IMG/VR virus record: IMGVR_UViG_3300007352_000003
Location: 1-54,388 of that record
From: a virus
Direction: 5' to 3' (one strand)
Length of the DNA: 54,388 nucleotides
The notes under the pieces are model-generated. The model was not told where the DNA came from. It searched no databases and was given only the letters and a program-made list of their open reading frames with translations. Shown here piece after piece: positions 1-54,388 of this stretch. Numbering within the stretch: the stretch's first letter is position 1; the number at the start of each line of letters is the position of its first letter. A program made the position numbers and the translations under genes.

Positions 1-99
1 ACGGCAAGACGGCGAAAGAATGGTTGCGATCGGCTTTGGTCGAGCGGGCTGCGTCGTTGGGGGTGCCGGCCGGCGGGAAGAAGTCTGATCGGTTGATGA
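1..99. repeat. 99-bp direct terminal repeat, exact copy of 54290-54388 (circular-closure overlap)
   Basis: The first 99 bases (acggcaagacggcgaaag...gatcggttgatga) recur base-for-base as the last 99 bases. The + reading frame is continuous across the join. Confidence 0.95.
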
Positions 100-3000
100 C
101 CCTGATCAATGAGGTCGAGGACAATCTGCGGGACTTCGCCGAAACAAACGAGATTCCCTATCGCGTGCTCCTGGAAGGCATCCAGGAAAGTCGCAGGGGC
201 TTTTCGGAGCGGGTCGAGCAGGAGCGGGCCGTCAAGCGACGTGCCCATGAGTTGACGGGACTTCGGCAGTCGGACGTGGCCAAGATCGCCAACAGCGGCT
301 TCGACTTCTCCTCCGGCCGCAAAGTCGGCGGCGTGCTTGGGCAGAAGCTGGCCCACTTCGACGACTTCGCCCAGCAGTTGGCCAATGAGTTTCCCGACTT
401 CTTCCTCTGGGAGAATCCTTCGGAGTCGCTCTGGAAGTTGTTGGGGCAGGATTTGCCAACCGAGATCCGGGCCGACTCGCCGCGGCTAATGGAGCAGGCG
501 GCCGGCTGGGTCGAGGCCAACGCGCGGGGTGTGACCGAAGAAGAGTTGCCAGCGGAGAGGCCGCCGAAGATCGAACAGGGCATCAAAGGCGAGACGCCGC
601 GGGCCAAGCAAACCAGCGAGCGGAAAGAGCGGTCGGAGCGCCGGCAGAAAATTCGCAAGGAGCGGGCCGACATCTTCAAGGAGATTCACCGGATTCTCGG
701 GGCGCCCGGGCCGGCCATGATGGGGCCGGTCAATCCCCAGCTTTTGGAGCAAATGGCCCGGCTGGTCGGCAGCTACGTCCAAGAGGCGATTGTTACGCTG
801 GAAGAGGCGATGGCGGCCTTCCGGAAGGCCATGAAAGGATATCCAGCCGAAAAGTTTGCGGAGGCCAAAGCCGCCTTTTACGAAGCTTGGCGGCAGGCTC
901 AAGAGCGGGGCGAGGTGCTGAAGCCGGCCGTTGACGCCGGTGAAGTGGAGCAGGACCCGGCGGCCGTCTCGAAACTGGTCCGGACGATCATGAAGGAAGT
1001 CGTCGCCGACGGGGTACGGGAGATTGAGGCCCTGACGGACGCAGTCCACCAGGAAATGCAGTTCTTCATTCCGGGGTTCACCCGGGCGCAGACCCAGGAC
1101 GCCATGGCGCGGCGGGGTATTTTTCGGGAGCTGTCGAAAGACGAGCTGTCGGTCGCCATGCGCGATCTCACCGGCCAGGTCCAGAAGCTCGTGCAGTTGC
1201 GGGAGTTGCAAGGTGGAAAGCCGGCGCCCAAGTTTGGCTTCGAGAGCCGGGAGCTTTCCGATAAAGAGCGGCAACTCCTGCAGGAAGTGAACGCCGAGAA
1301 GAAGAAGCATCCTGAGTTGCGGACCACTGACCCGATTCGACAACTCAAGACTTCGCTCGACACAGCCAAGCGGGCGGTTCGCAACCGGATCGCCGACCTG
1401 GACGCGGCAATCAAGGAACGCCGCCGGCTGCCCGGCCGCCAGCCCGGCAAAGTCGACGCAGAGTTGCAGGCCCTTCAAAGGCGCCGCGATGAACTCTTCA
1501 AAGCCTATCAGGAAATGTTTCCCCGCGAGCCGGTGAGTGATCAAGAGCGGCTGGCAGCGCAACTCAAGGCAGCCGACCGGGCTATCGAGGCCCTACAAGC
1601 CGACCTGAAGGCCGGGCGGCTCTTCCCCGAAAAGCGAACGCCGGTCACGAGCGCGGAGCTTCAGGCCAAGCGGGCTAAGATCGCGGAACTCAGGGCGGTC
1701 CGGGAAGAGTTGCGGGAGGTCGCCCGGCCGGGCTGGAGCGACCGGGCCTATGAGCGGAATCTGCGGCAACGAATCGCCGAGTATCAGCGGAAGCGGGCGG
1801 CCGGCGAATTCGAGCGGAAGCCCAAGCCGGAGAAGAAACACCTGCCGCACATTACCGAGCTTCAGTTCCAGCTTCAGCAGGAGAAGCAGGCGACCCAAGA
1901 GGCTATTCGGCGATTCGAGCGGGCGCGGCGGCATCCGGTCGAAAAGGTGCTGATGGTCATCCCCGAGACCCTGAGTGCTTCGCGGGCCTTGATCGTGAGC
2001 TTCGACATCTCGGCGCCCGGGCGGCAAGGCTTTTGGCTCTCAATGGCCCACCCGGTCCTGGCCAGCAAGGCGTTTGTCACAATGTGGCGGGGTGTGAGCC
2101 GGAAAGGCGCTTTTGCGGTCCAGCGTGATATCCGGAATCGAGAGAACTTTCTTCTGGGGCGGCAGGCGGGACTGGCTATCATGGAACTCGACGGCCCTGA
2201 AAGTCGCATGGAAGAGGCTCTCATCGGCCGGTGGGCGCAAATTATGCCCGGCGTCCAGCTTTCCCAGCGGCTCTACACGAGCTTCCTGAACCAGTTACGG
2301 GCCGATGTGTTCGACAGCATGTTGGCGTGCGTGGCCAAACGGGGTACGCCGACTCTCGCCGAAGCCAAGATCATCGCGAACTTCGTCAACGTCGCGTCCG
2401 GCCGCGCCGACTTGGGCAGCTTCAATGCGGCGGCCGTGCCTCTGGCCAAAGTCTTCTTCGCCCCGCGCTGGGCCTGGTCGCGGGTCCAGTTGCTGGCTAT
2501 GCAGCCGATGTACCGCGGCGACGTGCGGATGAAGGGTCTGATCCTGAAAGAGTACAGCAAGATGGTCATCATGGCCGGGCTCTTCTACAGTCTGGTTCGC
2601 CTGGCCGCTGAACTCTTTTGGGATGATGATGATCGCGACAAGCCGACTATCGAATGGGACCCTCGCTCCACCAACTTCGCCAAGGTGCGAATCGGGCCAA
2701 CGTGGATTGATCCGACCGCCGGGCTCTCCCAGATTGTTCGATTGGGCGTGCGGGCCGGTACCGGCACAATCAAGACCGGCCGCGGGAAAGTGGTTCGCAT
2801 CCGTGAGAAGTACAGTCTTCCCGGCGCCAAACCGGGGCCTTACGATCCGAACGCATGGGATTTGCTCGCCGACTTTCAGCGGGGTAAGTTCTCGCCGCTG
2901 CTTTCGACTCCGCTTGATTTACTCGTCGGGAGCAACATCGTGGGCGAAGAGGTGACTCCACTTTCGGCGGCCGCGAATCTCGTGATTCCGTTGAGCTACC

Positions 3001-3185
3001 GCGAAGTTTCGGAAGCGATTCAGAAGCAGGGCGTTCCCAAAGGTGCGGCGATTGGACTAGTTGCCATTCTGGGCATGTCGGTACAGACTTATGAAGACAA
3101 GAAAAAGAAGGCTCGCGCGAGCCGTTCCACCCAGCGTTACCTGCTCTCGCCCGAGGAATCGCGAGAGCTTACCACTTCCCCCTGA
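1..3185 (+). CDS. C-terminal part (about 1,061 codons) of a giant virion internal/ejection-type protein; same gene as 52174-54388 after circularisation
   Basis: The frame is open from base 1, and the track start at 24 is only a TTG inside the frame. There is a long R/E/K/A/Q-rich coiled-coil-like stretch, then hydrophobic C-terminal segments (MVIMAGLFYSLVRLAA, AAIGLVAILGM). The stop is at 3185. Function is inferred from size and from position after the tail genes. Confidence 0.6.
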   Translation, partial: GKTAKEWLRSALVERAASLGVPAGGKKSDRLMTLINEVEDNLRDFAETNEIPYRVLLEGIQESRRGFSERVEQERAVKRRAHELTGLRQSDVAKIANSGFDFSSGRKVGGVLGQKLAHFDDFAQQLANEFPDFFLWENPSESLWKLLGQDLPTEIRADSPRLMEQAAGWVEANARGVTEEELPAERPPKIEQGIKGETPRAKQTSERKERSERRQKIRKERADIFKEIHRILGAPGPAMMGPVNPQLLEQMARLVGSYVQEAIVTLEEAMAAFRKAMKGYPAEKFAEAKAAFYEAWRQAQERGEVLKPAVDAGEVEQDPAAVSKLVRTIMKEVVADGVREIEALTDAVHQEMQFFIPGFTRAQTQDAMARRGIFRELSKDELSVAMRDLTGQVQKLVQLRELQGGKPAPKFGFESRELSDKERQLLQEVNAEKKKHPELRTTDPIRQLKTSLDTAKRAVRNRIADLDAAIKERRRLPGRQPGKVDAELQALQRRRDELFKAYQEMFPREPVSDQERLAAQLKAADRAIEALQADLKAGRLFPEKRTPVTSAELQAKRAKIAELRAVREELREVARPGWSDRAYERNLRQRIAEYQRKRAAGEFERKPKPEKKHLPHITELQFQLQQEKQATQEAIRRFERARRHPVEKVLMVIPETLSASRALIVSFDISAPGRQGFWLSMAHPVLASKAFVTMWRGVSRKGAFAVQRDIRNRENFLLGRQAGLAIMELDGPESRMEEALIGRWAQIMPGVQLSQRLYTSFLNQLRADVFDSMLACVAKRGTPTLAEAKIIANFVNVASGRADLGSFNAAAVPLAKVFFAPRWAWSRVQLLAMQPMYRGDVRMKGLILKEYSKMVIMAGLFYSLVRLAAELFWDDDDRDKPTIEWDPRSTNFAKVRIGPTWIDPTAGLSQIVRLGVRAGTGTIKTGRGKVVRIREKYSLPGAKPGPYDPNAWDLLADFQRGKFSPLLSTPLDLLVGSNIVGEEVTPLSAAANLVIPLSYREVSEAIQKQGVPKGAAIGLVAILGMSVQTYEDKKKKARASRSTQRYLLSPEESRELTTSP

Positions 3186-3201
3186 CGTAAGGAGTTTCGA
3201 C

Positions 3202-3477
3202 ATGGATTGGGCTGCAATCATCGCCATGATCTTGGAGTTCATCAAGGAGTGCCAAGCCAACCGTCGCACGGATGAACAGATCACCAGCAGCTTGCGCCGG
3301 CCGCGTGGCCTGGAGGTTTTGCGACTCCGCCGCGGGTTGCGGCAGAGGTTCAATCTCTCTGGGCGCCGGTTGGCTGAAGCCGTCGAGGATGTGATGGCCG
3401 ACGCCGCCTGCCTGACCGATGAGGACTGCGCCGAACTGCTGTTGCAGGCAGCCGCGCCGCCGGATTCCCCCGAGTAA
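3202..3477 (+). CDS. hypothetical protein (91 aa)
   Basis: The ATG at 3202 has AAGGAG 8 nt upstream and lies just after the stop of the giant ORF. The upstream part of track ORF 3061-3477 overlaps the giant gene. Confidence 0.5.
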   Translation: MDWAAIIAMILEFIKECQANRRTDEQITSSLRRPRGLEVLRLRRGLRQRFNLSGRRLAEAVEDVMADAACLTDEDCAELLLQAAAPPDSPE

Positions 3478-3577
3478 CTCATCCCCCCTGGCATTCGTTG
3501 GGGGACGCCGCGAGCGGGGAACGGTCTAATCTCCTCACCGGCCCCGCCGCGGCTCTCGAACAGAAAGGAATTTTTCG

Positions 3578-4396
3578 ATGAAACGACTGCTTTTGACAAG
3601 CCTTCTCGGCTTCTGGCTGGCCTTGCAGCCCGTCCAGGCCGGGGAGGATGTGACGCCGCGCTCGGCGACCGCCGGCTCGACACTCACCATCATCGGCCCC
3701 GGGTCGGTCCAGGCCGGCGAAGAAGCTTGGCTGAAAATCGAGGGGCTCACGCTCGACGAGATCAAGGCCGCCAAACGAGACGGCCTGTTCGACCTGACGG
3801 TCTATCCGCTCGAAGGTACGCGGGTTCACGCCTCCTACGACTGGCTCACTGACACGCTCGAACTGATGTTCGAGGCCGCTAGTCCGGGCGACCGGCTCAT
3901 TAAGCTGCACTTGGTTCGCGATGGAAAGCTCGAAATAGCTGCTGTCGAGGTCGCCGTGGAGGGCGACCAGCCGGACCCTCCGTTGCCGCCGGACCCGCCG
4001 GACCCGCCCGATCCGCCGAAGCCTCCGGACCCGCCGAAACCGAAGCTCTTTCAGTTGATGTTCTTCGTGGAATCGACGAACTTGGACGACTTGACCCGGG
4101 CGCAGACGGAAATAGTCTCCAGTCTGACGTTCCGGAAGGCCCTGGAGGCGGCGGGGCACAAGTTTTTGGGGAAGTTCGACCACAACAGCGTGATGGTGGC
4201 CAGCCAACAGTGCGTCGGCGGGGTCTGCTCTTCCGTCGTTTCCGTTCGCGATGACTTGAAGCCCTGGTGGGCGGCCGTTGAAGGCGATCCGATGCCGCGG
4301 ATGGCCGTCGCACCGATCGACGGGGGCGATGTCGAGGACTTTCCCTTGCCTGCCTCTGTGGATGAGGTCTGGGCGAAGATCGGAGGCCAGCCATGA
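3578..4396 (+). CDS. secreted protein with proline-rich linker
   Basis: The N-terminus is signal-peptide-like (MKRLLLTSLLGFWLALQPVQA). There is a central PPLPPDPPDPPDPPKPPDPPKP linker, and an ATGA overlap with the next gene. Confidence 0.6.
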   Translation: MKRLLLTSLLGFWLALQPVQAGEDVTPRSATAGSTLTIIGPGSVQAGEEAWLKIEGLTLDEIKAAKRDGLFDLTVYPLEGTRVHASYDWLTDTLELMFEAASPGDRLIKLHLVRDGKLEIAAVEVAVEGDQPDPPLPPDPPDPPDPPKPPDPPKPKLFQLMFFVESTNLDDLTRAQTEIVSSLTFRKALEAAGHKFLGKFDHNSVMVASQQCVGGVCSSVVSVRDDLKPWWAAVEGDPMPRMAVAPIDGGDVEDFPLPASVDEVWAKIGGQP

Positions 4397-5181
4397 CTCG
4401 AATCGTAATCGACTGCGACGTTCACTGGCGGCGGGTCGAGCGGCAGTGGGACGCGCCGGGCGCCATTCCGCGGCGAAACCGTTACGGCGACGCGCCCGGG
4501 CTGATCCCGTTTGGCGAAGCGTATCCCGACAAGCTGATTGCGCCCGCCGACTACAAAGAGGTCATCGCGGACTGCCACGCCAAGCAGATTTTCCCGATGT
4601 ACCATCAGGCCGCTTCATGGGCCCCGCCGGGCTACCGCTGGACGCAGGATGGACTCAATTACTGCTGGGCCTGGGGCCTGGCCGCCGCGATGATGGACCA
4701 GAAGGCCCTCGAGGGAAAGCCCACCGTCCAACTTGCTCCAGAGTCGCTGGGATTTACGGTGAACTGGCGAAACGCCGGCAACTATCTCGACTCCGCCGTC
4801 AAAGGCGCCCGGCAGCGGGGCATCTGCGAGCGGCGATTCATCCGGATGCATACCATCAACCCGGCGAGCTTCGAGACTGGTTGGGAGGCGAACGCCCTAG
4901 CCCACCGTCTGGGCGACACGTGGGACACGGACAACTCCTCGCTGGCCAAGCGAATCCAGTACATGGTTTCGATCATGGCGACTGGGACGCCGCTCTACAA
5001 CGCGTTTTACTGGTGGGGCCACGCCACGGACGGGCCCGTGGGGCTGATTTGGGATGAATCGGTCCCGAACAACTTGCGGGTCCTGATTCGCAACTCGCAC
5101 AACGAAGACGATCTGCTCGAACTGACAGGCAACCGGGCGATTCCCGATGAAATGATCGGAATTTGCTCGACTCTCACTTAG
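4393..5181 (+). CDS. papain-fold (C1-like) cysteine peptidase, candidate lysis enzyme
   Basis: Catalytic motifs occur in canonical order: Q-x5-C in QDGLNYCWAW (compare QGSCGSCWAF of papain), then WWGHATDGPVG (His), then LIRNSHNED (compare KNSW Asn). Confidence 0.6.
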   Translation: MTRIVIDCDVHWRRVERQWDAPGAIPRRNRYGDAPGLIPFGEAYPDKLIAPADYKEVIADCHAKQIFPMYHQAASWAPPGYRWTQDGLNYCWAWGLAAAMMDQKALEGKPTVQLAPESLGFTVNWRNAGNYLDSAVKGARQRGICERRFIRMHTINPASFETGWEANALAHRLGDTWDTDNSSLAKRIQYMVSIMATGTPLYNAFYWWGHATDGPVGLIWDESVPNNLRVLIRNSHNEDDLLELTGNRAIPDEMIGICSTLT

Positions 5182-5191
5182 GCATGACGCC

Positions 5192-5587
5192 ATGAAGGGA
5201 ACGAAGATGTTCAGGGTGATGCTTCCTCTGGGGTTGGGGTTGGCGCTTCTCGGACAGGCAGAGGAAATTTCGCCTGTGTCGCTGCCGATGTGGGCGAATC
5301 TACTTCTGCAGGGCGGCGCCCTGGTTGTCTTGGCTTGGGCGGTCTGGCACGCCTACCGCAACGAAATGCCGGCCAGCCGTGCCGGGTTCACCAAGACTCT
5401 CGACCAGATGGCCGAGCGCTACGAGCGGATGCAGAAGGAGACTCTCGATCGGCACGAGCGATGGGAGACTTCACGGCATGCGGACAGCGACAAACTCGCC
5501 GAGGCCCTGAGGGGCTTGGCCGTCACGTGTGCCGAGACGCGCCGCACTTTCACGGAGGGCCCCAAGGATGGACCGCTACACTCATGA
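5192..5587 (+). CDS. membrane protein, holin-like by position
   Basis: Two hydrophobic segments (FRVMLPLGLGLALLG and WANLLLQGGALVVLAWAVW) are followed by a charged C-terminal half. The gene sits directly after the peptidase gene. Confidence 0.4.
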   Translation: MKGTKMFRVMLPLGLGLALLGQAEEISPVSLPMWANLLLQGGALVVLAWAVWHAYRNEMPASRAGFTKTLDQMAERYERMQKETLDRHERWETSRHADSDKLAEALRGLAVTCAETRRTFTEGPKDGPLHS

Positions 5588-5759
5588 CCGCTGGTATTCG
5601 ACCTGGGCGGTTTTTCTGGCGACTGACGTCGACCGCGAGCGGCCGATTCTGGTGGTGTGGGAGGAAGAAGCGGCGCGGCACCTGGGCGGGTTGATGAACG
5701 AGCAGGCCCGGTCCTCGGCCCTAAACGGCCACGTCCTGCCCCTCCCGGCCGTGAAGTGA
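5568..5759 (+). CDS. hypothetical protein (63 aa)
   Basis: The internal ATG of track ORF 5529-5759 overlaps the end of the previous gene. The sequence MDRYTHDRWYSTWAVFLATDVDRERPILVVWEEE looks protein-like. Confidence 0.35.
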   Translation: MDRYTHDRWYSTWAVFLATDVDRERPILVVWEEEAARHLGGLMNEQARSSALNGHVLPLPAVK

Positions 5760-5886
5760 GAACGCCGGCCGCGCGGGTACCACGCCGCCGCCGGCTCTGC
5801 GGGATACACAAGGAGTCTTGAGACTCTCCCGCAGCGCCGAGAATCTTACCCCCTTCTGGGGTCGCGTGCAATATCTCGACAAGCTA

Positions 5887-5917
5887 GGGGTCACAGGTTC
5901 GAGTCCCGTATCGCCCA
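5887..5917 (+). other. tRNA 3-prime fragment (T-arm plus acceptor 3-prime strand); candidate attP core
   Basis: The sequence ggggtcACAGGTTCGAGTCCCGTATCGCCCa carries the canonical GGTTCGAGTCC T-loop. No matching 5-prime acceptor strand (GGGCGAT) or D/anticodon arms lie upstream, so it is not a full tRNA. It sits about 200 nt upstream of the xis-like gene and the integrase. Confidence 0.55.
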
Positions 5918-6009
5918 CTTTTGCTGGAAAAACCGCCGGGAGGTCGCCTGCATCGCGAGAGCAGGCAGGTCGCCAGTGGACCGATACAGACCTCCTGGCG
6001 ATTTGAAAC

Positions 6010-6079
6010 ACGGCGGTTGCCGGTATCCGCAAGGGCCGGGTGGTTTGCCTATGAACCAAGGAACAACCGCCGTCTTTTT
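6010..6079 (+). terminator. long-range stem (10 bp) closed structure followed by T5; possible terminator/insulator upstream of xis-int
   Basis: acggcggttg (6010-6019) pairs perfectly with caaccgccgt (6064-6073), followed by cTTTTT (6074-6079). The 44-nt interior has its own GC pairings. Confidence 0.3.
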
Positions 6080-6116
6080 CGCTTGCATGATCTGTCCAAA
6101 ATGCTACATTGTAGGG

Positions 6117-6335
6117 ATGAAAATGTCAACGCTACCTTTGTTGTCGCCACGGCAAGCTGCGGAAGAAATGGGACTCTCCCTAAGTCGGATCAAGCAGTTT
6201 TGCGCAGAAGGGCGGATCGGCCAGAGAGTTGGCAAGCGTTGGGTGATTCTCCGGGACGAACTCGAACAGTTCCAAAAAATTCCGCGCCCGCACGGCAAAG
6301 CCCTCGCCAGAAAATCTAATGGCGCCAAGAGTTAG
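6117..6335 (+). CDS. excisionase-like helix-turn-helix DNA-binding protein
   Basis: MKMSTLPLLSPRQAAEEMGLSLSRIKQFCAEGRIGQRVGKRWVI resembles the MerR-superfamily excisionase/AlpA-type HTH. The gene lies between the att-like site and the integrase. The upstream part of track ORF 5976-6335 is not protein-like. Confidence 0.55.
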   Translation: MKMSTLPLLSPRQAAEEMGLSLSRIKQFCAEGRIGQRVGKRWVILRDELEQFQKIPRPHGKALARKSNGAKS

Positions 6336-6353
6336 GCGAATTTCAAAATTCGC
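6336..6353. repeat. inverted repeat GCGAATTT-ca-AAATTCGC immediately after the xis-like stop
   Basis: Read directly. It is followed by an A-run on the + strand, so it is not a classic + strand terminator. Confidence 0.6.
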
Positions 6354-6372
6354 GAAAAAAGGGCTTGTAATG

Positions 6373-6392
6373 ATCTAGCCGAATGGCTAGAT
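6373..6392. repeat. perfect hairpin ATCTAGCC-gaat-GGCTAGAT upstream of integrase
   Basis: An 8-bp perfect inverted repeat with a 4-nt loop, read directly. Function unknown (operator or RNA hairpin). Confidence 0.6.
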
Positions 6393-6603
6393 TGGTGCCA
6401 CTCACGTTTCCTGAATTCATAGGCACCCTCTGATGCGGCCTTCTGCCGTTCCCAGGGTGCCTCTCACCCAACCGAGAATCTTCCAGGGCAGCGGCCGGCT
6501 GAGTCGGCCGCATGGATGGCCCGGGAAAGGACTTCCACGATGCGCAGGTCAGCATTTGACTTTGCCCCCCCGGATAGTAGGGTTGTCGTAGCGACGGCAT
6601 CCT

Positions 6604-7494
6604 GTGAGGCGCACCGTGGACTTGTACGAGTTACTCGGTCTTTACCGGTTGTACCGGCCGCAACTGGCCGATTCGACGGCGGAGACCTACTGGTATGCGA
6701 TTCGGGCCTTCGAGAAGGTCTGCCGGCATCCTCCCCGCCTGGCCGACCTCTCGGAGGCCCGTCTTCTGGAATTCGCCGCTTCTCGGTTGGCGGACGGAGG
6801 TGCCCAGCAGACGGTTCGCCGCGAGCTGGGCACTCTTTTCCGCCTCTGGCGATTTGCCTGGCGGCGGAAGTTGGGCGCGGCCGATCCGCGGGATGTGGAG
6901 TTGCCGACGATCCGGCTCTCTCACGAGCCGCCGATCGCCCTGACGCTGGCCGAACTCGAGGCTGTGCTTTCTTCAGCGGCCCGCGAGCCCGGCCGCATGC
7001 CACACGGGCCGCATGCCGCCGACTGGTGGGTGTCGCTGGTCTTGGTGTTGTATTACACAGCCGCCCGGATATCGGCCCTCTTGGCGGTGGAGTGGGGCGA
7101 CGTCGACCTCGAAACCGGTTGGCTGCACCTCGGCGCCGGCCACGCGAAGACTCGGCTCGGCCAATGGCATCAGTTGCCGGAGTGCGCGGTCCAGAAGGTC
7201 ATGCGGCTGATGCGGGGACGGCAAGCCCGAATCTGGCATTGGCCTTACTGCCGGCGGCAACGGCATGTGGCGCTCAAGCGGATCATGCTGCGGGCCGGGC
7301 TGCCGGACCGGCGCGAGTATGCGTTCCACATCTTCCGTCGTACGACGGCCACGCAACTCGTTCTGGCTACCGATCTCTCAACGGCCCAACGGGTCCTGGG
7401 GCATTCGCGCGAGGCGATGACCGCGCGCTACATCGACCCGCGGCAGGTTTCTCCAGACCTCGGCGCCTTGCTGCCTCGGCTCAATCTCGACTAA
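6604..7494 (+). CDS. int: tyrosine-type site-specific integrase
   Basis: Catalytic signatures: YYTAARISALLAVEWGDVDL (Arg box), AFHIFRRTTAT (H-x-x-R), VLGHS, and the terminal tyrosine in MTARYID. The N-terminus is core-binding-like. The GTG start is uncertain. Confidence 0.9.
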   Translation: MRRTVDLYELLGLYRLYRPQLADSTAETYWYAIRAFEKVCRHPPRLADLSEARLLEFAASRLADGGAQQTVRRELGTLFRLWRFAWRRKLGAADPRDVELPTIRLSHEPPIALTLAELEAVLSSAAREPGRMPHGPHAADWWVSLVLVLYYTAARISALLAVEWGDVDLETGWLHLGAGHAKTRLGQWHQLPECAVQKVMRLMRGRQARIWHWPYCRRQRHVALKRIMLRAGLPDRREYAFHIFRRTTATQLVLATDLSTAQRVLGHSREAMTARYIDPRQVSPDLGALLPRLNLD

Positions 7495-7604
7495 TGCGGC
7501 CGGTCCCGACCGTCGGTTTCCTCCCACTCTGCGGGCTCGGTGGCCGGTCGCTATTTCTCACAGGACGGCCCGGTACTGGAGGCGTCGGAGAAGGGAGCGG
7601 CTGG

Positions 7605-7865
7605 ATGCGAGTAGATATTGAATTCGATGTTGTTGAACCTGGAGGAATCAGGCCATCTTATCGCTGGGTGGTGCGTTCTGGGACCAATGTATTTTGTGCC
7701 GCTGGCCCCTGGTGTACCTCTGCGAACGCTGCCCGTCACTCATACGGCAACTTCCGTCGGGCGCGCAACGGATTGCCCCGAATCCCGCGAGAGTGGAAGC
7801 TTCCGCGCAAACGGAAACAGGACGGCCCGGCGCCGGAGGTGCCGGAGAATGGAGCGGCGGGATAG
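7605..7865 (+). CDS. DUF1508/YegP-like small protein
   Basis: This is the 3-prime part of track ORF 6516-7865. The ATG at 7605 has aaggga upstream. YRWVVRSGTNVFCAAGPWCTSANAARHSYGNF fits the YegP-type pattern (FRF.L.a.NG..i..Se.Y.s...a..gi.sv). Confidence 0.45.
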   Translation: MRVDIEFDVVEPGGIRPSYRWVVRSGTNVFCAAGPWCTSANAARHSYGNFRRARNGLPRIPREWKLPRKRKQDGPAPEVPENGAAG

Positions 7866-7927
7866 CCGCGTTTTAGGATTGCCCGCCGAGCAAGAGGCGG
7901 AGCGGGCTCAACTCAAAGGGGTGTGAC
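7854..7927 (+). repeat. intergenic cassette copy A (GCGGCGGGATAGCCGCGTTTTAGGA ... GCCCG-N-GAGCGGGCTCA ... RBS)
   Basis: 25 nt are shared exactly with copy B, followed by the conserved GAGCGGGCTCA at 7900-7910. Confidence 0.85.
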
Positions 7928-8569
7928 ATGTCTCGCCATTTTGCCTATTTGCGTTACGTCATTCGGCACAAGTGGTTTGTTTTGCTGGCGGCCGTGCAAG
8001 TCAAAGCCTCACTCTGGCGGGCCATTATTCACGACTGGAGCAAGTTCCGACCATCAGAATGGTTTGCCTACGCATCTACATTCTACGCACCGGACGGAAC
8101 GAAGCAGTACGTCGAAAACGAGGGATTCAACCGAGCATGGTTATTGCATCAACATCGAAATCCGCATCACTGGCAGTATTGGCTCTTGCGACAAGATAAC
8201 CCGGAAACAGAACGGTTCGTGTTGCAGGAATGGGGGCAGGTTGAAGGCGGTACCCGGTTGATGGACCTACAGACAAACAACGCCTGCCCGATTCCAGCAC
8301 TCGACCTTTTGAACGAACCCGACAATCCGGGTGCCTATGATTGCGTGCGAGTGTGTCGGCGGTTGGCGAACCAGCAAGCGTCTTTGCTGGTAATGCGGAT
8401 GCCTGAGCGATTTGCAAGAGAAATGGTTGCTGATTGGATGGGAGCGGGACGGGCGATAACCGGAAGATGGGAGGCGATATCATGGTACGAACGTAACAGA
8501 GACAAGATCGTTTTGCATGCAGAGACACGGAGGTTTGTTGAAGCATTGTTGATGGAGGCGGCGGGATAG
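7928..8569 (+). CDS. DUF5662-like protein
   Basis: YLRYVIRHKWFV...IIHDWSKFRPSEW...AWLLHQHRNPHHWQYW matches my recollection of the DUF5662 phage family. The GC content is lower than in the flanks. Confidence 0.5.
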   Translation: MSRHFAYLRYVIRHKWFVLLAAVQVKASLWRAIIHDWSKFRPSEWFAYASTFYAPDGTKQYVENEGFNRAWLLHQHRNPHHWQYWLLRQDNPETERFVLQEWGQVEGGTRLMDLQTNNACPIPALDLLNEPDNPGAYDCVRVCRRLANQQASLLVMRMPERFAREMVADWMGAGRAITGRWEAISWYERNRDKIVLHAETRRFVEALLMEAAG

Positions 8570-8627
8570 CCGCGTTTTAGGACATGCCCGTAAAGCATGA
8601 GGCCGAGCGGGCTCAGGAGGCACACAA
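8557..8627 (+). repeat. intergenic cassette copy B
   Basis: ggcggcgggatagccgcgttttagga is followed by gcccg...GAGCGGGCTCA (8605-8615) and an AGGAGG RBS. Confidence 0.85.
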
Positions 8628-8810
8628 ATGACCAATGACGAACAGTATTTGAGAGACGGTGGGTGGGAACAGGATGAACGCGGCTGGTGGTACCCACCGC
8701 ACTGTATGGCGTCTTTTCCGCATGATGACGCCATGCGGATGGCGAAAGAGGACGAGCGGCGGGGGCTTCGGATGTCGAGCGAGGAAGTTAAGGCGTATTA
8801 CTCGGAGTAG
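8628..8810 (+). CDS. hypothetical protein (60 aa)
   Basis: The ATG has AGGAGG upstream. The protein is Trp-rich and acidic. Confidence 0.5.
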   Translation: MTNDEQYLRDGGWEQDERGWWYPPHCMASFPHDDAMRMAKEDERRGLRMSSEEVKAYYSE

Positions 8811-8858
8811 GCTCGCCCGAGATGCAAAAGGGAGCGGGCTCAGGCGAAAGGATGAATC
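8811..8858 (+). repeat. intergenic cassette copy C (3-prime half only)
   Basis: gcccgagatgcaaaagGGAGCGGGCTCAgg is present, with GAGCGGGCTCA at 8832-8842. It lacks the GTTTTAGGA half. Confidence 0.75.
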
Positions 8859-9269
8859 ATGCGGCGAGAATTCACATTGACGGATGAACAGTATTATCGT
8901 TTGCTTGACGCACTGGACCCATTTCCGTGGATTATTCTTGGCGGGAAGGCTGCCATAGATCCGCAAGAGAAGGGAAAGTTAGTGTGGGAACAACTTGGCA
9001 GGGAAATGGGATTCGATCCGTACACCGCGAAGGCGGGCAAAAACCAGCGGACCTTTACTGCGGAGTTGCTGGAGCGAGAGTCGAAGACACGACGAATGGG
9101 GTGCCCTCAGTGTCATGCCGCGATGTACCGGCTGAGTGGTGTTGAAATCCGGATGTGCCCCCAGTGTGGCATCCTGGTTGATCAGCGGTTCGATCCGCCA
9201 GACATCTACACCCCCGACCTGATTCCCTGGATTCGGCCGCTTGCGGAAAAGGCGGAGTCGGAACCATGA
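8859..9269 (+). CDS. zinc-ribbon protein, function unknown
   Basis: CPQC ... CPQC pair in the C-terminal half. ATGA overlap with the downstream ORF. Confidence 0.55.
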   Translation: MRREFTLTDEQYYRLLDALDPFPWIILGGKAAIDPQEKGKLVWEQLGREMGFDPYTAKAGKNQRTFTAELLERESKTRRMGCPQCHAAMYRLSGVEIRMCPQCGILVDQRFDPPDIYTPDLIPWIRPLAEKAESEP

Positions 9270-9337
9270 CGGACGGACAGACAGAACTTCACGAACAGGT
9301 TTACGAACAGAATCACACTAGAAAGGAGACGAAACGA

Positions 9338-10060
9338 ATGTTTGTATTCGACATTGAGACCGGCCCGCTACCGGAGGAAGAGCTTCGCCAGCGGGTGACC
9401 TTCCAGGAACCGGAGCCGCCGGGGGCCTTTGACGAAAGGTCGGTAAAGTGCGGGAATCTCGGGCCCGTGAAGGCCGCGATGAAAATCGCCGAGGCCCGCG
9501 CGGAGCATGAAGCCCGCGTGGCCGACTGGCCGAACGTGGTCGCGTGGCAGAAGGCGGAATGGTGGGCGAAGGTGCTGGACAAGGCGGCCTTGTCGCCTCT
9601 CACGGGCCGCATTCTGGCGATCGGGTATCGGGATGAAGAAGAGAGTGATCTGGATCTGAGCGGCGAGCGCATGCTGATCGAAAACTTTTGGCATCGCTAC
9701 CAGGTGGCTCTAGACCTCAGCAAAATCATGATCGGCCACAACATCTTCGGCTTCGACATGCCGTTCATTGTTCGCCGATCGTGGTTGCTGGGCGTCTATG
9801 TGCCTTCTCGCGTATTCGATCGCGGATACATTGAGCAGCGCACCTTCATTGACACGATGCGTGTCTGGGGCGCCGGCACGCGGGAAATGATCAGCCTGAA
9901 TGACTTGGCCCGCGCCCTGGGCGTCGGCGGCAAGCCGGAGGGCGTCGACGGCAGCATGTTCGCCTCGCTTTTGGAAACCGACATCGAGGCCGCCAAGGCT
10001 TACCTTCAGAACGACCTCGATATGACCTGGGCTGTGGCCGAAAGGCTGGGGGTGTGCTGA
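9338..10060 (+). CDS. DnaQ-like 3-prime-5-prime exonuclease (PolB-exonuclease-related)
   Basis: Exo I FVFDIETGP, Exo II IGHNIFGFDMPFI, Exo III YLQNDLD. The ATG at 9338 has AAGGAG 9 nt upstream. An in-frame ATG at 9266 is an alternative start. Confidence 0.7.
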   Translation: MFVFDIETGPLPEEELRQRVTFQEPEPPGAFDERSVKCGNLGPVKAAMKIAEARAEHEARVADWPNVVAWQKAEWWAKVLDKAALSPLTGRILAIGYRDEEESDLDLSGERMLIENFWHRYQVALDLSKIMIGHNIFGFDMPFIVRRSWLLGVYVPSRVFDRGYIEQRTFIDTMRVWGAGTREMISLNDLARALGVGGKPEGVDGSMFASLLETDIEAAKAYLQNDLDMTWAVAERLGVC

Positions 10061-11508
10061 TGGGGAAAGCACAGAAACCGATTGAATTGCCTTCAGGCCG
10101 TTTGTGGCCGAATACTCCGAGTGGGGCGCCGTTGGCCATTGAGGTCTTCGGAGCGACCGGCGAATACATGTCGGGCAAGACGCTGCTTGGCCTGTCGATC
10201 GCGCCGGGGTCGCATCCCGAGGGCCATCCCTTCGCGGGCAAGCCGCGGACGCTCTTGCTCGACTTTGAAAAGAGCGCAGGCACCTACGGCGGCACGGGAT
10301 GCTGCCGGATTGACGTACCCGCGAAGATGCAGGAGGCGTTCGGTCAGAAGCAGTACCAGCCGATCGACGTGTTCAACTGGTTTGTCGATTTGGTGGGGAA
10401 GGTTCAGCCCGGCCAGTTCGACGTGGTCATGGCCGATCCGATTACAGACATCGAGTCGGGGCAAGTGGATTTTATCCGGCGAAACGCCAAGAGCTACGGC
10501 CTGAGCGCCGGGCAGGTTGAGAAGGGCGGCGGGCTTCTCTGGGGCGCTGTGAAAGACGACTGGAAGGCCCGGCTTCTGAAGATCGGCGCAAAGTGCCAGA
10601 CCTTCTTTTTCACCAGCCACTTGCGGCAGGTCTGGCAAGGTGGTTCGCCGGTGATCGGCAAGAAAGAGCCCAAAGGGAAAGAGACGCTGATGGAATTGGC
10701 GTCTCTCTATCTCTGGCTGGAACGGCGGGCCGGCAAAGAGGGCAACGTACCAGACCGGCCATCGGCCATTGTGCTCAAGCAGCGGCTGGCCGACACATTG
10801 ATCAACGCGGCCGGCGAGTTGGAAATCCGCGAGCTAATGCCGGCCTATCTCTCAGTGGCGACGGTGCAGGTGATTCGCGCCTATATCGCCAACCCGCCCG
10901 ACCCCAAACACCCCAAGCCTTACGAACGTGTACCGGTCGAGGAATTTTCGGCGGAAGAGGCCGCCCGGCTGGCCTTGGCCACGGCGGAAAGCGAAAAAGA
11001 GGTCGTCCAGGGCAAACTTGCCCTCTTGGCCCGCCAGCAGGAACTGCGCGAGTTGGCCCGGCAAGAGGCTGCGGAAAAACCCCAACCGCCCGACCAGACC
11101 GGCAAGATGAAGGCGGACAAGGCCGCGGCCGAAGACGCCGAAGCCACCCGGGCCAAAGTGGAGGCGGATGCGGCCCTAGCGGCGCAGACGGCGGAGGGCG
11201 AGCGATTGATGGCCGACAACGATGGCCTGAATAAGCCGCCCGCCCGCGAGCGACCTTCAGAAGGCCAGATTGCCAGAGTCGCCGAACTCGGAAAGCTGCT
11301 CAATCTCTCGAAAGAAGCCTTCCGCGAGCAGTTTCTCTCAAAGGCGCACGTCGTCAAAACGTCTGACCTCAATCGGGGGCAATGCGAATTACTGATTATG
11401 GCCCTTGAGCGGGAGTTGGACCGGCGAAAAAAACTGATTATGGCCCTTGAGCGGGAGTTGGACCGGCGAAAAAACTCGCCGGCTGGCCCTGGCAGTTCCA
11501 CGCCTTAG
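10060..11508 (+). CDS. RecA-fold P-loop ATPase (Sak4/AAA_24-like) with coiled-coil C-terminus
   Basis: Walker A GEYMSGKT, LLLDFEKSAG, and Walker B-like FDVVMADP. The C-terminal third is E/A/K-rich. TGATG overlap with the exonuclease gene. Confidence 0.6.
   Translation: MGKAQKPIELPSGRLWPNTPSGAPLAIEVFGATGEYMSGKTLLGLSIAPGSHPEGHPFAGKPRTLLLDFEKSAGTYGGTGCCRIDVPAKMQEAFGQKQYQPIDVFNWFVDLVGKVQPGQFDVVMADPITDIESGQVDFIRRNAKSYGLSAGQVEKGGGLLWGAVKDDWKARLLKIGAKCQTFFFTSHLRQVWQGGSPVIGKKEPKGKETLMELASLYLWLERRAGKEGNVPDRPSAIVLKQRLADTLINAAGELEIRELMPAYLSVATVQVIRAYIANPPDPKHPKPYERVPVEEFSAEEAARLALATAESEKEVVQGKLALLARQQELRELARQEAAEKPQPPDQTGKMKADKAAAEDAEATRAKVEADAALAAQTAEGERLMADNDGLNKPPARERPSEGQIARVAELGKLLNLSKEAFREQFLSKAHVVKTSDLNRGQCELLIMALERELDRRKKLIMALERELDRRKNSPAGPGSSTP
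11392..11475 (+). repeat. tandem in-frame duplication, 2 x 42 bp (41/42 identical)
   Basis: ctgattatggcccttgagcgggagttggaccggcgaaaaaaa occurs twice, encoding LIMALERELDRRKK / LIMALERELDRRKN. Confidence 0.95.
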
Positions 11509-11643
11509 TAGAGCGATTCGGGGCCGATCAGGTTTACGACATCGGGTTGGATGTGCTCGGCTTCCCTCCCGATTGGGCCTTTCCCAGCCGAGCGCAAATT
11601 GATCGCGTCGAACAAGCACTTTTGACATTAGGAGAGACGGACC

Positions 11644-12186
11644 ATGCCAGTAGAAATTCCAGTTGACAGTTTCGATCCGGAGAATCTGCAAGGGTACGAC
11701 AATCCGGCGCCGGGCAAGTACCACCTGGAAGTGACGCGGGTGAATGAAGAAGGCACGTCGAAGAAGTCCGGCACGCCGCAAATGGAAGTTGACTTTGAAA
11801 TCCTGTCGGGGACCCCGGCTGGTCAGGAGGGTAAAACCACACGTGAGTATTTCACCTTCAGCGACAAGGCGTTCAAGCGGGCACTCATCTTCGCCTGCGC
11901 GGTTGGGCTCACGAACAAGGAGGAGCTGACCGCCCTCAAGAAGGCCGGCAAGAACCCGCGCATCGACTTCACGGCCGCCGAGGGGCGGCAGTTGTGCGCG
12001 GAACTCGTCCTCGATTCCAGCCCGGAGGCCAAAGGCCGCGCGAAGATTGAGTGGAATATGTGGCCCGTCGCCGCCCCCGAGGCCAAGGACATCCCCAAGA
12101 ACCAGGGGAAGCTCAACGAGTTGGGGCAGCCTGTGAACGAAGCGCCGTTCGACGGCGGCGCTGCTACGGACGATCCGTTTGCGTGA
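11644..12186 (+). CDS. single-stranded DNA-binding protein candidate (DUF669-like)
   Basis: The gene follows the Sak4-like ATPase, as in known Sak4 plus DUF669 pairs. It has the PGKYHLEVTRV...GTPQMEVDFEI pattern and an acidic SSB-like tail ending DDPFA. AGGAGA RBS. Confidence 0.5.
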   Translation: MPVEIPVDSFDPENLQGYDNPAPGKYHLEVTRVNEEGTSKKSGTPQMEVDFEILSGTPAGQEGKTTREYFTFSDKAFKRALIFACAVGLTNKEELTALKKAGKNPRIDFTAAEGRQLCAELVLDSSPEAKGRAKIEWNMWPVAAPEAKDIPKNQGKLNELGQPVNEAPFDGGAATDDPFA

Positions 12187-12205
12187 ATACCAAGAGCGGC
12201 CGTGT

Positions 12206-12231
12206 GGCCAGTTCGACTCTGGCCGGGGGCG
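12206..12231 (+). other. tRNA T-arm-like hairpin 1 (GGCCAG-TTCGACT-CTGGCC) plus G-rich tail
   Basis: A perfect 6-bp stem with a 7-nt TTCGACT loop begins 20 nt after the SSB stop. No complementary 5-prime acceptor strand was found upstream. Confidence 0.5.
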
Positions 12232-12364
12232 CTTTGATCCGAGGGTGGATGAGGTGTTTAGTTCCACACGGCCCTCCTACGTACACGGAGAGCCGCTCAC
12301 CAAGAGGAAGTCGCCCAACACACGACGGCGCAACGTGTGATAAGCGAGGACTGGCTGAGCGCTG

Positions 12365-12390
12365 GCGGGTTCGAGTCCCGACCCGGATCA
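12365..12390 (+). other. tRNA T-arm-like element 2 (CGGG-TTCGAGT-CCCG) with acceptor-like 3-prime strand
   Basis: It carries the GGGTTCGAGTCCC motif. The 3-prime cggatca (12384-12390) pairs perfectly with tgatccg (12235-12241), closing a 156-nt element. No standard cloverleaf could be built. Confidence 0.45.
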
Positions 12391-12479
12391 CTTGCCACAA
12401 CCAGGAACTTTATGGTGCCCTTAACCCTCAATGCCGCGCCAGCTGGTCCTGATGAAAACGACGAGCCAGTCTGTGTGGA

Positions 12480-13193
12480 GTGTGCCTGATGCCCCCGATC
12501 ACCTGCTACCGTTGCGGCGAGCCGATGAGCCCGCGTGGAGAATGCGGGTGCAAGGATGGGCTGTGTTTGGTGTGGGGCGATTGCCGCGAGGTGCTTCCGT
12601 TGCTGGAGCCGAGGTGCGTGGATCTGGTGTTCACCGATCCGCCGTATGGAATCAATCACGCGCATCACTCGCTTACGGAGAGACGGTTGATTCGCCCCAT
12701 AGTTGGTGATCATAACGGGGAAGTTGGCTGTCACGTTTTAGCGTGGGCCGCCAAACACCAAATTCCGACGGCTTGTTTTGCTTCACCCAAGCGGCCGTGG
12801 CCGGGCAAATGGCGCAATTATCTAGTTTGGGATAAAGGTCCTGCAGTTGGTGGGGGTGGCGATAGTAAGACGTGTTGGAAGCAGACGTGGGAATTGATTC
12901 TTGTGGCGCGAAATCGCCCCCTGAATGGTCCACGAGACCCGGCTGTATGCACCTATTGGGCGACCCCGATGGATAGCCTTAGTCATCCATCAGCAAAGCC
13001 AGTTGCACTGATCCAGTATCTCATCCAGAAGTTGTCGGCGGCAAATAATTTGCTTCTCGACCCCTTCCTCGGGTCTGGCACCACCCTGCGCGCCTGCAAA
13101 GACCTCGGCCGGCGGGGAATCGGAATCGAAATCGAGGAGAAATACTGCGAGATAGCGGCAAGGCGACTTGAGCAAGAGGTGTTGTTTACATGA
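12480..13193 (+). CDS. DNA methyltransferase, beta-class, DPPY type (probably N6-adenine), with N-terminal Cys cluster
   Basis: Motif IV DLVFTDPPYGI lies N-terminal to motif I LLLDPFLGSGTT. The N-terminus reads CYRCGEPMSPRGECGC. Alternative ATG at 12489. No restriction partner is present. Confidence 0.9.
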   Translation: MCLMPPITCYRCGEPMSPRGECGCKDGLCLVWGDCREVLPLLEPRCVDLVFTDPPYGINHAHHSLTERRLIRPIVGDHNGEVGCHVLAWAAKHQIPTACFASPKRPWPGKWRNYLVWDKGPAVGGGGDSKTCWKQTWELILVARNRPLNGPRDPAVCTYWATPMDSLSHPSAKPVALIQYLIQKLSAANNLLLDPFLGSGTTLRACKDLGRRGIGIEIEEKYCEIAARRLEQEVLFT

Positions 13194-15553
13194 ACCAAAA
13201 GCCCCACGATGAACTGATCGGCGAATTCGACCTCGAGCGAATCGCCTTCCAGGAAGATGACCCGGACAACCGCACCATAATCGGTGAACTCCGGGACCGG
13301 ACCACCATCAAAGGCAAGGCCGGTCGCAACGAACTCAGTCCCGGCATCACCTATAAATTCTGGGGCAACTGGACCACGCACCCCCGCTACGGCAAACAAT
13401 TTCATTTCTCGTCTTTCTGCATCACGCGGCCGGTGAGTGAGGAGGGATTGCGGCGCTACCTCGCACAATGCCGGGGAATCGGCCTGGCCCGGGCCCGCGA
13501 CCTGATCAAAGTCTTTGGGCAGGAGGTGTGCGACGTTCTTCGCCAACGGCCCCAGGACGCGGCCGATCAGGTCAAAGGCTTGTCGGTCGACGTCGCCCGC
13601 GCGGCCGGTGAGATGCTGGCTGCGGACGCCCTACAGGAGGATGTCATCGCCGAACTGATGGGCATTCTGGCCGGGCATGGATTCAGAAAATCGCTGCCGA
13701 AGATGTTGGTTGGGGCGTGGGGCCTCGGTGCGCCGGGGAAGGTTCGAGCGGAGCCCTATTCTCTGCTCGCCTTCCCCGGCGTGGGGTTTCTCTTGGCCGA
13801 TCGGCTGTACCTGGAGTTGGGCCTGGACCCGGCGGCGGTGATCCGGCAAGGTATGTGCCTCTGGTGCGCGATTCACTCGGACAATGAAGGGCACGTCTGG
13901 TTCCCGCTCTCGGTGGCGGAAGCGTATCTTCGTAAGTCCATCGCGGTTCAGACCAACCCAGAGGCCGCGCTGGACTGGGCCGTTGAAAATGGCCGGCTGG
14001 TCTCGCGTGTGCAAGACGGCCGGGTGTGGGTTGCCGACGCACGGCTAGCGGCCCATGAAGCGAACATTGTGAGCCGGCTGGCGGCCGCGGAGCGGGAGAC
14101 GCCGCACTGGCCGATGATCGAAGGGACGGAAGAAGACGGACGGCCGACGTGCCATCAAGGCGAGCAGTTACAAGTTGCGACCCAGGGAAAGATCGGTGTG
14201 CTAGCCGGAGGGCCAGGAACGGGCAAGACGTTTTCAACCGGTGCCCTGATTCGGGCTTGTGGCATGTCGCCCGACAAGACATTGGTTTGCGCGCCGACGG
14301 GCAAGGCCGCGGTTCGCATCACTGAGTCACTCGCGGCCCAGGGGGTTGAGATTACGGCCCGGACGATTCACTCCAGCCTCGGCGCCATGACCGGCGACAA
14401 TGGCTGGGGATTCACCTTCAACGCCGCGAATCCACTTCCTCACGACTGGATTGTGGTTGATGAGGCCAGCATGATTGATGTGCCGTTGCTATCGGCCCTG
14501 CTGGACGCCCGGGGTGACGCCCATATTCTGTTTGTTGGTGACCCTGACCAGCTTTCCCCGGTCGGGCCGGGCGCGCCCTTGAGGGATCTGATTGCCGCCG
14601 GCGTGCCGTGCGGCCGGCTGACTGAGACTCGCCGCAACGCGGGGCAGATTGTCGAATCATGCAAGTCGATCAGGGACCACCAGAAGATGCAGTGGTCCGC
14701 GGGGCTGAACCTGGAGACCGGCCACAACCTGATCCACGTTGAACTCGACACGCCCAGCGAACAGATTGAGGAGGTCTTTCGGAGTCTCAGCCTGCTTGGC
14801 GGGCTGGACCCCGTGTGGGATTGTCAGATTTTGGCGGCGGTGAACGAGAAGTCGCTGCTCGGTCGCGTGCCTCTGAATAAACTGCTTCAGGGGCGCCTCA
14901 ACCCCACAGGCGAACAGGTGGCGGGTAACGAGTTCCGCGTCGGCGACAAAATCATTTGCACGCGCAACGGCGACGTGCCTCTATTGGAAGAGGCGGGCCG
15001 GCGCGCCGACCAGGACGCCAAGACCCGCGTGGCAAACGGCGAACTGGCCCGCGTCGTGAAGGTCACCTCGACCTACACAGAGGCCGTTGTCTTCGCCCCG
15101 GAACGTCGCATCCGCATCCCCAAAGGCCGCTCCGAAGAGGACGGCGACACGGGCTGCAACTGGGAACTGGGGTATGTGATCAGCACACACAAGAGCCAGG
15201 GATCGGAGTGGCCGGTCGTGCTGATCCTGATCGACAGCTATCCGGGCGCGGTGAGGCTGTGCGACAAGCATTGGTTGTACACGGCGATTTCGCGGCCACG
15301 GCTGTACGGGGTCACGATCGGCAAGCGGTCGATTGCAGAAGGCATGGTTCGGAAGAGTCACATGTGGAAGCGGAAAACGTTCCTCCGGGAGGACTTGGAG
15401 GAACTGAGGCTATCGGATTGTGTGTTTCACTGGGAAAGGGGTCTTAAGGAGATTTCTGATGGGTCGAAAGAGAATGAGTGCCGAGAAGCCGCCGAAGCGG
15501 AAGAAAGTCACCGTCGAACTGCTGGAGCGGAAGCACGCCGGCAAGGTGACTGA
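13190..15553 (+). CDS. RecD-like SF1 DNA helicase
   Basis: Walker A GVLAGGPGTGKTF, Walker B WIVVDEASMIDV, ILFVGDPDQLSPVGPG, LTETRRN, YVISTHKSQGSEWPVV. Confidence 0.9.
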   Translation: MNQKPHDELIGEFDLERIAFQEDDPDNRTIIGELRDRTTIKGKAGRNELSPGITYKFWGNWTTHPRYGKQFHFSSFCITRPVSEEGLRRYLAQCRGIGLARARDLIKVFGQEVCDVLRQRPQDAADQVKGLSVDVARAAGEMLAADALQEDVIAELMGILAGHGFRKSLPKMLVGAWGLGAPGKVRAEPYSLLAFPGVGFLLADRLYLELGLDPAAVIRQGMCLWCAIHSDNEGHVWFPLSVAEAYLRKSIAVQTNPEAALDWAVENGRLVSRVQDGRVWVADARLAAHEANIVSRLAAAERETPHWPMIEGTEEDGRPTCHQGEQLQVATQGKIGVLAGGPGTGKTFSTGALIRACGMSPDKTLVCAPTGKAAVRITESLAAQGVEITARTIHSSLGAMTGDNGWGFTFNAANPLPHDWIVVDEASMIDVPLLSALLDARGDAHILFVGDPDQLSPVGPGAPLRDLIAAGVPCGRLTETRRNAGQIVESCKSIRDHQKMQWSAGLNLETGHNLIHVELDTPSEQIEEVFRSLSLLGGLDPVWDCQILAAVNEKSLLGRVPLNKLLQGRLNPTGEQVAGNEFRVGDKIICTRNGDVPLLEEAGRRADQDAKTRVANGELARVVKVTSTYTEAVVFAPERRIRIPKGRSEEDGDTGCNWELGYVISTHKSQGSEWPVVLILIDSYPGAVRLCDKHWLYTAISRPRLYGVTIGKRSIAEGMVRKSHMWKRKTFLREDLEELRLSDCVFHWERGLKEISDGSKENECREAAEAEESHRRTAGAEARRQGD

Positions 15554-16010
15554 AGCGTATCGGATCATGGAGGAATTGGTCGAAAAGCACCATTCCCAAA
15601 TCAAGGACGCCAAGCTAGCAATTGCCTGGCGGTTCGGATGGGGAGCCGATCCGGACGGCCACCTTCGGTTGGCCGATTGCAAAAAGGGTTCCGATCTGGA
15701 CAGATCGATGCACGGTTACGACTTCGTGTTCTTGGTCAACCATGAAGCGTGGAACCAGGGCCGGCTCGACGAACAGCAGAAACGGTTGTTGATCGACCAT
15801 CAGCTTTGCCATGCCGCGGTCTGCATGGATTCCAACGGCGAGCCGAAGCAGGACGAGAAGGGCCGGCAGGTGTTTCGTAAGCGAAAACACGACGTCGAAG
15901 AGTTCACCGAGGTCATGAGTCGCTACGGCACCGACATTAACCGCCTGGCCAAGCTGGCGGAAGCGGGGATCAACGACTCCAAGCGGCCGTTGCTGGCGGG
16001 GCAGGAGTGA
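15459..16010 (+). CDS. hypothetical protein with H-x-x-x-H motif (phage putative-metallopeptidase-like)
   Basis: The ATG at 15459 has AAGGAG 8 nt upstream. LLIDHQLCHAAV resembles the HExxH-like core of a phage family, but with Q in place of E. Confidence 0.4.
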   Translation: MGRKRMSAEKPPKRKKVTVELLERKHAGKVTEAYRIMEELVEKHHSQIKDAKLAIAWRFGWGADPDGHLRLADCKKGSDLDRSMHGYDFVFLVNHEAWNQGRLDEQQKRLLIDHQLCHAAVCMDSNGEPKQDEKGRQVFRKRKHDVEEFTEVMSRYGTDINRLAKLAEAGINDSKRPLLAGQE

Positions 16011-16237
16011 TGCGGCGTTATTCGACTTCACGCACAATTATGGCCGGTTGTTTCGTCTGCAACGGCTCTGACGCGATTTGGCACGGTCCCAACGCGCAGG
16101 CCGTAGCAGCGAGACACCATGACGCCACCGGCCATGCAACTTGGGCCGATGTGGCGATGACCGTGTACTACGGTGAGGCGGATTCGTCAGAGGGCTACCG
16201 AGGTCAGAAGGCGGATGAAAGGCGTGAGGTGAAATGA
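16007..16237 (+). CDS. hypothetical protein (76 aa)
   Basis: GTGATG overlap with the previous gene. Contains CFVCNGS and His-rich residues. Confidence 0.45.
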   Translation: MMRRYSTSRTIMAGCFVCNGSDAIWHGPNAQAVAARHHDATGHATWADVAMTVYYGEADSSEGYRGQKADERREVK

Positions 16238-16288
16238 ACGAGCCGCTGACCTGTATCGACTGCGGGGAGGAACTGGAGGAGGGACCGG

Positions 16289-16465
16289 ATGAAGACTGAG
16301 GACGCGCAAACGTTGGCCAAAGCCCTAGTGCAGGAAATCATGGGCAACGCAGAGCGGCTACGGATCTACACCAAGTGGGATGATCAACGGGACTGCGGCG
16401 GCTGGCGGCGCGATTGTCTAACCGAACGCCTCACCAAATTCTTGGAAAAACACCATGCCGAATGA
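16289..16465 (+). CDS. hypothetical protein (58 aa, below the track cut-off)
   Basis: Read manually: MKTEDAQTLAKALVQEIMGNAERLRIYTKWDDQRDCGGWRRDCLTERLTKFLEKHHAE. It fills an otherwise empty gap. A 21-codon ORF (16234-16299) bridges it to the previous gene. Confidence 0.35.
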   Translation: MKTEDAQTLAKALVQEIMGNAERLRIYTKWDDQRDCGGWRRDCLTERLTKFLEKHHAE

Positions 16466-16493
16466 TGAAGACGGCCCCTGGGGGCTTTGATTG

Positions 16494-17006
16494 ATGCACC
16501 TGACTCAAACCGCCGGCCTCGTCGTCTCGCCCTTCACTGTCGTCATCGACACTCGCGAGCAAGCTCCTTTTGACTTCTCAGAAGTGCCTGCCCGCGAGTC
16601 CGACGGCGGCGGTTACGTAGTCGTGCGTTGTGTCCGGCGAGGCTTGCCCACCGGCGACTACTCGATCGAGGGTTTTGAAAGCCGCGTGGCCGTTGAAAGA
16701 AAGAGCCTGGCCGATTTGTACGGTACACTCGGCCGCGGCCGGGAGCGGTTCGCGCGCGAGTTCGACCGGCTCGCGGAACTGGAGTTCGCGGCCGTTGTGG
16801 TGGAGGGAGGCTGGCAGCACGTGGTTGACCCCGAGGGTAACGATCCGCTCTGGTATTCGCGGCTCGAGCCACGGAGTGTGTGGGGCACGGTGTTTGCGTG
16901 GAGCCAGAGGGTGCCCCACGTCCACTGGTACATGATGGGGAGTAGGTGGTTGGCGGAGTTTGCCACCTACGAAATCTTGGAGCGATTCTGGAGGGAACGG
17001 GTATGA
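16494..17006 (+). CDS. ERCC4/XPF-type nuclease (structure-specific endonuclease/resolvase candidate)
   Basis: VVIDTREQ ... GDYSI ... VAVERKSLADL matches the ERCC4 GDx(n)ERK signature. Confidence 0.75.
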   Translation: MHLTQTAGLVVSPFTVVIDTREQAPFDFSEVPARESDGGGYVVVRCVRRGLPTGDYSIEGFESRVAVERKSLADLYGTLGRGRERFAREFDRLAELEFAAVVVEGGWQHVVDPEGNDPLWYSRLEPRSVWGTVFAWSQRVPHVHWYMMGSRWLAEFATYEILERFWRERV

Positions 17007-17626
17007 AAAACGAAACGTGCGACCCCAAGTACATCGCGAAGGCGTGGGAGAAGCGGTGTGGTACAACTGTTCTGTCGTATAACTATCGGATTGGTTTTGA
17101 GGATGCCGCCGAGTGGCTCCGCCAGTGGGTGCCGTTCACAGAAGACGGGCACCCGCTGGCGTGCTGTGAGGGGCCGGTGTGGCTAGGGGAAGATGGTACA
17201 GTTCACGAAATTACCAGGGAGTGGTACAAAGTCAACAGGGAAGCCCGGGTGTGGCTGCGCCATGGCCTATTCTGGGTGAACGCGAGGGGCCACCTCTGGT
17301 CGAGCCGTGAAGCTGCCGAGAAACACCTTGCGGAGCAGGCACAAGCGGAGGCAAAGGCCGATCCCTCGCCTTCCGACGCCGACGGCGTGAGTGCTTTGTT
17401 GCAACGGGCACTGAATGAGCACACCGCAACTCTATCGGACTTATCGGACGAGTACGAAACCCTGAAACGCAAAAATAAGCGGCTGAGGGGTTTGGTGAAC
17501 ATCCTCTGCGATTCACTTGCAGACTACAGAGTCGGCCCGCGGATCGTCGAGGCGGCTGTTAACGCCGGTGTGCCGCTGCACCGGCTGGAGGATGAGCTAG
17601 ACCGAAGGGAGAACGAAAGACGATGA
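17003..17626 (+). CDS. hypothetical protein with C-terminal coiled coil
   Basis: ATGA overlap with the nuclease stop. Ends in EDELDRRENERR. Confidence 0.5.
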   Translation: MKNETCDPKYIAKAWEKRCGTTVLSYNYRIGFEDAAEWLRQWVPFTEDGHPLACCEGPVWLGEDGTVHEITREWYKVNREARVWLRHGLFWVNARGHLWSSREAAEKHLAEQAQAEAKADPSPSDADGVSALLQRALNEHTATLSDLSDEYETLKRKNKRLRGLVNILCDSLADYRVGPRIVEAAVNAGVPLHRLEDELDRRENERR

Positions 17627-18003
17627 CTTTCGATATGCCCCCTGATTTACCGCCCGACCGGGATGAATACGAGCGGTGGGAACGAGAACAGGACGTGGAT
17701 GACCTCACCGATGCCATCATCGAAGACACCGTGCATTGCGATTTGTGCGGGGCTTCGTGGGTGCTGGGCGGCTCCGGAGATGGACTCATCGTACAATCAC
17801 CAATCGCGGATCTTCAGCGGTTCATTGGCTTGGCTCAAATCAAGCTGTGCTATGAATGTGTCTTGCATATTTGTCGGTGTGCGGACCAATGGCTCCGCGA
17901 GGAAGATGAGTGTGAGCATGGCGTGTTTATCGGCGATTGGTGCGAACCATGTAATCGGGCGTACAAAGATGCCCGGCGGGAAAACGAGGAGAACGGGAGC
18001 TAA
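17623..18003 (+). CDS. Cys-rich hypothetical protein
   Basis: ATGA overlap. CDLCG ... CYEC ... CRC ... CEPC clusters. Confidence 0.5.
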   Translation: MTFDMPPDLPPDRDEYERWEREQDVDDLTDAIIEDTVHCDLCGASWVLGGSGDGLIVQSPIADLQRFIGLAQIKLCYECVLHICRCADQWLREEDECEHGVFIGDWCEPCNRAYKDARRENEENGS

Positions 18004-18005
18004 AT

Positions 18006-18236
18006 ATGGACGTTGCGGAGTGTGGATGCCCAACGGATGCAGAGTTTGTCTACCATCGCTGGCCGTGTCCGAGATGCACACGAAGGCGGGGTTGGCGAAT
18101 CGCCCTGGAATTCAAAGTGCAATACCTTTGGGTTGGCATGTTTTGGAAACGAATGGGCAACTGTGTGGATTTGTGGGTGTGTGCCTGCCCGATGTTTCCG
18201 ATTCACGTATCCTGGTGGTGGAGTTATGAAGCCTGA
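18006..18236 (+). CDS. Cys/Trp-rich hypothetical protein
   Basis: Starts 2 nt after the previous stop. CGCP...CPRC. Fits the tight gene packing. Confidence 0.4.
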   Translation: MDVAECGCPTDAEFVYHRWPCPRCTRRRGWRIALEFKVQYLWVGMFWKRMGNCVDLWVCACPMFPIHVSWWWSYEA

Positions 18237-18618
18237 AAAACTAACTCGCGAAGACATCCTTCTCCCCGTGCTTGCAGCCTGGGCGCACGAGGAAATCAGT
18301 ATAGGCCGAGCCCGGGAATTATTACACATGCCGGATGACAAGATCCGCCGGGAAGCCGAACATCGAGTATCGAACGCGGTCAAGGAGCGGGAGTATCGAG
18401 ATTTGCTGGAACACCACATCCAGGATCTAGGTATGATGATACGACGCTTACTGCGGAGACTCCCGCAATCCGATAACGATATGTCAATCATTCATCAGGC
18501 GCAGGGGTTGCTGGAGCGATGTGGCGTAGACAATCCTGGGATCTTGCGAGACGGAATGGGCGGACCGGCAGACGAGCTAGACCGAAGGGAAAATGATGAT
18601 CAGATGCCCGCGCTGTAA
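18226..18618 (+). CDS. hypothetical protein, possible HTH
   Basis: Internal ATG of track ORF 18013-18618. Contains EEISIGRARELLHMP. Ends in ADELDRREND. Confidence 0.45.
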   Translation: MKPEKLTREDILLPVLAAWAHEEISIGRARELLHMPDDKIRREAEHRVSNAVKEREYRDLLEHHIQDLGMMIRRLLRRLPQSDNDMSIIHQAQGLLERCGVDNPGILRDGMGGPADELDRRENDDQMPAL

Positions 18619-18811
18619 CTCGGCCTGCGTTTACGCGGCAGGCGCCGCGAGCGATTGCCGCTGGCTGCTCTGCACGTGGTGCGGATGCCATTGGTGGGCC
18701 GGGGAGTTTGCGTGGCCGATCGAGGAAGAATTGGACTGGAAGGAGAACGAAAGGACCAAAAATGCCAAGGCTACCTGCCGCTTTGAGGATCTGGCCCCAG
18801 GGAAGATGTGA
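18593..18811 (+). CDS. zinc-ribbon-like hypothetical protein
   Basis: CPRC ... CTWCGC. The start lies within the shared junction motif. Confidence 0.45.
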   Translation: MMIRCPRCNSACVYAAGAASDCRWLLCTWCGCHWWAGEFAWPIEEELDWKENERTKNAKATCRFEDLAPGKM

Positions 18812-18854
18812 ATCGGGTGACACCTCTGACGGCAAGCGGGGCAGCGGTTCGCGA

Positions 18855-19058
18855 GTGCCTCGTATTTTCCCAACGGCCCATGACTGGCGGGTGCTGGGCG
18901 CCGGGCTGTACGTCTATGACGGCAAGATCGACGAAGAGACGTTGATGGAGCATTTGGTATGCTTCGGCAAGTTCGTCGGCTTCGGTTCAATGCGAGTCGA
19001 GAACGGCGGCGTGAACGGCCGGTGTCTGATTGAGAATTTGACCACCGAACCGTTGTAA
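18855..19058 (+). CDS. hypothetical protein, start uncertain
   Basis: The 3-prime part of track ORF 18708-19058 looks protein-like (HDWRVLGAGLYVYDGKIDEETLMEHLVCFGKF). The GTG at 18855 is a guess. Confidence 0.3.
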   Translation: MPRIFPTAHDWRVLGAGLYVYDGKIDEETLMEHLVCFGKFVGFGSMRVENGGVNGRCLIENLTTEPL

Positions 19059-19071
19059 GACCCGACCCGCC

Positions 19072-19220
19072 GGGATGGGACTAGGTAAGAGCGGACTAGA
19101 CCAGATGGGATTCAGTAGGACATGACATGACACGACGGCACGAGACCAGAACCAACCAGAAAAGACGGGGCCGGATTAGACAAGATGAGACTTGACGCGG
19201 TGGGATTCAACAAGACACGA
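19072..19220 (+). promoter_or_regulatory. T-poor iteron-like repeat cluster upstream of primase; origin or promoter candidate
   Basis: ggactagaccagatgggatt (19093-19112) resembles ggattagacaagatgagact (19172-19191). atgggattcagtaggacatgac (19105-19126) resembles gtgggattcaacaagacacgac (19199-20). Confidence 0.5.
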
Positions 19221-19231
19221 CGAGGGAAAGC

Positions 19232-20242
19232 ATGGCTGCTACAACGTGGCAAGAGGCTACCCGGCAGATTCTCGAAGCTCTCGATTTGAAGGCCGAGTTT
19301 CAGGGTATGGGGCTCGAAACGTCCGGCGAAGTCTCGGCTTCCGGATGGCTGAGTTGCAAGCGATTCGGTAGCGGTGAACAAAACCCCAGCGCTGGGGTCA
19401 AGGTCGCCCCCGGGCAAGACGGAAAACTCGGTACCTACAAAGAATTCAGCGGCTCTGGCCACTCTTGTAGTTTCTGGGAATTCTGCTCGACGGTCGCCAA
19501 GCGGTTCGCCACGTGGCAGGACGCGCGCGAACACTACCGCAAACAAGCCAAGGTCGCGGCGCCCGGCGGTAAAGACCCGAACAGTCAACTCCACTTCCGC
19601 CCCTGGAACCGCTCTCTGATCAACACTTGGTGCCTCCACAAGCCGCCGGTCACACCGGAGGCCGTTGAGGCGGCCGGCGGGTGCTTGGCGGACTGGCCGG
19701 CGAAGTCCCGGCAACATACCGTCGTCGCCCTGCCTGTGTGGGAAAGCGGTGACCCGGAAGACACGCCCTCGGGCTGGGTTGTCTGGAACAAGTCCGGCCG
19801 CCCCCTGCCTCTCTTTCAAGGGCCCGGCAACCCGCCGCGACTGGTCAAGATGCTTTCAGTGTCCGGCAGCCGGTCGGGGTTGATGGGGCGGCATGGCTTG
19901 GCCCACCTCGCCGATGCAGAGTTGGTCTGGCTGGTCGAGGGGCCAGGCGACATGCTGGCGCTTATGTCAGCTATCCCGCCCGATCTCCGTGATCGACACG
20001 TGGTGGTCACGCACTCCGGCGGCGCGATGGAGACGCCTCGCCCGGAGTGCGTGGCCCGTTTCGCCGGCCGCCGGGTGGCCGTTGTGCCGGACGCCGACGA
20101 GCCCGGGGTGGCGGGCGCCCGGCGCTGGGCGGCGGCCCTGGCGGCCGTGGCGAGTGAGGTAAGGGTGGTGGCGCTGCCGTATGACGTGACGCCGGATCAC
20201 GGCAAGGATTTGAGGGACTGGTTTACGGAGGTTTCAAAGTGA
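19232..20242 (+). CDS. DNA primase, Toprim domain
   Basis: Toprim motifs LVWLVEGPGDMLAL (E-G-x-x-D) and VAVVPDADEPGVAG (DxDxxG). Confidence 0.75.
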   Translation: MAATTWQEATRQILEALDLKAEFQGMGLETSGEVSASGWLSCKRFGSGEQNPSAGVKVAPGQDGKLGTYKEFSGSGHSCSFWEFCSTVAKRFATWQDAREHYRKQAKVAAPGGKDPNSQLHFRPWNRSLINTWCLHKPPVTPEAVEAAGGCLADWPAKSRQHTVVALPVWESGDPEDTPSGWVVWNKSGRPLPLFQGPGNPPRLVKMLSVSGSRSGLMGRHGLAHLADAELVWLVEGPGDMLALMSAIPPDLRDRHVVVTHSGGAMETPRPECVARFAGRRVAVVPDADEPGVAGARRWAAALAAVASEVRVVALPYDVTPDHGKDLRDWFTEVSK

Positions 20243-20613
20243 GCACGAGAACTGACGCTATTTCAATCAAAGCAGTGCGTCGTCACTGCGTGGAATGTTC
20301 AGGAGGGGCGCCACGCTATGTGATGTGGTGTCCCTGCGACGGGCGTAATTCAACGAACTGCGAGATGTGGGCCTCGCGATTTGGTGTTCGGCCCGAAACC
20401 TTCATCGCCCGAAACGGGCCCTACCTACTCACTCCGGAGATCATGCCGGGGGCCGATGTGGACCTGGAATCCCTACTGTCGACGCTGGCGGGGGCCTGTG
20501 AGTGGTTGAGGGAACGGCACCCCGAAATAGAGTGGGATGGCCCAAGGGAAAGGACCCCCGAGGAGATTGAACGGGGCAAGGCGATGGCAGAGCGACTGAG
20601 AGGGGGGCGATAA
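20239..20613 (+). CDS. Cys-rich small protein common next to phage replication genes
   Basis: IKAVRRHCVECSGGAPRYVMWCPCDG..CEMWASRFG. GTGA overlap, GGAGG RBS. Confidence 0.5.
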   Translation: MSTRTDAISIKAVRRHCVECSGGAPRYVMWCPCDGRNSTNCEMWASRFGVRPETFIARNGPYLLTPEIMPGADVDLESLLSTLAGACEWLRERHPEIEWDGPRERTPEEIERGKAMAERLRGGR

Positions 20614-20685
20614 GGCTTCTGGATGCCCACCGGCTGAATCTCACACAGCCTGGCGTGGGCTGCGCAGCCCTGGAGGGCGAAAAAG

Positions 20686-22509
20686 GTGTTCTGGGTCGGG
20701 TTGCGGGCTTTCAGACGAGAAATCATGCAGGGAAGTGCGATGAACGACTACCATGCTTTGCTGAAACTCTTCGACGCCGCTGAAATCATCCCGCCCCCCT
20801 CAGCGGCCCCAGGATCAGCCCCTGAGGCCAAACCGGACGTCGACCTGGACCGGGCTATCTGCGAGGCTGTGGGTTTGGACGTGCTGGGGGAGACGGGCGC
20901 GGAGAGGGCGATTCGGGTATTCGCGACTCATTGTCGGAAGGATGCCATCATCAAAGATGTTGGTCGCCTGCGGCTGCCTAATCTGATTCAGATTGCCGGG
21001 TTGCCCGCCGCTCAAAAAGTCTACTTGCCGACTGGTGGGGCGGCGGGGGCGCCGGGCATGTACCCTCTTCCCCAGGTCCAACGAGCGATTGCCATGGTGG
21101 CGAGCCAAACGCGCATTCCAACAGCGGCATGGCGAGGTCGCGGCTGTTGGCCGGGAAATTCGGGCGAGACGATCCTGGTTGGGGCCGGTGAAGCTGCTGT
21201 TTGGGATGGAAAATCGCTCCACAAAGTCGAAAGGCCCCGCGCTGCTGGACAGTTCCTGGACCTCTCAAGCTCTGAGCAGTGGTATGACTTCGATCGTCTC
21301 CAGACCTATCTCCACGAAATGACGCCTGACTGGGCGCAATTGCAGGTCGAGACGATGAATGAAATCTGGTCGCGATGGCGGTGGCGCGAAACCCACGCTG
21401 AGGATTTTCAATACAGCCCCTATCTGATTACGGGGCTTGCTTTGGCGACCTGGATACAAACCGCATGGACGTGGCGGCCGATGGTTGTTGTTCGAGGAGA
21501 GACGAGCACGGGCAAGTCTCGCCTTTTTGAGACACTGGCGGCTTCTTACGGCAACTTAGCTTTGCTTTCCTCGAAATCGTCGGAAGCGGGACTCCGGCAG
21601 GCAGTGGGCAACAAAGCCGTTGCCATTCTGGTGGACGAGTTTGAAAACGATATCCACCGGCGCAAGATCTTGGAGTTGCTCCGGACCTCTGGTTGCGGCA
21701 GTCGCCAATTGCGAGGTACGGTCGATCAAGAAGGCCGCGAAACGGCACTACGGCACATTAGTTGGGTAGCGGCGATCGAAGTGGGCCTCGACCGGGCTCC
21801 CGACCGAAACCGCTTTTTGACTTTTGAGCTTATCCCTCCCCCGCAGGAGCTGAAAGGTAAGCTTAATCAACCTCATCCGTGGGACATGCAGGAGTTGGGT
21901 CAACGACTCTTGGCTGTTGCGGTCTATTATCAGCGACAGGCATTGGACCTTCATGAAGTCCTGAAGCGAGAAACCATTGATGGTTTTGAAAATCGCATCG
22001 TGGAGAGCTTCGCCGTGCCGGTGAGTTTACTGGCATGTGTAACGCCCAAGCATGAGCCCGCCGCTCTTCTACGGTTGCTACTGGAGGCATCGGAGCCTGA
22101 TCCAACGGCAGGGGAGACCGATCAAGCCGACATATTCGGTGAGATACTGGCATCGGCCGTTCGCGTCGAACGGGGTGAAGAGCGGTCGGTCGCTCAGATA
22201 CTGACCAGTTCAAACCCCGACTACGAGGCTGATATGGAGCGCTACGGCATTGCCTTAGTCAATCAGCGTCGGGGTCCCCGGTCGCATGAGGGTTTCTTTC
22301 CGCGGGACGTGTTTATCGAGCCGAAACTTGTACGTCGCAGGTTGCTGAAAGATACGCTGTGGTCTGAACAATCCATCGACCAACACATCAAGCGGCTGCC
22401 GGGGGCTGTTTTGCGGCGGTGTATGATCGCCGGAAAACGCGTGTGGGGCTACTGCTTGGACTGGGAGTTTGTGGAGAAAGAGTTCCTGGGAACCAAAGAT
22501 GGATTCTGA
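20686..22509 (+). CDS. SF3-type P-loop NTPase, candidate replicative helicase (D5/P4-like C-terminal region)
   Basis: Walker A VVVRGETSTGKSRLF and Walker B AVAILVDEFEND, downstream of the primase. The start is uncertain (GTG 20686, ATG 20725 or 20740). Confidence 0.6.
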   Translation: MFWVGLRAFRREIMQGSAMNDYHALLKLFDAAEIIPPPSAAPGSAPEAKPDVDLDRAICEAVGLDVLGETGAERAIRVFATHCRKDAIIKDVGRLRLPNLIQIAGLPAAQKVYLPTGGAAGAPGMYPLPQVQRAIAMVASQTRIPTAAWRGRGCWPGNSGETILVGAGEAAVWDGKSLHKVERPRAAGQFLDLSSSEQWYDFDRLQTYLHEMTPDWAQLQVETMNEIWSRWRWRETHAEDFQYSPYLITGLALATWIQTAWTWRPMVVVRGETSTGKSRLFETLAASYGNLALLSSKSSEAGLRQAVGNKAVAILVDEFENDIHRRKILELLRTSGCGSRQLRGTVDQEGRETALRHISWVAAIEVGLDRAPDRNRFLTFELIPPPQELKGKLNQPHPWDMQELGQRLLAVAVYYQRQALDLHEVLKRETIDGFENRIVESFAVPVSLLACVTPKHEPAALLRLLLEASEPDPTAGETDQADIFGEILASAVRVERGEERSVAQILTSSNPDYEADMERYGIALVNQRRGPRSHEGFFPRDVFIEPKLVRRRLLKDTLWSEQSIDQHIKRLPGAVLRRCMIAGKRVWGYCLDWEFVEKEFLGTKDGF

Positions 22510-22826
22510 ATGGCCGCTTAATTTGGCCAAAACACGCTTAGACAGTAGGAAAATACATGGAAAACGTAAATCCTTACACTACATAACCTTACCCCCTATT
22601 TTCCTTTTTTCCCTTTTGGAGAGAAATAATAAGTTGTAGAGAGAATAAAAGAAAGAGTAAGAGGGGGTACCACAAGGGGGGTGTAGTGAAGGGAGAGAAC
22701 AACATAGGGCTCTGTGCGCAGAGTGGCAGACAAATAAGCTAACGCATCTAAGTCGTTGCAGGATATAGACTTATATTTGGTGGCTAGTTCCTATTTGGCC
22801 AAACATGGACACTGGAGGTGTGTAAA
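22510..22826. promoter_or_regulatory. AT-rich non-coding island bounded by two TTTGGCCAAA palindromes
   Basis: ATTTGGCCAAA occurs at 22521-22531 and 22793-22803. A pyrimidine tract (22587-22617) is followed by purine tracts (22618-22633, 22638-22667). No ORF is present. Confidence 0.55.
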
Positions 22827-23024
22827 ATGGAAAAGTTAGAAGAGTTGGGTGATTTGAGGGACCACTTTGCTGGTCTGGCAATGCTCGGCATCCTCAATAA
22901 CGTAGCGACCCAAGAGTTGGGGAATCTTGCTTCTCGTGGTTTTGCTCAGCTGGCCTATGATTTCGCTGATGACATGCTTCGGCAGAGGGCCTTCCCTCCA
23001 AAACAGGTAAACGCCGATGCCTAG
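22827..23024 (+). CDS. hypothetical small protein
   Basis: The ATG has GGAGG 10 nt upstream. LRDHFAGLAMLGIL...AYDFADDMLRQR resembles a widespread small prophage protein pattern. GC content is lower than in the flanks. Confidence 0.5.
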   Translation: MEKLEELGDLRDHFAGLAMLGILNNVATQELGNLASRGFAQLAYDFADDMLRQRAFPPKQVNADA

Positions 23025-23538
23025 TCTCTCCGACCTCGCCTCGATTCCCCGCCTCCTAACCCAAGCGGAACTCCAATCCCTGCTCGGCCAGCCGCACCCT
23101 CCATGCCCCGTTTGCGGGTGTGCGGCGTTCTCGATCTCCGCCCGCGGCGAGTGGATTTGCTGGGGCTGTGACTGGGACCGCGCCCACGCCGACCGTGGCA
23201 TTGCCCTGCGCGTCCGCATCCTCTCCCATGGCGGCCAACCGATCGCGGTCGACGAGGACGGTCTGGCCCATCAAAGGCGCCGCCGCGAAGCGGCCCACGC
23301 CCTCGGCGTGATCCTGATCGAAATCGAGGGGGTGCAAGAGTGGATGCTCTGGGAGGCGGGCGGGTGGTGTTACGCCGCCTGCACATTCGATCTGCCGGCC
23401 GAGACGTTGGCCGTCTGGGTCCGCCGGACCCAACACCCGACTTTCAATCCGGACCGGGAAGAGTTTTGGCGGGGGACTCCGATCCCTGATTCTCACGACG
23501 GTGCTTTTGCGGCCTGGTGGCCGAGAGAGGAAGATTGA
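23017..23538 (+). CDS. Cys-cluster hypothetical protein
   Basis: CPVCGC ... CWGC. Overlaps the neighbouring genes by a few nt. Confidence 0.5.
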   Translation: MPSLSDLASIPRLLTQAELQSLLGQPHPPCPVCGCAAFSISARGEWICWGCDWDRAHADRGIALRVRILSHGGQPIAVDEDGLAHQRRRREAAHALGVILIEIEGVQEWMLWEAGGWCYAACTFDLPAETLAVWVRRTQHPTFNPDREEFWRGTPIPDSHDGAFAAWWPREED

Positions 23539-23540
23539 CA

Positions 23541-23918
23541 ATGAACGTGAAACGTTACTATTCGATGGTGGCCTTTTCTCCAGGCGAAGGGATATATGAG
23601 CATCCCGAAGGCGGCTACGTGAAGTGGGAGGACTATCAAGCCCTGCTCGATCAGTGTCAACCCATCACGCCCCCCCGCCCCGAGTTCGTCGAACTGCACT
23701 GGCCGGAGCCTATGTGGGTGCGAGCCAGCGAAATCGTCTTCGTTGAGGCGGCAACGGAAGGAAATGGACCCGAAATTCGAGGCTGTCACAGTATCGTCAC
23801 GATGAAAAGCGGGGAAGATAGATACTTCACGGAATCGCCCGCCGAGGTGTTCGCCAAAATGGGCGTGGCGATCCCGCCGCCTACTCCGGCCGCTTCGCAA
23901 TCGCCTCGATCAGGCTGA
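23541..23918 (+). CDS. hypothetical protein
   Basis: Internal ATG of track ORF 23517-23918. The 3-prime end overlaps the convergent recombinase gene by 38 nt. Confidence 0.45.
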   Translation: MNVKRYYSMVAFSPGEGIYEHPEGGYVKWEDYQALLDQCQPITPPRPEFVELHWPEPMWVRASEIVFVEAATEGNGPEIRGCHSIVTMKSGEDRYFTESPAEVFAKMGVAIPPPTPAASQSPRSG

Positions 23919-24603
23919 CGCCCTTCGGGTGCCACTTCTTCCCATTCCGCCGCAACTTGCCCTCCGCGTCCAATGTGTGCGCAATCCCGATGTACGTTGC
24001 CCCCCCCGCCCGTAACCGCCGAATCTGCTTGACGATTTCCTGCTCTGCCGGGTTCACCACAAGAAGGCTCGGCAGCCCGCCCCGCTTCGTCGGGGCGGAG
24101 TCCGGATCGACCATCATGCCGTAGGGCACGTGCGTAACCGGGGTCTGCCGGCGGCCGTTCGCCTGCTGTGTTACCATCGCCTCGCGCGTGCGGTCGGAAT
24201 TCCGGCGGCGCTCGAATTCAGCCAAGAGTCCCAGAAGCTTGAAGAACATGTCGCCGTGCGCAGTGCTGGTGTCTATGTTCTCGGTCACGCTGGCCAAGTC
24301 GACCTTGTGCCGTTGAAGCTTCTCGCTCAACTCGATCAGGTCATGAAGATTGCGCGCGAGCCGGTCGATCCGGTACACCAGCAGAATCCCGCCGGTCCGG
24401 CAGGCGAATTTGATCGCGTCGGCCAGCCCCGGCCGGTTCTTGTCGTCCTTCCCGCTTACGTATTCGTCCATGAATGGCTCGTGGGCCAGTTGATATCCGA
24501 ACGCGTTGACCCAAGCCAGACAGCGGGTGCGTTGGACCACAATGGACTGATCTTCCTCGCGGCCGGTCGGCGAAACGCGAAGGTACAAGCTGACTGGTTT
24601 CAT
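23881..24603 (-). CDS. serine recombinase (resolvase/invertase catalytic domain plus short recombinase-type extension)
   Basis: LYLRVSPTG (catalytic Ser), YVSGKD, LLVYRIDRLARN, ENIDTSTAHGDMFFKLLGLLAEFERR. Confidence 0.9.
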   Translation of the reverse strand: MKPVSLYLRVSPTGREEDQSIVVQRTRCLAWVNAFGYQLAHEPFMDEYVSGKDDKNRPGLADAIKFACRTGGILLVYRIDRLARNLHDLIELSEKLQRHKVDLASVTENIDTSTAHGDMFFKLLGLLAEFERRRNSDRTREAMVTQQANGRRQTPVTHVPYGMMVDPDSAPTKRGGLPSLLVVNPAEQEIVKQIRRLRAGGATYIGIAHTLDAEGKLRRNGKKWHPKGVSLIEAIAKRPE

Positions 24604-24672
24604 GTTTTCTCCATGTGTGTAAGTGCTCCATCTCTTCCCCGCCCCCCGATGTCGTGGCCATTCGACCGAAAA

Positions 24673-24701
24673 CCGTAGGACGAAATCCTACGGCGTAGGA
24701 T
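24673..24701. repeat. triple half-site CCGTAGGA / TCCTACGG / CGTAGGAT forming two overlapping palindromes upstream of the recombinase
   Basis: ccgtagga-cgaaa-tcctacgg-cgtaggat, read directly. It lies 70-100 nt upstream of the recombinase ATG. Confidence 0.8.
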
Positions 24702-24742
24702 TGAATCTTGCGCATGTGCCGCTCGCGCGGCAGGGTGGGGGG

Positions 24743-24902
24743 GCGGGGTGGGGTTAGTTGGCTCCTCAAAGGCCCGGAACCCGGTCGCCACAAGAAACTG
24801 CGGCGCCGGGTGTGGGGACGTTGTGGCGGGTTGTGGGTCTCCTGCACGGGCCACCGCCTCAGTCCGGGTAGACCAGGCGGGGGCCGGGGCAGGGTGGGGT
24901 TA
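24743..24902 (-). repeat. two core copies of the TAACCCCACCC motif (+ strand GGGTGGGGTTA) in the recombinase leader, within G-tract runs
   Basis: gcggggtggggtta at 24743-24756 and cagggtggggtta at 24890-24902. The + strand runs cagggtgggggggcggggtgggg and ggcgggggccggggcagggtgggg have at least 4 G-tracts. Confidence 0.8.
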
Positions 24903-24973
24903 CATCGGCTGGCAAGACGGAAACGCCGCGCTGAGTATTTCGCGGATCATCCGTTCGCCGGTAAAGTGGGGAT

Positions 24974-25237
24974 TCACGGGCCAGAGGACCGCATACCAAT
25001 GTTTTTCGGTGGGCTCGGGTGGTAGCTTGCCGTATCATGGCCGGGTTCCCATCCAGTATCTACATGCCTGCTAATGTGGATTCCTCCGCGCGGTCCGCGC
25101 GTCGCCTTGTAGCGCAGAGTGTCACCGGATCGGAGTCGGATTGGGTAGCTCCAGCCGACAGGCGAGCCGTTCAGGCGGCAATCCTGTACTGCGTCGGCTT
25201 TCGCGTCGGCTATCAATCGGGTTAGTTCGTTTGCCAC
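24974..25237 (-). CDS. hypothetical protein (87 aa)
   Basis: The GTG at 25237 has AAGGAG 6 nt upstream, within track ORF 24974-25351. Confidence 0.45.
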   Translation of the reverse strand: MANELTRLIADAKADAVQDCRLNGSPVGWSYPIRLRSGDTLRYKATRGPRGGIHISRHVDTGWEPGHDTASYHPSPPKNIGMRSSGP

Positions 25238-25277
25238 GTCATTCTCCTTGTTGTGCCGTTGCCGGCGGGTGGGGTTA
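25238..25277 (-). repeat. conserved inter-ORF spacer copy 2 (TAACCCCACCCGCCGGCAACGGCACAACAAGGAGAATGAC)
   Basis: Near-identical to 25455-25498 apart from a 3-nt indel and 3 substitutions. It spans the stop of one ORF, the RBS, and the start of the next. Confidence 0.9.
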
Positions 25278-25454
25278 CTGGATCGCAAAATCTGAGATTT
25301 CAGGGAATCGCCGGCGAGCTTCAGCCAATGCCTCTTCATCGCTGCGGGCATCCAGCCAGCACTCGAAGGCGGGCATGCTCCCGTATCGCAGGAAAATCAG
25401 ATACTGCGGCTGGTCCGGCGTGCCTCGGCTGGTCGTGTTGCGTTCGATAAGCAT
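25275..25454 (-). CDS. hypothetical protein (59 aa, below the track cut-off)
   Basis: Read manually: MLIERNTTSRGTPDQPQYLIFLRYGSMPAFECWLDARSDEEALAEARRRFPEISDFAIQ. The ATG has AAGGGAG upstream. Confidence 0.45.
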   Translation of the reverse strand: MLIERNTTSRGTPDQPQYLIFLRYGSMPAFECWLDARSDEEALAEARRRFPEISDFAIQ

Positions 25455-25499
25455 GTCGTTCTCCCTTGGGGTTGTGCCGTTGCTGGCGGGTGGGGTTAG
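25455..25499 (-). repeat. conserved inter-ORF spacer copy 1 (TAACCCCACCCGCCAGCAACGGCACAACCCCAAGGGAGAACGAC)
   Basis: See copy 2. The core ggcgggtggggtta lies at 25485-25498 on the + strand. Confidence 0.9.
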
Positions 25500-25727
25500 T
25501 CAGAGGTCACTGCCCGTGACTTCCCGGTAATGGTACGAGCAGAGGTCGTGATAATGCCCCTCAGCGTCTGGCCACGCCCGGGAGCTGGATCTGCCGCATT
25601 TCTCACATTGCGACACGGATGGCGTATTGCAGCGTTCATAGGATTCATTGATTTCTTCGTCCGAAATCTCGCAGTCGCCGTCGCATTGATCGGTGCTGAG
25701 CCCGCAGTGTATACAGTAGTCGTCCAC
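25500..25727 (-). CDS. acidic Cys-rich small protein
   Basis: 8 Cys (CIHCG, CDGDC, CEKCG) and many D/E. The GTG at 25727 has GAGGAG 8 nt upstream. The track start at 25763 lies inside a 14-bp hairpin stem and is unlikely. Confidence 0.5.
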   Translation of the reverse strand: MDDYCIHCGLSTDQCDGDCEISDEEINESYERCNTPSVSQCEKCGRSSSRAWPDAEGHYHDLCSYHYREVTGSDL

Positions 25728-25762
25728 GAATACGTCTCCTCGGGTTGGGGTTTCGAATAACA

Positions 25763-25798
25763 CCGCCAGGCCCCAGGCTTGCGACTGGGGCCTGGCGG
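25763..25798 (-). terminator. 14-bp perfect GC-rich hairpin after the acidic-protein gene
   Basis: ccgccaggccccag-gcttgcga-ctggggcctggcgg. On the minus strand it is followed by GUGUUAUUCG (moderately U-rich). Confidence 0.45.
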
Positions 25799-25800
25799 GG

Positions 25801-26079
25801 CTAGTCGGCTTTCGCGGATTCTACGGCCCTGTGCAGTTCATCGCACAATTCAGCGGGCTGACTATCGATATCCCAGATCGCTTCAGTTGGCCCTTCGCCG
25901 CCAACCGCAATTATCACATCCTCCTCCTCGATCCCCTCAATCAGCCAAAACTCCTGCTCTCCGGGCACCTCTAGCCGTTCCGCGGCCTCGGCCAACTGGA
26001 GCAACTCATAGGCGCATTCGTGGGTGTACTCGCCTTCAATAGCGGCGAGCAGCAATTTGATCACGGTGTCGTTAGTCAT
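25801..26079 (-). CDS. very acidic 92-aa protein (DNA-mimic-like composition)
   Basis: I count about 18 Glu and 6 Asp against 2 Lys and 2 Arg. GAGGAG RBS. The gene is directly downstream of the DUF932 gene. Confidence 0.6.
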   Translation of the reverse strand: MTNDTVIKLLLAAIEGEYTHECAYELLQLAEAAERLEVPGEQEFWLIEGIEEEDVIIAVGGEGPTEAIWDIDSQPAELCDELHRAVESAKAD

Positions 26080-26164
26080 GGCTCAATCTCCTCAATCTAG
26101 GGTTACTTCTCGGGTTCACGCCCCCAGACTCCCGCAAGAGCCAGGGGGCCTGCCCCGAAGGCCC

Positions 26165-27277
26165 TCAATTCACAAGCTGCAAAGCGGCCTGGTATGCCTG
26201 ATTCTTCAACTGCGCCCCGCTGCCAAACCAATTGCTCTGCAATCGGTTCTCCGCCCGCTCCTGGTCGTTGCGGCCCCTGCTCTTGCGGTCATGGTCGACG
26301 TATTCGGTAACCGCGTTTAGCGCGCTCCACGCGCTGTGTTCAATGCCCGGGAGGTTGTTCCGCTCACTCTCGTAATTCTCCATAATCTGCTGGAGAATCC
26401 CGCGGTTGCGGTTTGCCTCCGCCTCCGTGCGGGCGAAGTGGCCGGCGAGCAGCTCGCTAACTATCTCGGCGTGTCCCGTCTGCTGATCGAGAATGGAGTC
26501 AAGCAGTCCCGCTCCCATTGCATGCCGGACTTCGTGCAGTGCCTGGGCGCGGCTTTCGGTCCGTGTTGGGAAAAGCTCCTGGAAGTAAGCACTACTCTCG
26601 GCGCTATTGAGCTTCCTCGCCGCCAGTGCCTGCATTGCCTGGCCGTGCTTGGCGAATTCCTCTTGGATCAACCCCAGCGTCTTGCGCGCCTGTCCAAGCC
26701 GTTCCTTGGCGTTCGCTGTGTGCCTGATGTTCAACGTCCGCTCCCGTCCGGTGGCAATGGCAGCCGTGAGCGTGTTCCAGCAAACTACCCTGGTGGCCGT
26801 GGGCAGAATCTTGATGGCGTTGCACCCGTCGTGTCCGGTGCTGGCCAGTGCGTAGGGGTAGCTAACATCGTCCCTCCCCACCCTCGCCTCGCCGGGCATC
26901 CTGGCCAGCATCCAAACCCGCTTGCCCCCCTTCAACGCGCCGGCGCTCTCGTATTTCATCCCCTCGGCCGTCAAGCTGTCGAGGAACTCGAAGACGTGTC
27001 GGTTCTGGAAGGGCGTGTAACCCGGTCCGACCACCCCTAGCACTCGGCCAATGTCTTCCCTCACGATTGCCCGGTAATCGTCGCAGTCAATGCTTGCCCG
27101 GTCCTCAGTCCAAGTCGTGAGCGGGTACATGCCGACAGACCAATTTTGCCCCGCAAGCTCAATAGCCTGCTCAGCCGTCTGTGCCTCGGCTACGGTGGTT
27201 CCCAGGCCGTGCCAAGCTGGCTTGCCGGTGGTGAATACTGCGGCGCGTCCAAGTGAGAAGTCGATTTCGTGTGACAT
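26165..27277 (-). CDS. DUF932-family (phage/plasmid-like, TIGR03299-type) protein
   Basis: KPAWHGLG near the N-terminus, then YALASTGHDGCNAIKILPTATRVVCWNT, typical of DUF932. AGGAG RBS. Confidence 0.75.
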   Translation of the reverse strand: MSHEIDFSLGRAAVFTTGKPAWHGLGTTVAEAQTAEQAIELAGQNWSVGMYPLTTWTEDRASIDCDDYRAIVREDIGRVLGVVGPGYTPFQNRHVFEFLDSLTAEGMKYESAGALKGGKRVWMLARMPGEARVGRDDVSYPYALASTGHDGCNAIKILPTATRVVCWNTLTAAIATGRERTLNIRHTANAKERLGQARKTLGLIQEEFAKHGQAMQALAARKLNSAESSAYFQELFPTRTESRAQALHEVRHAMGAGLLDSILDQQTGHAEIVSELLAGHFARTEAEANRNRGILQQIMENYESERNNLPGIEHSAWSALNAVTEYVDHDRKSRGRNDQERAENRLQSNWFGSGAQLKNQAYQAALQLVN

Positions 27278-27373
27278 GACTCAAGCTCCTTGTGTTGTGG
27301 TTCAGCCGGTCCTCAGAGCCGGCCTGTGTGGTACTCTCACATAGTTATAGTCCGCCGACCCCATGCAGGTCAA

Positions 27374-27404
27374 GGAAATTCTGGCTGCCGCGCGCGGAAT
27401 TTCC
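27374..27404. repeat. inverted repeat GGAAATTC-N15-GAATTTCC in the divergent control region
   Basis: Read directly, about 100 nt upstream of the DUF932 start. Confidence 0.7.
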
Positions 27405-27601
27405 CAAAATACCTCGGAAGTAGTAATATTCTCCGCGTTTCACGCCATATATATGCTGTTTCAGCCTGCCTCGGGGATGTGGTCGAGTCTGAGCCGTCTT
27501 CGCCTGATCGCTCCTGCAGGTCGCTCACTTGGTCGCCCGCTCGCTTGGCCAGCTCGTCATCCGCTCGCCCGGTCGCATTCGGATCGCAGGGGAGAAGCCG
27601 A

Positions 27602-27725
27602 TGTAGTCACTGTAGTCACATGGTGCATATCCTTTGCACCGCAAAGTATCGGTCGTATGGGTGCAAAGTGCTCAACCCTACCGGCTGTGCAAAGTAGCAC
27701 ACACAGCCCATTGGTGCATCCTTTC
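27602..27725. promoter_or_regulatory. cluster of short direct and inverted repeats (operator-, iteron- or pac-like)
   Basis: TGTAGTCAC x2 in tandem (27602-27619). TGGTGCAT..CCTTT x2 (27621, 27712). GCAAAGT x3 (27641, 27663, 27689). CTTTGC-acc-GCAAAG palindrome. Confidence 0.6.
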
Positions 27726-27923
27726 CCCGTGGCTCGCCTTGGGGGTGGCGTTTTCTCGGGGAAAAGAGCCCTGGGGCCCCCCGAGTCGTCCGGGATGCGA
27801 TCCACGGCCCCCGGCCGCGCGCCGACGACACGCGTTAGTATTCCTCTCTAGTCAGATTTGGATTCCGGTATTAGACTAGGCGGCTACGGCAAGTTTGGGA
27901 ACACCAAGCAAGGGAGTAGGTTG

Positions 27924-28571
27924 ATGAAGGACATGGAAGAGGCGAACGCGGCGGCGTTGGAGGAGCAGAGCCGCAGGATACGGTTGCGGGAGACATGGGA
28001 GCGTCAGGGTCGGTGGGAAGAGGCGAGTGCATTTTTGGAGGGGGTACGGGAGAAGGTGATAGCTCAGGGGATGCTGGAGCCGGAGGCGTCGGCATTTGCG
28101 TGGACGCGGGCGGAGATAGCGTATCCTTTGAAGCTGGAGGGGAATCGGTTTGGGGAGAAGAAGGGGAGGTGGAAGCAGCAAGGGGGGAAAGAGGCGAAAG
28201 AGGTTTTGGAGCAGTACGGGGACCCTCAGGGCCAGCCGGACTTACGGGTGCCGAAGTCATGGGGGTCGTTGCCGGGTGGTGTACGGGAGCGGGAGGAGGT
28301 GGAGTGGGTCGCGCAGAACATTGGTTTGGTGGTAAAGGACCGGGGTCAGAAGCCGCGGTATGTTTTGCAGCGGGCGTTGCGGCCGGCGCCGAGTCATCGG
28401 GCATTGAATTTCTTGGCATTTGCGGTGGGGAACTGGAACACGTTTTGGAAGGACGTGTATCCGAAGTATACTGCGGGCAGTGACGAGGAGCGGGACGGGG
28501 GGCGTCGGGAGCGGATGAAGATTGAGGAGATCAGTCGGATTTTGGACGAAATGGAGGTGGTAGTCGAGTGA
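27924..28571 (+). CDS. hypothetical protein, small terminase candidate by position only
   Basis: The ATG at 27924 has aagggag upstream. The 3-prime end overlaps the start of the large terminase by 4 nt. The protein is charged and helical-looking. Confidence 0.4.
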   Translation: MKDMEEANAAALEEQSRRIRLRETWERQGRWEEASAFLEGVREKVIAQGMLEPEASAFAWTRAEIAYPLKLEGNRFGEKKGRWKQQGGKEAKEVLEQYGDPQGQPDLRVPKSWGSLPGGVREREEVEWVAQNIGLVVKDRGQKPRYVLQRALRPAPSHRALNFLAFAVGNWNTFWKDVYPKYTAGSDEERDGGRRERMKIEEISRILDEMEVVVE

Positions 28572-30526
28572 TCGGGGTTGGTCCATTCATCAGCCGCGTG
28601 CCGAAGAACCCTGTCGCCAATCTTCAATGGCGGCGGAAGGTGCGGCGGATAGCCGATCGTGACGCGGGCGCCCGGCGGGCTCTGTACGACGGCTGCATGT
28701 GCGACCTGCTCTTCTTCCTCAACTTCGCCGGCTGGTGTTACGAGCCGCGGGCGGTGCAGAAGATTAAGCCGTTCGTGACGTGGCCGCACCAGGACCCGGT
28801 GGCGTTGGCGATGGATGAGGCGATCGACGTCGCTCAGGAGCGGTTCGACACGACTCAGGAGCCGCTGGATGTTCTCTTGGAGAAGTCGCGGGCGCAGGGT
28901 GGGACGTATCTCTACCTGAACATTTTCTTGCGGCGGTGGCTGCGCGACCCGATGTTTTCGGCGGGGCTGGTGACGCGGAATGAGGACCTGGTGGACTCAC
29001 TGCGGGACGCCGACACGATCTTGTGGAAGTTCGACTGGGCGTTGCGGATGCTGCCTGAGTGGCTGATACCGCGGGGGTTTGACTGGCGGACGCACCGGTC
29101 GTTGACGGACCACTCGCGGGTGAACCCGGAGACGGGGGCGTTGGTGGTCGGCTACTCGGCGAATCAGGACGTAGGCCGCGGTGGGCGCAAGACGGTGTTT
29201 GCCTGTGACGAGATCGGCGCCAAGGACTTCATCAAAGGTGGCAAGGACCGGGCGGTGTTAGAGGCCCTGCATGACGTGGCCAACTGTCTCTTCCTGGTTT
29301 CGACCTTCGGGGCGGACTCTGGGGTGTTCTTTGAAGCCTGCCAGGAAGAGGCGGGGGACGGGGTGCATCTGGTCCTGGACTGGCGGGACAATCCGATTCA
29401 GAACCGGCTGGCCTACACCATGCGGGATGGGCAGCCGGTGGCCAAGCGGGCGGCGGAACAAGAGGCGGTGACGAAGTACGTGCAGGCCAACCGGGAGCGG
29501 ATCAAGCGGCTGGAGGTTCGGGGTTACAAGGTGGAGGGTCACGAACGATCGCCTTGGTACGACAGCCGCTGTTTGCGAAAGACGGCCACGCCACGGTTGA
29601 TCGCGCAGGAGCTGGACCGCAACCCGCGGGGGGCGGTGGGCAAGGTGTTTGACCTCAGAGTCTTGGACCGGATGAAGGCCGAGCATTGCCGGCCGCCAGT
29701 CTGGCGGGGGAAGATCGTCTTCGACGAGGAGACGTTGGAGGTCAAGGGGCTGATCCGGCAGGACAACGGCCCGCTGGAGTTGTGGTTCGAACCCAGCCTG
29801 GAACGCAAGGCGCCCCAGGGGCTCTACGCCCTGGCGTGCGACATCGCGGCCGGCGGCGTGAGCAATTACGCTTCCAACTCAGTGGCTTGCGGCGTCGACC
29901 GGCTCACCGGCGCCCAAGTTTTGCAGTATACGGTGATGGGCCTGTTGGGGGCGAAGTTTGCCCGGATCGTGGTGGGGCTGGCCCGCTGGCTGTCGAACGC
30001 CTACCTTGGCTGGGAGGATTCGGGGATTGCCTCGCCTTTCGGCCGGGAGGTTGTTGAGGTTCTCCAGTACGGTAACATCTACTATCGGCCCGAGAAGACG
30101 CTGGGCCGATGGAAAAAGACGGCCAAGCCGGGTTGGTGGCCGGGGAGCGACGACGAGAAGGGGGTGCTTCTGGAGTCCCTGTGCATCGCCATGGATGACG
30201 GCAAGTTCATTCCGCGATCCGAAGAGCTGGTGGTAGAATGCGGAGAGTATGAGTGGGAGAACGGCAAGATCGTGCATCGCGCGTCTTCGCAGACCCTCTC
30301 GGCTTCAGAGGGCCGGGCGCACGGGGACCGTTGTATCGCGGCGGGTGTGGCGTGGTTGTTGATGGACGATCGGCCGGTCGGGGTTGTAGAGCAAGAGGCG
30401 AAGGAGACGCCCAAAGCGGAAGTCGGGTCCTGGGCCTGGTGTGACGAGCAGGAGGCGAAGGAGCGGCGGCTGTGGTCGGATGACGAGCCGCAGTTTGAGT
30501 TAGGGGACCTCTTAAGGATCGCGTGA
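28568..30526 (+). CDS. terL: terminase large subunit
   Basis: FVTWPHQ, Walker-A-like LLEKSRAQGGT, Walker B VFACDEIG, and a nuclease-domain Asp in ALACDIAAGG. Size is 652 aa. Confidence 0.75.
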   Translation: MIGVGPFISRVPKNPVANLQWRRKVRRIADRDAGARRALYDGCMCDLLFFLNFAGWCYEPRAVQKIKPFVTWPHQDPVALAMDEAIDVAQERFDTTQEPLDVLLEKSRAQGGTYLYLNIFLRRWLRDPMFSAGLVTRNEDLVDSLRDADTILWKFDWALRMLPEWLIPRGFDWRTHRSLTDHSRVNPETGALVVGYSANQDVGRGGRKTVFACDEIGAKDFIKGGKDRAVLEALHDVANCLFLVSTFGADSGVFFEACQEEAGDGVHLVLDWRDNPIQNRLAYTMRDGQPVAKRAAEQEAVTKYVQANRERIKRLEVRGYKVEGHERSPWYDSRCLRKTATPRLIAQELDRNPRGAVGKVFDLRVLDRMKAEHCRPPVWRGKIVFDEETLEVKGLIRQDNGPLELWFEPSLERKAPQGLYALACDIAAGGVSNYASNSVACGVDRLTGAQVLQYTVMGLLGAKFARIVVGLARWLSNAYLGWEDSGIASPFGREVVEVLQYGNIYYRPEKTLGRWKKTAKPGWWPGSDDEKGVLLESLCIAMDDGKFIPRSEELVVECGEYEWENGKIVHRASSQTLSASEGRAHGDRCIAAGVAWLLMDDRPVGVVEQEAKETPKAEVGSWAWCDEQEAKERRLWSDDEPQFELGDLLRIA

Positions 30527-30540
30527 AAAAGGAGACTGAC

Positions 30541-30975
30541 GTGTTTGAAGAGGCTGTGGATGAAGTAATTTGCGAGGTTTTGCGGGTTGCTTCTGGTTTG
30601 CGGTGTGGGCTGACGGGAGCCGTGGTGGCAGCCAATGATCTATTGGAGGTTTATCGAAAGCTTTCTACTTTGAAGGAAGCTTGGAAAGGTGGGCCGATCA
30701 ATACTGGCGTTGACGAAGCCTGCAAGATGAGTCGAACGATCCGGTTGATCCGGACGGATTATTACTTTCGAGGCCAGCCCGTGTTCGTCGTGTCCAGCGG
30801 CAGCGAGGCTATTGACTTTGCCACGCTGGAGGTCTGGCGGGCCAGAATACACAGGTTTATAGATCCGCGGAAGCTTTTTGATATACTGCCCCCTCCCAAG
30901 TCAGTGAACTACATCGACGTTCAGACAGAGTCCTTCGCTCCTGCAAAGGACCCTTTTGCCCTGGCAAACGTCTAA
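30541..30975 (+). CDS. hypothetical protein
   Basis: The in-frame GTG at 30541 has AAGGAG 7 nt upstream. The track start at 30523 is also possible. Confidence 0.5.
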   Translation: MFEEAVDEVICEVLRVASGLRCGLTGAVVAANDLLEVYRKLSTLKEAWKGGPINTGVDEACKMSRTIRLIRTDYYFRGQPVFVVSSGSEAIDFATLEVWRARIHRFIDPRKLFDILPPPKSVNYIDVQTESFAPAKDPFALANV

Positions 30976-31029
30976 TTCTCTTGACACGGGGGGGGCGTGT
31001 TGGTATGACTGCGGGGGTAAGGGGAATAT

Positions 31030-31389
31030 ATGAGTGACTCAGCACCATCCACCGCCAACGGCAACGGCAAGGCGAAGCCGCCTAAGTTCGCGGCGCGAGG
31101 CCAAGCCGCCCAATACATTTTCGAGCCGACCGGCGACATCAACGTTCACGAGTTGGCCCAGTGTCAGCCGCTGTTGCTGGTGGGGGTGCTGGGCGCGACG
31201 GGGATGGGTTTGTTGGCCTTGAGCGGCCAGCCGCGGACGATGGCGATTTTCCCGCCGCCGCCGGTAGTGGACGCGATCTACGAAGGGCTGCCCAAGGGCG
31301 CCAAGCGGCATTTTCGGGCGGTGCGTCTGGAGACGGGGGTTGTGGAGGTAAAGAAGCCGGGGTTGGTGTTGCCGGAGGGGGCGAAGTGA
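31030..31389 (+). CDS. hypothetical protein
   Basis: ATG with aagggga upstream. Central hydrophobic stretch LLLVGVLGATGMGLLAL. Confidence 0.5.
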   Translation: MSDSAPSTANGNGKAKPPKFAARGQAAQYIFEPTGDINVHELAQCQPLLLVGVLGATGMGLLALSGQPRTMAIFPPPPVVDAIYEGLPKGAKRHFRAVRLETGVVEVKKPGLVLPEGAK

Positions 31390-31592
31390 TGTTGGAAATC
31401 TCGCGAGAAGATTTGGCCGCTTTGGTTCACTGTACTGAAGAACACCTTCATTATCGCGGGGTGGAGATGGGGGCTGAGTTACCGGCCCACGAGTTGCGGG
31501 CGATTGCGAATGCGTGGAAGCTCTTGGGGAAAGAACCGCCTCCGTTTTTTTATCGCAGGATCAAGGCCCATTTGAGCAAGAGCGGGGAATAG
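31389..31592 (+). CDS. hypothetical protein (67 aa)
   Basis: TGATG overlap with the previous gene. This is an internal start of track ORF 31161-31592. Confidence 0.45.
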   Translation: MLEISREDLAALVHCTEEHLHYRGVEMGAELPAHELRAIANAWKLLGKEPPPFFYRRIKAHLSKSGE

Positions 31593-31593
31593 G

Positions 31594-31923
31594 ATGAAGC
31601 GGCGTGGATTTCTGGCAACTTGCGTGGCGGCGGTGCTGGCTCCGCTGGGGTTGATGCGGAAGCCGAAACCAAAGGTGGTGACAATGCAGGATATAGCCAT
31701 AGACTGGATTTCGCCGCCGCTGAAGCCACGTGGCCCTAAGTTGTCGGAAGCAGAACTGGCTGAATTCGCGGAAGTCGCCAAGATTGAGTTACTCGCGGAA
31801 GTCGCCAAGATTGAGTTACTGGCTTGGCGTCCGCCCTCGAAACCCTGGAAGCCTTTTGGGCTCAAGTATTGGTTGACGGACGGAAAAGGGAACACCTCCG
31901 ACTATCGCCGCATGGGGAAGTAG
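31594..31923 (+). CDS. protein with twin-arginine-like signal peptide
   Basis: MKRRGFLATCVAAVLAPLG matches the Tat pattern RR-x-F-L followed by a hydrophobic core. It contains a 9-aa tandem duplication. Confidence 0.55.
   Translation: MKRRGFLATCVAAVLAPLGLMRKPKPKVVTMQDIAIDWISPPLKPRGPKLSEAELAEFAEVAKIELLAEVAKIELLAWRPPSKPWKPFGLKYWLTDGKGNTSDYRRMGK
31768..31821 (+). repeat. tandem in-frame duplication, 2 x 27 bp (26/27 identical)
   Basis: gcggaagtcgccaagattgagttactc occurs twice, encoding AEVAKIELL AEVAKIELL. Confidence 0.95.
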
Positions 31924-31985
31924 CATCCCGCTTGGCTCATAACCAAGAAACTCCGGTGCAAGCACCGCAACCGGCCATTTGATCT

Positions 31986-32014
31986 TTGACAGACGATTCA
32001 CGGGCAACTTCACT
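31986..32014 (+). promoter_or_regulatory. sigma70-like promoter candidate for the lipoprotein moron
   Basis: TTGACA (31986-31991), a 17-nt spacer, then TTCACT (32009-32014). The -10 is weak and the host sigma specificity is unknown. Confidence 0.25.
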
Positions 32015-32147
32015 GAGTCGCCGGCCAGCGCGCAGTGAGGGGCCAAGACACCAAGCCCTGACGGGGGCCGTCAACCCTGTTGGGGCTTCTTGTGTTTCTT
32101 GGCCCGCCCTTTTACACCCTTTCCCCCGCGAACCTTTGGAGCACGTC

Positions 32148-32348
32148 ATGAAACGCTTGATCCTGATCCTGGCTGTCGTCGCCTGCTGCTTCTCCTTCCC
32201 CTTAGAGGCCGCCGCCTGCGGTCGACGCCCGGTTTTGCGGGCGGCCGTCGCCGCGCCGCGGGCCGTGCTGCGGGTCCGCCCGGTGCGACGGGTGCTGGTG
32301 CGGGCTGCCAAGGCGAGGCCGGTGAGAACCGTTCTGTTCGGGAGGTAA
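32148..32348 (+). CDS. small lipoprotein with Arg-rich mature part
   Basis: MKRLILILAVVAC has a lipobox-like VVA-C. The mature part is repetitive (RRPVLRAAVAAPRAVLRVRPVRRVLVRAAKARPVR). Confidence 0.5.
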   Translation: MKRLILILAVVACCFSFPLEAAACGRRPVLRAAVAAPRAVLRVRPVRRVLVRAAKARPVRTVLFGR

Positions 32349-32412
32349 TCCAAAACACCCACAATCCAAACCGGGCACCTCGGGCTGATCCCCCGCGGCA
32401 TGCCAACACCTA

Positions 32413-32448
32413 AGGCCAGTGGCGGCCACTCGTCACTGGCCTTTTTTG
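32413..32448 (+). terminator. intrinsic terminator
   Basis: aggccagtg-gcggccactcgt-cactggcct followed by TTTTTT. It lies inside the N-terminal extension of track ORF 32419, which argues for the portal start at 32482. Confidence 0.7.
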
Positions 32449-32481
32449 TTGGCCGCCCGGTGGTTTTTTAACGCGGTTGCC

Positions 32482-34263
32482 ATGATCGACTTGCAGGATA
32501 AAGAACAGCGCGGCCGGCTTCTGGCGGCCATCAAACACTCGCGCGAGACCATGGAGGATTTCCGCAAGGTCCGCGTGGAGTTGCTGCAGGACTACGTCGG
32601 CTCGTGGTATTCCAAGAAGGGCGCCCGCTACAAGACGCCCATCAACCTCTTGAACCAGACCGCGAAAATCTTCTCCACGATCGTGGCGGCCAACAACCCG
32701 CGGGTCCTGGCGTCCACCCGCAACCCCGAGAACTGGGCCTTTGCCAAACGCTTCGAGGTCAACCTGAACAAGCTGATCTCGGACATGAATCTGGCGCCGA
32801 CCAACCAATTGATCGCGCTGGACGCCTTCTTTGGTATCGGCGCCGCGGTGGTCACTATGCGGGATTCGGGGACCCGTTTTCACGGGCTCTTGGAATCGGA
32901 AGAAGACGTCTGGTTCGATCCCGGCGAACCGTGGCTGAACCGCATTTCCCCGGACGACTTGATCCTCGACATGTCGGCCAAAGAGATCACTAAGATGCGG
33001 TATTGCGGGCACTACTACCGCGCCGACTTAGGAAAGCTCAAGCAAGAGTCCGGCTACAACCAGGAAGTCGTCGGGAAACTTTCTCCCACAAAGCGAATGA
33101 CGGCGGACGGCGTCAAGGCGGCGCGGGAGATTTCGTCCGACGCCGAAGACGACGATCTCAAGCCCATGACCTGGCTCGCGAACGTCTGGGTGGCGGAAAA
33201 CAAGACGGTCGCCACGTTTGCCCGCGATCAGGACCTGCCGCCTTTGATCGAGCGGCCGTGGACCGGCGGCCAATCGGGGCCGTACCACTTTCTTTCCCTC
33301 GGCCTGGTCTCCGACAACATCATGCCGAGTTCGCCCGCCTCGAACCTCAAGGGCCTGCACGACGGCCAGAATCGGGTGTACCGCAAAATTGAGCGCCAGA
33401 GCGACAACCAGCGGACGATTAATTGCTACTCACCGCACGCCGACGATGAAGCCAAGAAGGCTCGCGATCTGAAGGACGGGGACTGGCTCAAGAGCCGCAA
33501 CCCGCGCGAGATCGTGCAACTCAAGCTTGGCGGCATCGACCCGGGCAATCAGGCGTGGTCGATGATGCTGCAGGACGTTTACAACCGCATGGCGGGCAAC
33601 CCAGCCGCCCGCGCGGGCCTCGGCCCCCAGGCCCCCACCGCTCGGCAGGAAGCAATCTTGCAAGAGGGCATCGGGCAGCAGGACTCCGTCCTCTACTCGG
33701 CGGTGGTCAATTTCGTGAGCGAGTGTTGCACCGACTTGGCCCGCCTGATGTGGCACGACGAGACGCTCCGGATCCAGGGTTCCATGCCGATTCCGGGCAC
33801 TCGCTTCAGTGTGCCCACGCCGTGGCCCGTCGAAGACGAATGGGGTAATCGAGTCTTGCAAGGCAGTTTCGAGGATCTGGAGATCAGCATCCAGGCTGAT
33901 TCGATCCGCTATAAGTCGGCCGAAGAGCAGCTCGAGGAGATCATGGGCACGGTCCGCGAGTTGATTCCGCTCTGGCCCATGTTCCAGGCGGCCGGCTACA
34001 TCATCGACGTGGAAGAGCTTCTGGACGCCGTTGCCCGTTATCGGGACCGGCCGGAAATCAGACGCATTATCCGCCTCGTCGACGAGCCTTTGCCGGCCGC
34101 TTCGCATGAGGCCAGTCAATCGCCGGTGACGCGGCGCGAGACGATCCGCCGCAACGTTCCCACCGGCGGTACTCAAGAGAGCCGTGGCGCCATGCTGGCG
34201 CAGATTCTAGGCAGTTCTGCCGTCGGCAACAACTCACAACTCGGAGCGCTGACGCAATCATGA
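32482..34263 (+). CDS. portal protein candidate
   Basis: 593 aa, the first large ORF after the terminase and upstream of the scaffold-like and capsid-like genes. No motif was checked. Confidence 0.5.
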   Translation: MIDLQDKEQRGRLLAAIKHSRETMEDFRKVRVELLQDYVGSWYSKKGARYKTPINLLNQTAKIFSTIVAANNPRVLASTRNPENWAFAKRFEVNLNKLISDMNLAPTNQLIALDAFFGIGAAVVTMRDSGTRFHGLLESEEDVWFDPGEPWLNRISPDDLILDMSAKEITKMRYCGHYYRADLGKLKQESGYNQEVVGKLSPTKRMTADGVKAAREISSDAEDDDLKPMTWLANVWVAENKTVATFARDQDLPPLIERPWTGGQSGPYHFLSLGLVSDNIMPSSPASNLKGLHDGQNRVYRKIERQSDNQRTINCYSPHADDEAKKARDLKDGDWLKSRNPREIVQLKLGGIDPGNQAWSMMLQDVYNRMAGNPAARAGLGPQAPTARQEAILQEGIGQQDSVLYSAVVNFVSECCTDLARLMWHDETLRIQGSMPIPGTRFSVPTPWPVEDEWGNRVLQGSFEDLEISIQADSIRYKSAEEQLEEIMGTVRELIPLWPMFQAAGYIIDVEELLDAVARYRDRPEIRRIIRLVDEPLPAASHEASQSPVTRRETIRRNVPTGGTQESRGAMLAQILGSSAVGNNSQLGALTQS

Positions 34264-34601
34264 GCAACCCGATGAGCAGTGTCGTCCGCCGTTTGCGATT
34301 CGATCCCCTCAAAGGCCGCGCGGTCGAGGTCGAAGGACCGTCGCCTCTGACGTTGGACGTGCCGGCGTTTCGCGGGCTGACTGAGGACCGGCCGGCGATA
34401 TCGGAGTCGGCCGGCGTGCTGCCCCGTCAGGTTGCGGAGGCCCGTGAAATCGTCAAGCGGCGGGGCCTGACGGGAATCGAGGTCCTGCCCACCGGGCAAG
34501 TGAAATTCACCTCGCGCGGCAAAGCCGGCAAGGGCGGGCGGAATGGATGGAACGCCATGCGCGGCAAAACCGATGCGGACGGCGGACTTGGAGACGTGTA
34601 A
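34260..34601 (+). CDS. hypothetical protein
   Basis: ATGA overlap with the portal candidate. Confidence 0.5.
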   Translation: MSNPMSSVVRRLRFDPLKGRAVEVEGPSPLTLDVPAFRGLTEDRPAISESAGVLPRQVAEAREIVKRRGLTGIEVLPTGQVKFTSRGKAGKGGRNGWNAMRGKTDADGGLGDV

Positions 34602-34614
34602 TAGGAGCCCCCCA

Positions 34615-35610
34615 ATGGCGATCGATGAATTGACGGATGAAATGACCCACGAAGAGGTGCAGGCCCTGGCCAAGAAGTTGGTGTCCGAACCGGATATCAA
34701 CGATGAGCCGGAACCCGAGCCCGAAAAGAGTGGTCCCCCGACCCACGAAACACCCGCCGGCAGTGCCGGCGATGAACCCGCCCCCGCAAAGGGCGATGAA
34801 CCTGCGCCCGTCGAGCCGTCAGGCTGGATTGACGACGACGTGCGCGGCCTGGTCTCCGCGTTCGGTTTGACGGAAGAAGACGTTTCTCTCTTCACCGGCC
34901 GCGATGAGTTGGAACGCGCCTTGACCCTCTTGGATTCGAGGGCCCGGAAGCATGTGGATGCGGAATTGGGTCGTGAGACTCAGCCGCCACCGCCGCAAGC
35001 GACCGCGCACCCTGCGCATCCGGATCGTCGGGCGGACGGCACATTTCTGCCCGCGGACCAACGGCGGGCGGCGCAAGAGGCGGTCCAGGAAGACTTTCGC
35101 CTGCAGCTCGATCCGGAGCTTCACGGGCAAGACCTCGTCGAGCAGCTCGGCAAGCTGCAGGAGCACTACGGCGCCCGAATCAAGACTCTGGCCGATCGGT
35201 TGGCCGCTCAGGAGCGGGTCGAACAAGAGCGAGCCGAACAGGCATTCGTGCAGGTATTCGACGCCACCGTGGATTCCCTCGGGCAGACGGACCTCTTTGG
35301 CCAGACCGGCAAAGAGACTCGGGAGCAAATGGCAAACCGAGTCCGCTTATTTGAAGAGTTTCAAGTCCGGCAGGCAATCCACGGCCGGCAGGGGCGACAG
35401 GTCAGCTTGAACAAACCCTTCCTGGACTACATTTCGCGCGCCGCCTTTGCGGAGCACTTTTTCAAACAGCAGCACAAACAGCTCACCCAGCGGGTCATGG
35501 CACAGGCGGGCAAGCGGATGGACGTCGGCGTCACCAAGACCGCCGCCGCCCGGCCCAGCCTCGAAGAGAGGATGGAGCAACGCTACCGCGAGCTTGACCA
35601 GCAGAGGTGA
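34615..35610 (+). CDS. scaffolding protein candidate
   Basis: The ATG at 34615 has AGGAG upstream. The acidic N-terminus, long helical E/Q/R-rich sequence and position before the capsid gene support the call. Confidence 0.45.
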   Translation: MAIDELTDEMTHEEVQALAKKLVSEPDINDEPEPEPEKSGPPTHETPAGSAGDEPAPAKGDEPAPVEPSGWIDDDVRGLVSAFGLTEEDVSLFTGRDELERALTLLDSRARKHVDAELGRETQPPPPQATAHPAHPDRRADGTFLPADQRRAAQEAVQEDFRLQLDPELHGQDLVEQLGKLQEHYGARIKTLADRLAAQERVEQERAEQAFVQVFDATVDSLGQTDLFGQTGKETREQMANRVRLFEEFQVRQAIHGRQGRQVSLNKPFLDYISRAAFAEHFFKQQHKQLTQRVMAQAGKRMDVGVTKTAAARPSLEERMEQRYRELDQQR

Positions 35611-35631
35611 CAGATATAAGGAGCCCGGCCC

Positions 35632-36738
35632 ATGGCGCTAGGCATTGAACAGTTAGACGACTTCATCCATTCGTTTCATCAGGAATACGACTGGGGGAAG
35701 TGGCAGGACATCTCCATGCCCCTGCAACAGTACTATTACGCCTCGCGGCTCTTCGACCAGGCCATGAAAGCGGAAATGACCGGGGCCTATTGCAAGTGGA
35801 AGTTGGAGGTCGATTACTCCGACAACTTCCAGATTGTCGGCCTCTACCATCGCGACGTGTCCGGCCGCGTGAACGTCCTCACTGAAGGCTCGATGCGGTG
35901 GGCGATGACCACCTGCAATTACCACTACGACATCGACGAAGAGGTCTTTGGCCAGGGCAGCAAGCAGATCGTCGATTACATGTCGGTATTGGAGAACGGC
36001 TTGATGAAGTCCTTCTTCGCCGGCATGGAAGATCAGATGTTCGGGGCTGGCCCGACTTCTTCGACGCAGTCGCCGAATCCGCCCTCCAGTCTCTTGTGGT
36101 GGATCACCTCGACCGACGATTCGACCACCGAAAACAACTCGGAAGAAGGCTTCGACGGATACGAGCCGCTGGGCTTCGGGTCGGCGGGTGTGGGCGGCAT
36201 CTCCTGCACGACCTACGAACAGTGGCGAAATCGCACGTTTCCCTACGTGCAGTTCTCGCGCGACGACGCGATCGAGAAAACGATCAACTCGATGGACCTC
36301 TGCGAATTCAAGCCGCCCATCGAGCGGCCGGACATCGTCCAACAAATGCGGCCGAACTGGGAAATTCTCACCACTCACAGCCGCCTGGCCCTGGGACGCA
36401 AGCTCCTGCAAGCCGGCAACGACAATATCCGCGATGACTTGGCGGCCCACTCGGGCAAGGTCTACATCCGCGGTGTGCCGATGCAGTGGGTGCCGGCTTG
36501 GACGAACTCCAGTTCCGTCAACGCCCGCACGGACGGCATTCTCTTGGGCGTCAACTGGAAAACGTTCAAGTGGTACTACCGTGAGGGCCGCAACATGCGG
36601 AAGCGAAAGGCGTTCCAGCACCCCGAAATGTCGAACGTCCGCATTCGCAAGATGGACGATGCGGGGCAAATCGTCTGCTTCAACCGGCGGGCCAACTTCC
36701 GCGGTTATTGCAGCTCGACTGTGACCGAGACCACGTAA
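35632..36738 (+). CDS. major capsid protein candidate
   Basis: 368 aa, AAGGAG RBS, sits between the scaffold-like gene and a strong terminator. Assignment is by order and size only. Confidence 0.55.
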   Translation: MALGIEQLDDFIHSFHQEYDWGKWQDISMPLQQYYYASRLFDQAMKAEMTGAYCKWKLEVDYSDNFQIVGLYHRDVSGRVNVLTEGSMRWAMTTCNYHYDIDEEVFGQGSKQIVDYMSVLENGLMKSFFAGMEDQMFGAGPTSSTQSPNPPSSLLWWITSTDDSTTENNSEEGFDGYEPLGFGSAGVGGISCTTYEQWRNRTFPYVQFSRDDAIEKTINSMDLCEFKPPIERPDIVQQMRPNWEILTTHSRLALGRKLLQAGNDNIRDDLAAHSGKVYIRGVPMQWVPAWTNSSSVNARTDGILLGVNWKTFKWYYREGRNMRKRKAFQHPEMSNVRIRKMDDAGQIVCFNRRANFRGYCSSTVTETT

Positions 36739-36802
36739 CCCGCGCCACAGAGGCAGGGCGGCGGGCGTGACTGAACGAATAAGCGTTTTTGGGAGCATAA
36801 TC

Positions 36803-37696
36803 ATGCAAGTTTTATGGAGCGAGCTTGATACCAGGCTGCTTTCGCCCAGACTCTGGTCGAAATTCGCCCCGCCGGTCGGTGGCGTCTTTAGAAGCACGGC
36901 CTCGGGCAACCCGGCCATCGGCTTCTTCGACGACTTTCTGAACTTCGGCGGACTCTTGGCCACGAACGATGGTCTCTATCATTCCGAAGGGAATCACTAC
37001 CGGTCGTATCAGACGGCGTCTTGCTACCTGCTGAACGTGGCCTGTTCGGCGACTCCGGCGAGTGTAGCGCCGACCTCTTACGGGGCGATCTCTTTCAATC
37101 CGACCAGCGGCGTGGTCGACAACGATACCGTCAGCCTAGCGTGGGGCGGCAACTTCAATTCGCCTTACGGGAGTTTCCCCTTCAACGTGATTCCCGGCAT
37201 GTCCAAGGATTTGGCCTTCGAGTGCCGGATTCAAGTATCGAGTATCGCGGAGACGATCGGCAACGTCTTTGTTGGCCTGGCCGGGGCGGCCGGCGTCGAT
37301 CCGGTTGCGGCCGCCGTGCCGATCACCCAGAGTGATGCCTTTGCGACCACCCAGAGTCTCTTGGGCTTCGGTCGCTTGGCTGCCGCTTCCACGGGCGCTT
37401 TCGGGCTCTATTACGAGCGAGCCTCCGGGACAACGGCATCGGTTGCCGGTGTCGCAACGGCCGTTGCGGCGACCTACATCAAACTGGGCTTCTACTGGGA
37501 CGCCGCGCGCCAGGAAGTGATTCCGTACATCGACGGAGCCAAGGTCGCGCGCTCTCTTCAGGTCGCCAAGGCCACAACCGGCGCAACCCCGTGGCCCAAC
37601 GACTACATGACCGCCGTGGCGGGCATCATGCAGACGGACGGCACGACGGCGCAGAAGCTCACGATGGACTGGTGGGCCTGCGCCCAAGCGGTCTGA
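36803..37696 (+). CDS. jelly-roll-like structural protein, distant paralogue of 48012-48866 and 48879-49715 (capsid decoration candidate)
   Basis: It shares ordered motifs with the two tail-proximal paralogues: GFFDDF, FECRIQV, NVFVGLAGAAG, LLGFG, GLYYERASG, KLGFYWD, IPYIDG. Confidence 0.5.
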   Translation: MQVLWSELDTRLLSPRLWSKFAPPVGGVFRSTASGNPAIGFFDDFLNFGGLLATNDGLYHSEGNHYRSYQTASCYLLNVACSATPASVAPTSYGAISFNPTSGVVDNDTVSLAWGGNFNSPYGSFPFNVIPGMSKDLAFECRIQVSSIAETIGNVFVGLAGAAGVDPVAAAVPITQSDAFATTQSLLGFGRLAAASTGAFGLYYERASGTTASVAGVATAVAATYIKLGFYWDAARQEVIPYIDGAKVARSLQVAKATTGATPWPNDYMTAVAGIMQTDGTTAQKLTMDWWACAQAV

Positions 37697-37729
37697 GTAT
37701 TTCGTTTCGCGTAGTCTCTGCCTGGGTAT

Positions 37730-37759
37730 CCCCGGGGAACGGATTCCCCGGGGCTTTTT
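37730..37759 (+). terminator. strong intrinsic terminator after the capsid genes
   Basis: ccccggggaa-cgga-ttccccgggg (10-bp perfect stem) followed by cTTTTT. Confidence 0.8.
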
Positions 37760-37771
37760 AGGAGTCCTGCG

Positions 37772-38761
37772 ATGGCCGTCTTGAATATCTCCATGACCGC
37801 TTTGAAGGTCATCATCGCGGACTTTTTGGGCTGGAAGCGGAACACGGAAGGGGCGGGCGCCGATTGGAGCACGGAAACGATTGCCCGGCTGGGTGAAGTC
37901 ATCAACACGGCGGCCCGCAAGGTCTACTACCCCACCGTCATCGGCAGCGGCGGAGAATCCCGCCAGCACCAATGGAGCTTCCTGCGCCACCACACCACCC
38001 TCACGACTTCGGAGCCCTACGACACGGGCACCGTCACCATTGTGAGCACCGCCGTCACGCTAGCCGATGGGACTTTTCCTTCCTGGGCGGCCTACGGCGA
38101 CCTGGTGGTCGATAGCGAGCACTACGAAGTCGTTACCCGCGGCGGAGACACCAGCTTGACCCTTTCACGGGCCGCCGACTGTGACGCCGGGACTTCCTAT
38201 TCGTTGGAACGATTCGTCTATGACTTGCCAACCGATTTCGACTCCATGCGGAGCGACCCGGTCTATCACGTCGATCACGCGGAGGGCTACCGGACGCTGA
38301 AGCGGACCTCCGTCGAACACATTCACAGGCTGCGCCGTGACGACGGCGACGAGACCGACTACCCGCAGTGGTACGCCGTCCGGCCGGGCGAATGGGCCAC
38401 GGCCACCGGCCAGCGCTGGGAATTCCTGGTCTGGCCCACGCCGGTCGCTGAAGTGGTCCTGGAATACGAGTACGGGGTCCAGCCGTCCGTCACGGTCGCC
38501 ACCGACACCTACTTCAGAGGCGGGCCGCTTCTGGCCACGGCCCTGGAGGAGATGTGCCTGGCGGTGGCCGAGATGCGTTACGGGGATCGGTCGGGTAGCC
38601 ACGCCGGGATCGCCCGCGAGGCCCTTCTGGCGGCCATCGACGCGGACGCGGACCGGATGGCCCTGCCTTATCTCATCGGCGACCACGGTGGCGAGCTTTC
38701 CGACCCGCCCACCGACTACGTTCTCACGCCGACGATCACTCTCAACGGGGAGGAAATGTGA
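37772..38761 (+). CDS. virion structural protein (adaptor or head-completion candidate)
   Basis: AGGAG RBS, first gene after the terminator. No motif recognised. Confidence 0.45.
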   Translation: MAVLNISMTALKVIIADFLGWKRNTEGAGADWSTETIARLGEVINTAARKVYYPTVIGSGGESRQHQWSFLRHHTTLTTSEPYDTGTVTIVSTAVTLADGTFPSWAAYGDLVVDSEHYEVVTRGGDTSLTLSRAADCDAGTSYSLERFVYDLPTDFDSMRSDPVYHVDHAEGYRTLKRTSVEHIHRLRRDDGDETDYPQWYAVRPGEWATATGQRWEFLVWPTPVAEVVLEYEYGVQPSVTVATDTYFRGGPLLATALEEMCLAVAEMRYGDRSGSHAGIAREALLAAIDADADRMALPYLIGDHGGELSDPPTDYVLTPTITLNGEEM

Positions 38762-39462
38762 TGTCGCTGGCTAATGGGCTTTCGGGCTTCTGGTTTCCGG
38801 GTCTGGCCAACACGGGCACGACGATCCCCGACCGTTCCGGTCGCGGTCACAATGCCACGGTTCAAGGCGGCGCTTCGGCGGCCTGGCAGACCTCGCCGAC
38901 GGCCATTCGCCTGACCAGCGACAGTGATTACCTGGACTGCGGCAACGTGGTCTCGGCCGGGGCGAATATGACGGTGGCCTGCAAGGTGAAAGCGTTGGCG
39001 GCTGGCGCGTATCAACGGCTTGTTTCCAAGACCGATAATCTGGCGACCCCCGGCGGCTGGCAATTGTACTACACGAACGCCGACAAGCCGGCTTTTCGCG
39101 TGGACTTCGCCATCTACGGATACCAGATCGCGGATGCGGCTATCACGGTGACTGATTGGCAGACGGTTGCCGGGCGACTGGTTGCCGCCACCACGATGGA
39201 TGTGTTTGTGGGCGGCAGTGAAGTAGCCAGCACGTTGACGGGCACCGTTGGCACGCCGGATACCGTGACGGAGTCGATGTTCATCAATCGCCTCAACTGG
39301 GGCGTGGACACGTTCTATTACGGCAACATCGACGTGTCTTGGTTCGCCGTCTGGACGCGGAATCTCTCGGACGCGGAGATTTTGCTTCTTCAGAACCCCT
39401 ACGTTCTCTTGGATGAAGTCGTTGGCGGTGGGCTCCTCAAGCTGCCCCTCGGCCTTGCATAA
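38758..39462 (+). CDS. LamG/concanavalin-A-like lectin-fold protein
   Basis: LSGFWFPG...TIPDRSGRGHNATVQGG...AIRLTSDSDYLDCG fits the Laminin_G_3 pattern (W.f....v.D.SG.g.nG...g). Confidence 0.6.
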   Translation: MMSLANGLSGFWFPGLANTGTTIPDRSGRGHNATVQGGASAAWQTSPTAIRLTSDSDYLDCGNVVSAGANMTVACKVKALAAGAYQRLVSKTDNLATPGGWQLYYTNADKPAFRVDFAIYGYQIADAAITVTDWQTVAGRLVAATTMDVFVGGSEVASTLTGTVGTPDTVTESMFINRLNWGVDTFYYGNIDVSWFAVWTRNLSDAEILLLQNPYVLLDEVVGGGLLKLPLGLA

Positions 39463-39473
39463 GGAACACTTTC

Positions 39474-39788
39474 ATGAGTTACGTTTCCACGGAAGTAGTT
39501 TCGGCCGCTGCCGCCGCCGCGCTAGCCGATTCGACCGAGATCATCTTCTCGGACAAGGTTGGCGGCCGATTCCACGTCACCTCCGGTTCGATCGCTACCC
39601 TGACGTGGTACGACGCCACGAAGCCGGGCGGAACTTTTCGGGCATCGCTCGACGAGTACGGCAACGCCGTCACTCAGACTGTTACAAACGGAGGCAGTTA
39701 TAAGATTCCCGACAGCTTGGCCGGCGCCGCGGCCCTCAAGGCCGTTGGGAATGTTGCTGGGGTTCTGGATGTCGTCTTGAAAGGCTGA
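39474..39788 (+). CDS. small structural protein
   Basis: Sits in the tail-gene block. No motif recognised. Confidence 0.45.
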   Translation: MSYVSTEVVSAAAAAALADSTEIIFSDKVGGRFHVTSGSIATLTWYDATKPGGTFRASLDEYGNAVTQTVTNGGSYKIPDSLAGAAALKAVGNVAGVLDVVLKG

Positions 39789-39790
39789 GC

Positions 39791-41875
39791 ATGTCGGGGC
39801 ACGCCACCCTTCGCGATCTGCACGTCGCCGCTTTCGACACGGTCGATCCCGGCAATGGTGGCGTTCTGTTTGTCGATCGCTGGGGAGAGGTCTTTCCTCT
39901 CCGGTCGGGCGCCTCCGACGAGACGCGGACTCTGGTCCAGCCGGACAATATCGGGCAGGTGGCCACGGTCAAGCTTTTGGAGCACGGCGGCGGTGATGTG
40001 GTGCTCACCGTTACGGGCGGCTACAACCAGGCCGGTTCAACCACGATCACGTTCGACGCCGCCGGCGACTGGGTCATCTTCTATTCAATCGAGACTTCCA
40101 GCGGATTTTACTGGCGGATTATGGGGCAAGAGGGCACGGATGTCCTTCAAACGAACATGACGCTGGGAACCGTAACGGCGGGCCGGGTGAACGGCGAGTA
40201 CGTGGTTGACGGTTACACGTATGCGGCCACGCGGGCTGGGATTCAGGCGGCCATCGACGCGGCGATTGCGGCCGGGGGCGGGCGGGTGCGGATTCCGGTG
40301 GGTGAGTACACCATCGACTCGCCACTCTTGATTGACGCGGCGTCGAACATCAACCTCGTCGGAGACGGCTGGGGGACGGTTCTCAAGCTGGCCGACAATC
40401 TGACGGCCTTGAGTCCCGGCGACATTCCGAACGTCCTAGAGATCACCAATTCCAGCGGCGTCCGGGTCGGCAACCTTTGCGTCGATGGAAACTACGCCGG
40501 CCAAGCGGGGATGCCGCATCTGACCATGCGGTTTGCCGCGGTGGCTGAGGGCACGGGCGGGATGACCATCCAGTACACCGGCGCGGGCTCGGCCGCCACG
40601 CTCACAATCTCATCGGCTACGCTTACCACGTCCTGTACCGGTGCTGCGGTGGACGACCTCAACCTCGACCTGACGGCGGCCGGTTACGACACGTTGGCTG
40701 AGCTTGTGGCGTATATCAACGGCCTGGCTAACTATACCTGCACCAAGACCGCCACCTACGCGGCCAACTCCTACACGCCGGGCATGACTGAAGGCACAGT
40801 TGCCGACATCAAGAGCGCGCCGGTGGCCGTGCCGTGGAATTCCAGCGGCGACCCGACCGAGATTGAAATCTACGGCAATTGCCTCTTTGTGCAGGACTCG
40901 GACCACGTCACCATCGACACCTGTGAACTGAAAAACGCGGCCCATATCGGTGTGCTGTTCTATTCGGGCTGCACGAATTTTCAAGTCGTTCACTGTTCGG
41001 CCCACCACTGCAACTGGCGGCCGATCGAGGTTTGGCCGGATGATGAAGTCGGGTTAGACGACACGAGCCAGGGGCTGATCGGGTTCAACGACGTGGGTGA
41101 GTCGTACAACACTCCGATTGCCATCGAGTACGTCAACGACACCGCCTGCCTGGTCATCGGCAACAAGGTCCGGATCACAGATTCGACTTTCAGCGCCGGC
41201 ACCGATTGCTTGAAGGGCGGAATTCATTTTTACAAGGGCGGCGGCCACGTTGCCATCGGCAACAGCCTCTGGGGGTGTGGAATCTGGGTTTCCAGCGACA
41301 CCGGTTCGCTGAAACACCATTCGATCATTGGCAACCGGATCGACGGCCGGTACGTGGCGGACGGCTACGAGAGTTACGGGATTAACATCAACGGCGACTA
41401 CTGCGTGGTCCAGGGGAACACCGTCAACGACACCTACTACGCCGGCTTCACGATTCTAGGGGGCGAGTATTGCGTGGTTTCGGGAAACGTCTTCTCGAAC
41501 ATGGCCAACGCGATCATCGCCTACCTGACGGCCGACAACAACACATTTGTCGACAACCAGTTCGACACGATTTCCGGTGATGTGATCACGGACGCCGGCA
41601 CGAACAACACTTGGATTCGCCACGCCAACGGGCGCGTTGAGTACGGCGTACCCAACGGCTCCAATGTGGTCGAGTGGTTTTCCGAGCCTCTGATGGTCGA
41701 ACGATCGGCCAATCCTCCGGCGCCCGCGGAGGGCACGGCCATCATTTGGATGTCGGACGGCACGGGCGCGATGCTGGGCGACGACGGCGATGTGCTGATT
41801 GCCTCGACGGCGGGCGGTGTCACGAAGTACGCGGTTTTATTCGATCATTCGGCCGGAACTGCTTGGCCGGCCTGA
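39791..41875 (+). CDS. tailspike with right-handed parallel beta-helix (pectate-lyase-like depolymerase)
   Basis: TRAGIQAAIDAAIAAGGGRVRIPVGEYTIDSPL is followed by repeated beta-helix coils: VTIDTCELKNAAHIGV, FQVVHCSAHHC, IGNSLWGCGIWV, IIGNRIDG, VVQGNTVND, VVSGNVFSN. Confidence 0.75.
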   Translation: MSGHATLRDLHVAAFDTVDPGNGGVLFVDRWGEVFPLRSGASDETRTLVQPDNIGQVATVKLLEHGGGDVVLTVTGGYNQAGSTTITFDAAGDWVIFYSIETSSGFYWRIMGQEGTDVLQTNMTLGTVTAGRVNGEYVVDGYTYAATRAGIQAAIDAAIAAGGGRVRIPVGEYTIDSPLLIDAASNINLVGDGWGTVLKLADNLTALSPGDIPNVLEITNSSGVRVGNLCVDGNYAGQAGMPHLTMRFAAVAEGTGGMTIQYTGAGSAATLTISSATLTTSCTGAAVDDLNLDLTAAGYDTLAELVAYINGLANYTCTKTATYAANSYTPGMTEGTVADIKSAPVAVPWNSSGDPTEIEIYGNCLFVQDSDHVTIDTCELKNAAHIGVLFYSGCTNFQVVHCSAHHCNWRPIEVWPDDEVGLDDTSQGLIGFNDVGESYNTPIAIEYVNDTACLVIGNKVRITDSTFSAGTDCLKGGIHFYKGGGHVAIGNSLWGCGIWVSSDTGSLKHHSIIGNRIDGRYVADGYESYGININGDYCVVQGNTVNDTYYAGFTILGGEYCVVSGNVFSNMANAIIAYLTADNNTFVDNQFDTISGDVITDAGTNNTWIRHANGRVEYGVPNGSNVVEWFSEPLMVERSANPPAPAEGTAIIWMSDGTGAMLGDDGDVLIASTAGGVTKYAVLFDHSAGTAWPA

Positions 41876-41899
41876 CCTCCTTTTTGAAAGGACTATTTC

Positions 41900-42676
41900 A
41901 TGGACGCGCATAATGCGTTGCAGCAGTTGATGGTGGCCCCGTTCCGGATTCAGGACCCGGGGGACGGCGGCACGATCTATGTCGATCGCTGGGGTGGGGT
42001 CGCCGAAATCACGACGGAAGGGGCAAGCGAAACCCGCATCTTGCACACGCCGCCCCAGGAAGGCATTCAAGTCAAGGTCGTTCATGATACGGACGGCGGC
42101 GACTTCACTCTAACGGTGAATCCAGCCAGCGGGACTTGCTACGGCTACAACCAAGCCAACGCGACCACGATCGCCTTTGCAGACGCGGGCGACTGGGCGA
42201 TGTTTGTCTCGGTTGCGATTGGCACGGAGATCGTCTGGCGGCTGGTAGCGCAGGAGGGTACCAACGCCACCTTCACCGGCGGCGGGACGGTTACCAGCGA
42301 GACCATCACCACGGCGACAATCACGACGGGCACTATTACTGACTTGACCGCCACAAAACTCAAGTTGGCCGTCACTGCGGTTACGGCCGTGGGTGCCGTG
42401 CAGTCGGACGCCACTAATTCTCTTTCGCCCGGCTTGAACGTCATCAAAGGCGGCGGCGCCAGCTTGGGCGTCAAGCTGCCGACCGCCGAGGCGGGCATGG
42501 TGGTTTTAGTCGAGAATGCCTCGGGCAGCACGGCCCTGATTTACGGGGCGGTTACAGCGGCTATCATCAATGCGCTGGCAACTACGACGGGTTACAGCCT
42601 GGCTACGACGAAGAACACCATTCTCGTGGCCGAGAATTCCTCGCAGTGGTGGACATTTCCCCTGGCGGTGGCTTGA
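41900..42676 (+). CDS. tail fibre/spike protein sharing the N-terminal anchor module of 39791-41875
   Basis: Shared motifs: DPG-x-GG, VDRWG, ETR, GGD..LTV, YNQA..TTI.F.DAGDW, W.R...QEGT. The C-terminus is T/A/G-rich. Confidence 0.6.
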   Translation: MDAHNALQQLMVAPFRIQDPGDGGTIYVDRWGGVAEITTEGASETRILHTPPQEGIQVKVVHDTDGGDFTLTVNPASGTCYGYNQANATTIAFADAGDWAMFVSVAIGTEIVWRLVAQEGTNATFTGGGTVTSETITTATITTGTITDLTATKLKLAVTAVTAVGAVQSDATNSLSPGLNVIKGGGASLGVKLPTAEAGMVVLVENASGSTALIYGAVTAAIINALATTTGYSLATTKNTILVAENSSQWWTFPLAVA

Positions 42677-43956
42677 TGATTTCTTCGAGTATTGGTATTT
42701 CGACGCCCGTTCCATTCGAGGCTTCTGGAATGGAGGGCGTCCCGCGTTTGGGTCGCATCACGCCCGAGTGGCACCGGGCCCGGGCGGCTTTGCTCTATCC
42801 TGTCGGGCACAACTGCACCGAGATTTACGTCGACGGCATGGAAGTCGGCGTAGCCCGCAACCAGGCGGCCAAGACCGCCTTGGAATCGGGCATGAAGTAC
42901 CTCTTCTTCCTGGACTGGGACACGATCCCGCCACGCGATGCGCTCTGCCGGCTGGTCTACCATCTCGACAACCACCCGGATTACGACGTGGCGGCCGGGA
43001 TGTATTGTTCCAAGTCGATGCCGCCCTTTCCGCTTCTGTGGCGGGAGTGGGGCAAGGGCGTTTCGTGGGACTGGACGTTGGGCGAGGTGTTGACTGAGGG
43101 GGTTGTCGGCGTGCCGGCCGGCTGCACCCTTTACCGCGTCTCAGTATTCGGCCGGTTGCCGTTCACAGAGGCCACGCCATGGTTCAGGACCGACAAGGGC
43201 ACAATCGACCCGGGAGACGGGAGCGGCGAAGTACCGTTTTCCAGGACCGAGGACCTGTGGTTCTGCATGCGGCTCGACAAGGAGCTGCACGGCCGGATTC
43301 TGGTCGATACCGGTATCCAGTGCGACCACATCGACCACGCGACGGGTGTGCGGTTTTGCCTGCCGGACGACTGCTTGCCGCGATTCCGGGCGAAAGAGGC
43401 GGCCGACAAGCGGCGAACGGTTTTACACATCGGTTGCGGGCCGCGCGGCAGCGGCGTTCTGCCGCCGGAACTCCAGGGCGAACAGTGGCGGGAAATCCGG
43501 GTGGACGTCGACCCGGCCGTTCAGCCCGATGTAGTGGCGTCGATGACCGACTTGCGGCGATTCACCGACAGTTCGATTGACGCCGTCTATTCCTGGCATA
43601 ACGTGGAACACCTGCATTCTTTCGACGTGCCGATTGCCTTGAAAGAGTTCTATCGAGTCGTGAAGCCCGGCGGCTTGGCTATCATCGGCGTTCCCGACAT
43701 CCAGGCGGTTGCCGCAGAGGTGGCTGGAGGCAACTTGGAGGGTGCGCTGTACGAATCGCCCGCCGGCCCGATCTCCGCGATCGACATTCTCTACGGGCAC
43801 CGCGGCATGTCGCAGGGAAACCAGTTTCAACATCACCGGACGGCGTTCACCAGGGAATCGTTGCAACGTGCTCTGGAGGCGGCCGGATTCATGGTGGTGG
43901 AAATCCAACAGACTCTCGATAAGTGGGGATTGGCGGCCTACGCGACCAAGAAGTGA
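42676..43956 (+). CDS. fusion of a GT-A (family-2-like) glycosyltransferase and a class I SAM-dependent methyltransferase
   Basis: GT half: VARNQAAKTAL, YLFFLDWD (DxD), GCTLYRV, RTEDLWFCMRL. MT half: RTVLHIGCGPRG (motif I), SIDAVYSWHNVEHL, YRVVKPGGLAIIGVPD. Confidence 0.75.
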   Translation: MISSSIGISTPVPFEASGMEGVPRLGRITPEWHRARAALLYPVGHNCTEIYVDGMEVGVARNQAAKTALESGMKYLFFLDWDTIPPRDALCRLVYHLDNHPDYDVAAGMYCSKSMPPFPLLWREWGKGVSWDWTLGEVLTEGVVGVPAGCTLYRVSVFGRLPFTEATPWFRTDKGTIDPGDGSGEVPFSRTEDLWFCMRLDKELHGRILVDTGIQCDHIDHATGVRFCLPDDCLPRFRAKEAADKRRTVLHIGCGPRGSGVLPPELQGEQWREIRVDVDPAVQPDVVASMTDLRRFTDSSIDAVYSWHNVEHLHSFDVPIALKEFYRVVKPGGLAIIGVPDIQAVAAEVAGGNLEGALYESPAGPISAIDILYGHRGMSQGNQFQHHRTAFTRESLQRALEAAGFMVVEIQQTLDKWGLAAYATKK

Positions 43957-43959
43957 TTC

Positions 43960-46215
43960 ATGGCACCTAAGCCCAAGACTTCCGAAATCCTCTTTCCAAG
44001 TGGGGGTGTTGCGCGCCGACTGGCCTATCAACAGCAGCAGCCGTATACCTGCCAAGACGCGGCCAACGTCTGGCCGTTCGACCCGCTAGAGGGCAGGGAG
44101 CGGGGTGGGAGTCGGCCGGGGACCTCGAAGGCGTTTGCGACTGACCTGGGCGGGCCGATTCAAGGGCTCGGGTCGGTGACGATCGTCAATTCCAACGCCA
44201 CGATCTCGAATGTTCTGGCGGCGATGGTGGACGGGATGGTCTGGTACAACGCCGCCGGGACTATGACGGCGCTCTACGGCGGAAAGAACCTCGTGGTCAA
44301 TCCGGGCTTCGAGACCTTTACGGGCACGGCCGACGACGCCACTAGTGACACTTTCACGAGTTGGACGAACTACGTCCCTGATGCGGGCGACAAGGCTCTT
44401 GCCATCACCGGCGGCCGCACGGGCACCGCTGGCACCTACTCACTGAAGATCATTCGCGGGGCGGGTGCGGCGCGGCCCTATGTCAAAACCAATAACCAGC
44501 GAATTGCGACCGCCGCCGGCACGATCTGCCAGTTGTCTTTCTGGACCAAAGGCGACGGGACCGGGCAGGGACGTTACGCCGTCTACGCGCAGGGCGCCGG
44601 CTCTTACGCGAAGGCGGTTACCCAGACTGGTGTGTCCGCGGCAACTTGGACAGAAGTCACGACTACTTTCACTGTACCGGCCAGCACGACCTACCTGGAA
44701 CTCTACCTCTATGGTTGTGACAACAACACGGAATCGTGCTTTTTCGATGATGTCGTTCTCAAGGTCAAAAACCCGCTCAACGCCACGGCCGATACACTAC
44801 TCGCCACCCCCCACCATCAAAAACTCTACATCGGCGACTACCGCGCCACGCGGCTCTACGGCACGGACGGGGTGATCGCCTCGGGCAACCAGCTTTCAGC
44901 GGCCAGTATTTCCGACTGGACGGCGCAGTCGATCGACATTACCCGTGACGTGGTCTTGTTGGTCGACCCGGACGCAGCCACAACGGCCGAAGACGACGTG
45001 TACGAGATTACCGCCGTGGCGGCGGGGTATCTGACGCTGGACCCGGCGCCCAACGATACCGGCCCTGGAAGCGACCTCACGCCGGGCAGCGGCTGGATTT
45101 GGGAAATCGGCCGCAAAATCCAGGTGTACGACCCCAGCACCGGCGAGATCGACCCGCTTGAGGCTACCTACGGGATTCCACCGATTAACTGCCCGCTGAT
45201 CTGCACCTACCGGGACCGGATTGTCGCTTGCCAGTCAAATATCTGGTACATGAGCCGCGCCGGTGACGCCACCGACTGGGATTTCGGCTACACGCCCGAG
45301 GACCCGCTTCGGCCGATGGCGGCCACGATCACGGACGCCGCGGGCTACGTGGCCGATCCGATTCTCTGCGTCATTCCGCATTCGGACGACTACCTGATCT
45401 TCGGGGCGGAGCGGAGCATCTACCTGATGCGGGGCGACCCAGGCGGCGGTGGCCAGATCGACACGGTCAGCCGCGAAATTGGCATCATCTCCGCCACGGC
45501 CTGGGCGAAGCTGCCGGACTCGTCGATTGTCTTCCTCTCCCGCCTGGGGCTTTACGTCATGTCGGCCGGGGCTGGGGCGCCGGAACCGTGGTCCCCGCAG
45601 GTCCTGCCTCAGTCCCTGCGCGACGTTGACGTGACGGCCAAGACGGTCTCCATGGCCTATGATGGGTTGAACCGGGGCGTCCACCTCTTCATCACGCCCA
45701 CGGCGGGGACGGTCGGTGAGCATTATTTTCTGTCTGTTGAAACACGGGGCATTTTCCCGGTCACTCTGCCGAATGCCCAACAGCCGACGTGCCTGGTGAC
45801 TTACGCGGCCGATCAGGGCGACCCGGCCTATGTGCTGATGGGCTGCTACGACGGGTACGTTCGCCGCTACGATTCCAGCGTGGCCACGGATGACGGCACG
45901 GCCATCACGAGTTACGTCACGATCGGGCCTTTGAGGTTGGCCGGGCCCGGCGATGAGGGCATGATCACTGAACTGGGCTGCACGCTGGACGAGGATTCGG
46001 CCGACGTGACGTGGGAATTGATGGTCGGGGATTCCGCGGAGGCAGCCGTTGACAACGCCACGGCGGATTACTCGGGCACCTGGACGGCCGGGTGGAACGG
46101 CATCACCGCGCCCCGCGTCCGCGGCCAGGCCGCCAAACTGAAGCTGTCGGGCACCGATGACTGGGCGATGGAGTCGATTCCGATCACCGTGGCGCATGCC
46201 GGGAGGCAACGCTGA
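43960..46215 (+). CDS. large tail protein with CBM4/9-like carbohydrate-binding insert (nozzle or tubular-tail candidate)
   Basis: 751 aa. NLVVNPGFETFTG...FTSWTNY...CFFDDVVLKV resembles a CBM_4_9-type jelly roll. Confidence 0.55.
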   Translation: MAPKPKTSEILFPSGGVARRLAYQQQQPYTCQDAANVWPFDPLEGRERGGSRPGTSKAFATDLGGPIQGLGSVTIVNSNATISNVLAAMVDGMVWYNAAGTMTALYGGKNLVVNPGFETFTGTADDATSDTFTSWTNYVPDAGDKALAITGGRTGTAGTYSLKIIRGAGAARPYVKTNNQRIATAAGTICQLSFWTKGDGTGQGRYAVYAQGAGSYAKAVTQTGVSAATWTEVTTTFTVPASTTYLELYLYGCDNNTESCFFDDVVLKVKNPLNATADTLLATPHHQKLYIGDYRATRLYGTDGVIASGNQLSAASISDWTAQSIDITRDVVLLVDPDAATTAEDDVYEITAVAAGYLTLDPAPNDTGPGSDLTPGSGWIWEIGRKIQVYDPSTGEIDPLEATYGIPPINCPLICTYRDRIVACQSNIWYMSRAGDATDWDFGYTPEDPLRPMAATITDAAGYVADPILCVIPHSDDYLIFGAERSIYLMRGDPGGGGQIDTVSREIGIISATAWAKLPDSSIVFLSRLGLYVMSAGAGAPEPWSPQVLPQSLRDVDVTAKTVSMAYDGLNRGVHLFITPTAGTVGEHYFLSVETRGIFPVTLPNAQQPTCLVTYAADQGDPAYVLMGCYDGYVRRYDSSVATDDGTAITSYVTIGPLRLAGPGDEGMITELGCTLDEDSADVTWELMVGDSAEAAVDNATADYSGTWTAGWNGITAPRVRGQAAKLKLSGTDDWAMESIPITVAHAGRQR

Positions 46216-47225
46216 TGGATGAACGACCCTGGCCGACGAGCGCGGTCCCCGAGAAGTTCATCACGACGCCGGCGGGGGCGGACGATGACAAGGTCCGCCG
46301 CGCGCTGCAGTTGATCCGCGAGAACTGGCGGCTGGCGCAGGCCCTTCTGGACCTAGTGAACACGATCAACGACGACTACATCACCAGTGTGGAATTGGCT
46401 GCTTGGGCGGGCTCGACGAGCATCACGACTCTGGGCACGATCACGACGGGCGTTTGGGGCGGCAGTGTCATTCAGGACGGTTGGATTGCCTCAGCGGCCA
46501 CGTGGACGGCGGGCATCGCGGCGAATGCCTCGGCCATCACGACCCTGGACGGCCGGGTAGCGGCGATTGAAGGCGACTACATCACCTCGACGGAACTGAA
46601 CGCATGGGACGGCTCGACGGCCGTTGTGGAGTTGGGCACGGTCACCACCGGCACCTGGCAGGCTACGGCGATTGACCTGATTCGCGGCGGGCTGGGGGCG
46701 GACGTTTCAGCCTACAACGGCGCGGTCTGCATCACGGCCGGGAGCACGGTCTGCAAATCGCTGGGCATCGCCAACGGCAGTCTGATCATCGTGGATACAG
46801 CGGACGCGGCCGACAACGACTACGCCAAATTTACGCTGGCGGGAATCGAGGGGCGGAGCTATAGCGAGGTGCGAGAGGATTTGGGACTCAACACAACGAC
46901 GGCACGACGGTACTACGGCACTGACGAGAATGGCACACTGGGGTTTCATGAATTCGAGCAGACGTTGTCGCTGCCGAGTCTCGGCCCTGGCTCGGCCAAC
47001 AAGCTTCTAGGGGCAAACTGGGACGGCACGGCGCATGAGTGGAAAACTCTTTATTCTCCCTACACGAATCATGTCAACGTCTACCACGAACCCGGAGGAA
47101 TCAGGCTTTACCTGCCGCAGGCTATTGGATTAACCAGCTTGGTCCAATTCGGGGGAGTGGGTTGCGGTGGACCGGCCAGCCAGTATTATCGCCTGGTGGT
47201 GAACGGTGAACTGGTAATGGACTAA
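46215..47225 (+). CDS. tail fibre protein with internal repeat
   Basis: DYITSVELAAWAGSTSITTLGTITTGVWGG and DYITSTELNAWDGSTAVVELGTVTTGTWQA form an internal repeat. The LGT.TTG.W..I...GG motif is common in fibre proteins. Confidence 0.6.
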   Translation: MDERPWPTSAVPEKFITTPAGADDDKVRRALQLIRENWRLAQALLDLVNTINDDYITSVELAAWAGSTSITTLGTITTGVWGGSVIQDGWIASAATWTAGIAANASAITTLDGRVAAIEGDYITSTELNAWDGSTAVVELGTVTTGTWQATAIDLIRGGLGADVSAYNGAVCITAGSTVCKSLGIANGSLIIVDTADAADNDYAKFTLAGIEGRSYSEVREDLGLNTTTARRYYGTDENGTLGFHEFEQTLSLPSLGPGSANKLLGANWDGTAHEWKTLYSPYTNHVNVYHEPGGIRLYLPQAIGLTSLVQFGGVGCGGPASQYYRLVVNGELVMD

Positions 47226-47229
47226 CGGG

Positions 47230-47700
47230 ATGTCTTTAGCACGACTGGACTTTTTCGACGACGTCTGTGATCACGGTCCCCACCCGCACTTGCGATTGCG
47301 ACACACTGAGTTTGCGTTGCCGGCTACGGAACATTTTTGCACGAGTCATTTGTATGAATTGCCCTCCGGGAATATCAGCCTCTTGCCTTCTGCTGGTCAT
47401 GGACTAGTCGGATGGAGCGGCGAAACAACGGTTCCATACTTGTGGACAACGCGTTTTGTGTCTTTGTGGGGTCAATGGTACTTCAACACAGACTGGATCT
47501 GGAACGATTGGGTTTGGGAGCCTGGTTTGAACGGGCTTTACTGGTTTTTGGACGAAGGTGCACAGCGCTGCTCGATTCTGATTGGCAGCGGCGGCGGCTT
47601 GGCTGGTGTTTACGATCCAGTGGCGAGAGAGGATTTAGCCTATTTGTATCAGCTTCCCCATCCGGACGTGCATCATTACTACATGACCGATTACCAATAG
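47230..47700 (+). CDS. Trp-rich hypothetical protein (fibre chaperone candidate by position)
   Basis: Follows the fibre gene. Lower GC content. Confidence 0.4.
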   Translation: MSLARLDFFDDVCDHGPHPHLRLRHTEFALPATEHFCTSHLYELPSGNISLLPSAGHGLVGWSGETTVPYLWTTRFVSLWGQWYFNTDWIWNDWVWEPGLNGLYWFLDEGAQRCSILIGSGGGLAGVYDPVAREDLAYLYQLPHPDVHHYYMTDYQ

Positions 47701-47710
47701 GAGCCTTGCC

Positions 47711-48034
47711 GTGATTTGTCCGCAGGGACCCTTGCGACGAAAAAGTCAGAAGCCATCTCGGCAGATTCGGCGGGAGAGTCGCAAAGGCGATTTTCGATTG
47801 ACTCGATTGTGTCGGGCTTCGGTGCGTGGTGATCGAGTGTACTTTGATGCGGGACCTGGACTGCGAGTCAGTGGCATACTTCGCGACTGGGAGGGTGGCC
47901 TGGCGGTCATCGAAATAGACGGGGCTGATATTGGCCGGCCGCAGTATAGGCCGGGTTTTCCGGAAGTATCGCCTTGCATGCGTGTGCCCGTGGGCTGCGC
48001 GGAGGGAAAAGATGGGGTCAACCATAGCGGGTAA
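47711..48034 (+). CDS. possible small ORF, weak
   Basis: GTG start. Fills the gap before 48012. The basic N-terminus is not convincing. Confidence 0.25.
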   Translation: MICPQGPLRRKSQKPSRQIRRESRKGDFRLTRLCRASVRGDRVYFDAGPGLRVSGILRDWEGGLAVIEIDGADIGRPQYRPGFPEVSPCMRVPVGCAEGKDGVNHSG

Positions 48035-48866
48035 CGGTCGGGGCTTCTCTACGGACCTCTGGTACGGGTTCGACGTGGACTCGATTTTCATCGACCGCGA
48101 TGAGAACGTGGGTTTCGGCATCCATCCGAATTTCGCCTGTTTCGACCGGGCGGTGGACGCGGCGGCCCCCACGGTTTTCTACGGTCCGGACGGAGCGCGG
48201 GGGTACGCCGACAGCACGTCAGCTTCCATTGCTCAGATTGCGGCCCTGATGGGCGGGGCTGTGCGGCTGGCGACGGGGGCCACCCAATACCAAGAAGCCT
48301 GGTTGCAGTGGGGTGGGGCGACCGGCAGTCCCTTCGTGATCTCGGACACGGACGCGGTCAACTTGGACTTGCGGTTGGAAATGGCCGTCCGGGTCTCGAA
48401 TTCGGCCTTCGCCAATCAGGCTCTTTTCGTCGGCTTGGCCGAGGAGGGCAGCGCGGCGGCCGATTTCATCACGGACCTCGGGGCGATGGCGGACAAGGAT
48501 TTCATCGGCTGGTTCTTGTCCGGGGATAATGGTCTGGACTTCGTCTACCGCAAGGCCGGGCAGGCGATGCAGACCCACGCGGCAAGCTGGAAGACTTTGG
48601 CTATCGACACCTGGTATCACTTCGGCCTGGAGTGGGACACGGACACCGACACGGTGACTCCCTGGTACGGCACAGGGGACCGGTCCACCACGCCGATGGC
48701 CCAGGACAAAACCTCGATCATCACGTCCACCACGGTGGCCACGGCCACGTTCCCGGACGGGAGTTACATGAGTCCCATCATCGGCACCAAGGGGCTGGGG
48801 ACGGCCAATGTGCAAATTGACTGCCGATTGCTGGGGGTGGCGCAGTTGGCACCGGCTGCGGATTGA
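48012..48866 (+). CDS. jelly-roll-like structural protein, paralogue 2
   Basis: The ATG at 48012 has GGAGGG upstream. Motifs shared with 48879-49715: GRGFS.DLW.GF, MGGAVR, FVGLAE.GSA, ADKD.IG, DFVYRK.G, PWYGTGDR.T. Confidence 0.55.
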   Translation: MGSTIAGNGRGFSTDLWYGFDVDSIFIDRDENVGFGIHPNFACFDRAVDAAAPTVFYGPDGARGYADSTSASIAQIAALMGGAVRLATGATQYQEAWLQWGGATGSPFVISDTDAVNLDLRLEMAVRVSNSAFANQALFVGLAEEGSAAADFITDLGAMADKDFIGWFLSGDNGLDFVYRKAGQAMQTHAASWKTLAIDTWYHFGLEWDTDTDTVTPWYGTGDRSTTPMAQDKTSIITSTTVATATFPDGSYMSPIIGTKGLGTANVQIDCRLLGVAQLAPAAD

Positions 48867-48878
48867 AAGCGAACTATT

Positions 48879-49715
48879 ATGGGAATGTTGGATCAGACCG
48901 AGGGGCGAGGGATTTCGTTCGACCTCTGGTCTGGGTTTCCGGTTGATGACGTGTTGGCGGGCCGGAACGCCAACACGGGGGCTGTCGTCAAACCAAACCT
49001 GGCGTCCTTCCGGGTCTGGGCCGATGACAGCGGCACGGTGGTTTGCGGCCAGAACGGCGAACGGGGGCATGTCGAAAACGGCGATATTTACCAGTTGCCG
49101 GCCTATATGGGCGGCGCGGTCCGCTGGCATGCGGACGGCACCCTGGGCGGGCAGGCGAGCGTGCAGTGGGGCGGCGGGGCGTTTGTGATCAGCAGCACGA
49201 CCGGGAGTAACCGCGACTTGATCTTCGAGGCGGCCGTCAGACAGTCCTACGTGGACGGGCCGCAAGACCTCGCGTGGTTCGTGGGATTAGCCGAGCCTGG
49301 ATCGGCGGTGAGCGGGTTTGCGACTTCGGGGCTGGCGGACAAGGACTTGATTGGCGTTTACTCCAGCGGCAACGCGACCGGCGCGGTGGATTTCGTCTAC
49401 CGCAAGAGCGGCAGTGCGATACAGACACCGGGATCGGTAATTTGGACGATCGGTACGGGATGGGTTCATATTGGATTCGAGTACGATCCGGCGATTGGCT
49501 CCGTGGTCCCTTGGTACGGCACGGGGGACAGAACGACCAGCGTCATGCAGCCGTACAAGTACGGGCAGGTCGCTCCGGGCGAGATTTCCTCGGGGCTTTT
49601 CCCGGCCGACCAACCGTTGACGCCGATCGTGGCGGTGGCGGGGCTGTTACAAGCCAGTAATTTGGACGTGAGACTTTTGGCCTGCGGCCAGCGAGCCGCG
49701 GCACATAGAGAGTGA
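48879..49715 (+). CDS. jelly-roll-like structural protein, paralogue 3
   Basis: See 48012-48866. This is a tandem paralogue. Confidence 0.55.
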   Translation: MGMLDQTEGRGISFDLWSGFPVDDVLAGRNANTGAVVKPNLASFRVWADDSGTVVCGQNGERGHVENGDIYQLPAYMGGAVRWHADGTLGGQASVQWGGGAFVISSTTGSNRDLIFEAAVRQSYVDGPQDLAWFVGLAEPGSAVSGFATSGLADKDLIGVYSSGNATGAVDFVYRKSGSAIQTPGSVIWTIGTGWVHIGFEYDPAIGSVVPWYGTGDRTTSVMQPYKYGQVAPGEISSGLFPADQPLTPIVAVAGLLQASNLDVRLLACGQRAAAHRE

Positions 49716-49723
49716 GGTGAATC

Positions 49724-50260
49724 ATGCCACGCATTTACGTCAACGGCCGCTGGCGAGAGACGCCTGATGCGCCGACGACTCCCTTGAGCGTCTACCAGCA
49801 GGCCCTCGATGCCGTCGGCGCCCGGGGCGCCGTGGAGCGGAAGCGGCTGGAGGAATATTGGGGCAATCAGCGCAACCAGGGCATCGCGGACCTCTACAGC
49901 CGCGGCATGGCCGGCGGCGGGCTGGCCTTCTCGGGCCTCAAGTCCATGATGGGCCGCGGCTACTCCCAGGCCCTCGAATCGCTGAACGCCTCACTGGCCG
50001 AGGAGCGGGCCAAACGGGCCGCGGAACTGGCCCAATTCCAGTTTCAGCAGCAGAAGTTCGGGCACCAGCGGTCCATGGACGTGGCCCGGCTGAATCTGGC
50101 TCAAAATCAAGGCTACGGCCGCCGCTATCCGTCCCGCGGCGGTTACGGCAGCGCCGGCTTCCAGGAAGTCCCCTCGACCATTCAGACGCCGCTGCCGGGC
50201 TCCACGGCCAGCCTGTACGGGAATCGAGCCTACATCCGCGCCAACCGCCTCTACGGGTAA
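49724..50260 (+). CDS. internal virion protein candidate (small)
   Basis: First of three consecutive genes of increasing size after the tail genes. Q/G/R-rich. Confidence 0.4.
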   Translation: MPRIYVNGRWRETPDAPTTPLSVYQQALDAVGARGAVERKRLEEYWGNQRNQGIADLYSRGMAGGGLAFSGLKSMMGRGYSQALESLNASLAEERAKRAAELAQFQFQQQKFGHQRSMDVARLNLAQNQGYGRRYPSRGGYGSAGFQEVPSTIQTPLPGSTASLYGNRAYIRANRLYG

Positions 50261-50264
50261 TGCC

Positions 50265-52184
50265 ATGCCTGTGTTTCTGCCACGTCCGTCCGGCCGCTCG
50301 TACAGCTACCATCCGCGCGAAGCCGATCCCTACACGCGCCAGCGAGTGCGTGAGGACGCGGACCGCGACTACCTGGCCCGGCAAGCCCGGATTGACCAGA
50401 TTACGGCCATGCTCCGCGCGCGGCCGACGTCGGCGGTTCTTGATCCCCTTCTGGTCGAATCCCGCAATCCGGCGTTCGGACCCCTTCCTCTTCCACGGGC
50501 GGCCGGAGGCGCCGCCGGTGAAGTCGCCGGTCGCTACCCGCGTCTGGGCTACAAAGAAGCCTGGGACGCCTTTCTCAAGGGCCAGCCGCTACCCGGCGAA
50601 TTGGGCGACCTGGACAAGTTGCTTTGGCAGAGCGCCCTGGGGCAGGAAGAGGGTTATCAAAAGGCGACTTGGCAGAGTGAGTTGGCGGAGCAAGAGGCAG
50701 AGATTGCCCGCCAGCAAGCGGATCTCGAGCAAAGGCACGCCCTCGAAGAGCTTGACGTCAAGGGTTCGCAACAGCGCGACTATGCGCAGTCCATGATGGA
50801 CCTGGAGGGGCTCCAGCAAGCCGGTGAAGTCGCCGGCGGCTACCAGGACTTTCAGGACACGCTGGATGAAGCCCAGCTTGAGGCGATTACGCAGGGAATT
50901 CAGAGTGGCAAGTTCTACTACACACCCGAACAAAAGACGGAAATGAAGGCCATCGACGGCGCGATCAGTCGTCTTCTGGTGGACCGGGACTTCGACGCGA
51001 CGAGCCGGGCGAAGGGGCTGGCCATGCTGTATCAGCAGAAGCGAGCCTTGATGCTCAATCCGATGGAGAGGCCGCCGGATGAGCAGCAGATTTCCTTGCA
51101 GGAAGATTTTGAGAAAAACACGCTCAAGGATGAATACGGGCAACGCTGGGTCAAAGGCAAAGATGGTTGGATGGTTGCCAGAGGCTCCAAAGTCCCTGAG
51201 CGGGACGACACCGAAGCCGTCGACCTCCACACCAAGACTGTCATGGACCGCACCGGGCTGGACGCGAAGTCGTTGCAGACGGCCCGGCAGAATGTCGAGC
51301 AGAAGTACCGGGACGCGATACTTGACTTGATGACAACACAGAAAGTTGAATCGAAGCCGGTAAAGAACGCGGAGACTGGCGAGACCACAAACGAGTGGGT
51401 CAAGACGGCCCCCTACACCAAAGCAGAGGCAGAGGCTCTTTTGGCTCCCATGTTCGACGCTCAGCGGCAGTATTACGGGATGGCAGACTGGGCGATTGAC
51501 CGCATGCTGCCCGATGAAGCGAAGAGGCGGACCACGGAGGGGATGGACCCCGAGTCGGGCTACTATCCGTGGCAACCAGGTGACCCGGTACCGTTCAACA
51601 AGGTTCCCGCGGAAGTCCACGATCGGTATCGGCAACCGCGGCCTCCAGCCGCGCCGCCGGCCCCCGCGATTCCGCCGGGCCAATTACCCCCGCCGCCCGC
51701 GTGGAATCCAATGCAGGGGCTCTACGCCCCGGAGGCCATGTCAGGGCAGGCTGCCCCGCCGCGCCCCTCTCCTTCTGACGCCGGCGGCGTCTACGTTCCG
51801 CGGCCGGCGCCCGCGACTTCTTCACCGGCCGCGCCGCCGGTCCCCCTGCCGCCTGAACCTGCGCCCGTGGAACCGTATGACTACGGCCCGCCGGCGAGAG
51901 TGCCCGCGGGGTTCAATGAGTTCCAAGGCTCGGCCCCCGCTTCAAAGGCGGACTGGGATAAAGTCTGGGGCAAGCCGAAAGCGAAGCCCCAGGCGCCCAC
52001 AGAGGCCCCCGAAGTCCGCCTCAAACGCGCCCGGGCCTATTGGGCCGTCCCGTTGCAACAGCGGAATCTGGCCTGGGCGGATGCCTTTGTGGACTTCTTG
52101 CAGGCCGATCCGGATATGGCCGATGACCCCGAACTTCAGAAACTCGTAGCCGACGCCAAACGAATTCTGCGCAATGCCCGATAG
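50265..52184 (+). CDS. internal virion protein candidate (639 aa), coiled-coil plus Pro-rich region
   Basis: E/Q/L-rich helical part, then PRPPAAPPAPAIPPGQLPPPPAW and further Pro-rich sequence. Confidence 0.45.
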   Translation: MPVFLPRPSGRSYSYHPREADPYTRQRVREDADRDYLARQARIDQITAMLRARPTSAVLDPLLVESRNPAFGPLPLPRAAGGAAGEVAGRYPRLGYKEAWDAFLKGQPLPGELGDLDKLLWQSALGQEEGYQKATWQSELAEQEAEIARQQADLEQRHALEELDVKGSQQRDYAQSMMDLEGLQQAGEVAGGYQDFQDTLDEAQLEAITQGIQSGKFYYTPEQKTEMKAIDGAISRLLVDRDFDATSRAKGLAMLYQQKRALMLNPMERPPDEQQISLQEDFEKNTLKDEYGQRWVKGKDGWMVARGSKVPERDDTEAVDLHTKTVMDRTGLDAKSLQTARQNVEQKYRDAILDLMTTQKVESKPVKNAETGETTNEWVKTAPYTKAEAEALLAPMFDAQRQYYGMADWAIDRMLPDEAKRRTTEGMDPESGYYPWQPGDPVPFNKVPAEVHDRYRQPRPPAAPPAPAIPPGQLPPPPAWNPMQGLYAPEAMSGQAAPPRPSPSDAGGVYVPRPAPATSSPAAPPVPLPPEPAPVEPYDYGPPARVPAGFNEFQGSAPASKADWDKVWGKPKAKPQAPTEAPEVRLKRARAYWAVPLQQRNLAWADAFVDFLQADPDMADDPELQKLVADAKRILRNAR

Positions 52185-54388
52185 ACGCTCCAAACTGGCC
52201 TGGTTGGAATCCCGCTTTCCCGATGATGAGGGTGCCGACCGGCTCGGCTGGCTGGAGTCCCTGGAGAAGAACCGCGAACACTATCGGAAACTGGCTCGCG
52301 AACACGCCGGCTTCAAAGGCCCTCGGGGAACCCAGGTTCACGACACGGCCCTGGCCATCTCGCCAGAGAATCGGGGCCTTTATCTGAGCGAGTTGCGCAA
52401 AGCGGCTCGCGAACTCCAGGCCCACGGCAAGCAATCGTTTTTTGGACGAACAGGCACTTCTGTGGCAGAAGGGATTACGGATTACGCAGTTCCCGCTGCC
52501 AAGCTACTCGGTCTGACGGAACGGCTTGATGCGGGGCAAGAACGCTTCGCCGATGAGATTCGAGGAGTCTACGAAGGCGAGGACCCCACGATTCGGCCGG
52601 ACACTCCACTCATCGGCCAGTGGACCCAAAAGGTCGCCCGGATGAGTTATCCGATGGCCACGGCCGTGCTGGGCGGCGAAGCGACCGGGGCGGCCGTCGG
52701 GGCGGCCGGGGCGCCGGCGTGGGTCGCCGGACTGGGCGCTGGCACGGCCACGGCGGGGACTTTCCTCCCGATGGTCTCGGAGGAAATGTACGGCGACTTG
52801 ATTCAGGAAGGTATCGAGCCGGACCGGGCAAAATGGATCACCCGTGGCTTTGCCCCCGCCGAGGCAGCGATTGAGTCGATCCTAGTCAACCCGTGGGCTG
52901 GCGGCGGTCAGGCGTTGAAGGCCGCGGCCAGTGGAGCCTTCCGGAGAGCGGGCTTGCAATTCGCCAAAAACTACGGCAAGGAATTGTCGGAAGAGGTCCT
53001 CCAGGGTGCCGTTCATCAAACGGCCCTCAACTTTGCCCGTGAATTGGAAGGTGCTACCGGCTCCAAGGAAATGGCGGAGGCGTTTCTGCGGGCATGGAAC
53101 CGCGAATCGCTGAAGGCCGGCTGGGAGGCGGGTAAGGAAGCGGCCGGGCCCCTGGCGATTATGATGGCCCCTGGCGGGGCGCGGCTAGGGCTGGAAGCCA
53201 GTGACGCTGCATACGTCCAGAAGTTCATGAATTTGGGGGACCGTGTAGCGGCGGGTGGGGCACCATCGAGGCGGGAAGGTAAGGCTTTGGGCATCCCCGA
53301 AGAGGAGTCAGGCAGCGCCAAAGAGCGGCGGGCGTGGTATCTGCGGAAGCAACAGGAACTCATTGAAGCGGAGGAACGTGAACGTGCAAACGCCCCGCAA
53401 GCTACTCCGCCGGTTGATCAAACTCTTCCACTTCCGCCGCCGGGCGGCCCCGCGGTTTCGCCCGCCGCCGACGCACTGGAGCCCGGAACGCCGCCAGTGG
53501 ATTTACCAGAAACAATGGTGCCAGCAGCCGCCACGCCGCCGCAAGTTGCTGGACCCGAACCCCAGGGACGGGAGGGAGTAGAGCCGCCGCCGGCCGCCCC
53601 TCCGCCACCCTCACAGGCCCCGCCGGCTTCACCAGCCCCGCAACTGCCGCCGGAGGTGACGTCTACCAAGATGGCCGTGGTCGACGATCTGCGGGTCGGA
53701 CGCGGGATGGAGGCGATTCCGCAAGTCGAGCCCCAGAAGGTCCAGACTTGGCTTGACGAAGCCGCCGAGAAGTGGGCCGGTGATCGGGACTGGCCCGACC
53801 GGCTAGCCCAAGAGTTGGCGGAGACGCCCCGCAACGTCGAACCGGTCGAGCGGATGGGGCTGCAACTCCGCTACCGAGACCTCTGGAATCAATTCTCGGC
53901 GGCCCATGACGTGATAGAGAAGGCCCAACAGGCGGGCGATTTGATCGCGGCGGCTGAAGCGGAGACGCAGACGCAGTTGCTCAATGCGAAATTGAACGCC
54001 TTTGAGGAGTCGGTCCGGAAGGCGGGGACCGCCTGGGGCCGCGCGGGCGTGGCCCAGCAGATTGAGTTGAAGTCGGACTTTTCGCCAGCGGCCCTGGTTC
54101 GCCGGGCGCGGACGGCCAAAGGCGGCGATCTGTCGCCGGAGGAACGGACCGAGTTCGAGGCCCGCGGCCAGCGAATCCAGGACCTGGAAACCAAGGTCGC
54201 GGAGGCAGAGGCCCGGGAGGAGGAGCGGGCGCGGCAAGAGGCCGTGCAGGCGGCCGTGGGGGCGGTGCCCGAGACGCCGGTTACACTCGACGGCAAGACG
54301 GCGAAAGAATGGTTGCGATCGGCTTTGGTCGAGCGGGCTGCGTCGTTGGGGGTGCCGGCCGGCGGGAAGAAGTCTGATCGGTTGATGA
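52174..54388 (+). CDS. N-terminal part of the giant (about 1,766 aa) internal/ejection-type protein; continues at base 100 via the terminal repeat
   Basis: The ATG at 52174 overlaps the stop of the previous gene. I read the frame codon by codon to the window end without a stop. There is a Gly/Ala-rich hydrophobic segment (AVLGGEATGAAVGAAGAPAWVAGLGAGTATAGTFLPMV), then a Pro-rich region, then coiled coil. The gene is absent from the ORF track because it has no stop inside the window. Confidence 0.65.
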   Translation, partial: MPDRRSKLAWLESRFPDDEGADRLGWLESLEKNREHYRKLAREHAGFKGPRGTQVHDTALAISPENRGLYLSELRKAARELQAHGKQSFFGRTGTSVAEGITDYAVPAAKLLGLTERLDAGQERFADEIRGVYEGEDPTIRPDTPLIGQWTQKVARMSYPMATAVLGGEATGAAVGAAGAPAWVAGLGAGTATAGTFLPMVSEEMYGDLIQEGIEPDRAKWITRGFAPAEAAIESILVNPWAGGGQALKAAASGAFRRAGLQFAKNYGKELSEEVLQGAVHQTALNFARELEGATGSKEMAEAFLRAWNRESLKAGWEAGKEAAGPLAIMMAPGGARLGLEASDAAYVQKFMNLGDRVAAGGAPSRREGKALGIPEEESGSAKERRAWYLRKQQELIEAEERERANAPQATPPVDQTLPLPPPGGPAVSPAADALEPGTPPVDLPETMVPAAATPPQVAGPEPQGREGVEPPPAAPPPPSQAPPASPAPQLPPEVTSTKMAVVDDLRVGRGMEAIPQVEPQKVQTWLDEAAEKWAGDRDWPDRLAQELAETPRNVEPVERMGLQLRYRDLWNQFSAAHDVIEKAQQAGDLIAAAEAETQTQLLNAKLNAFEESVRKAGTAWGRAGVAQQIELKSDFSPAALVRRARTAKGGDLSPEERTEFEARGQRIQDLETKVAEAEAREEERARQEAVQAAVGAVPETPVTLDGKTAKEWLRSALVERAASLGVPAGGKKSDRLM
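54290..54388. repeat. second copy of the 99-bp terminal repeat
   Basis: Identical to 1-99. Confidence 0.95.

Follow-up and report, generated by a model that had tools for sequence, protein, structure and literature searches.

A conserved leftward operon with variable cargo and a terminal short serine recombinase in a phage genome

The leftward early operon of lambdoid phages, transcribed from pL, forms one antisense unit with its start at a divergent control region; it carries small genes of the host-takeover and anti-restriction type, is interrupted by terminators and ends with a site-specific recombinase gene that needs read-through. Large serine integrases carry a zinc-ribbon and coiled-coil domain for att-site recognition and direction control. 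Many phage early proteins are acidic and yet not DNA mimics. DUF932 / TIGR03299 proteins occur in 618 phage records, mostly of actinophages, and some of the carriers, such as the cluster B mycobacteriophages, are lytic. They are also found in plasmid establishment and leading regions, where in one example the neighbors include ParB-N, DUF4192 and MobF relaxase genes; the literature found reports no function for this family, and it has no solved structure. Small serine recombinases have been linked to variable defence cargo in recombinase-associated defence loci (RADS), and a mobilising role has been proposed (PMC13552941).

The locus described here lies in a window of 54,388 nt, the whole stretch of DNA that was analysed, from a phage with a circular genome of 54,289 bp. 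Positions 23881-27277 are the sole minus-strand coding block of this genome, as the preliminary description had claimed: the remaining genes supported by Pfam or PHROGs are all on the plus strand, and minus-strand ORFs outside the block lack the coding signature of the genome (high GC3, low GC2). The contents listed in that description were also all present (Table 1). From its head, the gene order is DUF932, acidic 92-aa, Cys-rich, 59-aa, 87-aa and recombinase, with the GC hairpin and the leader in between. The GC content of the block (0.611, against 0.613 for the genome) and its codon-position GC, which equals that of the plus-strand genes, mark it as native to the genome. The block is a real and unique antisense unit. 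At its 3' end, the recombinase gene overlaps a converging plus-strand gene (23517-23918) by 38 nt. At the other end, the non-coding gap beside DUF932 measures 646 nt when ATG 27924 is taken as the start of the neighboring plus-strand gene, and is presumed to be the regulatory region of the block. It holds a cluster of three of the ten genome copies of GCAAAGT (27641-27695), two tandem copies of TGTAGTCAC (27602) and an inverted repeat, CTTTGCACC/GGTGCAAAG. The block had been thought to be bracketed by two odd non-coding regions. The gap does adjoin DUF932, but the AT-rich island (22510-22817, GC 0.42) is separated from the block by three plus-strand genes and about 1 kb.

Table 1. Positions of the features of the minus-strand block and of the genes and regions discussed with it.
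Feature	Position	Strand	Basis
xis-like HTH_17 gene (excisionase/AlpA-type), just upstream of integrase	5976-6335	+	PF12728 at 4.4e-8, 33.7 bits
Tyrosine integrase, 296 aa (context)	6604-7494	+	PF00589 at 8.7e-14, 52 bits
Short serine recombinase, 240 aa, last block gene	23881-24603	-	Resolvase domain 3.5e-36
Structured non-coding leader, 370 nt, upstream of recombinase gene	24604-24973	-	RNA fold z = -4.3
Terminator-like hairpin in leader	24664-24712	-	CCGUAGGA-UUUCG-UCCUACGG then UUUUCGG, z = -2.4
AACCCCA[AC]CC zone, five copies (24746, 24892, 25267, 25488, 25743)	24746-25752	-	motif count
Basic 87-aa ORF, GTG start	24974-25237	-	RBS AAGGAG
59-aa ORF	25275-25454	-	RBS AAGGGAG
Acidic 8-Cys protein, 75 aa from GTG 25727	25500-25727	-	RBS-supported start
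Terminator-like GC hairpin between acidic and Cys-rich genes	25763-25798	-	14 pairs, 12 GC
Very acidic 92-aa protein	25801-26079	-	RBS GAGGAG
DUF932 / TIGR03299 protein, 370 aa, first block gene	26165-27277	-	profile matches, RBS AAGGAG upstream
Divergent non-coding gap, DUF932 (leftward) / first packaging-side gene (rightward)	27278-27923	.	no ORF with coding-like composition

Ten distinct loci with terminases 26-55% identical to that of the window were compared as distantly related phage contigs (L002, L009, L011, L018, L054, L060, L061, L062, L065 and L067), with a view of about 10 kb on each side per locus. All ten carry a homologous serine recombinase of 225-290 aa on the strand opposite the terminase gene, with 3.2-7.4 kb between both, and the orientation of the block relative to the terminase gene is identical in every case. 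In these relatives the backward operon has a non-coding head similar in length to the gap described above, points away from the packaging genes and towards the replication genes, which face it. In the loci with called genes, the recombinase comes after 3 to 8 small genes of the same orientation and is followed by converging replication genes, for example Prim-Pol, DnaB and ParB-N. An exception is L089, a further relative whose terminase is 35% identical: in the 7.5 kb upstream of the terminase gene, a recombinase of this kind is absent. The presence of a homologous recombinase at the operon end in ten relatives makes it, by this comparison, the conserved anchor of the operon. It had been taken for the private enzyme of an accessory block; instead, the gene is conserved at this place in ten related contigs. 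Judged by gene content, it is the genes upstream of the recombinase that turn over and behave in an accessory-like manner. DUF932 recurs in one of the ten relatives (L054), again as the first gene with the recombinase again last, and homologues of the small block proteins of the window were not found in any relative. By PHROGs, the relatives' cargo consists mostly of unknown families, together with AAA+ clamp-loader-like proteins, a methyltransferase and an HNH endonuclease. The preliminary description had set its reading against a fixed syntenic region with known functions; the synteny was found, the known functions were not.

The first 220-230 or so residues of the recombinase are collinear with CcrB and with the profile of a PHROG integrase family (phrog_95), which is its best profile match (1.2e-49). 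In addition to the Resolvase domain, the protein covers positions 1-46 of the 102 positions of the Recombinase domain in Pfam. Its best solved-structure matches are the catalytic domain of TP901-1 integrase, Gin and gamma-delta resolvase. Among the 28 members of its family, which range from 201 to 259 aa, two motifs are conserved, YLRVS with the nucleophile and DRLAR, and Y7, R9, S11, R81, R84 and further residues are invariant. As read from the sequence, the catalytic residues are intact. The enzyme looks like a truncated large serine recombinase, whose recombinase domain breaks off behind its helix-rich first part, and a resolvase-type function is our best guess. It is a second recombinase of another family, as had been pointed out, in a genome with a tyrosine integrase (PF00589), whose box II motif (HIFRRT...LGHS...ARY) was read directly, and an xis-like partner (HTH_17). 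Because of this pair, the phage is probably temperate.

The product of the first block gene, DUF932, matches PF06067 at 2.7e-56, TIGR03299 at 1.2e-73 (248 bits) and phrog_1221 at 5e-72. Its structure model (pLDDT 89.8) found no match among PDB folds, and its matches in BFVD are all uncharacterised DUF932/DUF945 phage proteins. The proposed occurrence of DUF932 in regions of conjugative elements is borne out by one plasmid example near ParB-N and MobF relaxase genes. The acidic 92-aa protein has a pI of 4.05, 24 D/E against 4 K/R and a net charge of about -20. It has no family match in Pfam, PHROGs, NCBIfam or PADLOC and none among PDB sequences, and its structure model is unusable (pLDDT 47). 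A search of 1.8 billion representatives returned a single homologue, 56% identical (P0209), on a small contig that resembles an early operon, where its gene comes after an HTH_3 gene. The 8-Cys ORF gives 87 aa when read from 25763 (25500-25763), with a pI of 4.3; it has weak zinc-ribbon matches only in Pfam and is probably zinc-binding. Homologues of the 59-aa ORF were not found. The basic 87-aa ORF starts at a GTG after AAGGAG, while the ORF list extends it upstream to 125 aa; it has no family or PDB match. Apart from the weak zinc-ribbon matches, the small block proteins hit nothing in Pfam, PHROGs, NCBIfam or PADLOC.

Several non-coding elements punctuate the operon. The hairpin between the acidic and Cys-rich genes folds at -37.3 kcal/mol (z = -4.86). 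Five of the seven genome copies of AACCCCA[AC]CC fall in one zone of the block, three ahead of ribosome-binding sites and two within the leader; none of 100 shuffles reached seven copies, and four exact 11-mers of the zone are confined to it. The RNA structure of these elements is not significant. A 28-nt direct repeat (96% identical, 25250-25277 and 25471-25498) lies on either side of the 59-aa ORF. Since it includes a stop codon or the sequence near one and is placed immediately ahead of the ribosome-binding site of the following gene, and similar C/A-rich elements precede other block genes, it looks like an expression signal rather than a crossover site. In the leader, no ORF shows either a ribosome-binding site or the base composition of coding sequence. 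As DNA, its terminator-like hairpin consists of two adjacent 19-bp palindromes (CGTAGGA-N5-TCCTACG and CGTAGGA-N5-TCTTGCG), the sole two matches in the window, and a clear intrinsic terminator occupies the corresponding position in L054. The recombinase genes of L002 and L011 begin within the ORF ahead of them, which means that a leader-located site cannot be general.

Then, what does this operon do? We favor, with moderate confidence, reading the demonstrated anatomy, synteny, cargo turnover and intact catalytic motifs as the lineage's conserved leftward operon, with variable cargo and a terminal short recombinase that is most likely a single-site resolvase. The operon starts at the long divergent gap, presumed regulatory, beside the packaging genes, runs against the rest of the genome and meets the final gene of the replication module head-on. 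That the recombinase gene is preceded by a strong hairpin and by a structured leader with a terminator-like element suggests that the enzyme is made sparingly or on read-through only. The five genes ahead of it, from DUF932 to the two small ORFs, are fast-turnover cargo and may be of an early type, acting in host takeover or anti-defence. A second copy of any candidate recombination site was not found in the genome, long inverted or direct repeats that involve the block were not found either, and the tyrosine integrase/xis-like pair is present. We take the recombinase to be, most likely, a resolvase that separates multimers by acting at one site in each genome copy. One candidate site would be the unique palindrome pair in its own leader. 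These palindromes, shorter than known serine-recombinase crossover sites, could instead be an operator or an RNA terminator. It also speaks against a resolvase role that phages packaging from concatemers have no obvious need for a multimer resolvase.

As a description of the cargo, a counter-defence island is compatible with the conserved-operon reading; as an explanation of the block, with DUF932, the acidic and the Cys-rich proteins as early anti-restriction or anti-defence factors and the 92-aa protein as a DNA mimic, we find it possible but rather unlikely. The low pI and strong negative charge of the 92-aa protein, the position of its gene at the operon head beside the regulatory gap, its only homologue in an early-type operon behind an HTH_3 gene, and the plasmid neighborhoods and many phage records of DUF932 all point this way. 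However, many phage early proteins share this acidity and are not DNA mimics, and the acidic protein has no usable model. The small proteins gave no match to ArdA, Ocr, KlcA or other families in the four collections searched, and a comparison of these cargo proteins with PDB sequences gave none either. DUF932, absent from nine of the ten relatives, has a fold without a solved relative and no function in the literature found.

It is unlikely that the block is instead a lysogeny-expressed cargo locus anchored by the recombinase, in which variable genes guard the lysogen through superinfection exclusion or anti-phage defence and the recombinase might help to exchange them. It would be the phage-borne equivalent of loci that co-transcribe small serine recombinases with variable anti-phage systems. 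The combination of a fixed recombinase with variable, co-oriented upstream cargo would suit such a locus, as would the published link between small serine recombinases and variable defence cargo (PMC13552941). The phage is probably temperate, and the converging, overlapping 3' ends would set lytic transcription against the block. On the other hand, the block of the window holds no PADLOC defence protein, a repressor gene was not found in or beside it, and cassette boundaries were not found. DUF932 is, moreover, common in phages that include lytic ones.

We consider it improbable that the short serine recombinase is the lineage's own or a second integrase, with attP in the leader or the divergent gap and the tyrosine integrase/xis-like pair as a later addition. 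The gene is present in all ten relatives, in whose 10-kb flanks a tyrosine integrase was not detected; its best profile match is an integrase family, and a single attP per genome would suit the absence of repeated sites. A precedent also exists in the Ralstonia filamentous phage phiRSM, which is reportedly integrated by a small resolvase-like serine recombinase. Yet the enzyme lacks the zinc-ribbon and coiled-coil domain, and nearly all close members of its family come from phage-sized or short contigs and not from within large chromosomal ones. The one clearly host-embedded case (L004) has a tyrosine integrase too, and the phage of the window already possesses one with an xis-like gene. The self-mobile or invertible cassette suggested earlier, in which the recombinase excises, moves or flips the 3.4-kb block or a promoter segment inside it, is highly improbable: although the sole opposite-strand block has a serine recombinase gene at one end and the 28-nt repeat surrounds the 59-aa ORF (25250-25498), no inverted or direct repeats bracketing the block were found (the best candidates do not exceed chance), GC content and codon usage are those of the genome, position and orientation are the same in ten of ten relatives, and the 28-nt repeat resembles an expression signal, not a crossover site.

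Compared with small serine recombinases (Tn3/gamma-delta resolvase, Gin/Hin), the block enzyme is alike in size, catalytic domain and compact C-terminal DNA-binding module, and a non-coding region with paired palindromes lies ahead of its gene, as res does ahead of tnpR. Its C-terminal module, however, is the head of the large-recombinase domain, not HTH_7, and neither a res-like array of three subsites nor inverted crossover sites were found. Its likeness to large serine recombinases (serine integrases, CcrB, XisF) extends from the catalytic domain through the long helix into the start of the recombinase domain; it lacks the second half of that domain as well as the zinc ribbon and coiled coil. 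The likeness to RADS (PMC13552941) lies in the tight linkage and common orientation of a small serine recombinase with variable cargo, most of it without known function; here the locus is inside a phage genome, fixed between packaging and replication modules, and no cargo gene matches a PADLOC defence model. The DUF932 gene product is a full-length, high-scoring member of the DUF932 / TIGR03299 phage and plasmid-like proteins, with no difference from them. The comparison with lambda pL, based on established lambda knowledge, concerns architecture only. In this phage the last gene encodes a short serine recombinase and not the tyrosine integrase, which lies on the other strand 17 kb away, and an N-like antiterminator, a repressor and a nut site were not identified. 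The two operons are alike in their single antisense layout from a divergent control region, their small host-takeover or anti-restriction-type genes, their interrupting terminators and a site-specific recombinase gene that comes last and would need read-through.

Every element that the preliminary description had listed for the block at 23881-27277 was found in place on the minus strand. The block is also the only one on that strand, as had been noticed: every other domain-supported gene lies on the plus strand, and the other minus-strand ORFs lack the coding signature of the genome. Shine-Dalgarno sequences were found ahead of the DUF932, acidic, Cys-rich, 59-aa, 87-aa and recombinase genes. 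Neither of the two ORFs that might occupy the leader has a Shine-Dalgarno sequence or a coding-like codon-position GC. The serine enzyme is a genuine second recombinase, as the tyrosine integrase and the xis-like gene were confirmed elsewhere in the genome. Its gene overlaps the converging gene 23517-23918 by 38 nt at the 3' end. The idea that the block is bracketed by the two oddest non-coding regions held for the gap at its head only; the AT-rich island is not adjacent, with three plus-strand genes lying between.

Features of the minus-strand block and of the rest of the genome
Feature	Coordinates	Strand	Remarks
Terminal direct repeat	1-99 and 54290-54388		99 bp, exact
ORF across the circular junction	52150-54388 plus 24-3185		very long; probably virion/tape-measure-like protein
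Xis-like gene	within 5976-6335		HTH_17 match, 33.7 bits
Tyrosine integrase	6604-7494		PF00589 match, 52 bits
Perfect tandem duplication	11391-11474		2 x 42 nt, in AAA_24-like gene
Repeat GAGGATGAGCTAGACCGAAGGGAGAACGAAAG	17588, 18568, 18722	plus	32 nt, includes ribosome-binding site
AT-rich island	22510-22817		GC 0.42 vs 0.61; 3' of primase-helicase gene; holds inverted repeat TACCCCCTATTTTCCTTTTTT / AAGAAAGAGTAAGAGGGGGTA
Serine recombinase, 240 aa	23881-24603	minus	Resolvase domain 3.5e-36
Leader, 370 nt	24604-24973	minus	no credible ORF
Adjacent 19-bp palindromes	24674-24712		unique pair, in leader
G-tract runs opposite two AACCCCACCC copies	24733-24756 and 24879-24902	plus	four G-tracts, e.g. 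GGGTGGGGGGGCGGGGTGGGG
Two ORFs, 59 aa and 87 aa		minus	
8-Cys acidic protein		minus	Shine-Dalgarno indicates GTG 25727, giving 75 aa
Hairpin	25763-25798		14 pairs, 12 GC; -37 kcal/mol, z = -4.9
92-aa protein		minus	pI 4.05; 24 acidic, 4 basic residues
DUF932	27277 to 26165	minus	PF06067 2.7e-56
Gap at block head	27278-27923		646 nt; clustered GCAAAGT repeats and small palindromes
Perfect tandem duplication	31766-31819		2 x 27 nt
Direct repeats in late genes	39845-40080 vs 41954-42204; 48482-48574 vs 49328-49426		71-82% identity
Terminase, SU10-like portal, tail-fibre-like proteins		plus	
RecD2-like helicase, primase, D5-like primase-helicase, exonuclease, DUF669, ERCC4, two methyltransferases		plus	replication set

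The direct repeat at the two ends indicates a complete circular genome of 54,289 bp, with a GC content of 61%. The tyrosine integrase gene is covered by a longer ORF in another frame (6516-7865) with non-coding base composition and is therefore overlooked when the longest ORF is picked; it was recovered by scanning all ORFs of at least 150 aa. Rfam and tRNA scans returned no RNA genes. The two tandem duplications are either recent in-frame duplications or assembly artefacts, and the AT-rich island is a possible origin or promoter/terminator region. The GAGGATGAGCTAGACCGAAGGGAGAACGAAAG repeat stands before plus-strand genes at two of its three sites and looks like a start-associated sequence, unlike the C/A-rich element of the minus-strand block. 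The direct repeats in neighbouring late genes (39791-41875 with 41900-42676, and 47931-48866 with 48879-49715) suggest paralogous N-terminal or internal modules of what are probably tail-fibre genes.

No near relative emerged when 12 kb were compared by megablast with 50,697 phage records, and exact-protein look-ups for the recombinase and DUF932 returned zero records. Single-protein scans of viral contigs with the terminase and of metagenome contigs with the recombinase found no close relative, and a terminase-alignment scan of metagenome contigs yielded only one contig (L089) and a 2.8-kb fragment. Relatives were gathered from the DNA around members of the recombinase family and DUF932 homologues. 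Most named homologues of these two proteins come from Planctomycetota assemblies, which hints at this phylum as the host.

Ten distinct phage-like contigs were recognised by a terminase, portal or capsid distantly homologous to that of the window, the terminases being 26-55% identical. All ten carry the terminase gene on one strand and a short serine recombinase on the opposite strand, 3.2-7.4 kb apart. In loci with called genes, 3-8 small co-oriented genes stand ahead of the recombinase, which closes the run; in other loci ORF tiling gave up to 16. In the relatives the 3' end of the recombinase gene runs up to that of the converging replication genes, often with an overlap. The window has the same plan. 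In L054, the most informative relative, the block likewise opens with DUF932 (46% identical) and closes with the recombinase. Other genes stand between the two, for a P22_Y8K6-like protein and a MutS_I-domain protein, and a clear intrinsic terminator lies just ahead of the recombinase gene. The block of the nearest relative by terminase (L061, 55% identity) lacks DUF932 and consists of some ten ORFs, none of which matches Pfam. One relative, the contig L089, had no such recombinase in the 7.5 kb upstream of its terminase gene. Conservation of non-coding DNA with the relatives was limited to the start region of DUF932. The comparison of the ten relatives indicates that the recombinase is the conserved anchor while the genes upstream turn over. 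The best description of the block is thus an antisense operon that is conserved in the lineage, with a short serine recombinase of large-recombinase descent as its anchor and fast-turnover cargo without assigned function.

This arrangement bears directly on the proposal that the block is an added cassette, self-mobile or invertible, with a mobility enzyme of its own. The GC content of the block is 0.611 as compared with 0.613 for the genome, and its codon-position pattern is native. No significant inverted or direct repeats bracket it; inverted repeats around 23285-23922 were dismissed as being at chance level by our own estimate. None of the ten relatives carries the block flipped, and the end inverted repeats of Gin/Hin/Cin-type invertible segments are missing. 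Synteny among relatives, native composition, the lack of bracketing repeats and the fixed orientation all count against a cassette that is self-mobile, invertible or of recent acquisition, and the supposed add-on enzyme is instead the part that stays. What the preliminary description observed was confirmed, and its interpretation is partly supported.

The recombinase belongs to a coherent family of 201-259 aa proteins that are 30-42% identical to it. It matched PF00239 Resolvase with 124.9 bits, and no member of the family alignment departs from the YLRVS motif (with the nucleophile Ser11) or the DRLAR motif. The catalytic domain, the serine nucleophile and the Arg/Asp residues are present, as predicted for a member of the serine recombinase superfamily. 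The best matches among solved structures were the catalytic domains of TP901-1 integrase, Gin and gamma-delta resolvase. Large serine recombinases are about 450-700 aa long and have a zinc ribbon with an embedded coiled coil, a domain thought to be essential in these enzymes. The window protein aligns collinearly with CcrB and the PHROG integrase profile over their first ~220 residues. Its match to the PF07508 Recombinase domain covers only positions 1-46 of 102 and scores 19.8 bits, under the cut-off of 21.1; the protein stops at residue 240, with no match to the zinc ribbon/coiled coil (PF13408). It thus differs from large serine recombinases, or serine integrases, in having neither a complete PF07508 nor PF13408. 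In size and domain count it is like the small serine recombinases (resolvases and invertases), but HTH_7 (PF02796) gave no match and the C-terminus resembles the start of PF07508 instead. By descent the enzyme appears to be a large serine recombinase cut short, and it lacks defining features of both classes.

What such an enzyme does is a separate matter. A resolvase would fit, because one site per monomer suffices, and we propose this role tentatively. The leader holds a unique pair of adjacent palindromes 71-129 bp upstream of the start codon, a candidate recombination site whose sequence doubles as a terminator-like RNA hairpin. Known crossover sites are longer than these 19-bp palindromes, the leader is absent altogether from some relatives, and no res-like array was found beside the recombinase gene. 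An integrase is less likely, since the genome already has a tyrosine integrase and xis-like pair and the serine enzyme is missing the att-recognition domain. Close family members, moreover, reside on phage-sized or short contigs, not on chromosomes, and the host-embedded case, L004, also carries a tyrosine integrase. No prophage junctions were found. An invertase or excisionase is disfavoured because each needs two sites per genome and none were found. At the end of L004, the contig with the closest host-embedded homologue of the recombinase, lies a long tandem array of 7-nt units (AGGGTTC / AGGCTTC, 18060-18310).

The strong hairpin after the acidic gene and the structured leader (fold z = -4.3, terminator-like element included) split the operon into three parts. 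The first holds DUF932 and the acidic gene, the second the three small genes and the third the recombinase gene. The element AACCCCA[AC]CC has seven copies in the genome, five of them on the minus strand within 24746-25752, and four exact 11-mers of it are confined to the block. Three copies stand 16-33 nt ahead of start codons, the other two are in the leader, and the element is unstructured. We infer that these C/A-rich elements are expression signals of the operon class and not recombination sites; they may be standby or enhancer sites, for example, or perhaps rut or antitermination sites. A 28-nt repeat and the AACCCCACCC motif were rejected as recombination sites, being direct, C/A-rich, just 5' of ribosome-binding sites and not significantly structured; a nut-like function for them is speculation. 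The G-tract runs opposite two AACCCCACCC copies could make G-quadruplexes on the template strand of the leader. The gap at the block head is consistent with a divergent control region. A promoter consensus scan was uninformative (1 match vs 1.6 expected).

DUF932 family membership was clear, with 191 bits to PF06067 against a cut-off of 23 over profile positions 1-227 of 227 and 248 bits to TIGR03299 against a cut-off of 110.7. The domain was found in 618 phage records, mostly of actinophages, and in 118 plasmids, one of which has it adjoining a ParB-N gene and a MobF relaxase gene. On another plasmid, pE31A of Aeromonas media (NZ_CP067418.1), it is co-oriented with genes for a lambda-exonuclease family protein, a hypothetical protein and a 182-aa 'recombinase family protein', a further instance of DUF932 upstream of a small recombinase. 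The predicted structure (pLDDT 89.8) matched only uncharacterised phage proteins, with no significant match in the PDB, and the few papers that mention the family report no function. Invariant His, Asp, Asn and Cys residues of DUF932 point to a possible metal-dependent active site. DUF932 of the window subtype keeps 46-50% identity where the structural proteins of the phages compared are unrelated or share about 27%, as in a phage contig with a P2-type terminase (L057), and it therefore behaves as exchanged cargo.

The counter-defence island suggested in the preliminary description was judged on the small proteins. Such a role is a possibility for the cargo, suggested only by charge, size and position. 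The 92-aa protein has the strong net negative charge (about -20) expected of a DNA mimic, in which the charges would be laid out like a DNA backbone; its single-sequence model (pLDDT 46.8) was too poor to search. Neither this protein nor the Cys-rich one showed homology to ArdA, Ocr and similar mimics. Pfam, PHROGs, NCBIfam, PADLOC and PDB sequences gave no anti-restriction, anti-defence or defence family for the small proteins. The 92-aa protein had a single homologue among 1.8 billion representatives, and the other small block proteins had none in the compared loci. This homologue, on a 3.9-kb contig (L058, JGI 3300018080), follows an HTH_3 gene within a series of small co-directional genes; several genes there have, just ahead of them, a conserved element (C/A-rich stretch plus RBS) that reads 'TTTTQTRKDETM' in the wrong frame. 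By PHROGs scan the relatives' cargo falls mostly in unknown families and also includes AAA+ clamp-loader-like proteins, a methyltransferase and an HNH endonuclease. Genes with the Acb2/Tad1-hairpin domain, whose fold family is known for anti-defence, occur in two of the relatives (L009 12951-13190, L011 5512-5886); they lie on the main strand and are not part of the block anchored by the recombinase.

Taken together, the region reads as a module with a fixed place in the architecture of a phage lineage about which little is known, with the recombinase as its conserved part. It offers a handle on truncated large serine recombinases, a coherent family whose catalytic residues are intact, and on DUF932, a very common phage and plasmid protein. 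We think it improbable that the short recombinases (about 220-260 aa) form a distinct functional class anchoring a cargo-exchange hotspot in a widespread uncultured lineage, possibly of Planctomycetota, whether the enzyme would swap or capture upstream genes or act as a minimal integrase or resolvase without the zinc-ribbon/coiled-coil domain. Should the variable upstream genes prove to be for counter-defence or defence, the recombinase could be used as a marker to find more of them in uncultured phages, a use already proposed for small serine recombinases in bacteria. The bacterial recombinase-associated defence loci, RADS (PMC13552941), differ from the block in having defence systems as cargo, for which PADLOC had no match in the window's block. 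Both have a small serine recombinase near, and co-oriented with, cargo that varies among relatives. The pattern of a fixed recombinase with variable cargo is thus the same in form as in RADS.

What the first reader, a model, noticed from the sequence alone, without database searches (positions are those of the whole stretch)
42676..43956. Glycosyltransferase-methyltransferase fusion embedded in the tail-fibre genes
A single 426-aa ORF is translationally coupled (TGATG) to the preceding fibre gene and followed by the 751-aa tail protein. It fuses a GT-A-type glycosyltransferase (DxD in FFLDWD, ED..FC motif) to a class I SAM methyltransferase (LHIGCG, VKPGG). Enzymes in this position are candidates for modifying the virion itself. 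Glycosylation of capsid and tail proteins by phage-encoded glycosyltransferases is known in mycobacteriophages. A methylated glycan made by a fused enzyme would be a distinct variant. The enzyme could alternatively remodel host surface polysaccharide, which would be seroconversion or exclusion.
Basis: partly seen in the sequence, partly recalled or inferred. Interest (0 to 1): 0.65.

Follow-up and report, generated by a model that had tools for sequence, protein, structure and literature searches.

The report
Phage glycosyltransferase–methyltransferase fused enzyme beside fibre gene
A complete genome of an uncultured phage encodes, inside its tail operon, one soluble enzyme that joins a sugar-adding domain to a methyl-adding domain; it is inherited together with one particular tail-fibre module, which suggests, but does not prove, that the phage decorates its own fibre with a methylated sugar.

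Summary
ORF 42676-43956 (426 aa) is a real gene whose start overlaps the upstream fibre gene's stop (TGATG). It fuses a GT-A/GT2-like glycosyltransferase (residues 1-236; DxD, TED and H218 conserved; closest structure STIV A197) to a class I SAM methyltransferase (residues 245-426).

The window is a closed circular phage genome of about 54.3 kb, podovirus-like. The enzyme has no membrane segment and lies inside the tail transcription unit.

Its GT family is essentially viral, with 1,310 cluster representatives, and always sits in virion modules. About half the members have an MT fused or adjacent, and MTs were recruited in at least three independent ways.

In this phage's clade the enzyme is accessory. 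Eighty sister loci with 64-76% identical capsid proteins lack it. It co-occurs with one fibre C-terminal domain. In another large group a "c0 protein-MT-GT" cassette is conserved in 64 of 68 loci.

Best reading (confidence about 0.5): late cytoplasmic glycosylation of a virion protein, probably the adjacent fibre, with O-methylation of the sugar. Main rival: masking of the host receptor glycan. DNA glycosylation is unsupported.

Precedents exist (PBCV-1 A064R; mycobacteriophage O-MT plus GTs), so this is a new variant of a known kind.

The parts
42676..43956 (+). GT-MT gene (426 aa plus stop): a bifunctional glycosyltransferase-methyltransferase
   Evidence: ORF and sequence. Homolog family of about 50 full-length fusions at 31-62% identity. 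AF2 model with pLDDT 93.7. No TM segment: maximum 19-residue Kyte-Doolittle hydropathy is 1.35.
42676..43383 (+). GT-A (GT2-like, A197-like) glycosyltransferase domain, residues 1-236
   Evidence: Pfam GT2 at 22.5 bits, just under the GA threshold. Relatives hit PF00535 at E = 4e-32. Profile hit to PDB 2c0n (A197) at E = 1.9e-4. Domain model pLDDT 95.8 and pTM 0.92. Foldseek returns A197 (2e-9), SpsA, R699, ColGalT1, LH3, TarP and RmlT, all GT-A.
42913..42921 (+). DxD motif (D80-W81-D82) within FFLDWD: predicted site for metal and nucleotide-sugar binding
   Evidence: D82 invariant and D80 at least 90% conserved in 51 sequences and in 41 sequences that include stand-alone GTs. Codons read directly from the sequence.
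43246..43254 (+). T191-E192-D193 (TEDLWF): GT2-type 'ED' motif and candidate catalytic base region. H218 (43327-43329) is also invariant.
   Evidence: E192, D193 and H218 are invariant. The catalytic role is inferred from general knowledge of GT-A/GT2 enzymes.
43408..43953 (+). Class I SAM-dependent methyltransferase domain, residues 245-426
   Evidence: Methyltransf_23 at E = 1.8e-12 and Methyltransf_11 at E = 8e-10, both above GA. PDB MT hits 2p8j, 1ve3 and 3dli. Foldseek returns MT structures. G253 and G255 (motif I, 43432-43440), D277, H308, E311 and H312 are invariant.
41900..42676 (+). Fibre gene directly upstream (258 aa, 'c7'). The N-terminal anchor domain (about residues 1-120, 41900-42259) is shared with the tailspike. 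The C-terminal domain (about residues 165-258, 42392-42673) co-occurs with the GT(-MT).
   Evidence: N-terminus 40% identical to w39791, E = 1e-26. A C-domain HMM hits at 107-212 bits only in fibres directly upstream of a GT(-MT), and is absent from 80 sister loci.
39791..41875 (+). Tailspike-like protein (694 aa) with a right-handed beta-helix; the second receptor-binding protein, carrying the same N-terminal anchor
   Evidence: Pfam Beta_helix at E = 7e-15 and NosD. phrog_2234 tail spike at E = 8e-13. Weak NCBIfam matches to parallel beta-helix and galacturonidase-like models.
43960..46215 (+). Downstream virion structural protein (751 aa, 'c1', nozzle-like) with an inserted CBM_4_9 domain (residues 109-252, about 44284-44715)
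   Evidence: CBM_4_9 at 26.2 bits. A family representative hits phrog_3287 virion structural protein at E = 2e-19. In other phages it directly follows the SU10-type adaptor. No PDB sequence relative was found, so 'nozzle' is a positional inference.
37772..38761 (+). Head-to-tail adaptor-like protein (329 aa), first gene of the tail unit
   Evidence: 34% identical (E = 1e-40) to the L001 protein that carries Pfam SU10_adaptor. The window protein itself has no Pfam hit.
38758..39462 (+). Laminin_G_3 (concanavalin-like lectin fold) protein in the tail unit
   Evidence: Pfam PF13385 at E = 7e-12. The same family occurs in the homologous modules of L001 and contig ZO3-fL14.
35632..36738 (+). Major capsid protein with a Ser/Thr-rich C-terminal tail (...GYCSSTVTETT). 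Considered as an acceptor and not supported.
   Evidence: NCBIfam capsid_maj_Podo at E = 4.5e-18, covering residues 37-356. The tail is conserved in sister loci that lack the GT-MT.
37730..37753 (+). Strong terminator-like hairpin upstream of the tail unit. With the hairpin at 47517-47539 it brackets the unit that contains the GT-MT.
   Evidence: 10-bp stem with 8 GC pairs plus a T run. The only other + strand terminator-like site in between is a weak one inside ORF 39791-41875.

Best explanation
The gene encodes a soluble, cytoplasmic, bifunctional enzyme made late in infection together with the tail proteins. The N-terminal GT-A domain is metal-dependent (DxD motif) and transfers one sugar from a host nucleotide-sugar to an acceptor. 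The fused class I SAM methyltransferase then methylates that sugar, as a tailoring step. The most likely acceptor is a virion protein being assembled at the same time, with the C-terminal (distal) domain of the fibre encoded just upstream (41900-42676) as first candidate. The result would be a fibre carrying a methylated monosaccharide, which could affect its stability, its receptor interaction or its recognition by host defences. Shown here: the two folds, their conserved catalytic motifs, the absence of TM segments, the operon position, the restriction of the family to viruses and to virion modules, the recurrent pairing of GT and MT, and the co-inheritance with particular fibre or virion-protein modules. 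Inferred: the donor, the acceptor, that the MT acts on the sugar, and the biological effect.
For: (1) Enzyme identity. The GT-A fold and motifs are supported; the MT fold and motifs. (2) The protein is soluble, with no TM segment. (3) Late-operon position. There is a start/stop overlap upstream and a 3-nt gap downstream, and terminator-like hairpins occur only at the borders of the tail unit. (4) The family is viral. Only 4 relatives were found in 185,579 species genomes, on MAG contigs; one of the two fusion-bearing contigs (L084) shares its gene content with IMG/VR phage contig L016, and the other (L083) carries a c0 gene next to the GT. By contrast there are 111 relatives in IMG/VR and 1,310 cluster representatives overall. 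(5) The GT always lies in a virion module: fibre-GT-MT-nozzle; c0-MT-GT; MCP-x-GT-adaptor; TerL-GT-portal; coat-MT-GT-adaptor. (6) GT and MT are functionally coupled. Of the top 150 GT representatives, 47 are fused to this MT family, at least 17 to a different family (Methyltransf_24), and some carry the MT N-terminally. Separate MT-then-GT genes occur in 55 of 68 c0-anchored loci. About half of the GT loci have no MT, as expected if methylation is an optional tailoring of the transferred sugar. (7) Co-inheritance with a virion protein. The c7 fibre C-domain occurs only next to a GT(-MT), and both are absent from 80 sister loci. In c0-anchored loci the GT lies within 4 kb downstream in 64 of 68 cases. 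(8) Precedents. PBCV-1 A064R is a GT-A + GT + MT enzyme that methylates the capsid glycan (PMC9614988). Mycobacteriophage O-MT and GT genes modify capsid and tail tube (PMC11600133). The closest solved structure, A197, comes from STIV; the glycosylation of the STIV coat protein is stated from my own recollection and was not checked here. (9) Bacterial relatives of the MT domain are fused to GT41, a protein O-GlcNAc-transferase-like domain, next to a pilin gene.
Against: There is no direct evidence of any glycan on any protein. The fibre's T-rich stretch is not conserved, and no conserved acceptor motif was found. The capsid tail, the acceptor type known from mycobacteriophages, does not track the enzyme. 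One lineage (L016/L084) has the GT-MT without the c7 fibre domain. The GT-only architectures sit next to capsid, terminase or portal genes rather than fibres, so there may not be a single acceptor across the family. The 'tail fibre' label for c0 is weak (phrog_4176, E = 2e-7), and c0 sits among head genes. Co-inheritance with a receptor-binding module is equally predicted by the receptor-masking rival. One sigma-70-like match lies 110 nt upstream of the gene at 42540-42567; it is not above chance, but independent expression cannot be excluded. The MT could methylate a protein side chain rather than a sugar.
Confidence: 0.5

Rival explanations
1. Receptor masking, seroconversion or exclusion. 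The enzyme acts in the cytoplasm on a lipid-linked precursor of a host envelope glycan (O-antigen, capsule or teichoic-acid-like polymer). It adds a methylated sugar cap that alters the very receptor recognised by the co-inherited fibre. This would protect lysogens or infected cells from superinfection, or keep progeny from sticking to debris.
For: Soluble GT-A enzymes that glycosylate wall polymers in the cytoplasm are among the structural neighbours (TarP, which is prophage-encoded, and RmlT). An enzyme that must match the fibre's receptor would also be co-inherited with that fibre module. The genome carries a serine recombinase, so a temperate lifestyle is possible. The neighbouring tailspike is a beta-helix, depolymerase-like protein, which implies a polysaccharide receptor. 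From general knowledge, conversion genes lie next to the tailspike gene in P22-like phages.
Against: The gene is translationally coupled inside the late tail operon rather than standing as an independently expressed moron next to a lysogeny module. There is no TM segment and no flippase or GtrA/GtrC-like partner. The family is almost absent from cellular genomes and glycan clusters. The c0-MT-GT cassettes sit among head genes in many unrelated phages. In a lytic cycle, late expression leaves little time to remodel an existing cell surface (inference).
Confidence: 0.25
2. Two separate modifications of the same virion protein. The GT glycosylates it, and the MT methylates an amino-acid side chain (Lys, Arg, Gln or Asn) rather than the sugar.
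For: Methylation of phage tail proteins, there by a host enzyme, is reported as necessary for infectivity (PMC13445384, abstract seen). Methyltransf_11/23 families include both protein and small-molecule MTs, so fold alone does not fix the substrate.
Against: Three different MT families or orientations have been recruited to the same GT family, which is most simply explained if they act on the GT's product. MT-only occurrences next to c0 are rare (1 of 68), whereas GT-only architectures are common; this is the pattern expected if methylation depends on glycosylation. The characterised analogue A064R-D3 methylates the sugar.
Confidence: 0.1
3. DNA hypermodification. The GT glycosylates a modified base in phage DNA, and the MT belongs to the same pathway.
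For: Phage GT-A enzymes with R...DDD...EDY/F motifs and TarP-like folds do glycosylate 5hmC in DNA (bioRxiv 10.1101/2023.12.21.572611). The window GT has a comparable generic R...DxD...ED pattern.
Against: Those systems are defined by neighbouring C5-cytosine MT plus 5mYOX/TET genes, or by ThyS homologs. None was found among the window ORFs scanned in this closed circular genome. The MT here is a Methyltransf_11/23 type, not a DNA C5 or N6/N4 MT. The gene lies in the virion module in every lineage examined, not with replication genes.
Confidence: 0.03
4. Another role: a virion-packaged or injected effector, or an auxiliary metabolic enzyme that makes a methylated glycoside of a small molecule.
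For: Its position in the structural module would also fit a packaged protein. GT-A and MT folds do not by themselves fix the substrate.
Against: There is no precedent or supporting feature. Tight co-inheritance with specific fibre or c0 modules is not explained.
Confidence: 0.07

Closest known systems
Chlorovirus PBCV-1 A064R (GT-A rhamnosyltransferase + second rhamnosyltransferase + class I SAM methyltransferase)
   Same: A virus-encoded, soluble, multidomain enzyme in which an N-terminal DxD GT-A domain is fused to a C-terminal class I MT. The MT O-methylates the sugar that the GT part installs on a virion (capsid) glycan (PMC9614988).
   Different: It comes from a giant virus of a eukaryotic alga and has three domains (638 aa). 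It extends an existing N-glycan rather than, presumably, starting one. No sequence-level relationship was detected: no A064R chain appeared in the PDB sequence or profile searches at E <= 1. Its gene is not in a tail operon.
Mycobacteriophage virion glycosylation (Che8 GTs; Cluster O O-methyltransferase + three tandem GTs)
   Same: Phage-encoded GTs, in Cluster O together with an O-MT, modify virion proteins (PMC11600133 and PMC12619734 citing Freeman et al. 2023).
   Different: The genes are separate and there are several GTs. The acceptors are the C-termini of capsid and tail-tube proteins in siphoviruses of actinobacteria. The Che8 GT is only a distant structural match (BFVD rank 44, TM 0.27). 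In the window's clade the capsid C-terminal tail does not track the enzyme. The primary paper could not be read.
STIV A197 (PDB 2c0n), a minimal viral GT-A glycosyltransferase
   Same: It is the closest solved structure to the N-terminal domain (Foldseek E = 2e-9, TM 0.67 on the target; profile E = 1.9e-4). It is a small DxD GT-A encoded by a virus whose coat protein, by my own recollection and not checked here, is glycosylated.
   Different: It comes from an archaeal virus, is a single domain without an MT, shares only 14% identity, and its acceptor was, to my knowledge, never established.
Prophage-encoded TarP (and TarS, RmlT): cytoplasmic GT-A enzymes that glycosylate wall teichoic acid
   Same: It has a GT-A/GT2 fold (Foldseek about 4e-5), is soluble and phage-borne, and changes a phage receptor.
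   Different: It is a lysogenic-conversion gene with its own expression, carries an oligomerisation domain and has no MT. It acts on a host polymer. The window gene is embedded in the late tail operon.
GtrABC seroconversion modules of P22-like and Shigella phages
   Same: They are phage GT2-family enzymes genetically linked to tailspike genes (general knowledge).
   Different: GtrB is membrane-anchored and needs the GtrA flippase and a GtrC transferase. No TM segment and no such partners are present here.

Membership tests
GT-A fold glycosyltransferases (GT2-like; Pfam PF00535) | Single Rossmann-like alpha/beta/alpha GT-A fold | tested here: met
   The domain model has pLDDT 95.8 and pTM 0.92. 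The top 40 Foldseek PDB matches are all GT-A glycosyltransferases (A197, SpsA, R699, ColGalT1, LH3, PmHS2, TarP, RmlT); two nucleotidyltransferases of the same fold class appear at ranks 41 and 43.
GT-A fold glycosyltransferases (GT2-like; Pfam PF00535) | DxD metal and nucleotide-sugar binding motif after the central strand | tested here: met
   FFLDWD: D82 is invariant and D80 at least 90% conserved in 51 and in 41 sequences.
GT-A fold glycosyltransferases (GT2-like; Pfam PF00535) | Score above Pfam's gathering threshold for Glycos_transf_2 | tested here: inconclusive
   The window protein scores 22.5 bits against a cutoff of 23.3. Many homologs carry a precomputed PF00535 hit, and 17 of 31 family members hit it, best E = 4e-32. 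Family-level membership holds, but this sequence is marginal.
Class I SAM-dependent methyltransferases (Methyltransf_11/23) | Pfam gathering threshold; Rossmann-like MT fold | tested here: met
   Methyltransf_23 at 47.8 bits (cutoff 27) and Methyltransf_11 at 39.7 bits (cutoff 21.2). Foldseek hits 2p8j, METTL6, CurJ C-MT and others at about 1e-8.
Class I SAM-dependent methyltransferases (Methyltransf_11/23) | Glycine-rich motif I (GxG) and an acidic residue at the end of strand 2 that binds the SAM ribose | tested here: met
   VLHIGCG with G253 and G255 invariant; D277 invariant. The SAM-binding role is inferred from general knowledge of the family.
Phage virion-glycosylation systems (mycobacteriophage Che8 / Cluster O type) | Glycan covalently attached to virion proteins | not testable with these tools
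   This needs glycoprotein staining or MS of virions or of co-expressed proteins.
Phage virion-glycosylation systems (mycobacteriophage Che8 / Cluster O type) | Homology of the GT to the Che8 GTs | tested here: not met
   The Che8 GT Q855A2 is only rank 44 in BFVD, with TM 0.27-0.29. No actinophage was among the tblastn hits in 50,697 phage records.
Phage virion-glycosylation systems (mycobacteriophage Che8 / Cluster O type) | Acceptor is the Ser/Thr-rich C-terminus of the capsid or tail-tube subunit, and tracks the presence of the enzyme | tested here: not met
   The MCP tail GYC[TS]xTVTET[AT] is conserved in the 24 sister loci inspected, which lack any GT or MT.
PBCV-1 A064R-type multidomain glycan-building enzymes | GT-A domain and class I MT on one polypeptide in a virus | tested here: met
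   Domain architecture, compared with PMC9614988.
PBCV-1 A064R-type multidomain glycan-building enzymes | Detectable homology to A064R | tested here: not met
   No A064R/A64R chain appeared at E <= 1 in the PDB sequence or profile searches or in the top 50 structural matches. The resemblance is in architecture, not ancestry.
Gtr-type seroconversion (GtrA/GtrB/GtrC) | Membrane-anchored GT2 with flippase and periplasmic transferase partners | tested here: not met
   Maximum 19-residue hydropathy is 1.35, so there is no TM segment. The neighbours are fibre, tailspike and nozzle-like proteins.
DNA-hypermodifying phage GT-A enzymes (5hmC glycosylation) | Neighbourhood with a C5-cytosine MT plus 5mYOX/TET, or with a ThyS homolog | tested here: not met
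   The definition comes from bioRxiv 10.1101/2023.12.21.572611. None of these was found among the window ORFs scanned with Pfam and PHROGs in this closed circular genome. The only DNA MT is an N6_N4 type, 30 kb away.

The most novel reading that the evidence does not exclude
A mobile cassette consisting of a receptor-binding or virion-surface protein plus a GT-A glycosyltransferase, with or without a methyltransferase, is widespread in uncultured podovirus-like phages (hundreds of contigs). It post-translationally glycosylates the phage's own fibre with a methylated sugar. Fibre glycosylation would then be a heritable determinant of host range or immune evasion, swapped together with the fibre tip, and virion glycosylation would be common well beyond actinobacteriophages.
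Probability: 0.4. Interest if true: 0.75.

Novelty: new variant of a known kind. Interest (0 to 1): 0.55.

Why it matters
Glycosylation of phage particles by phage-encoded enzymes has, in the literature I could reach, been shown only for mycobacteriophages, where it blunts antibody recognition. If this family does the same, virion glycosylation would extend to a large, virus-specific enzyme family (about 1,300 sequence clusters) in environmental phages, and from capsid and tail tube to receptor-binding fibres. The comparative data give concrete, cheap experiments, namely co-expressing two adjacent genes and weighing the fibre. They also suggest a rule, that the enzyme travels with the fibre tip, which matters for predicting host range, for engineering phage fibres, and for interpreting "orphan" GT and MT genes that are routinely annotated as metabolic or DNA-modifying.

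Tried and rejected
(1) The capsid C-terminal Ser/Thr tail as acceptor: rejected as a specific partner, because the tail is conserved in sister loci that lack the enzyme.

(2) The fibre's T-rich stretch (residues 124-153) as a conserved acceptor: it is not conserved in the closest homolog.

(3) DNA hypermodification: no TET, ThyS or C5-MT was found among the ORFs scanned in the complete genome.

(4) Gtr-like membrane GT: there is no TM segment.

(5) Remote homology between the two kinds of upstream partner protein (c0 and c7): none was found (hhalign probability 0.1-0.2%), although c0a and c0b are homologous (98.6%).

(6) Identifying the downstream 751-aa protein, the c7 fibre, c0 and the MCP through PDB sequence profiles: no hits. 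hhalign of the window's MCP candidates against a PHROG-annotated MCP family also failed; NCBIfam finally identified the MCP.

(7) Cultured relatives: none. There were only four metagenome-assembled phages in GenBank.

(8) Host assignment: the only clue is two short MAG contigs binned to Planctomycetota. The NCBI cluster look-up gave no names.

(9) Freeman et al. 2023 could not be read, and no paper on this cassette was found.

(10) The first c7 alignment was too divergent for a pattern scan and was split into two.

(11) PHROGs and Pfam gave nothing for most structural proteins of the window.
Full report
OBSERVATION. ORF 42676-43956 on the + strand encodes 426 aa. Its ATG shares one base with the TGA of the upstream ORF 41900-42676 (…GGCTTGATGATT…), and the 751-aa ORF 43960-46215 starts 3 nt after its stop. 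An upstream GTG at 42646 would add 10 residues, but the N-termini of homologs align with the ATG. The gene's GC content matches the rest of the window (0.61-0.62). The gene is certainly real: a search of 5.8 billion proteins returned about 50 full-length homologs at 31-62% identity, with E-values down to 2e-178.

DOMAINS. Residues about 245-426 are a class I SAM methyltransferase. Methyltransf_23 (E = 1.8e-12) and Methyltransf_11 (E = 8e-10) both exceed Pfam's thresholds. PDB sequence and profile searches return only SAM MTs for this half. G253 and G255 (LHIGCG), D277, H308, E311 and H312 are invariant in 51 sequences.

Residues 1-236 score just under Pfam's GT2 cutoff in this protein (22.5 against 23.3 bits). 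However, many homologs carry PF00535 and family members reach E = 4e-32. The family profile hits PDB 2c0n, the STIV GT-A protein A197, at E = 1.9e-4. AlphaFold models are confident (whole protein pLDDT 93.7; N-domain alone pLDDT 95.8 and pTM 0.92). The N-domain model matches almost only GT-A glycosyltransferases: A197 (2e-9), SpsA, mimivirus R699, ColGalT1, LH3, heparosan synthase, TarP and RmlT. F78 and D82 are invariant and D80 is at least 90% conserved (FLDxD); E192, D193 (TEDLWF) and H218 are invariant. Both halves therefore look catalytically competent. There is no hydrophobic segment (maximum 19-residue hydropathy 1.35), so the enzyme is soluble and cytoplasmic.

THE WINDOW. The first and last 99 nt are identical, so the contig is a closed circular assembly of about 54.29 kb, that is, a complete genome. 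One ORF of about 1,766 aa runs across the junction. It is a divergent podovirus-like phage. It has a helicase, a primase, an N6_N4 DNA methylase and an ERCC4 nuclease. It also has a weak TerL match and a weak SU10-type portal match, and a podovirus-type major capsid protein at 35632-36738 (NCBIfam capsid_maj_Podo, E = 4.5e-18). The protein at 37772-38761 is related to a protein that carries SU10_adaptor.

The tail unit runs in this order: adaptor; Laminin_G_3 protein (38758-39462); a 104-aa protein; a beta-helix tailspike (39791-41875); a 258-aa fibre (41900-42676); the GT-MT; then a 751-aa virion structural protein with a CBM_4_9 insert. The tailspike and the fibre share an N-terminal domain of about 120 residues (40% identity, E = 1e-26), as expected for two receptor-binding proteins docking on the same site. 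On the + strand, terminator-like hairpins occur at 37730-37753 (strong) and 47517-47539. Only a weak one lies between them, inside an ORF. The single sigma-70-like match upstream of the gene (42540-42567) is not above the number expected by chance. "Embedded in the tail genes" is therefore correct.

COMPARATIVE GENOMICS. (a) The family is viral. A scan of one genome for each of 185,579 species found four relatives. The two that carry the fusion are short contigs binned to Planctomycetota MAGs. One of them (L084) has the same gene content as IMG/VR phage contig L016, and the other (L083) carries a c0 gene next to the GT. IMG/VR holds 111 relatives. GenBank phages include only four metagenome-assembled genomes, in one of which the pair was annotated "methyltransferase domain | A197 protein transferase" between the coat and tail-adaptor genes. 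A phmmer search of the GT domain against 1.84 billion cluster representatives gives 1,310 hits at E <= 1e-3 and 402 at E <= 1e-10.

(b) The GT is always in a virion module. I clustered the ORFs of 86 loci and annotated the cluster representatives, which gave five architectures:
- fibre(c7)-GT-MT-nozzle-like(c1), the window type;
- c0-GT-MT;
- c0-MT-GT;
- scaffold-MCP-x-GT-SU10 adaptor-c1-fibre;
- TerL-GT-x-SU10 portal.

(c) GT and MT are coupled, but the MT is optional. Among the best 150 GT representatives, 75 are stand-alone and 47 are fused to this MT family. Of the 26 with other extensions (scanned in a set of 31), 17 of the 31 carry a different MT family (Methyltransf_24), and some have a Methyltransf_11 domain at the N-terminus, giving the reverse order. 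In L006 the two halves are separate genes with a GTGA overlap. About half of the GT-anchored IMG/VR loci (34 of 70) have an MT of this family fused or within 3 kb, and the capsid-proximal architectures have none. Repeated, independent recruitment of different MTs to one GT family, together with GT-only but hardly any MT-only arrangements, is what one expects if the MT tailors the sugar that the GT transfers. This is what A064R domain 3 does in PBCV-1.

(d) The enzyme is co-inherited with a particular virion protein. I scanned IMG/VR with the small c0 protein alone, which is independent of the GT, and retrieved 90 loci. Of the 68 with at least 2.5 kb downstream, 55 have MT-then-GT, 8 have the fused GT-MT, 1 has the GT only, 1 has the MT only and 3 have neither. 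The median distance from the end of c0 to the start of the GT is 645 bp.

In the window's own clade the enzyme is accessory. A scan with the capsid protein returned 80 loci at 64-76% identity, and none has any GT or MT. Eight of them show adaptor and nozzle-like genes with other fibres in between. Those sister fibres share only the N-terminal anchor domain. The C-terminal domain of the window's fibre (…LAT…ENSSQWW or CDGTNWW) scores 107-212 bits only in fibres that lie directly upstream of a GT(-MT), in 7 distinct contigs. In the sister loci it scores at most 17 bits. One lineage (L016/L084) has the GT-MT without that domain.

WHAT IT MOST LIKELY DOES. The enzyme is a soluble bifunctional protein made with the tail proteins. 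It belongs to a virus-only family tied to virion modules and is swapped together with a fibre tip or the c0 protein. The simplest mechanism is that it glycosylates a virion protein in the cytoplasm during assembly and methylates the attached sugar. For this phage the most probable acceptor is the adjacent fibre's distal domain. I put this at about 0.5.

The acceptor remains an inference. The fibre's T-rich stretch is not conserved. The capsid protein's Ser/Thr-rich C-terminal tail, analogous to the acceptor sites reported for mycobacteriophages, is conserved whether or not the enzyme is present. c0 is only weakly fibre-like and sits among head genes. Bacterial relatives of the MT domain are fused to GT41 (protein O-GlcNAc-transferase-like) domains in a cluster with a pilin gene, which fits a protein-glycan context.

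RIVALS. Receptor masking or seroconversion (about 0.25) also predicts co-inheritance with a receptor-binding module. It has precedents in soluble GT-A enzymes such as prophage TarP, and a serine recombinase in the genome leaves room for lysogeny. Against it stand the translational coupling inside the late operon, the absence of membrane partners, and the near-absence of the family from cellular glycan clusters.

Protein methylation plus glycosylation as two independent marks (about 0.1) fits less well with the recruitment of three kinds of MT and the scarcity of MT-only arrangements.

DNA hypermodification (about 0.03) lacks its defining partners among the ORFs scanned in a complete genome.

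COMPARISON WITH KNOWN SYSTEMS. In architecture the closest is PBCV-1 A064R, a GT-A + GT + MT enzyme that builds the 2-O-methyl-rhamnose cap of the capsid N-glycan (PMC9614988), but no homology is detectable. In biology the closest are the mycobacteriophage systems: the Che8 GTs, and the Cluster O O-MT plus three GTs. Those genes are separate and not homologous, and they target capsid and tail-tube C-termini. In structure the closest is STIV A197.

The finding is therefore a new variant of a known kind. What is new is the two-domain fusion in a phage, its position in a podovirus tail operon, and above all the family-wide pattern: virus-specific, confined to virion modules, coupled to an MT, and co-inherited with a fibre module. 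I could not find this pattern described, though the literature I could search is limited.

CAVEATS. ORFs in the loci were called with a simple longest-ORF rule that favours the + strand. The IMG/VR scans rely on short peptide patterns and return at most 80 loci, so the counts are samples rather than censuses. The MT HMMs detect only the Methyltransf_11/23-type family, so "GT-only" loci may carry other MTs. The host is unknown; Planctomycetota is only a hint.

Noticed in passing
window 1-99 and 54290-54388; ORF 52174 -> end -> 3185: The first and last 99 nt are identical, so the contig is a closed circular assembly (about 54,289 bp, a complete genome). A single ORF of about 1,766 aa reads in frame across the junction. 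Neither half has a Pfam or PHROG hit.
   Followed up: partly
window 23881-24603 (-), with 23493-23900 (-): A serine recombinase (Resolvase domain at E = 3e-36 plus the start of a Recombinase domain), followed by an overlapping 135-aa ORF on the same strand. It may be a large serine integrase split by a frameshift, or a small resolvase/invertase. The phage may therefore be temperate.
   Followed up: no
window 35632-36738 (C-terminus 36703-36735) and loci L187-L266: The podovirus-type major capsid protein ends in a Ser/Thr-rich tail, GYC[TS]xTVTET[AT], that extends past the end of the NCBIfam capsid model. The tail was conserved in all 24 sister loci whose C-termini were inspected (of 80 relatives at 64-76% identity), whether or not a GT is present. 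Its function is unknown.
   Followed up: partly
window 36767-37696, 47931-48866, 48879-49715: Three paralogous proteins of about 300 aa (one BLAST cluster): one directly after the capsid gene and two in tandem after the tail unit. None has a family hit. The first copy is 57-62% identical to its counterparts in two related phage loci (L004, L016) and about 30% in a third (L005).
   Followed up: no
window 39791-41875 and 41900-42676; sister loci L192-L266: Two receptor-binding proteins share an N-terminal anchor domain of about 120 residues (40% identity). Sister phages have one to three ORFs with the same anchor but different C-terminal parts, some only 118-145 aa long. This is a modular fibre-swapping system.
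   Followed up: partly
window 43960-46215 (insert about 44284-44715): The nozzle-like virion protein carries a CBM_4_9 carbohydrate-binding insert and is 751 aa long. Homologs in sister and related phages are mostly 363-547 aa, with a few of 661-863 aa.
   Followed up: no
loci L093-L182 (e.g. L094 4965-6701): A conserved three-gene cassette, c0 (150-190 aa, weakly fibre-like) then a short Methyltransf_11 MT then the GT, is found after the MCP, after the portal or before the adaptor in many otherwise different phage contigs. It therefore behaves as a mobile unit.
   Followed up: yes
loci L011, L012, L013 (MT of 405-420 aa four genes upstream of the GT-MT): These phages carry a second, longer MT-domain protein of the same MT family near the GT-MT fusion.
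   Followed up: no
loci L027, L029, L047, L048, L052 (gene just downstream of the GT, e.g. L027 10716-11051): In the TerL-GT-portal architecture the GT is followed by a small (102-127 aa) protein rich in Ser, Gly and Thr, with low sequence complexity (cluster c16). It could be an acceptor or just a spacer protein.
   Followed up: no
L184 (GCA_034541955.1 chromosome, 2057575-2078891): A bacterial relative of the MT domain is fused to a GT41 domain. It lies in a cluster with further GT41/TPR genes, a GT4, two Methyltransf_21 genes and a Pilin_GH gene, which may be a pilin glycosylation island.
   Followed up: no
window 12480-13193: An N6_N4-type DNA methyltransferase (E = 3e-24) in the replication module. 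Relatives of it lie next to stand-alone MT-domain genes in L018, L020 and L023, probably by coincidence.
   Followed up: no
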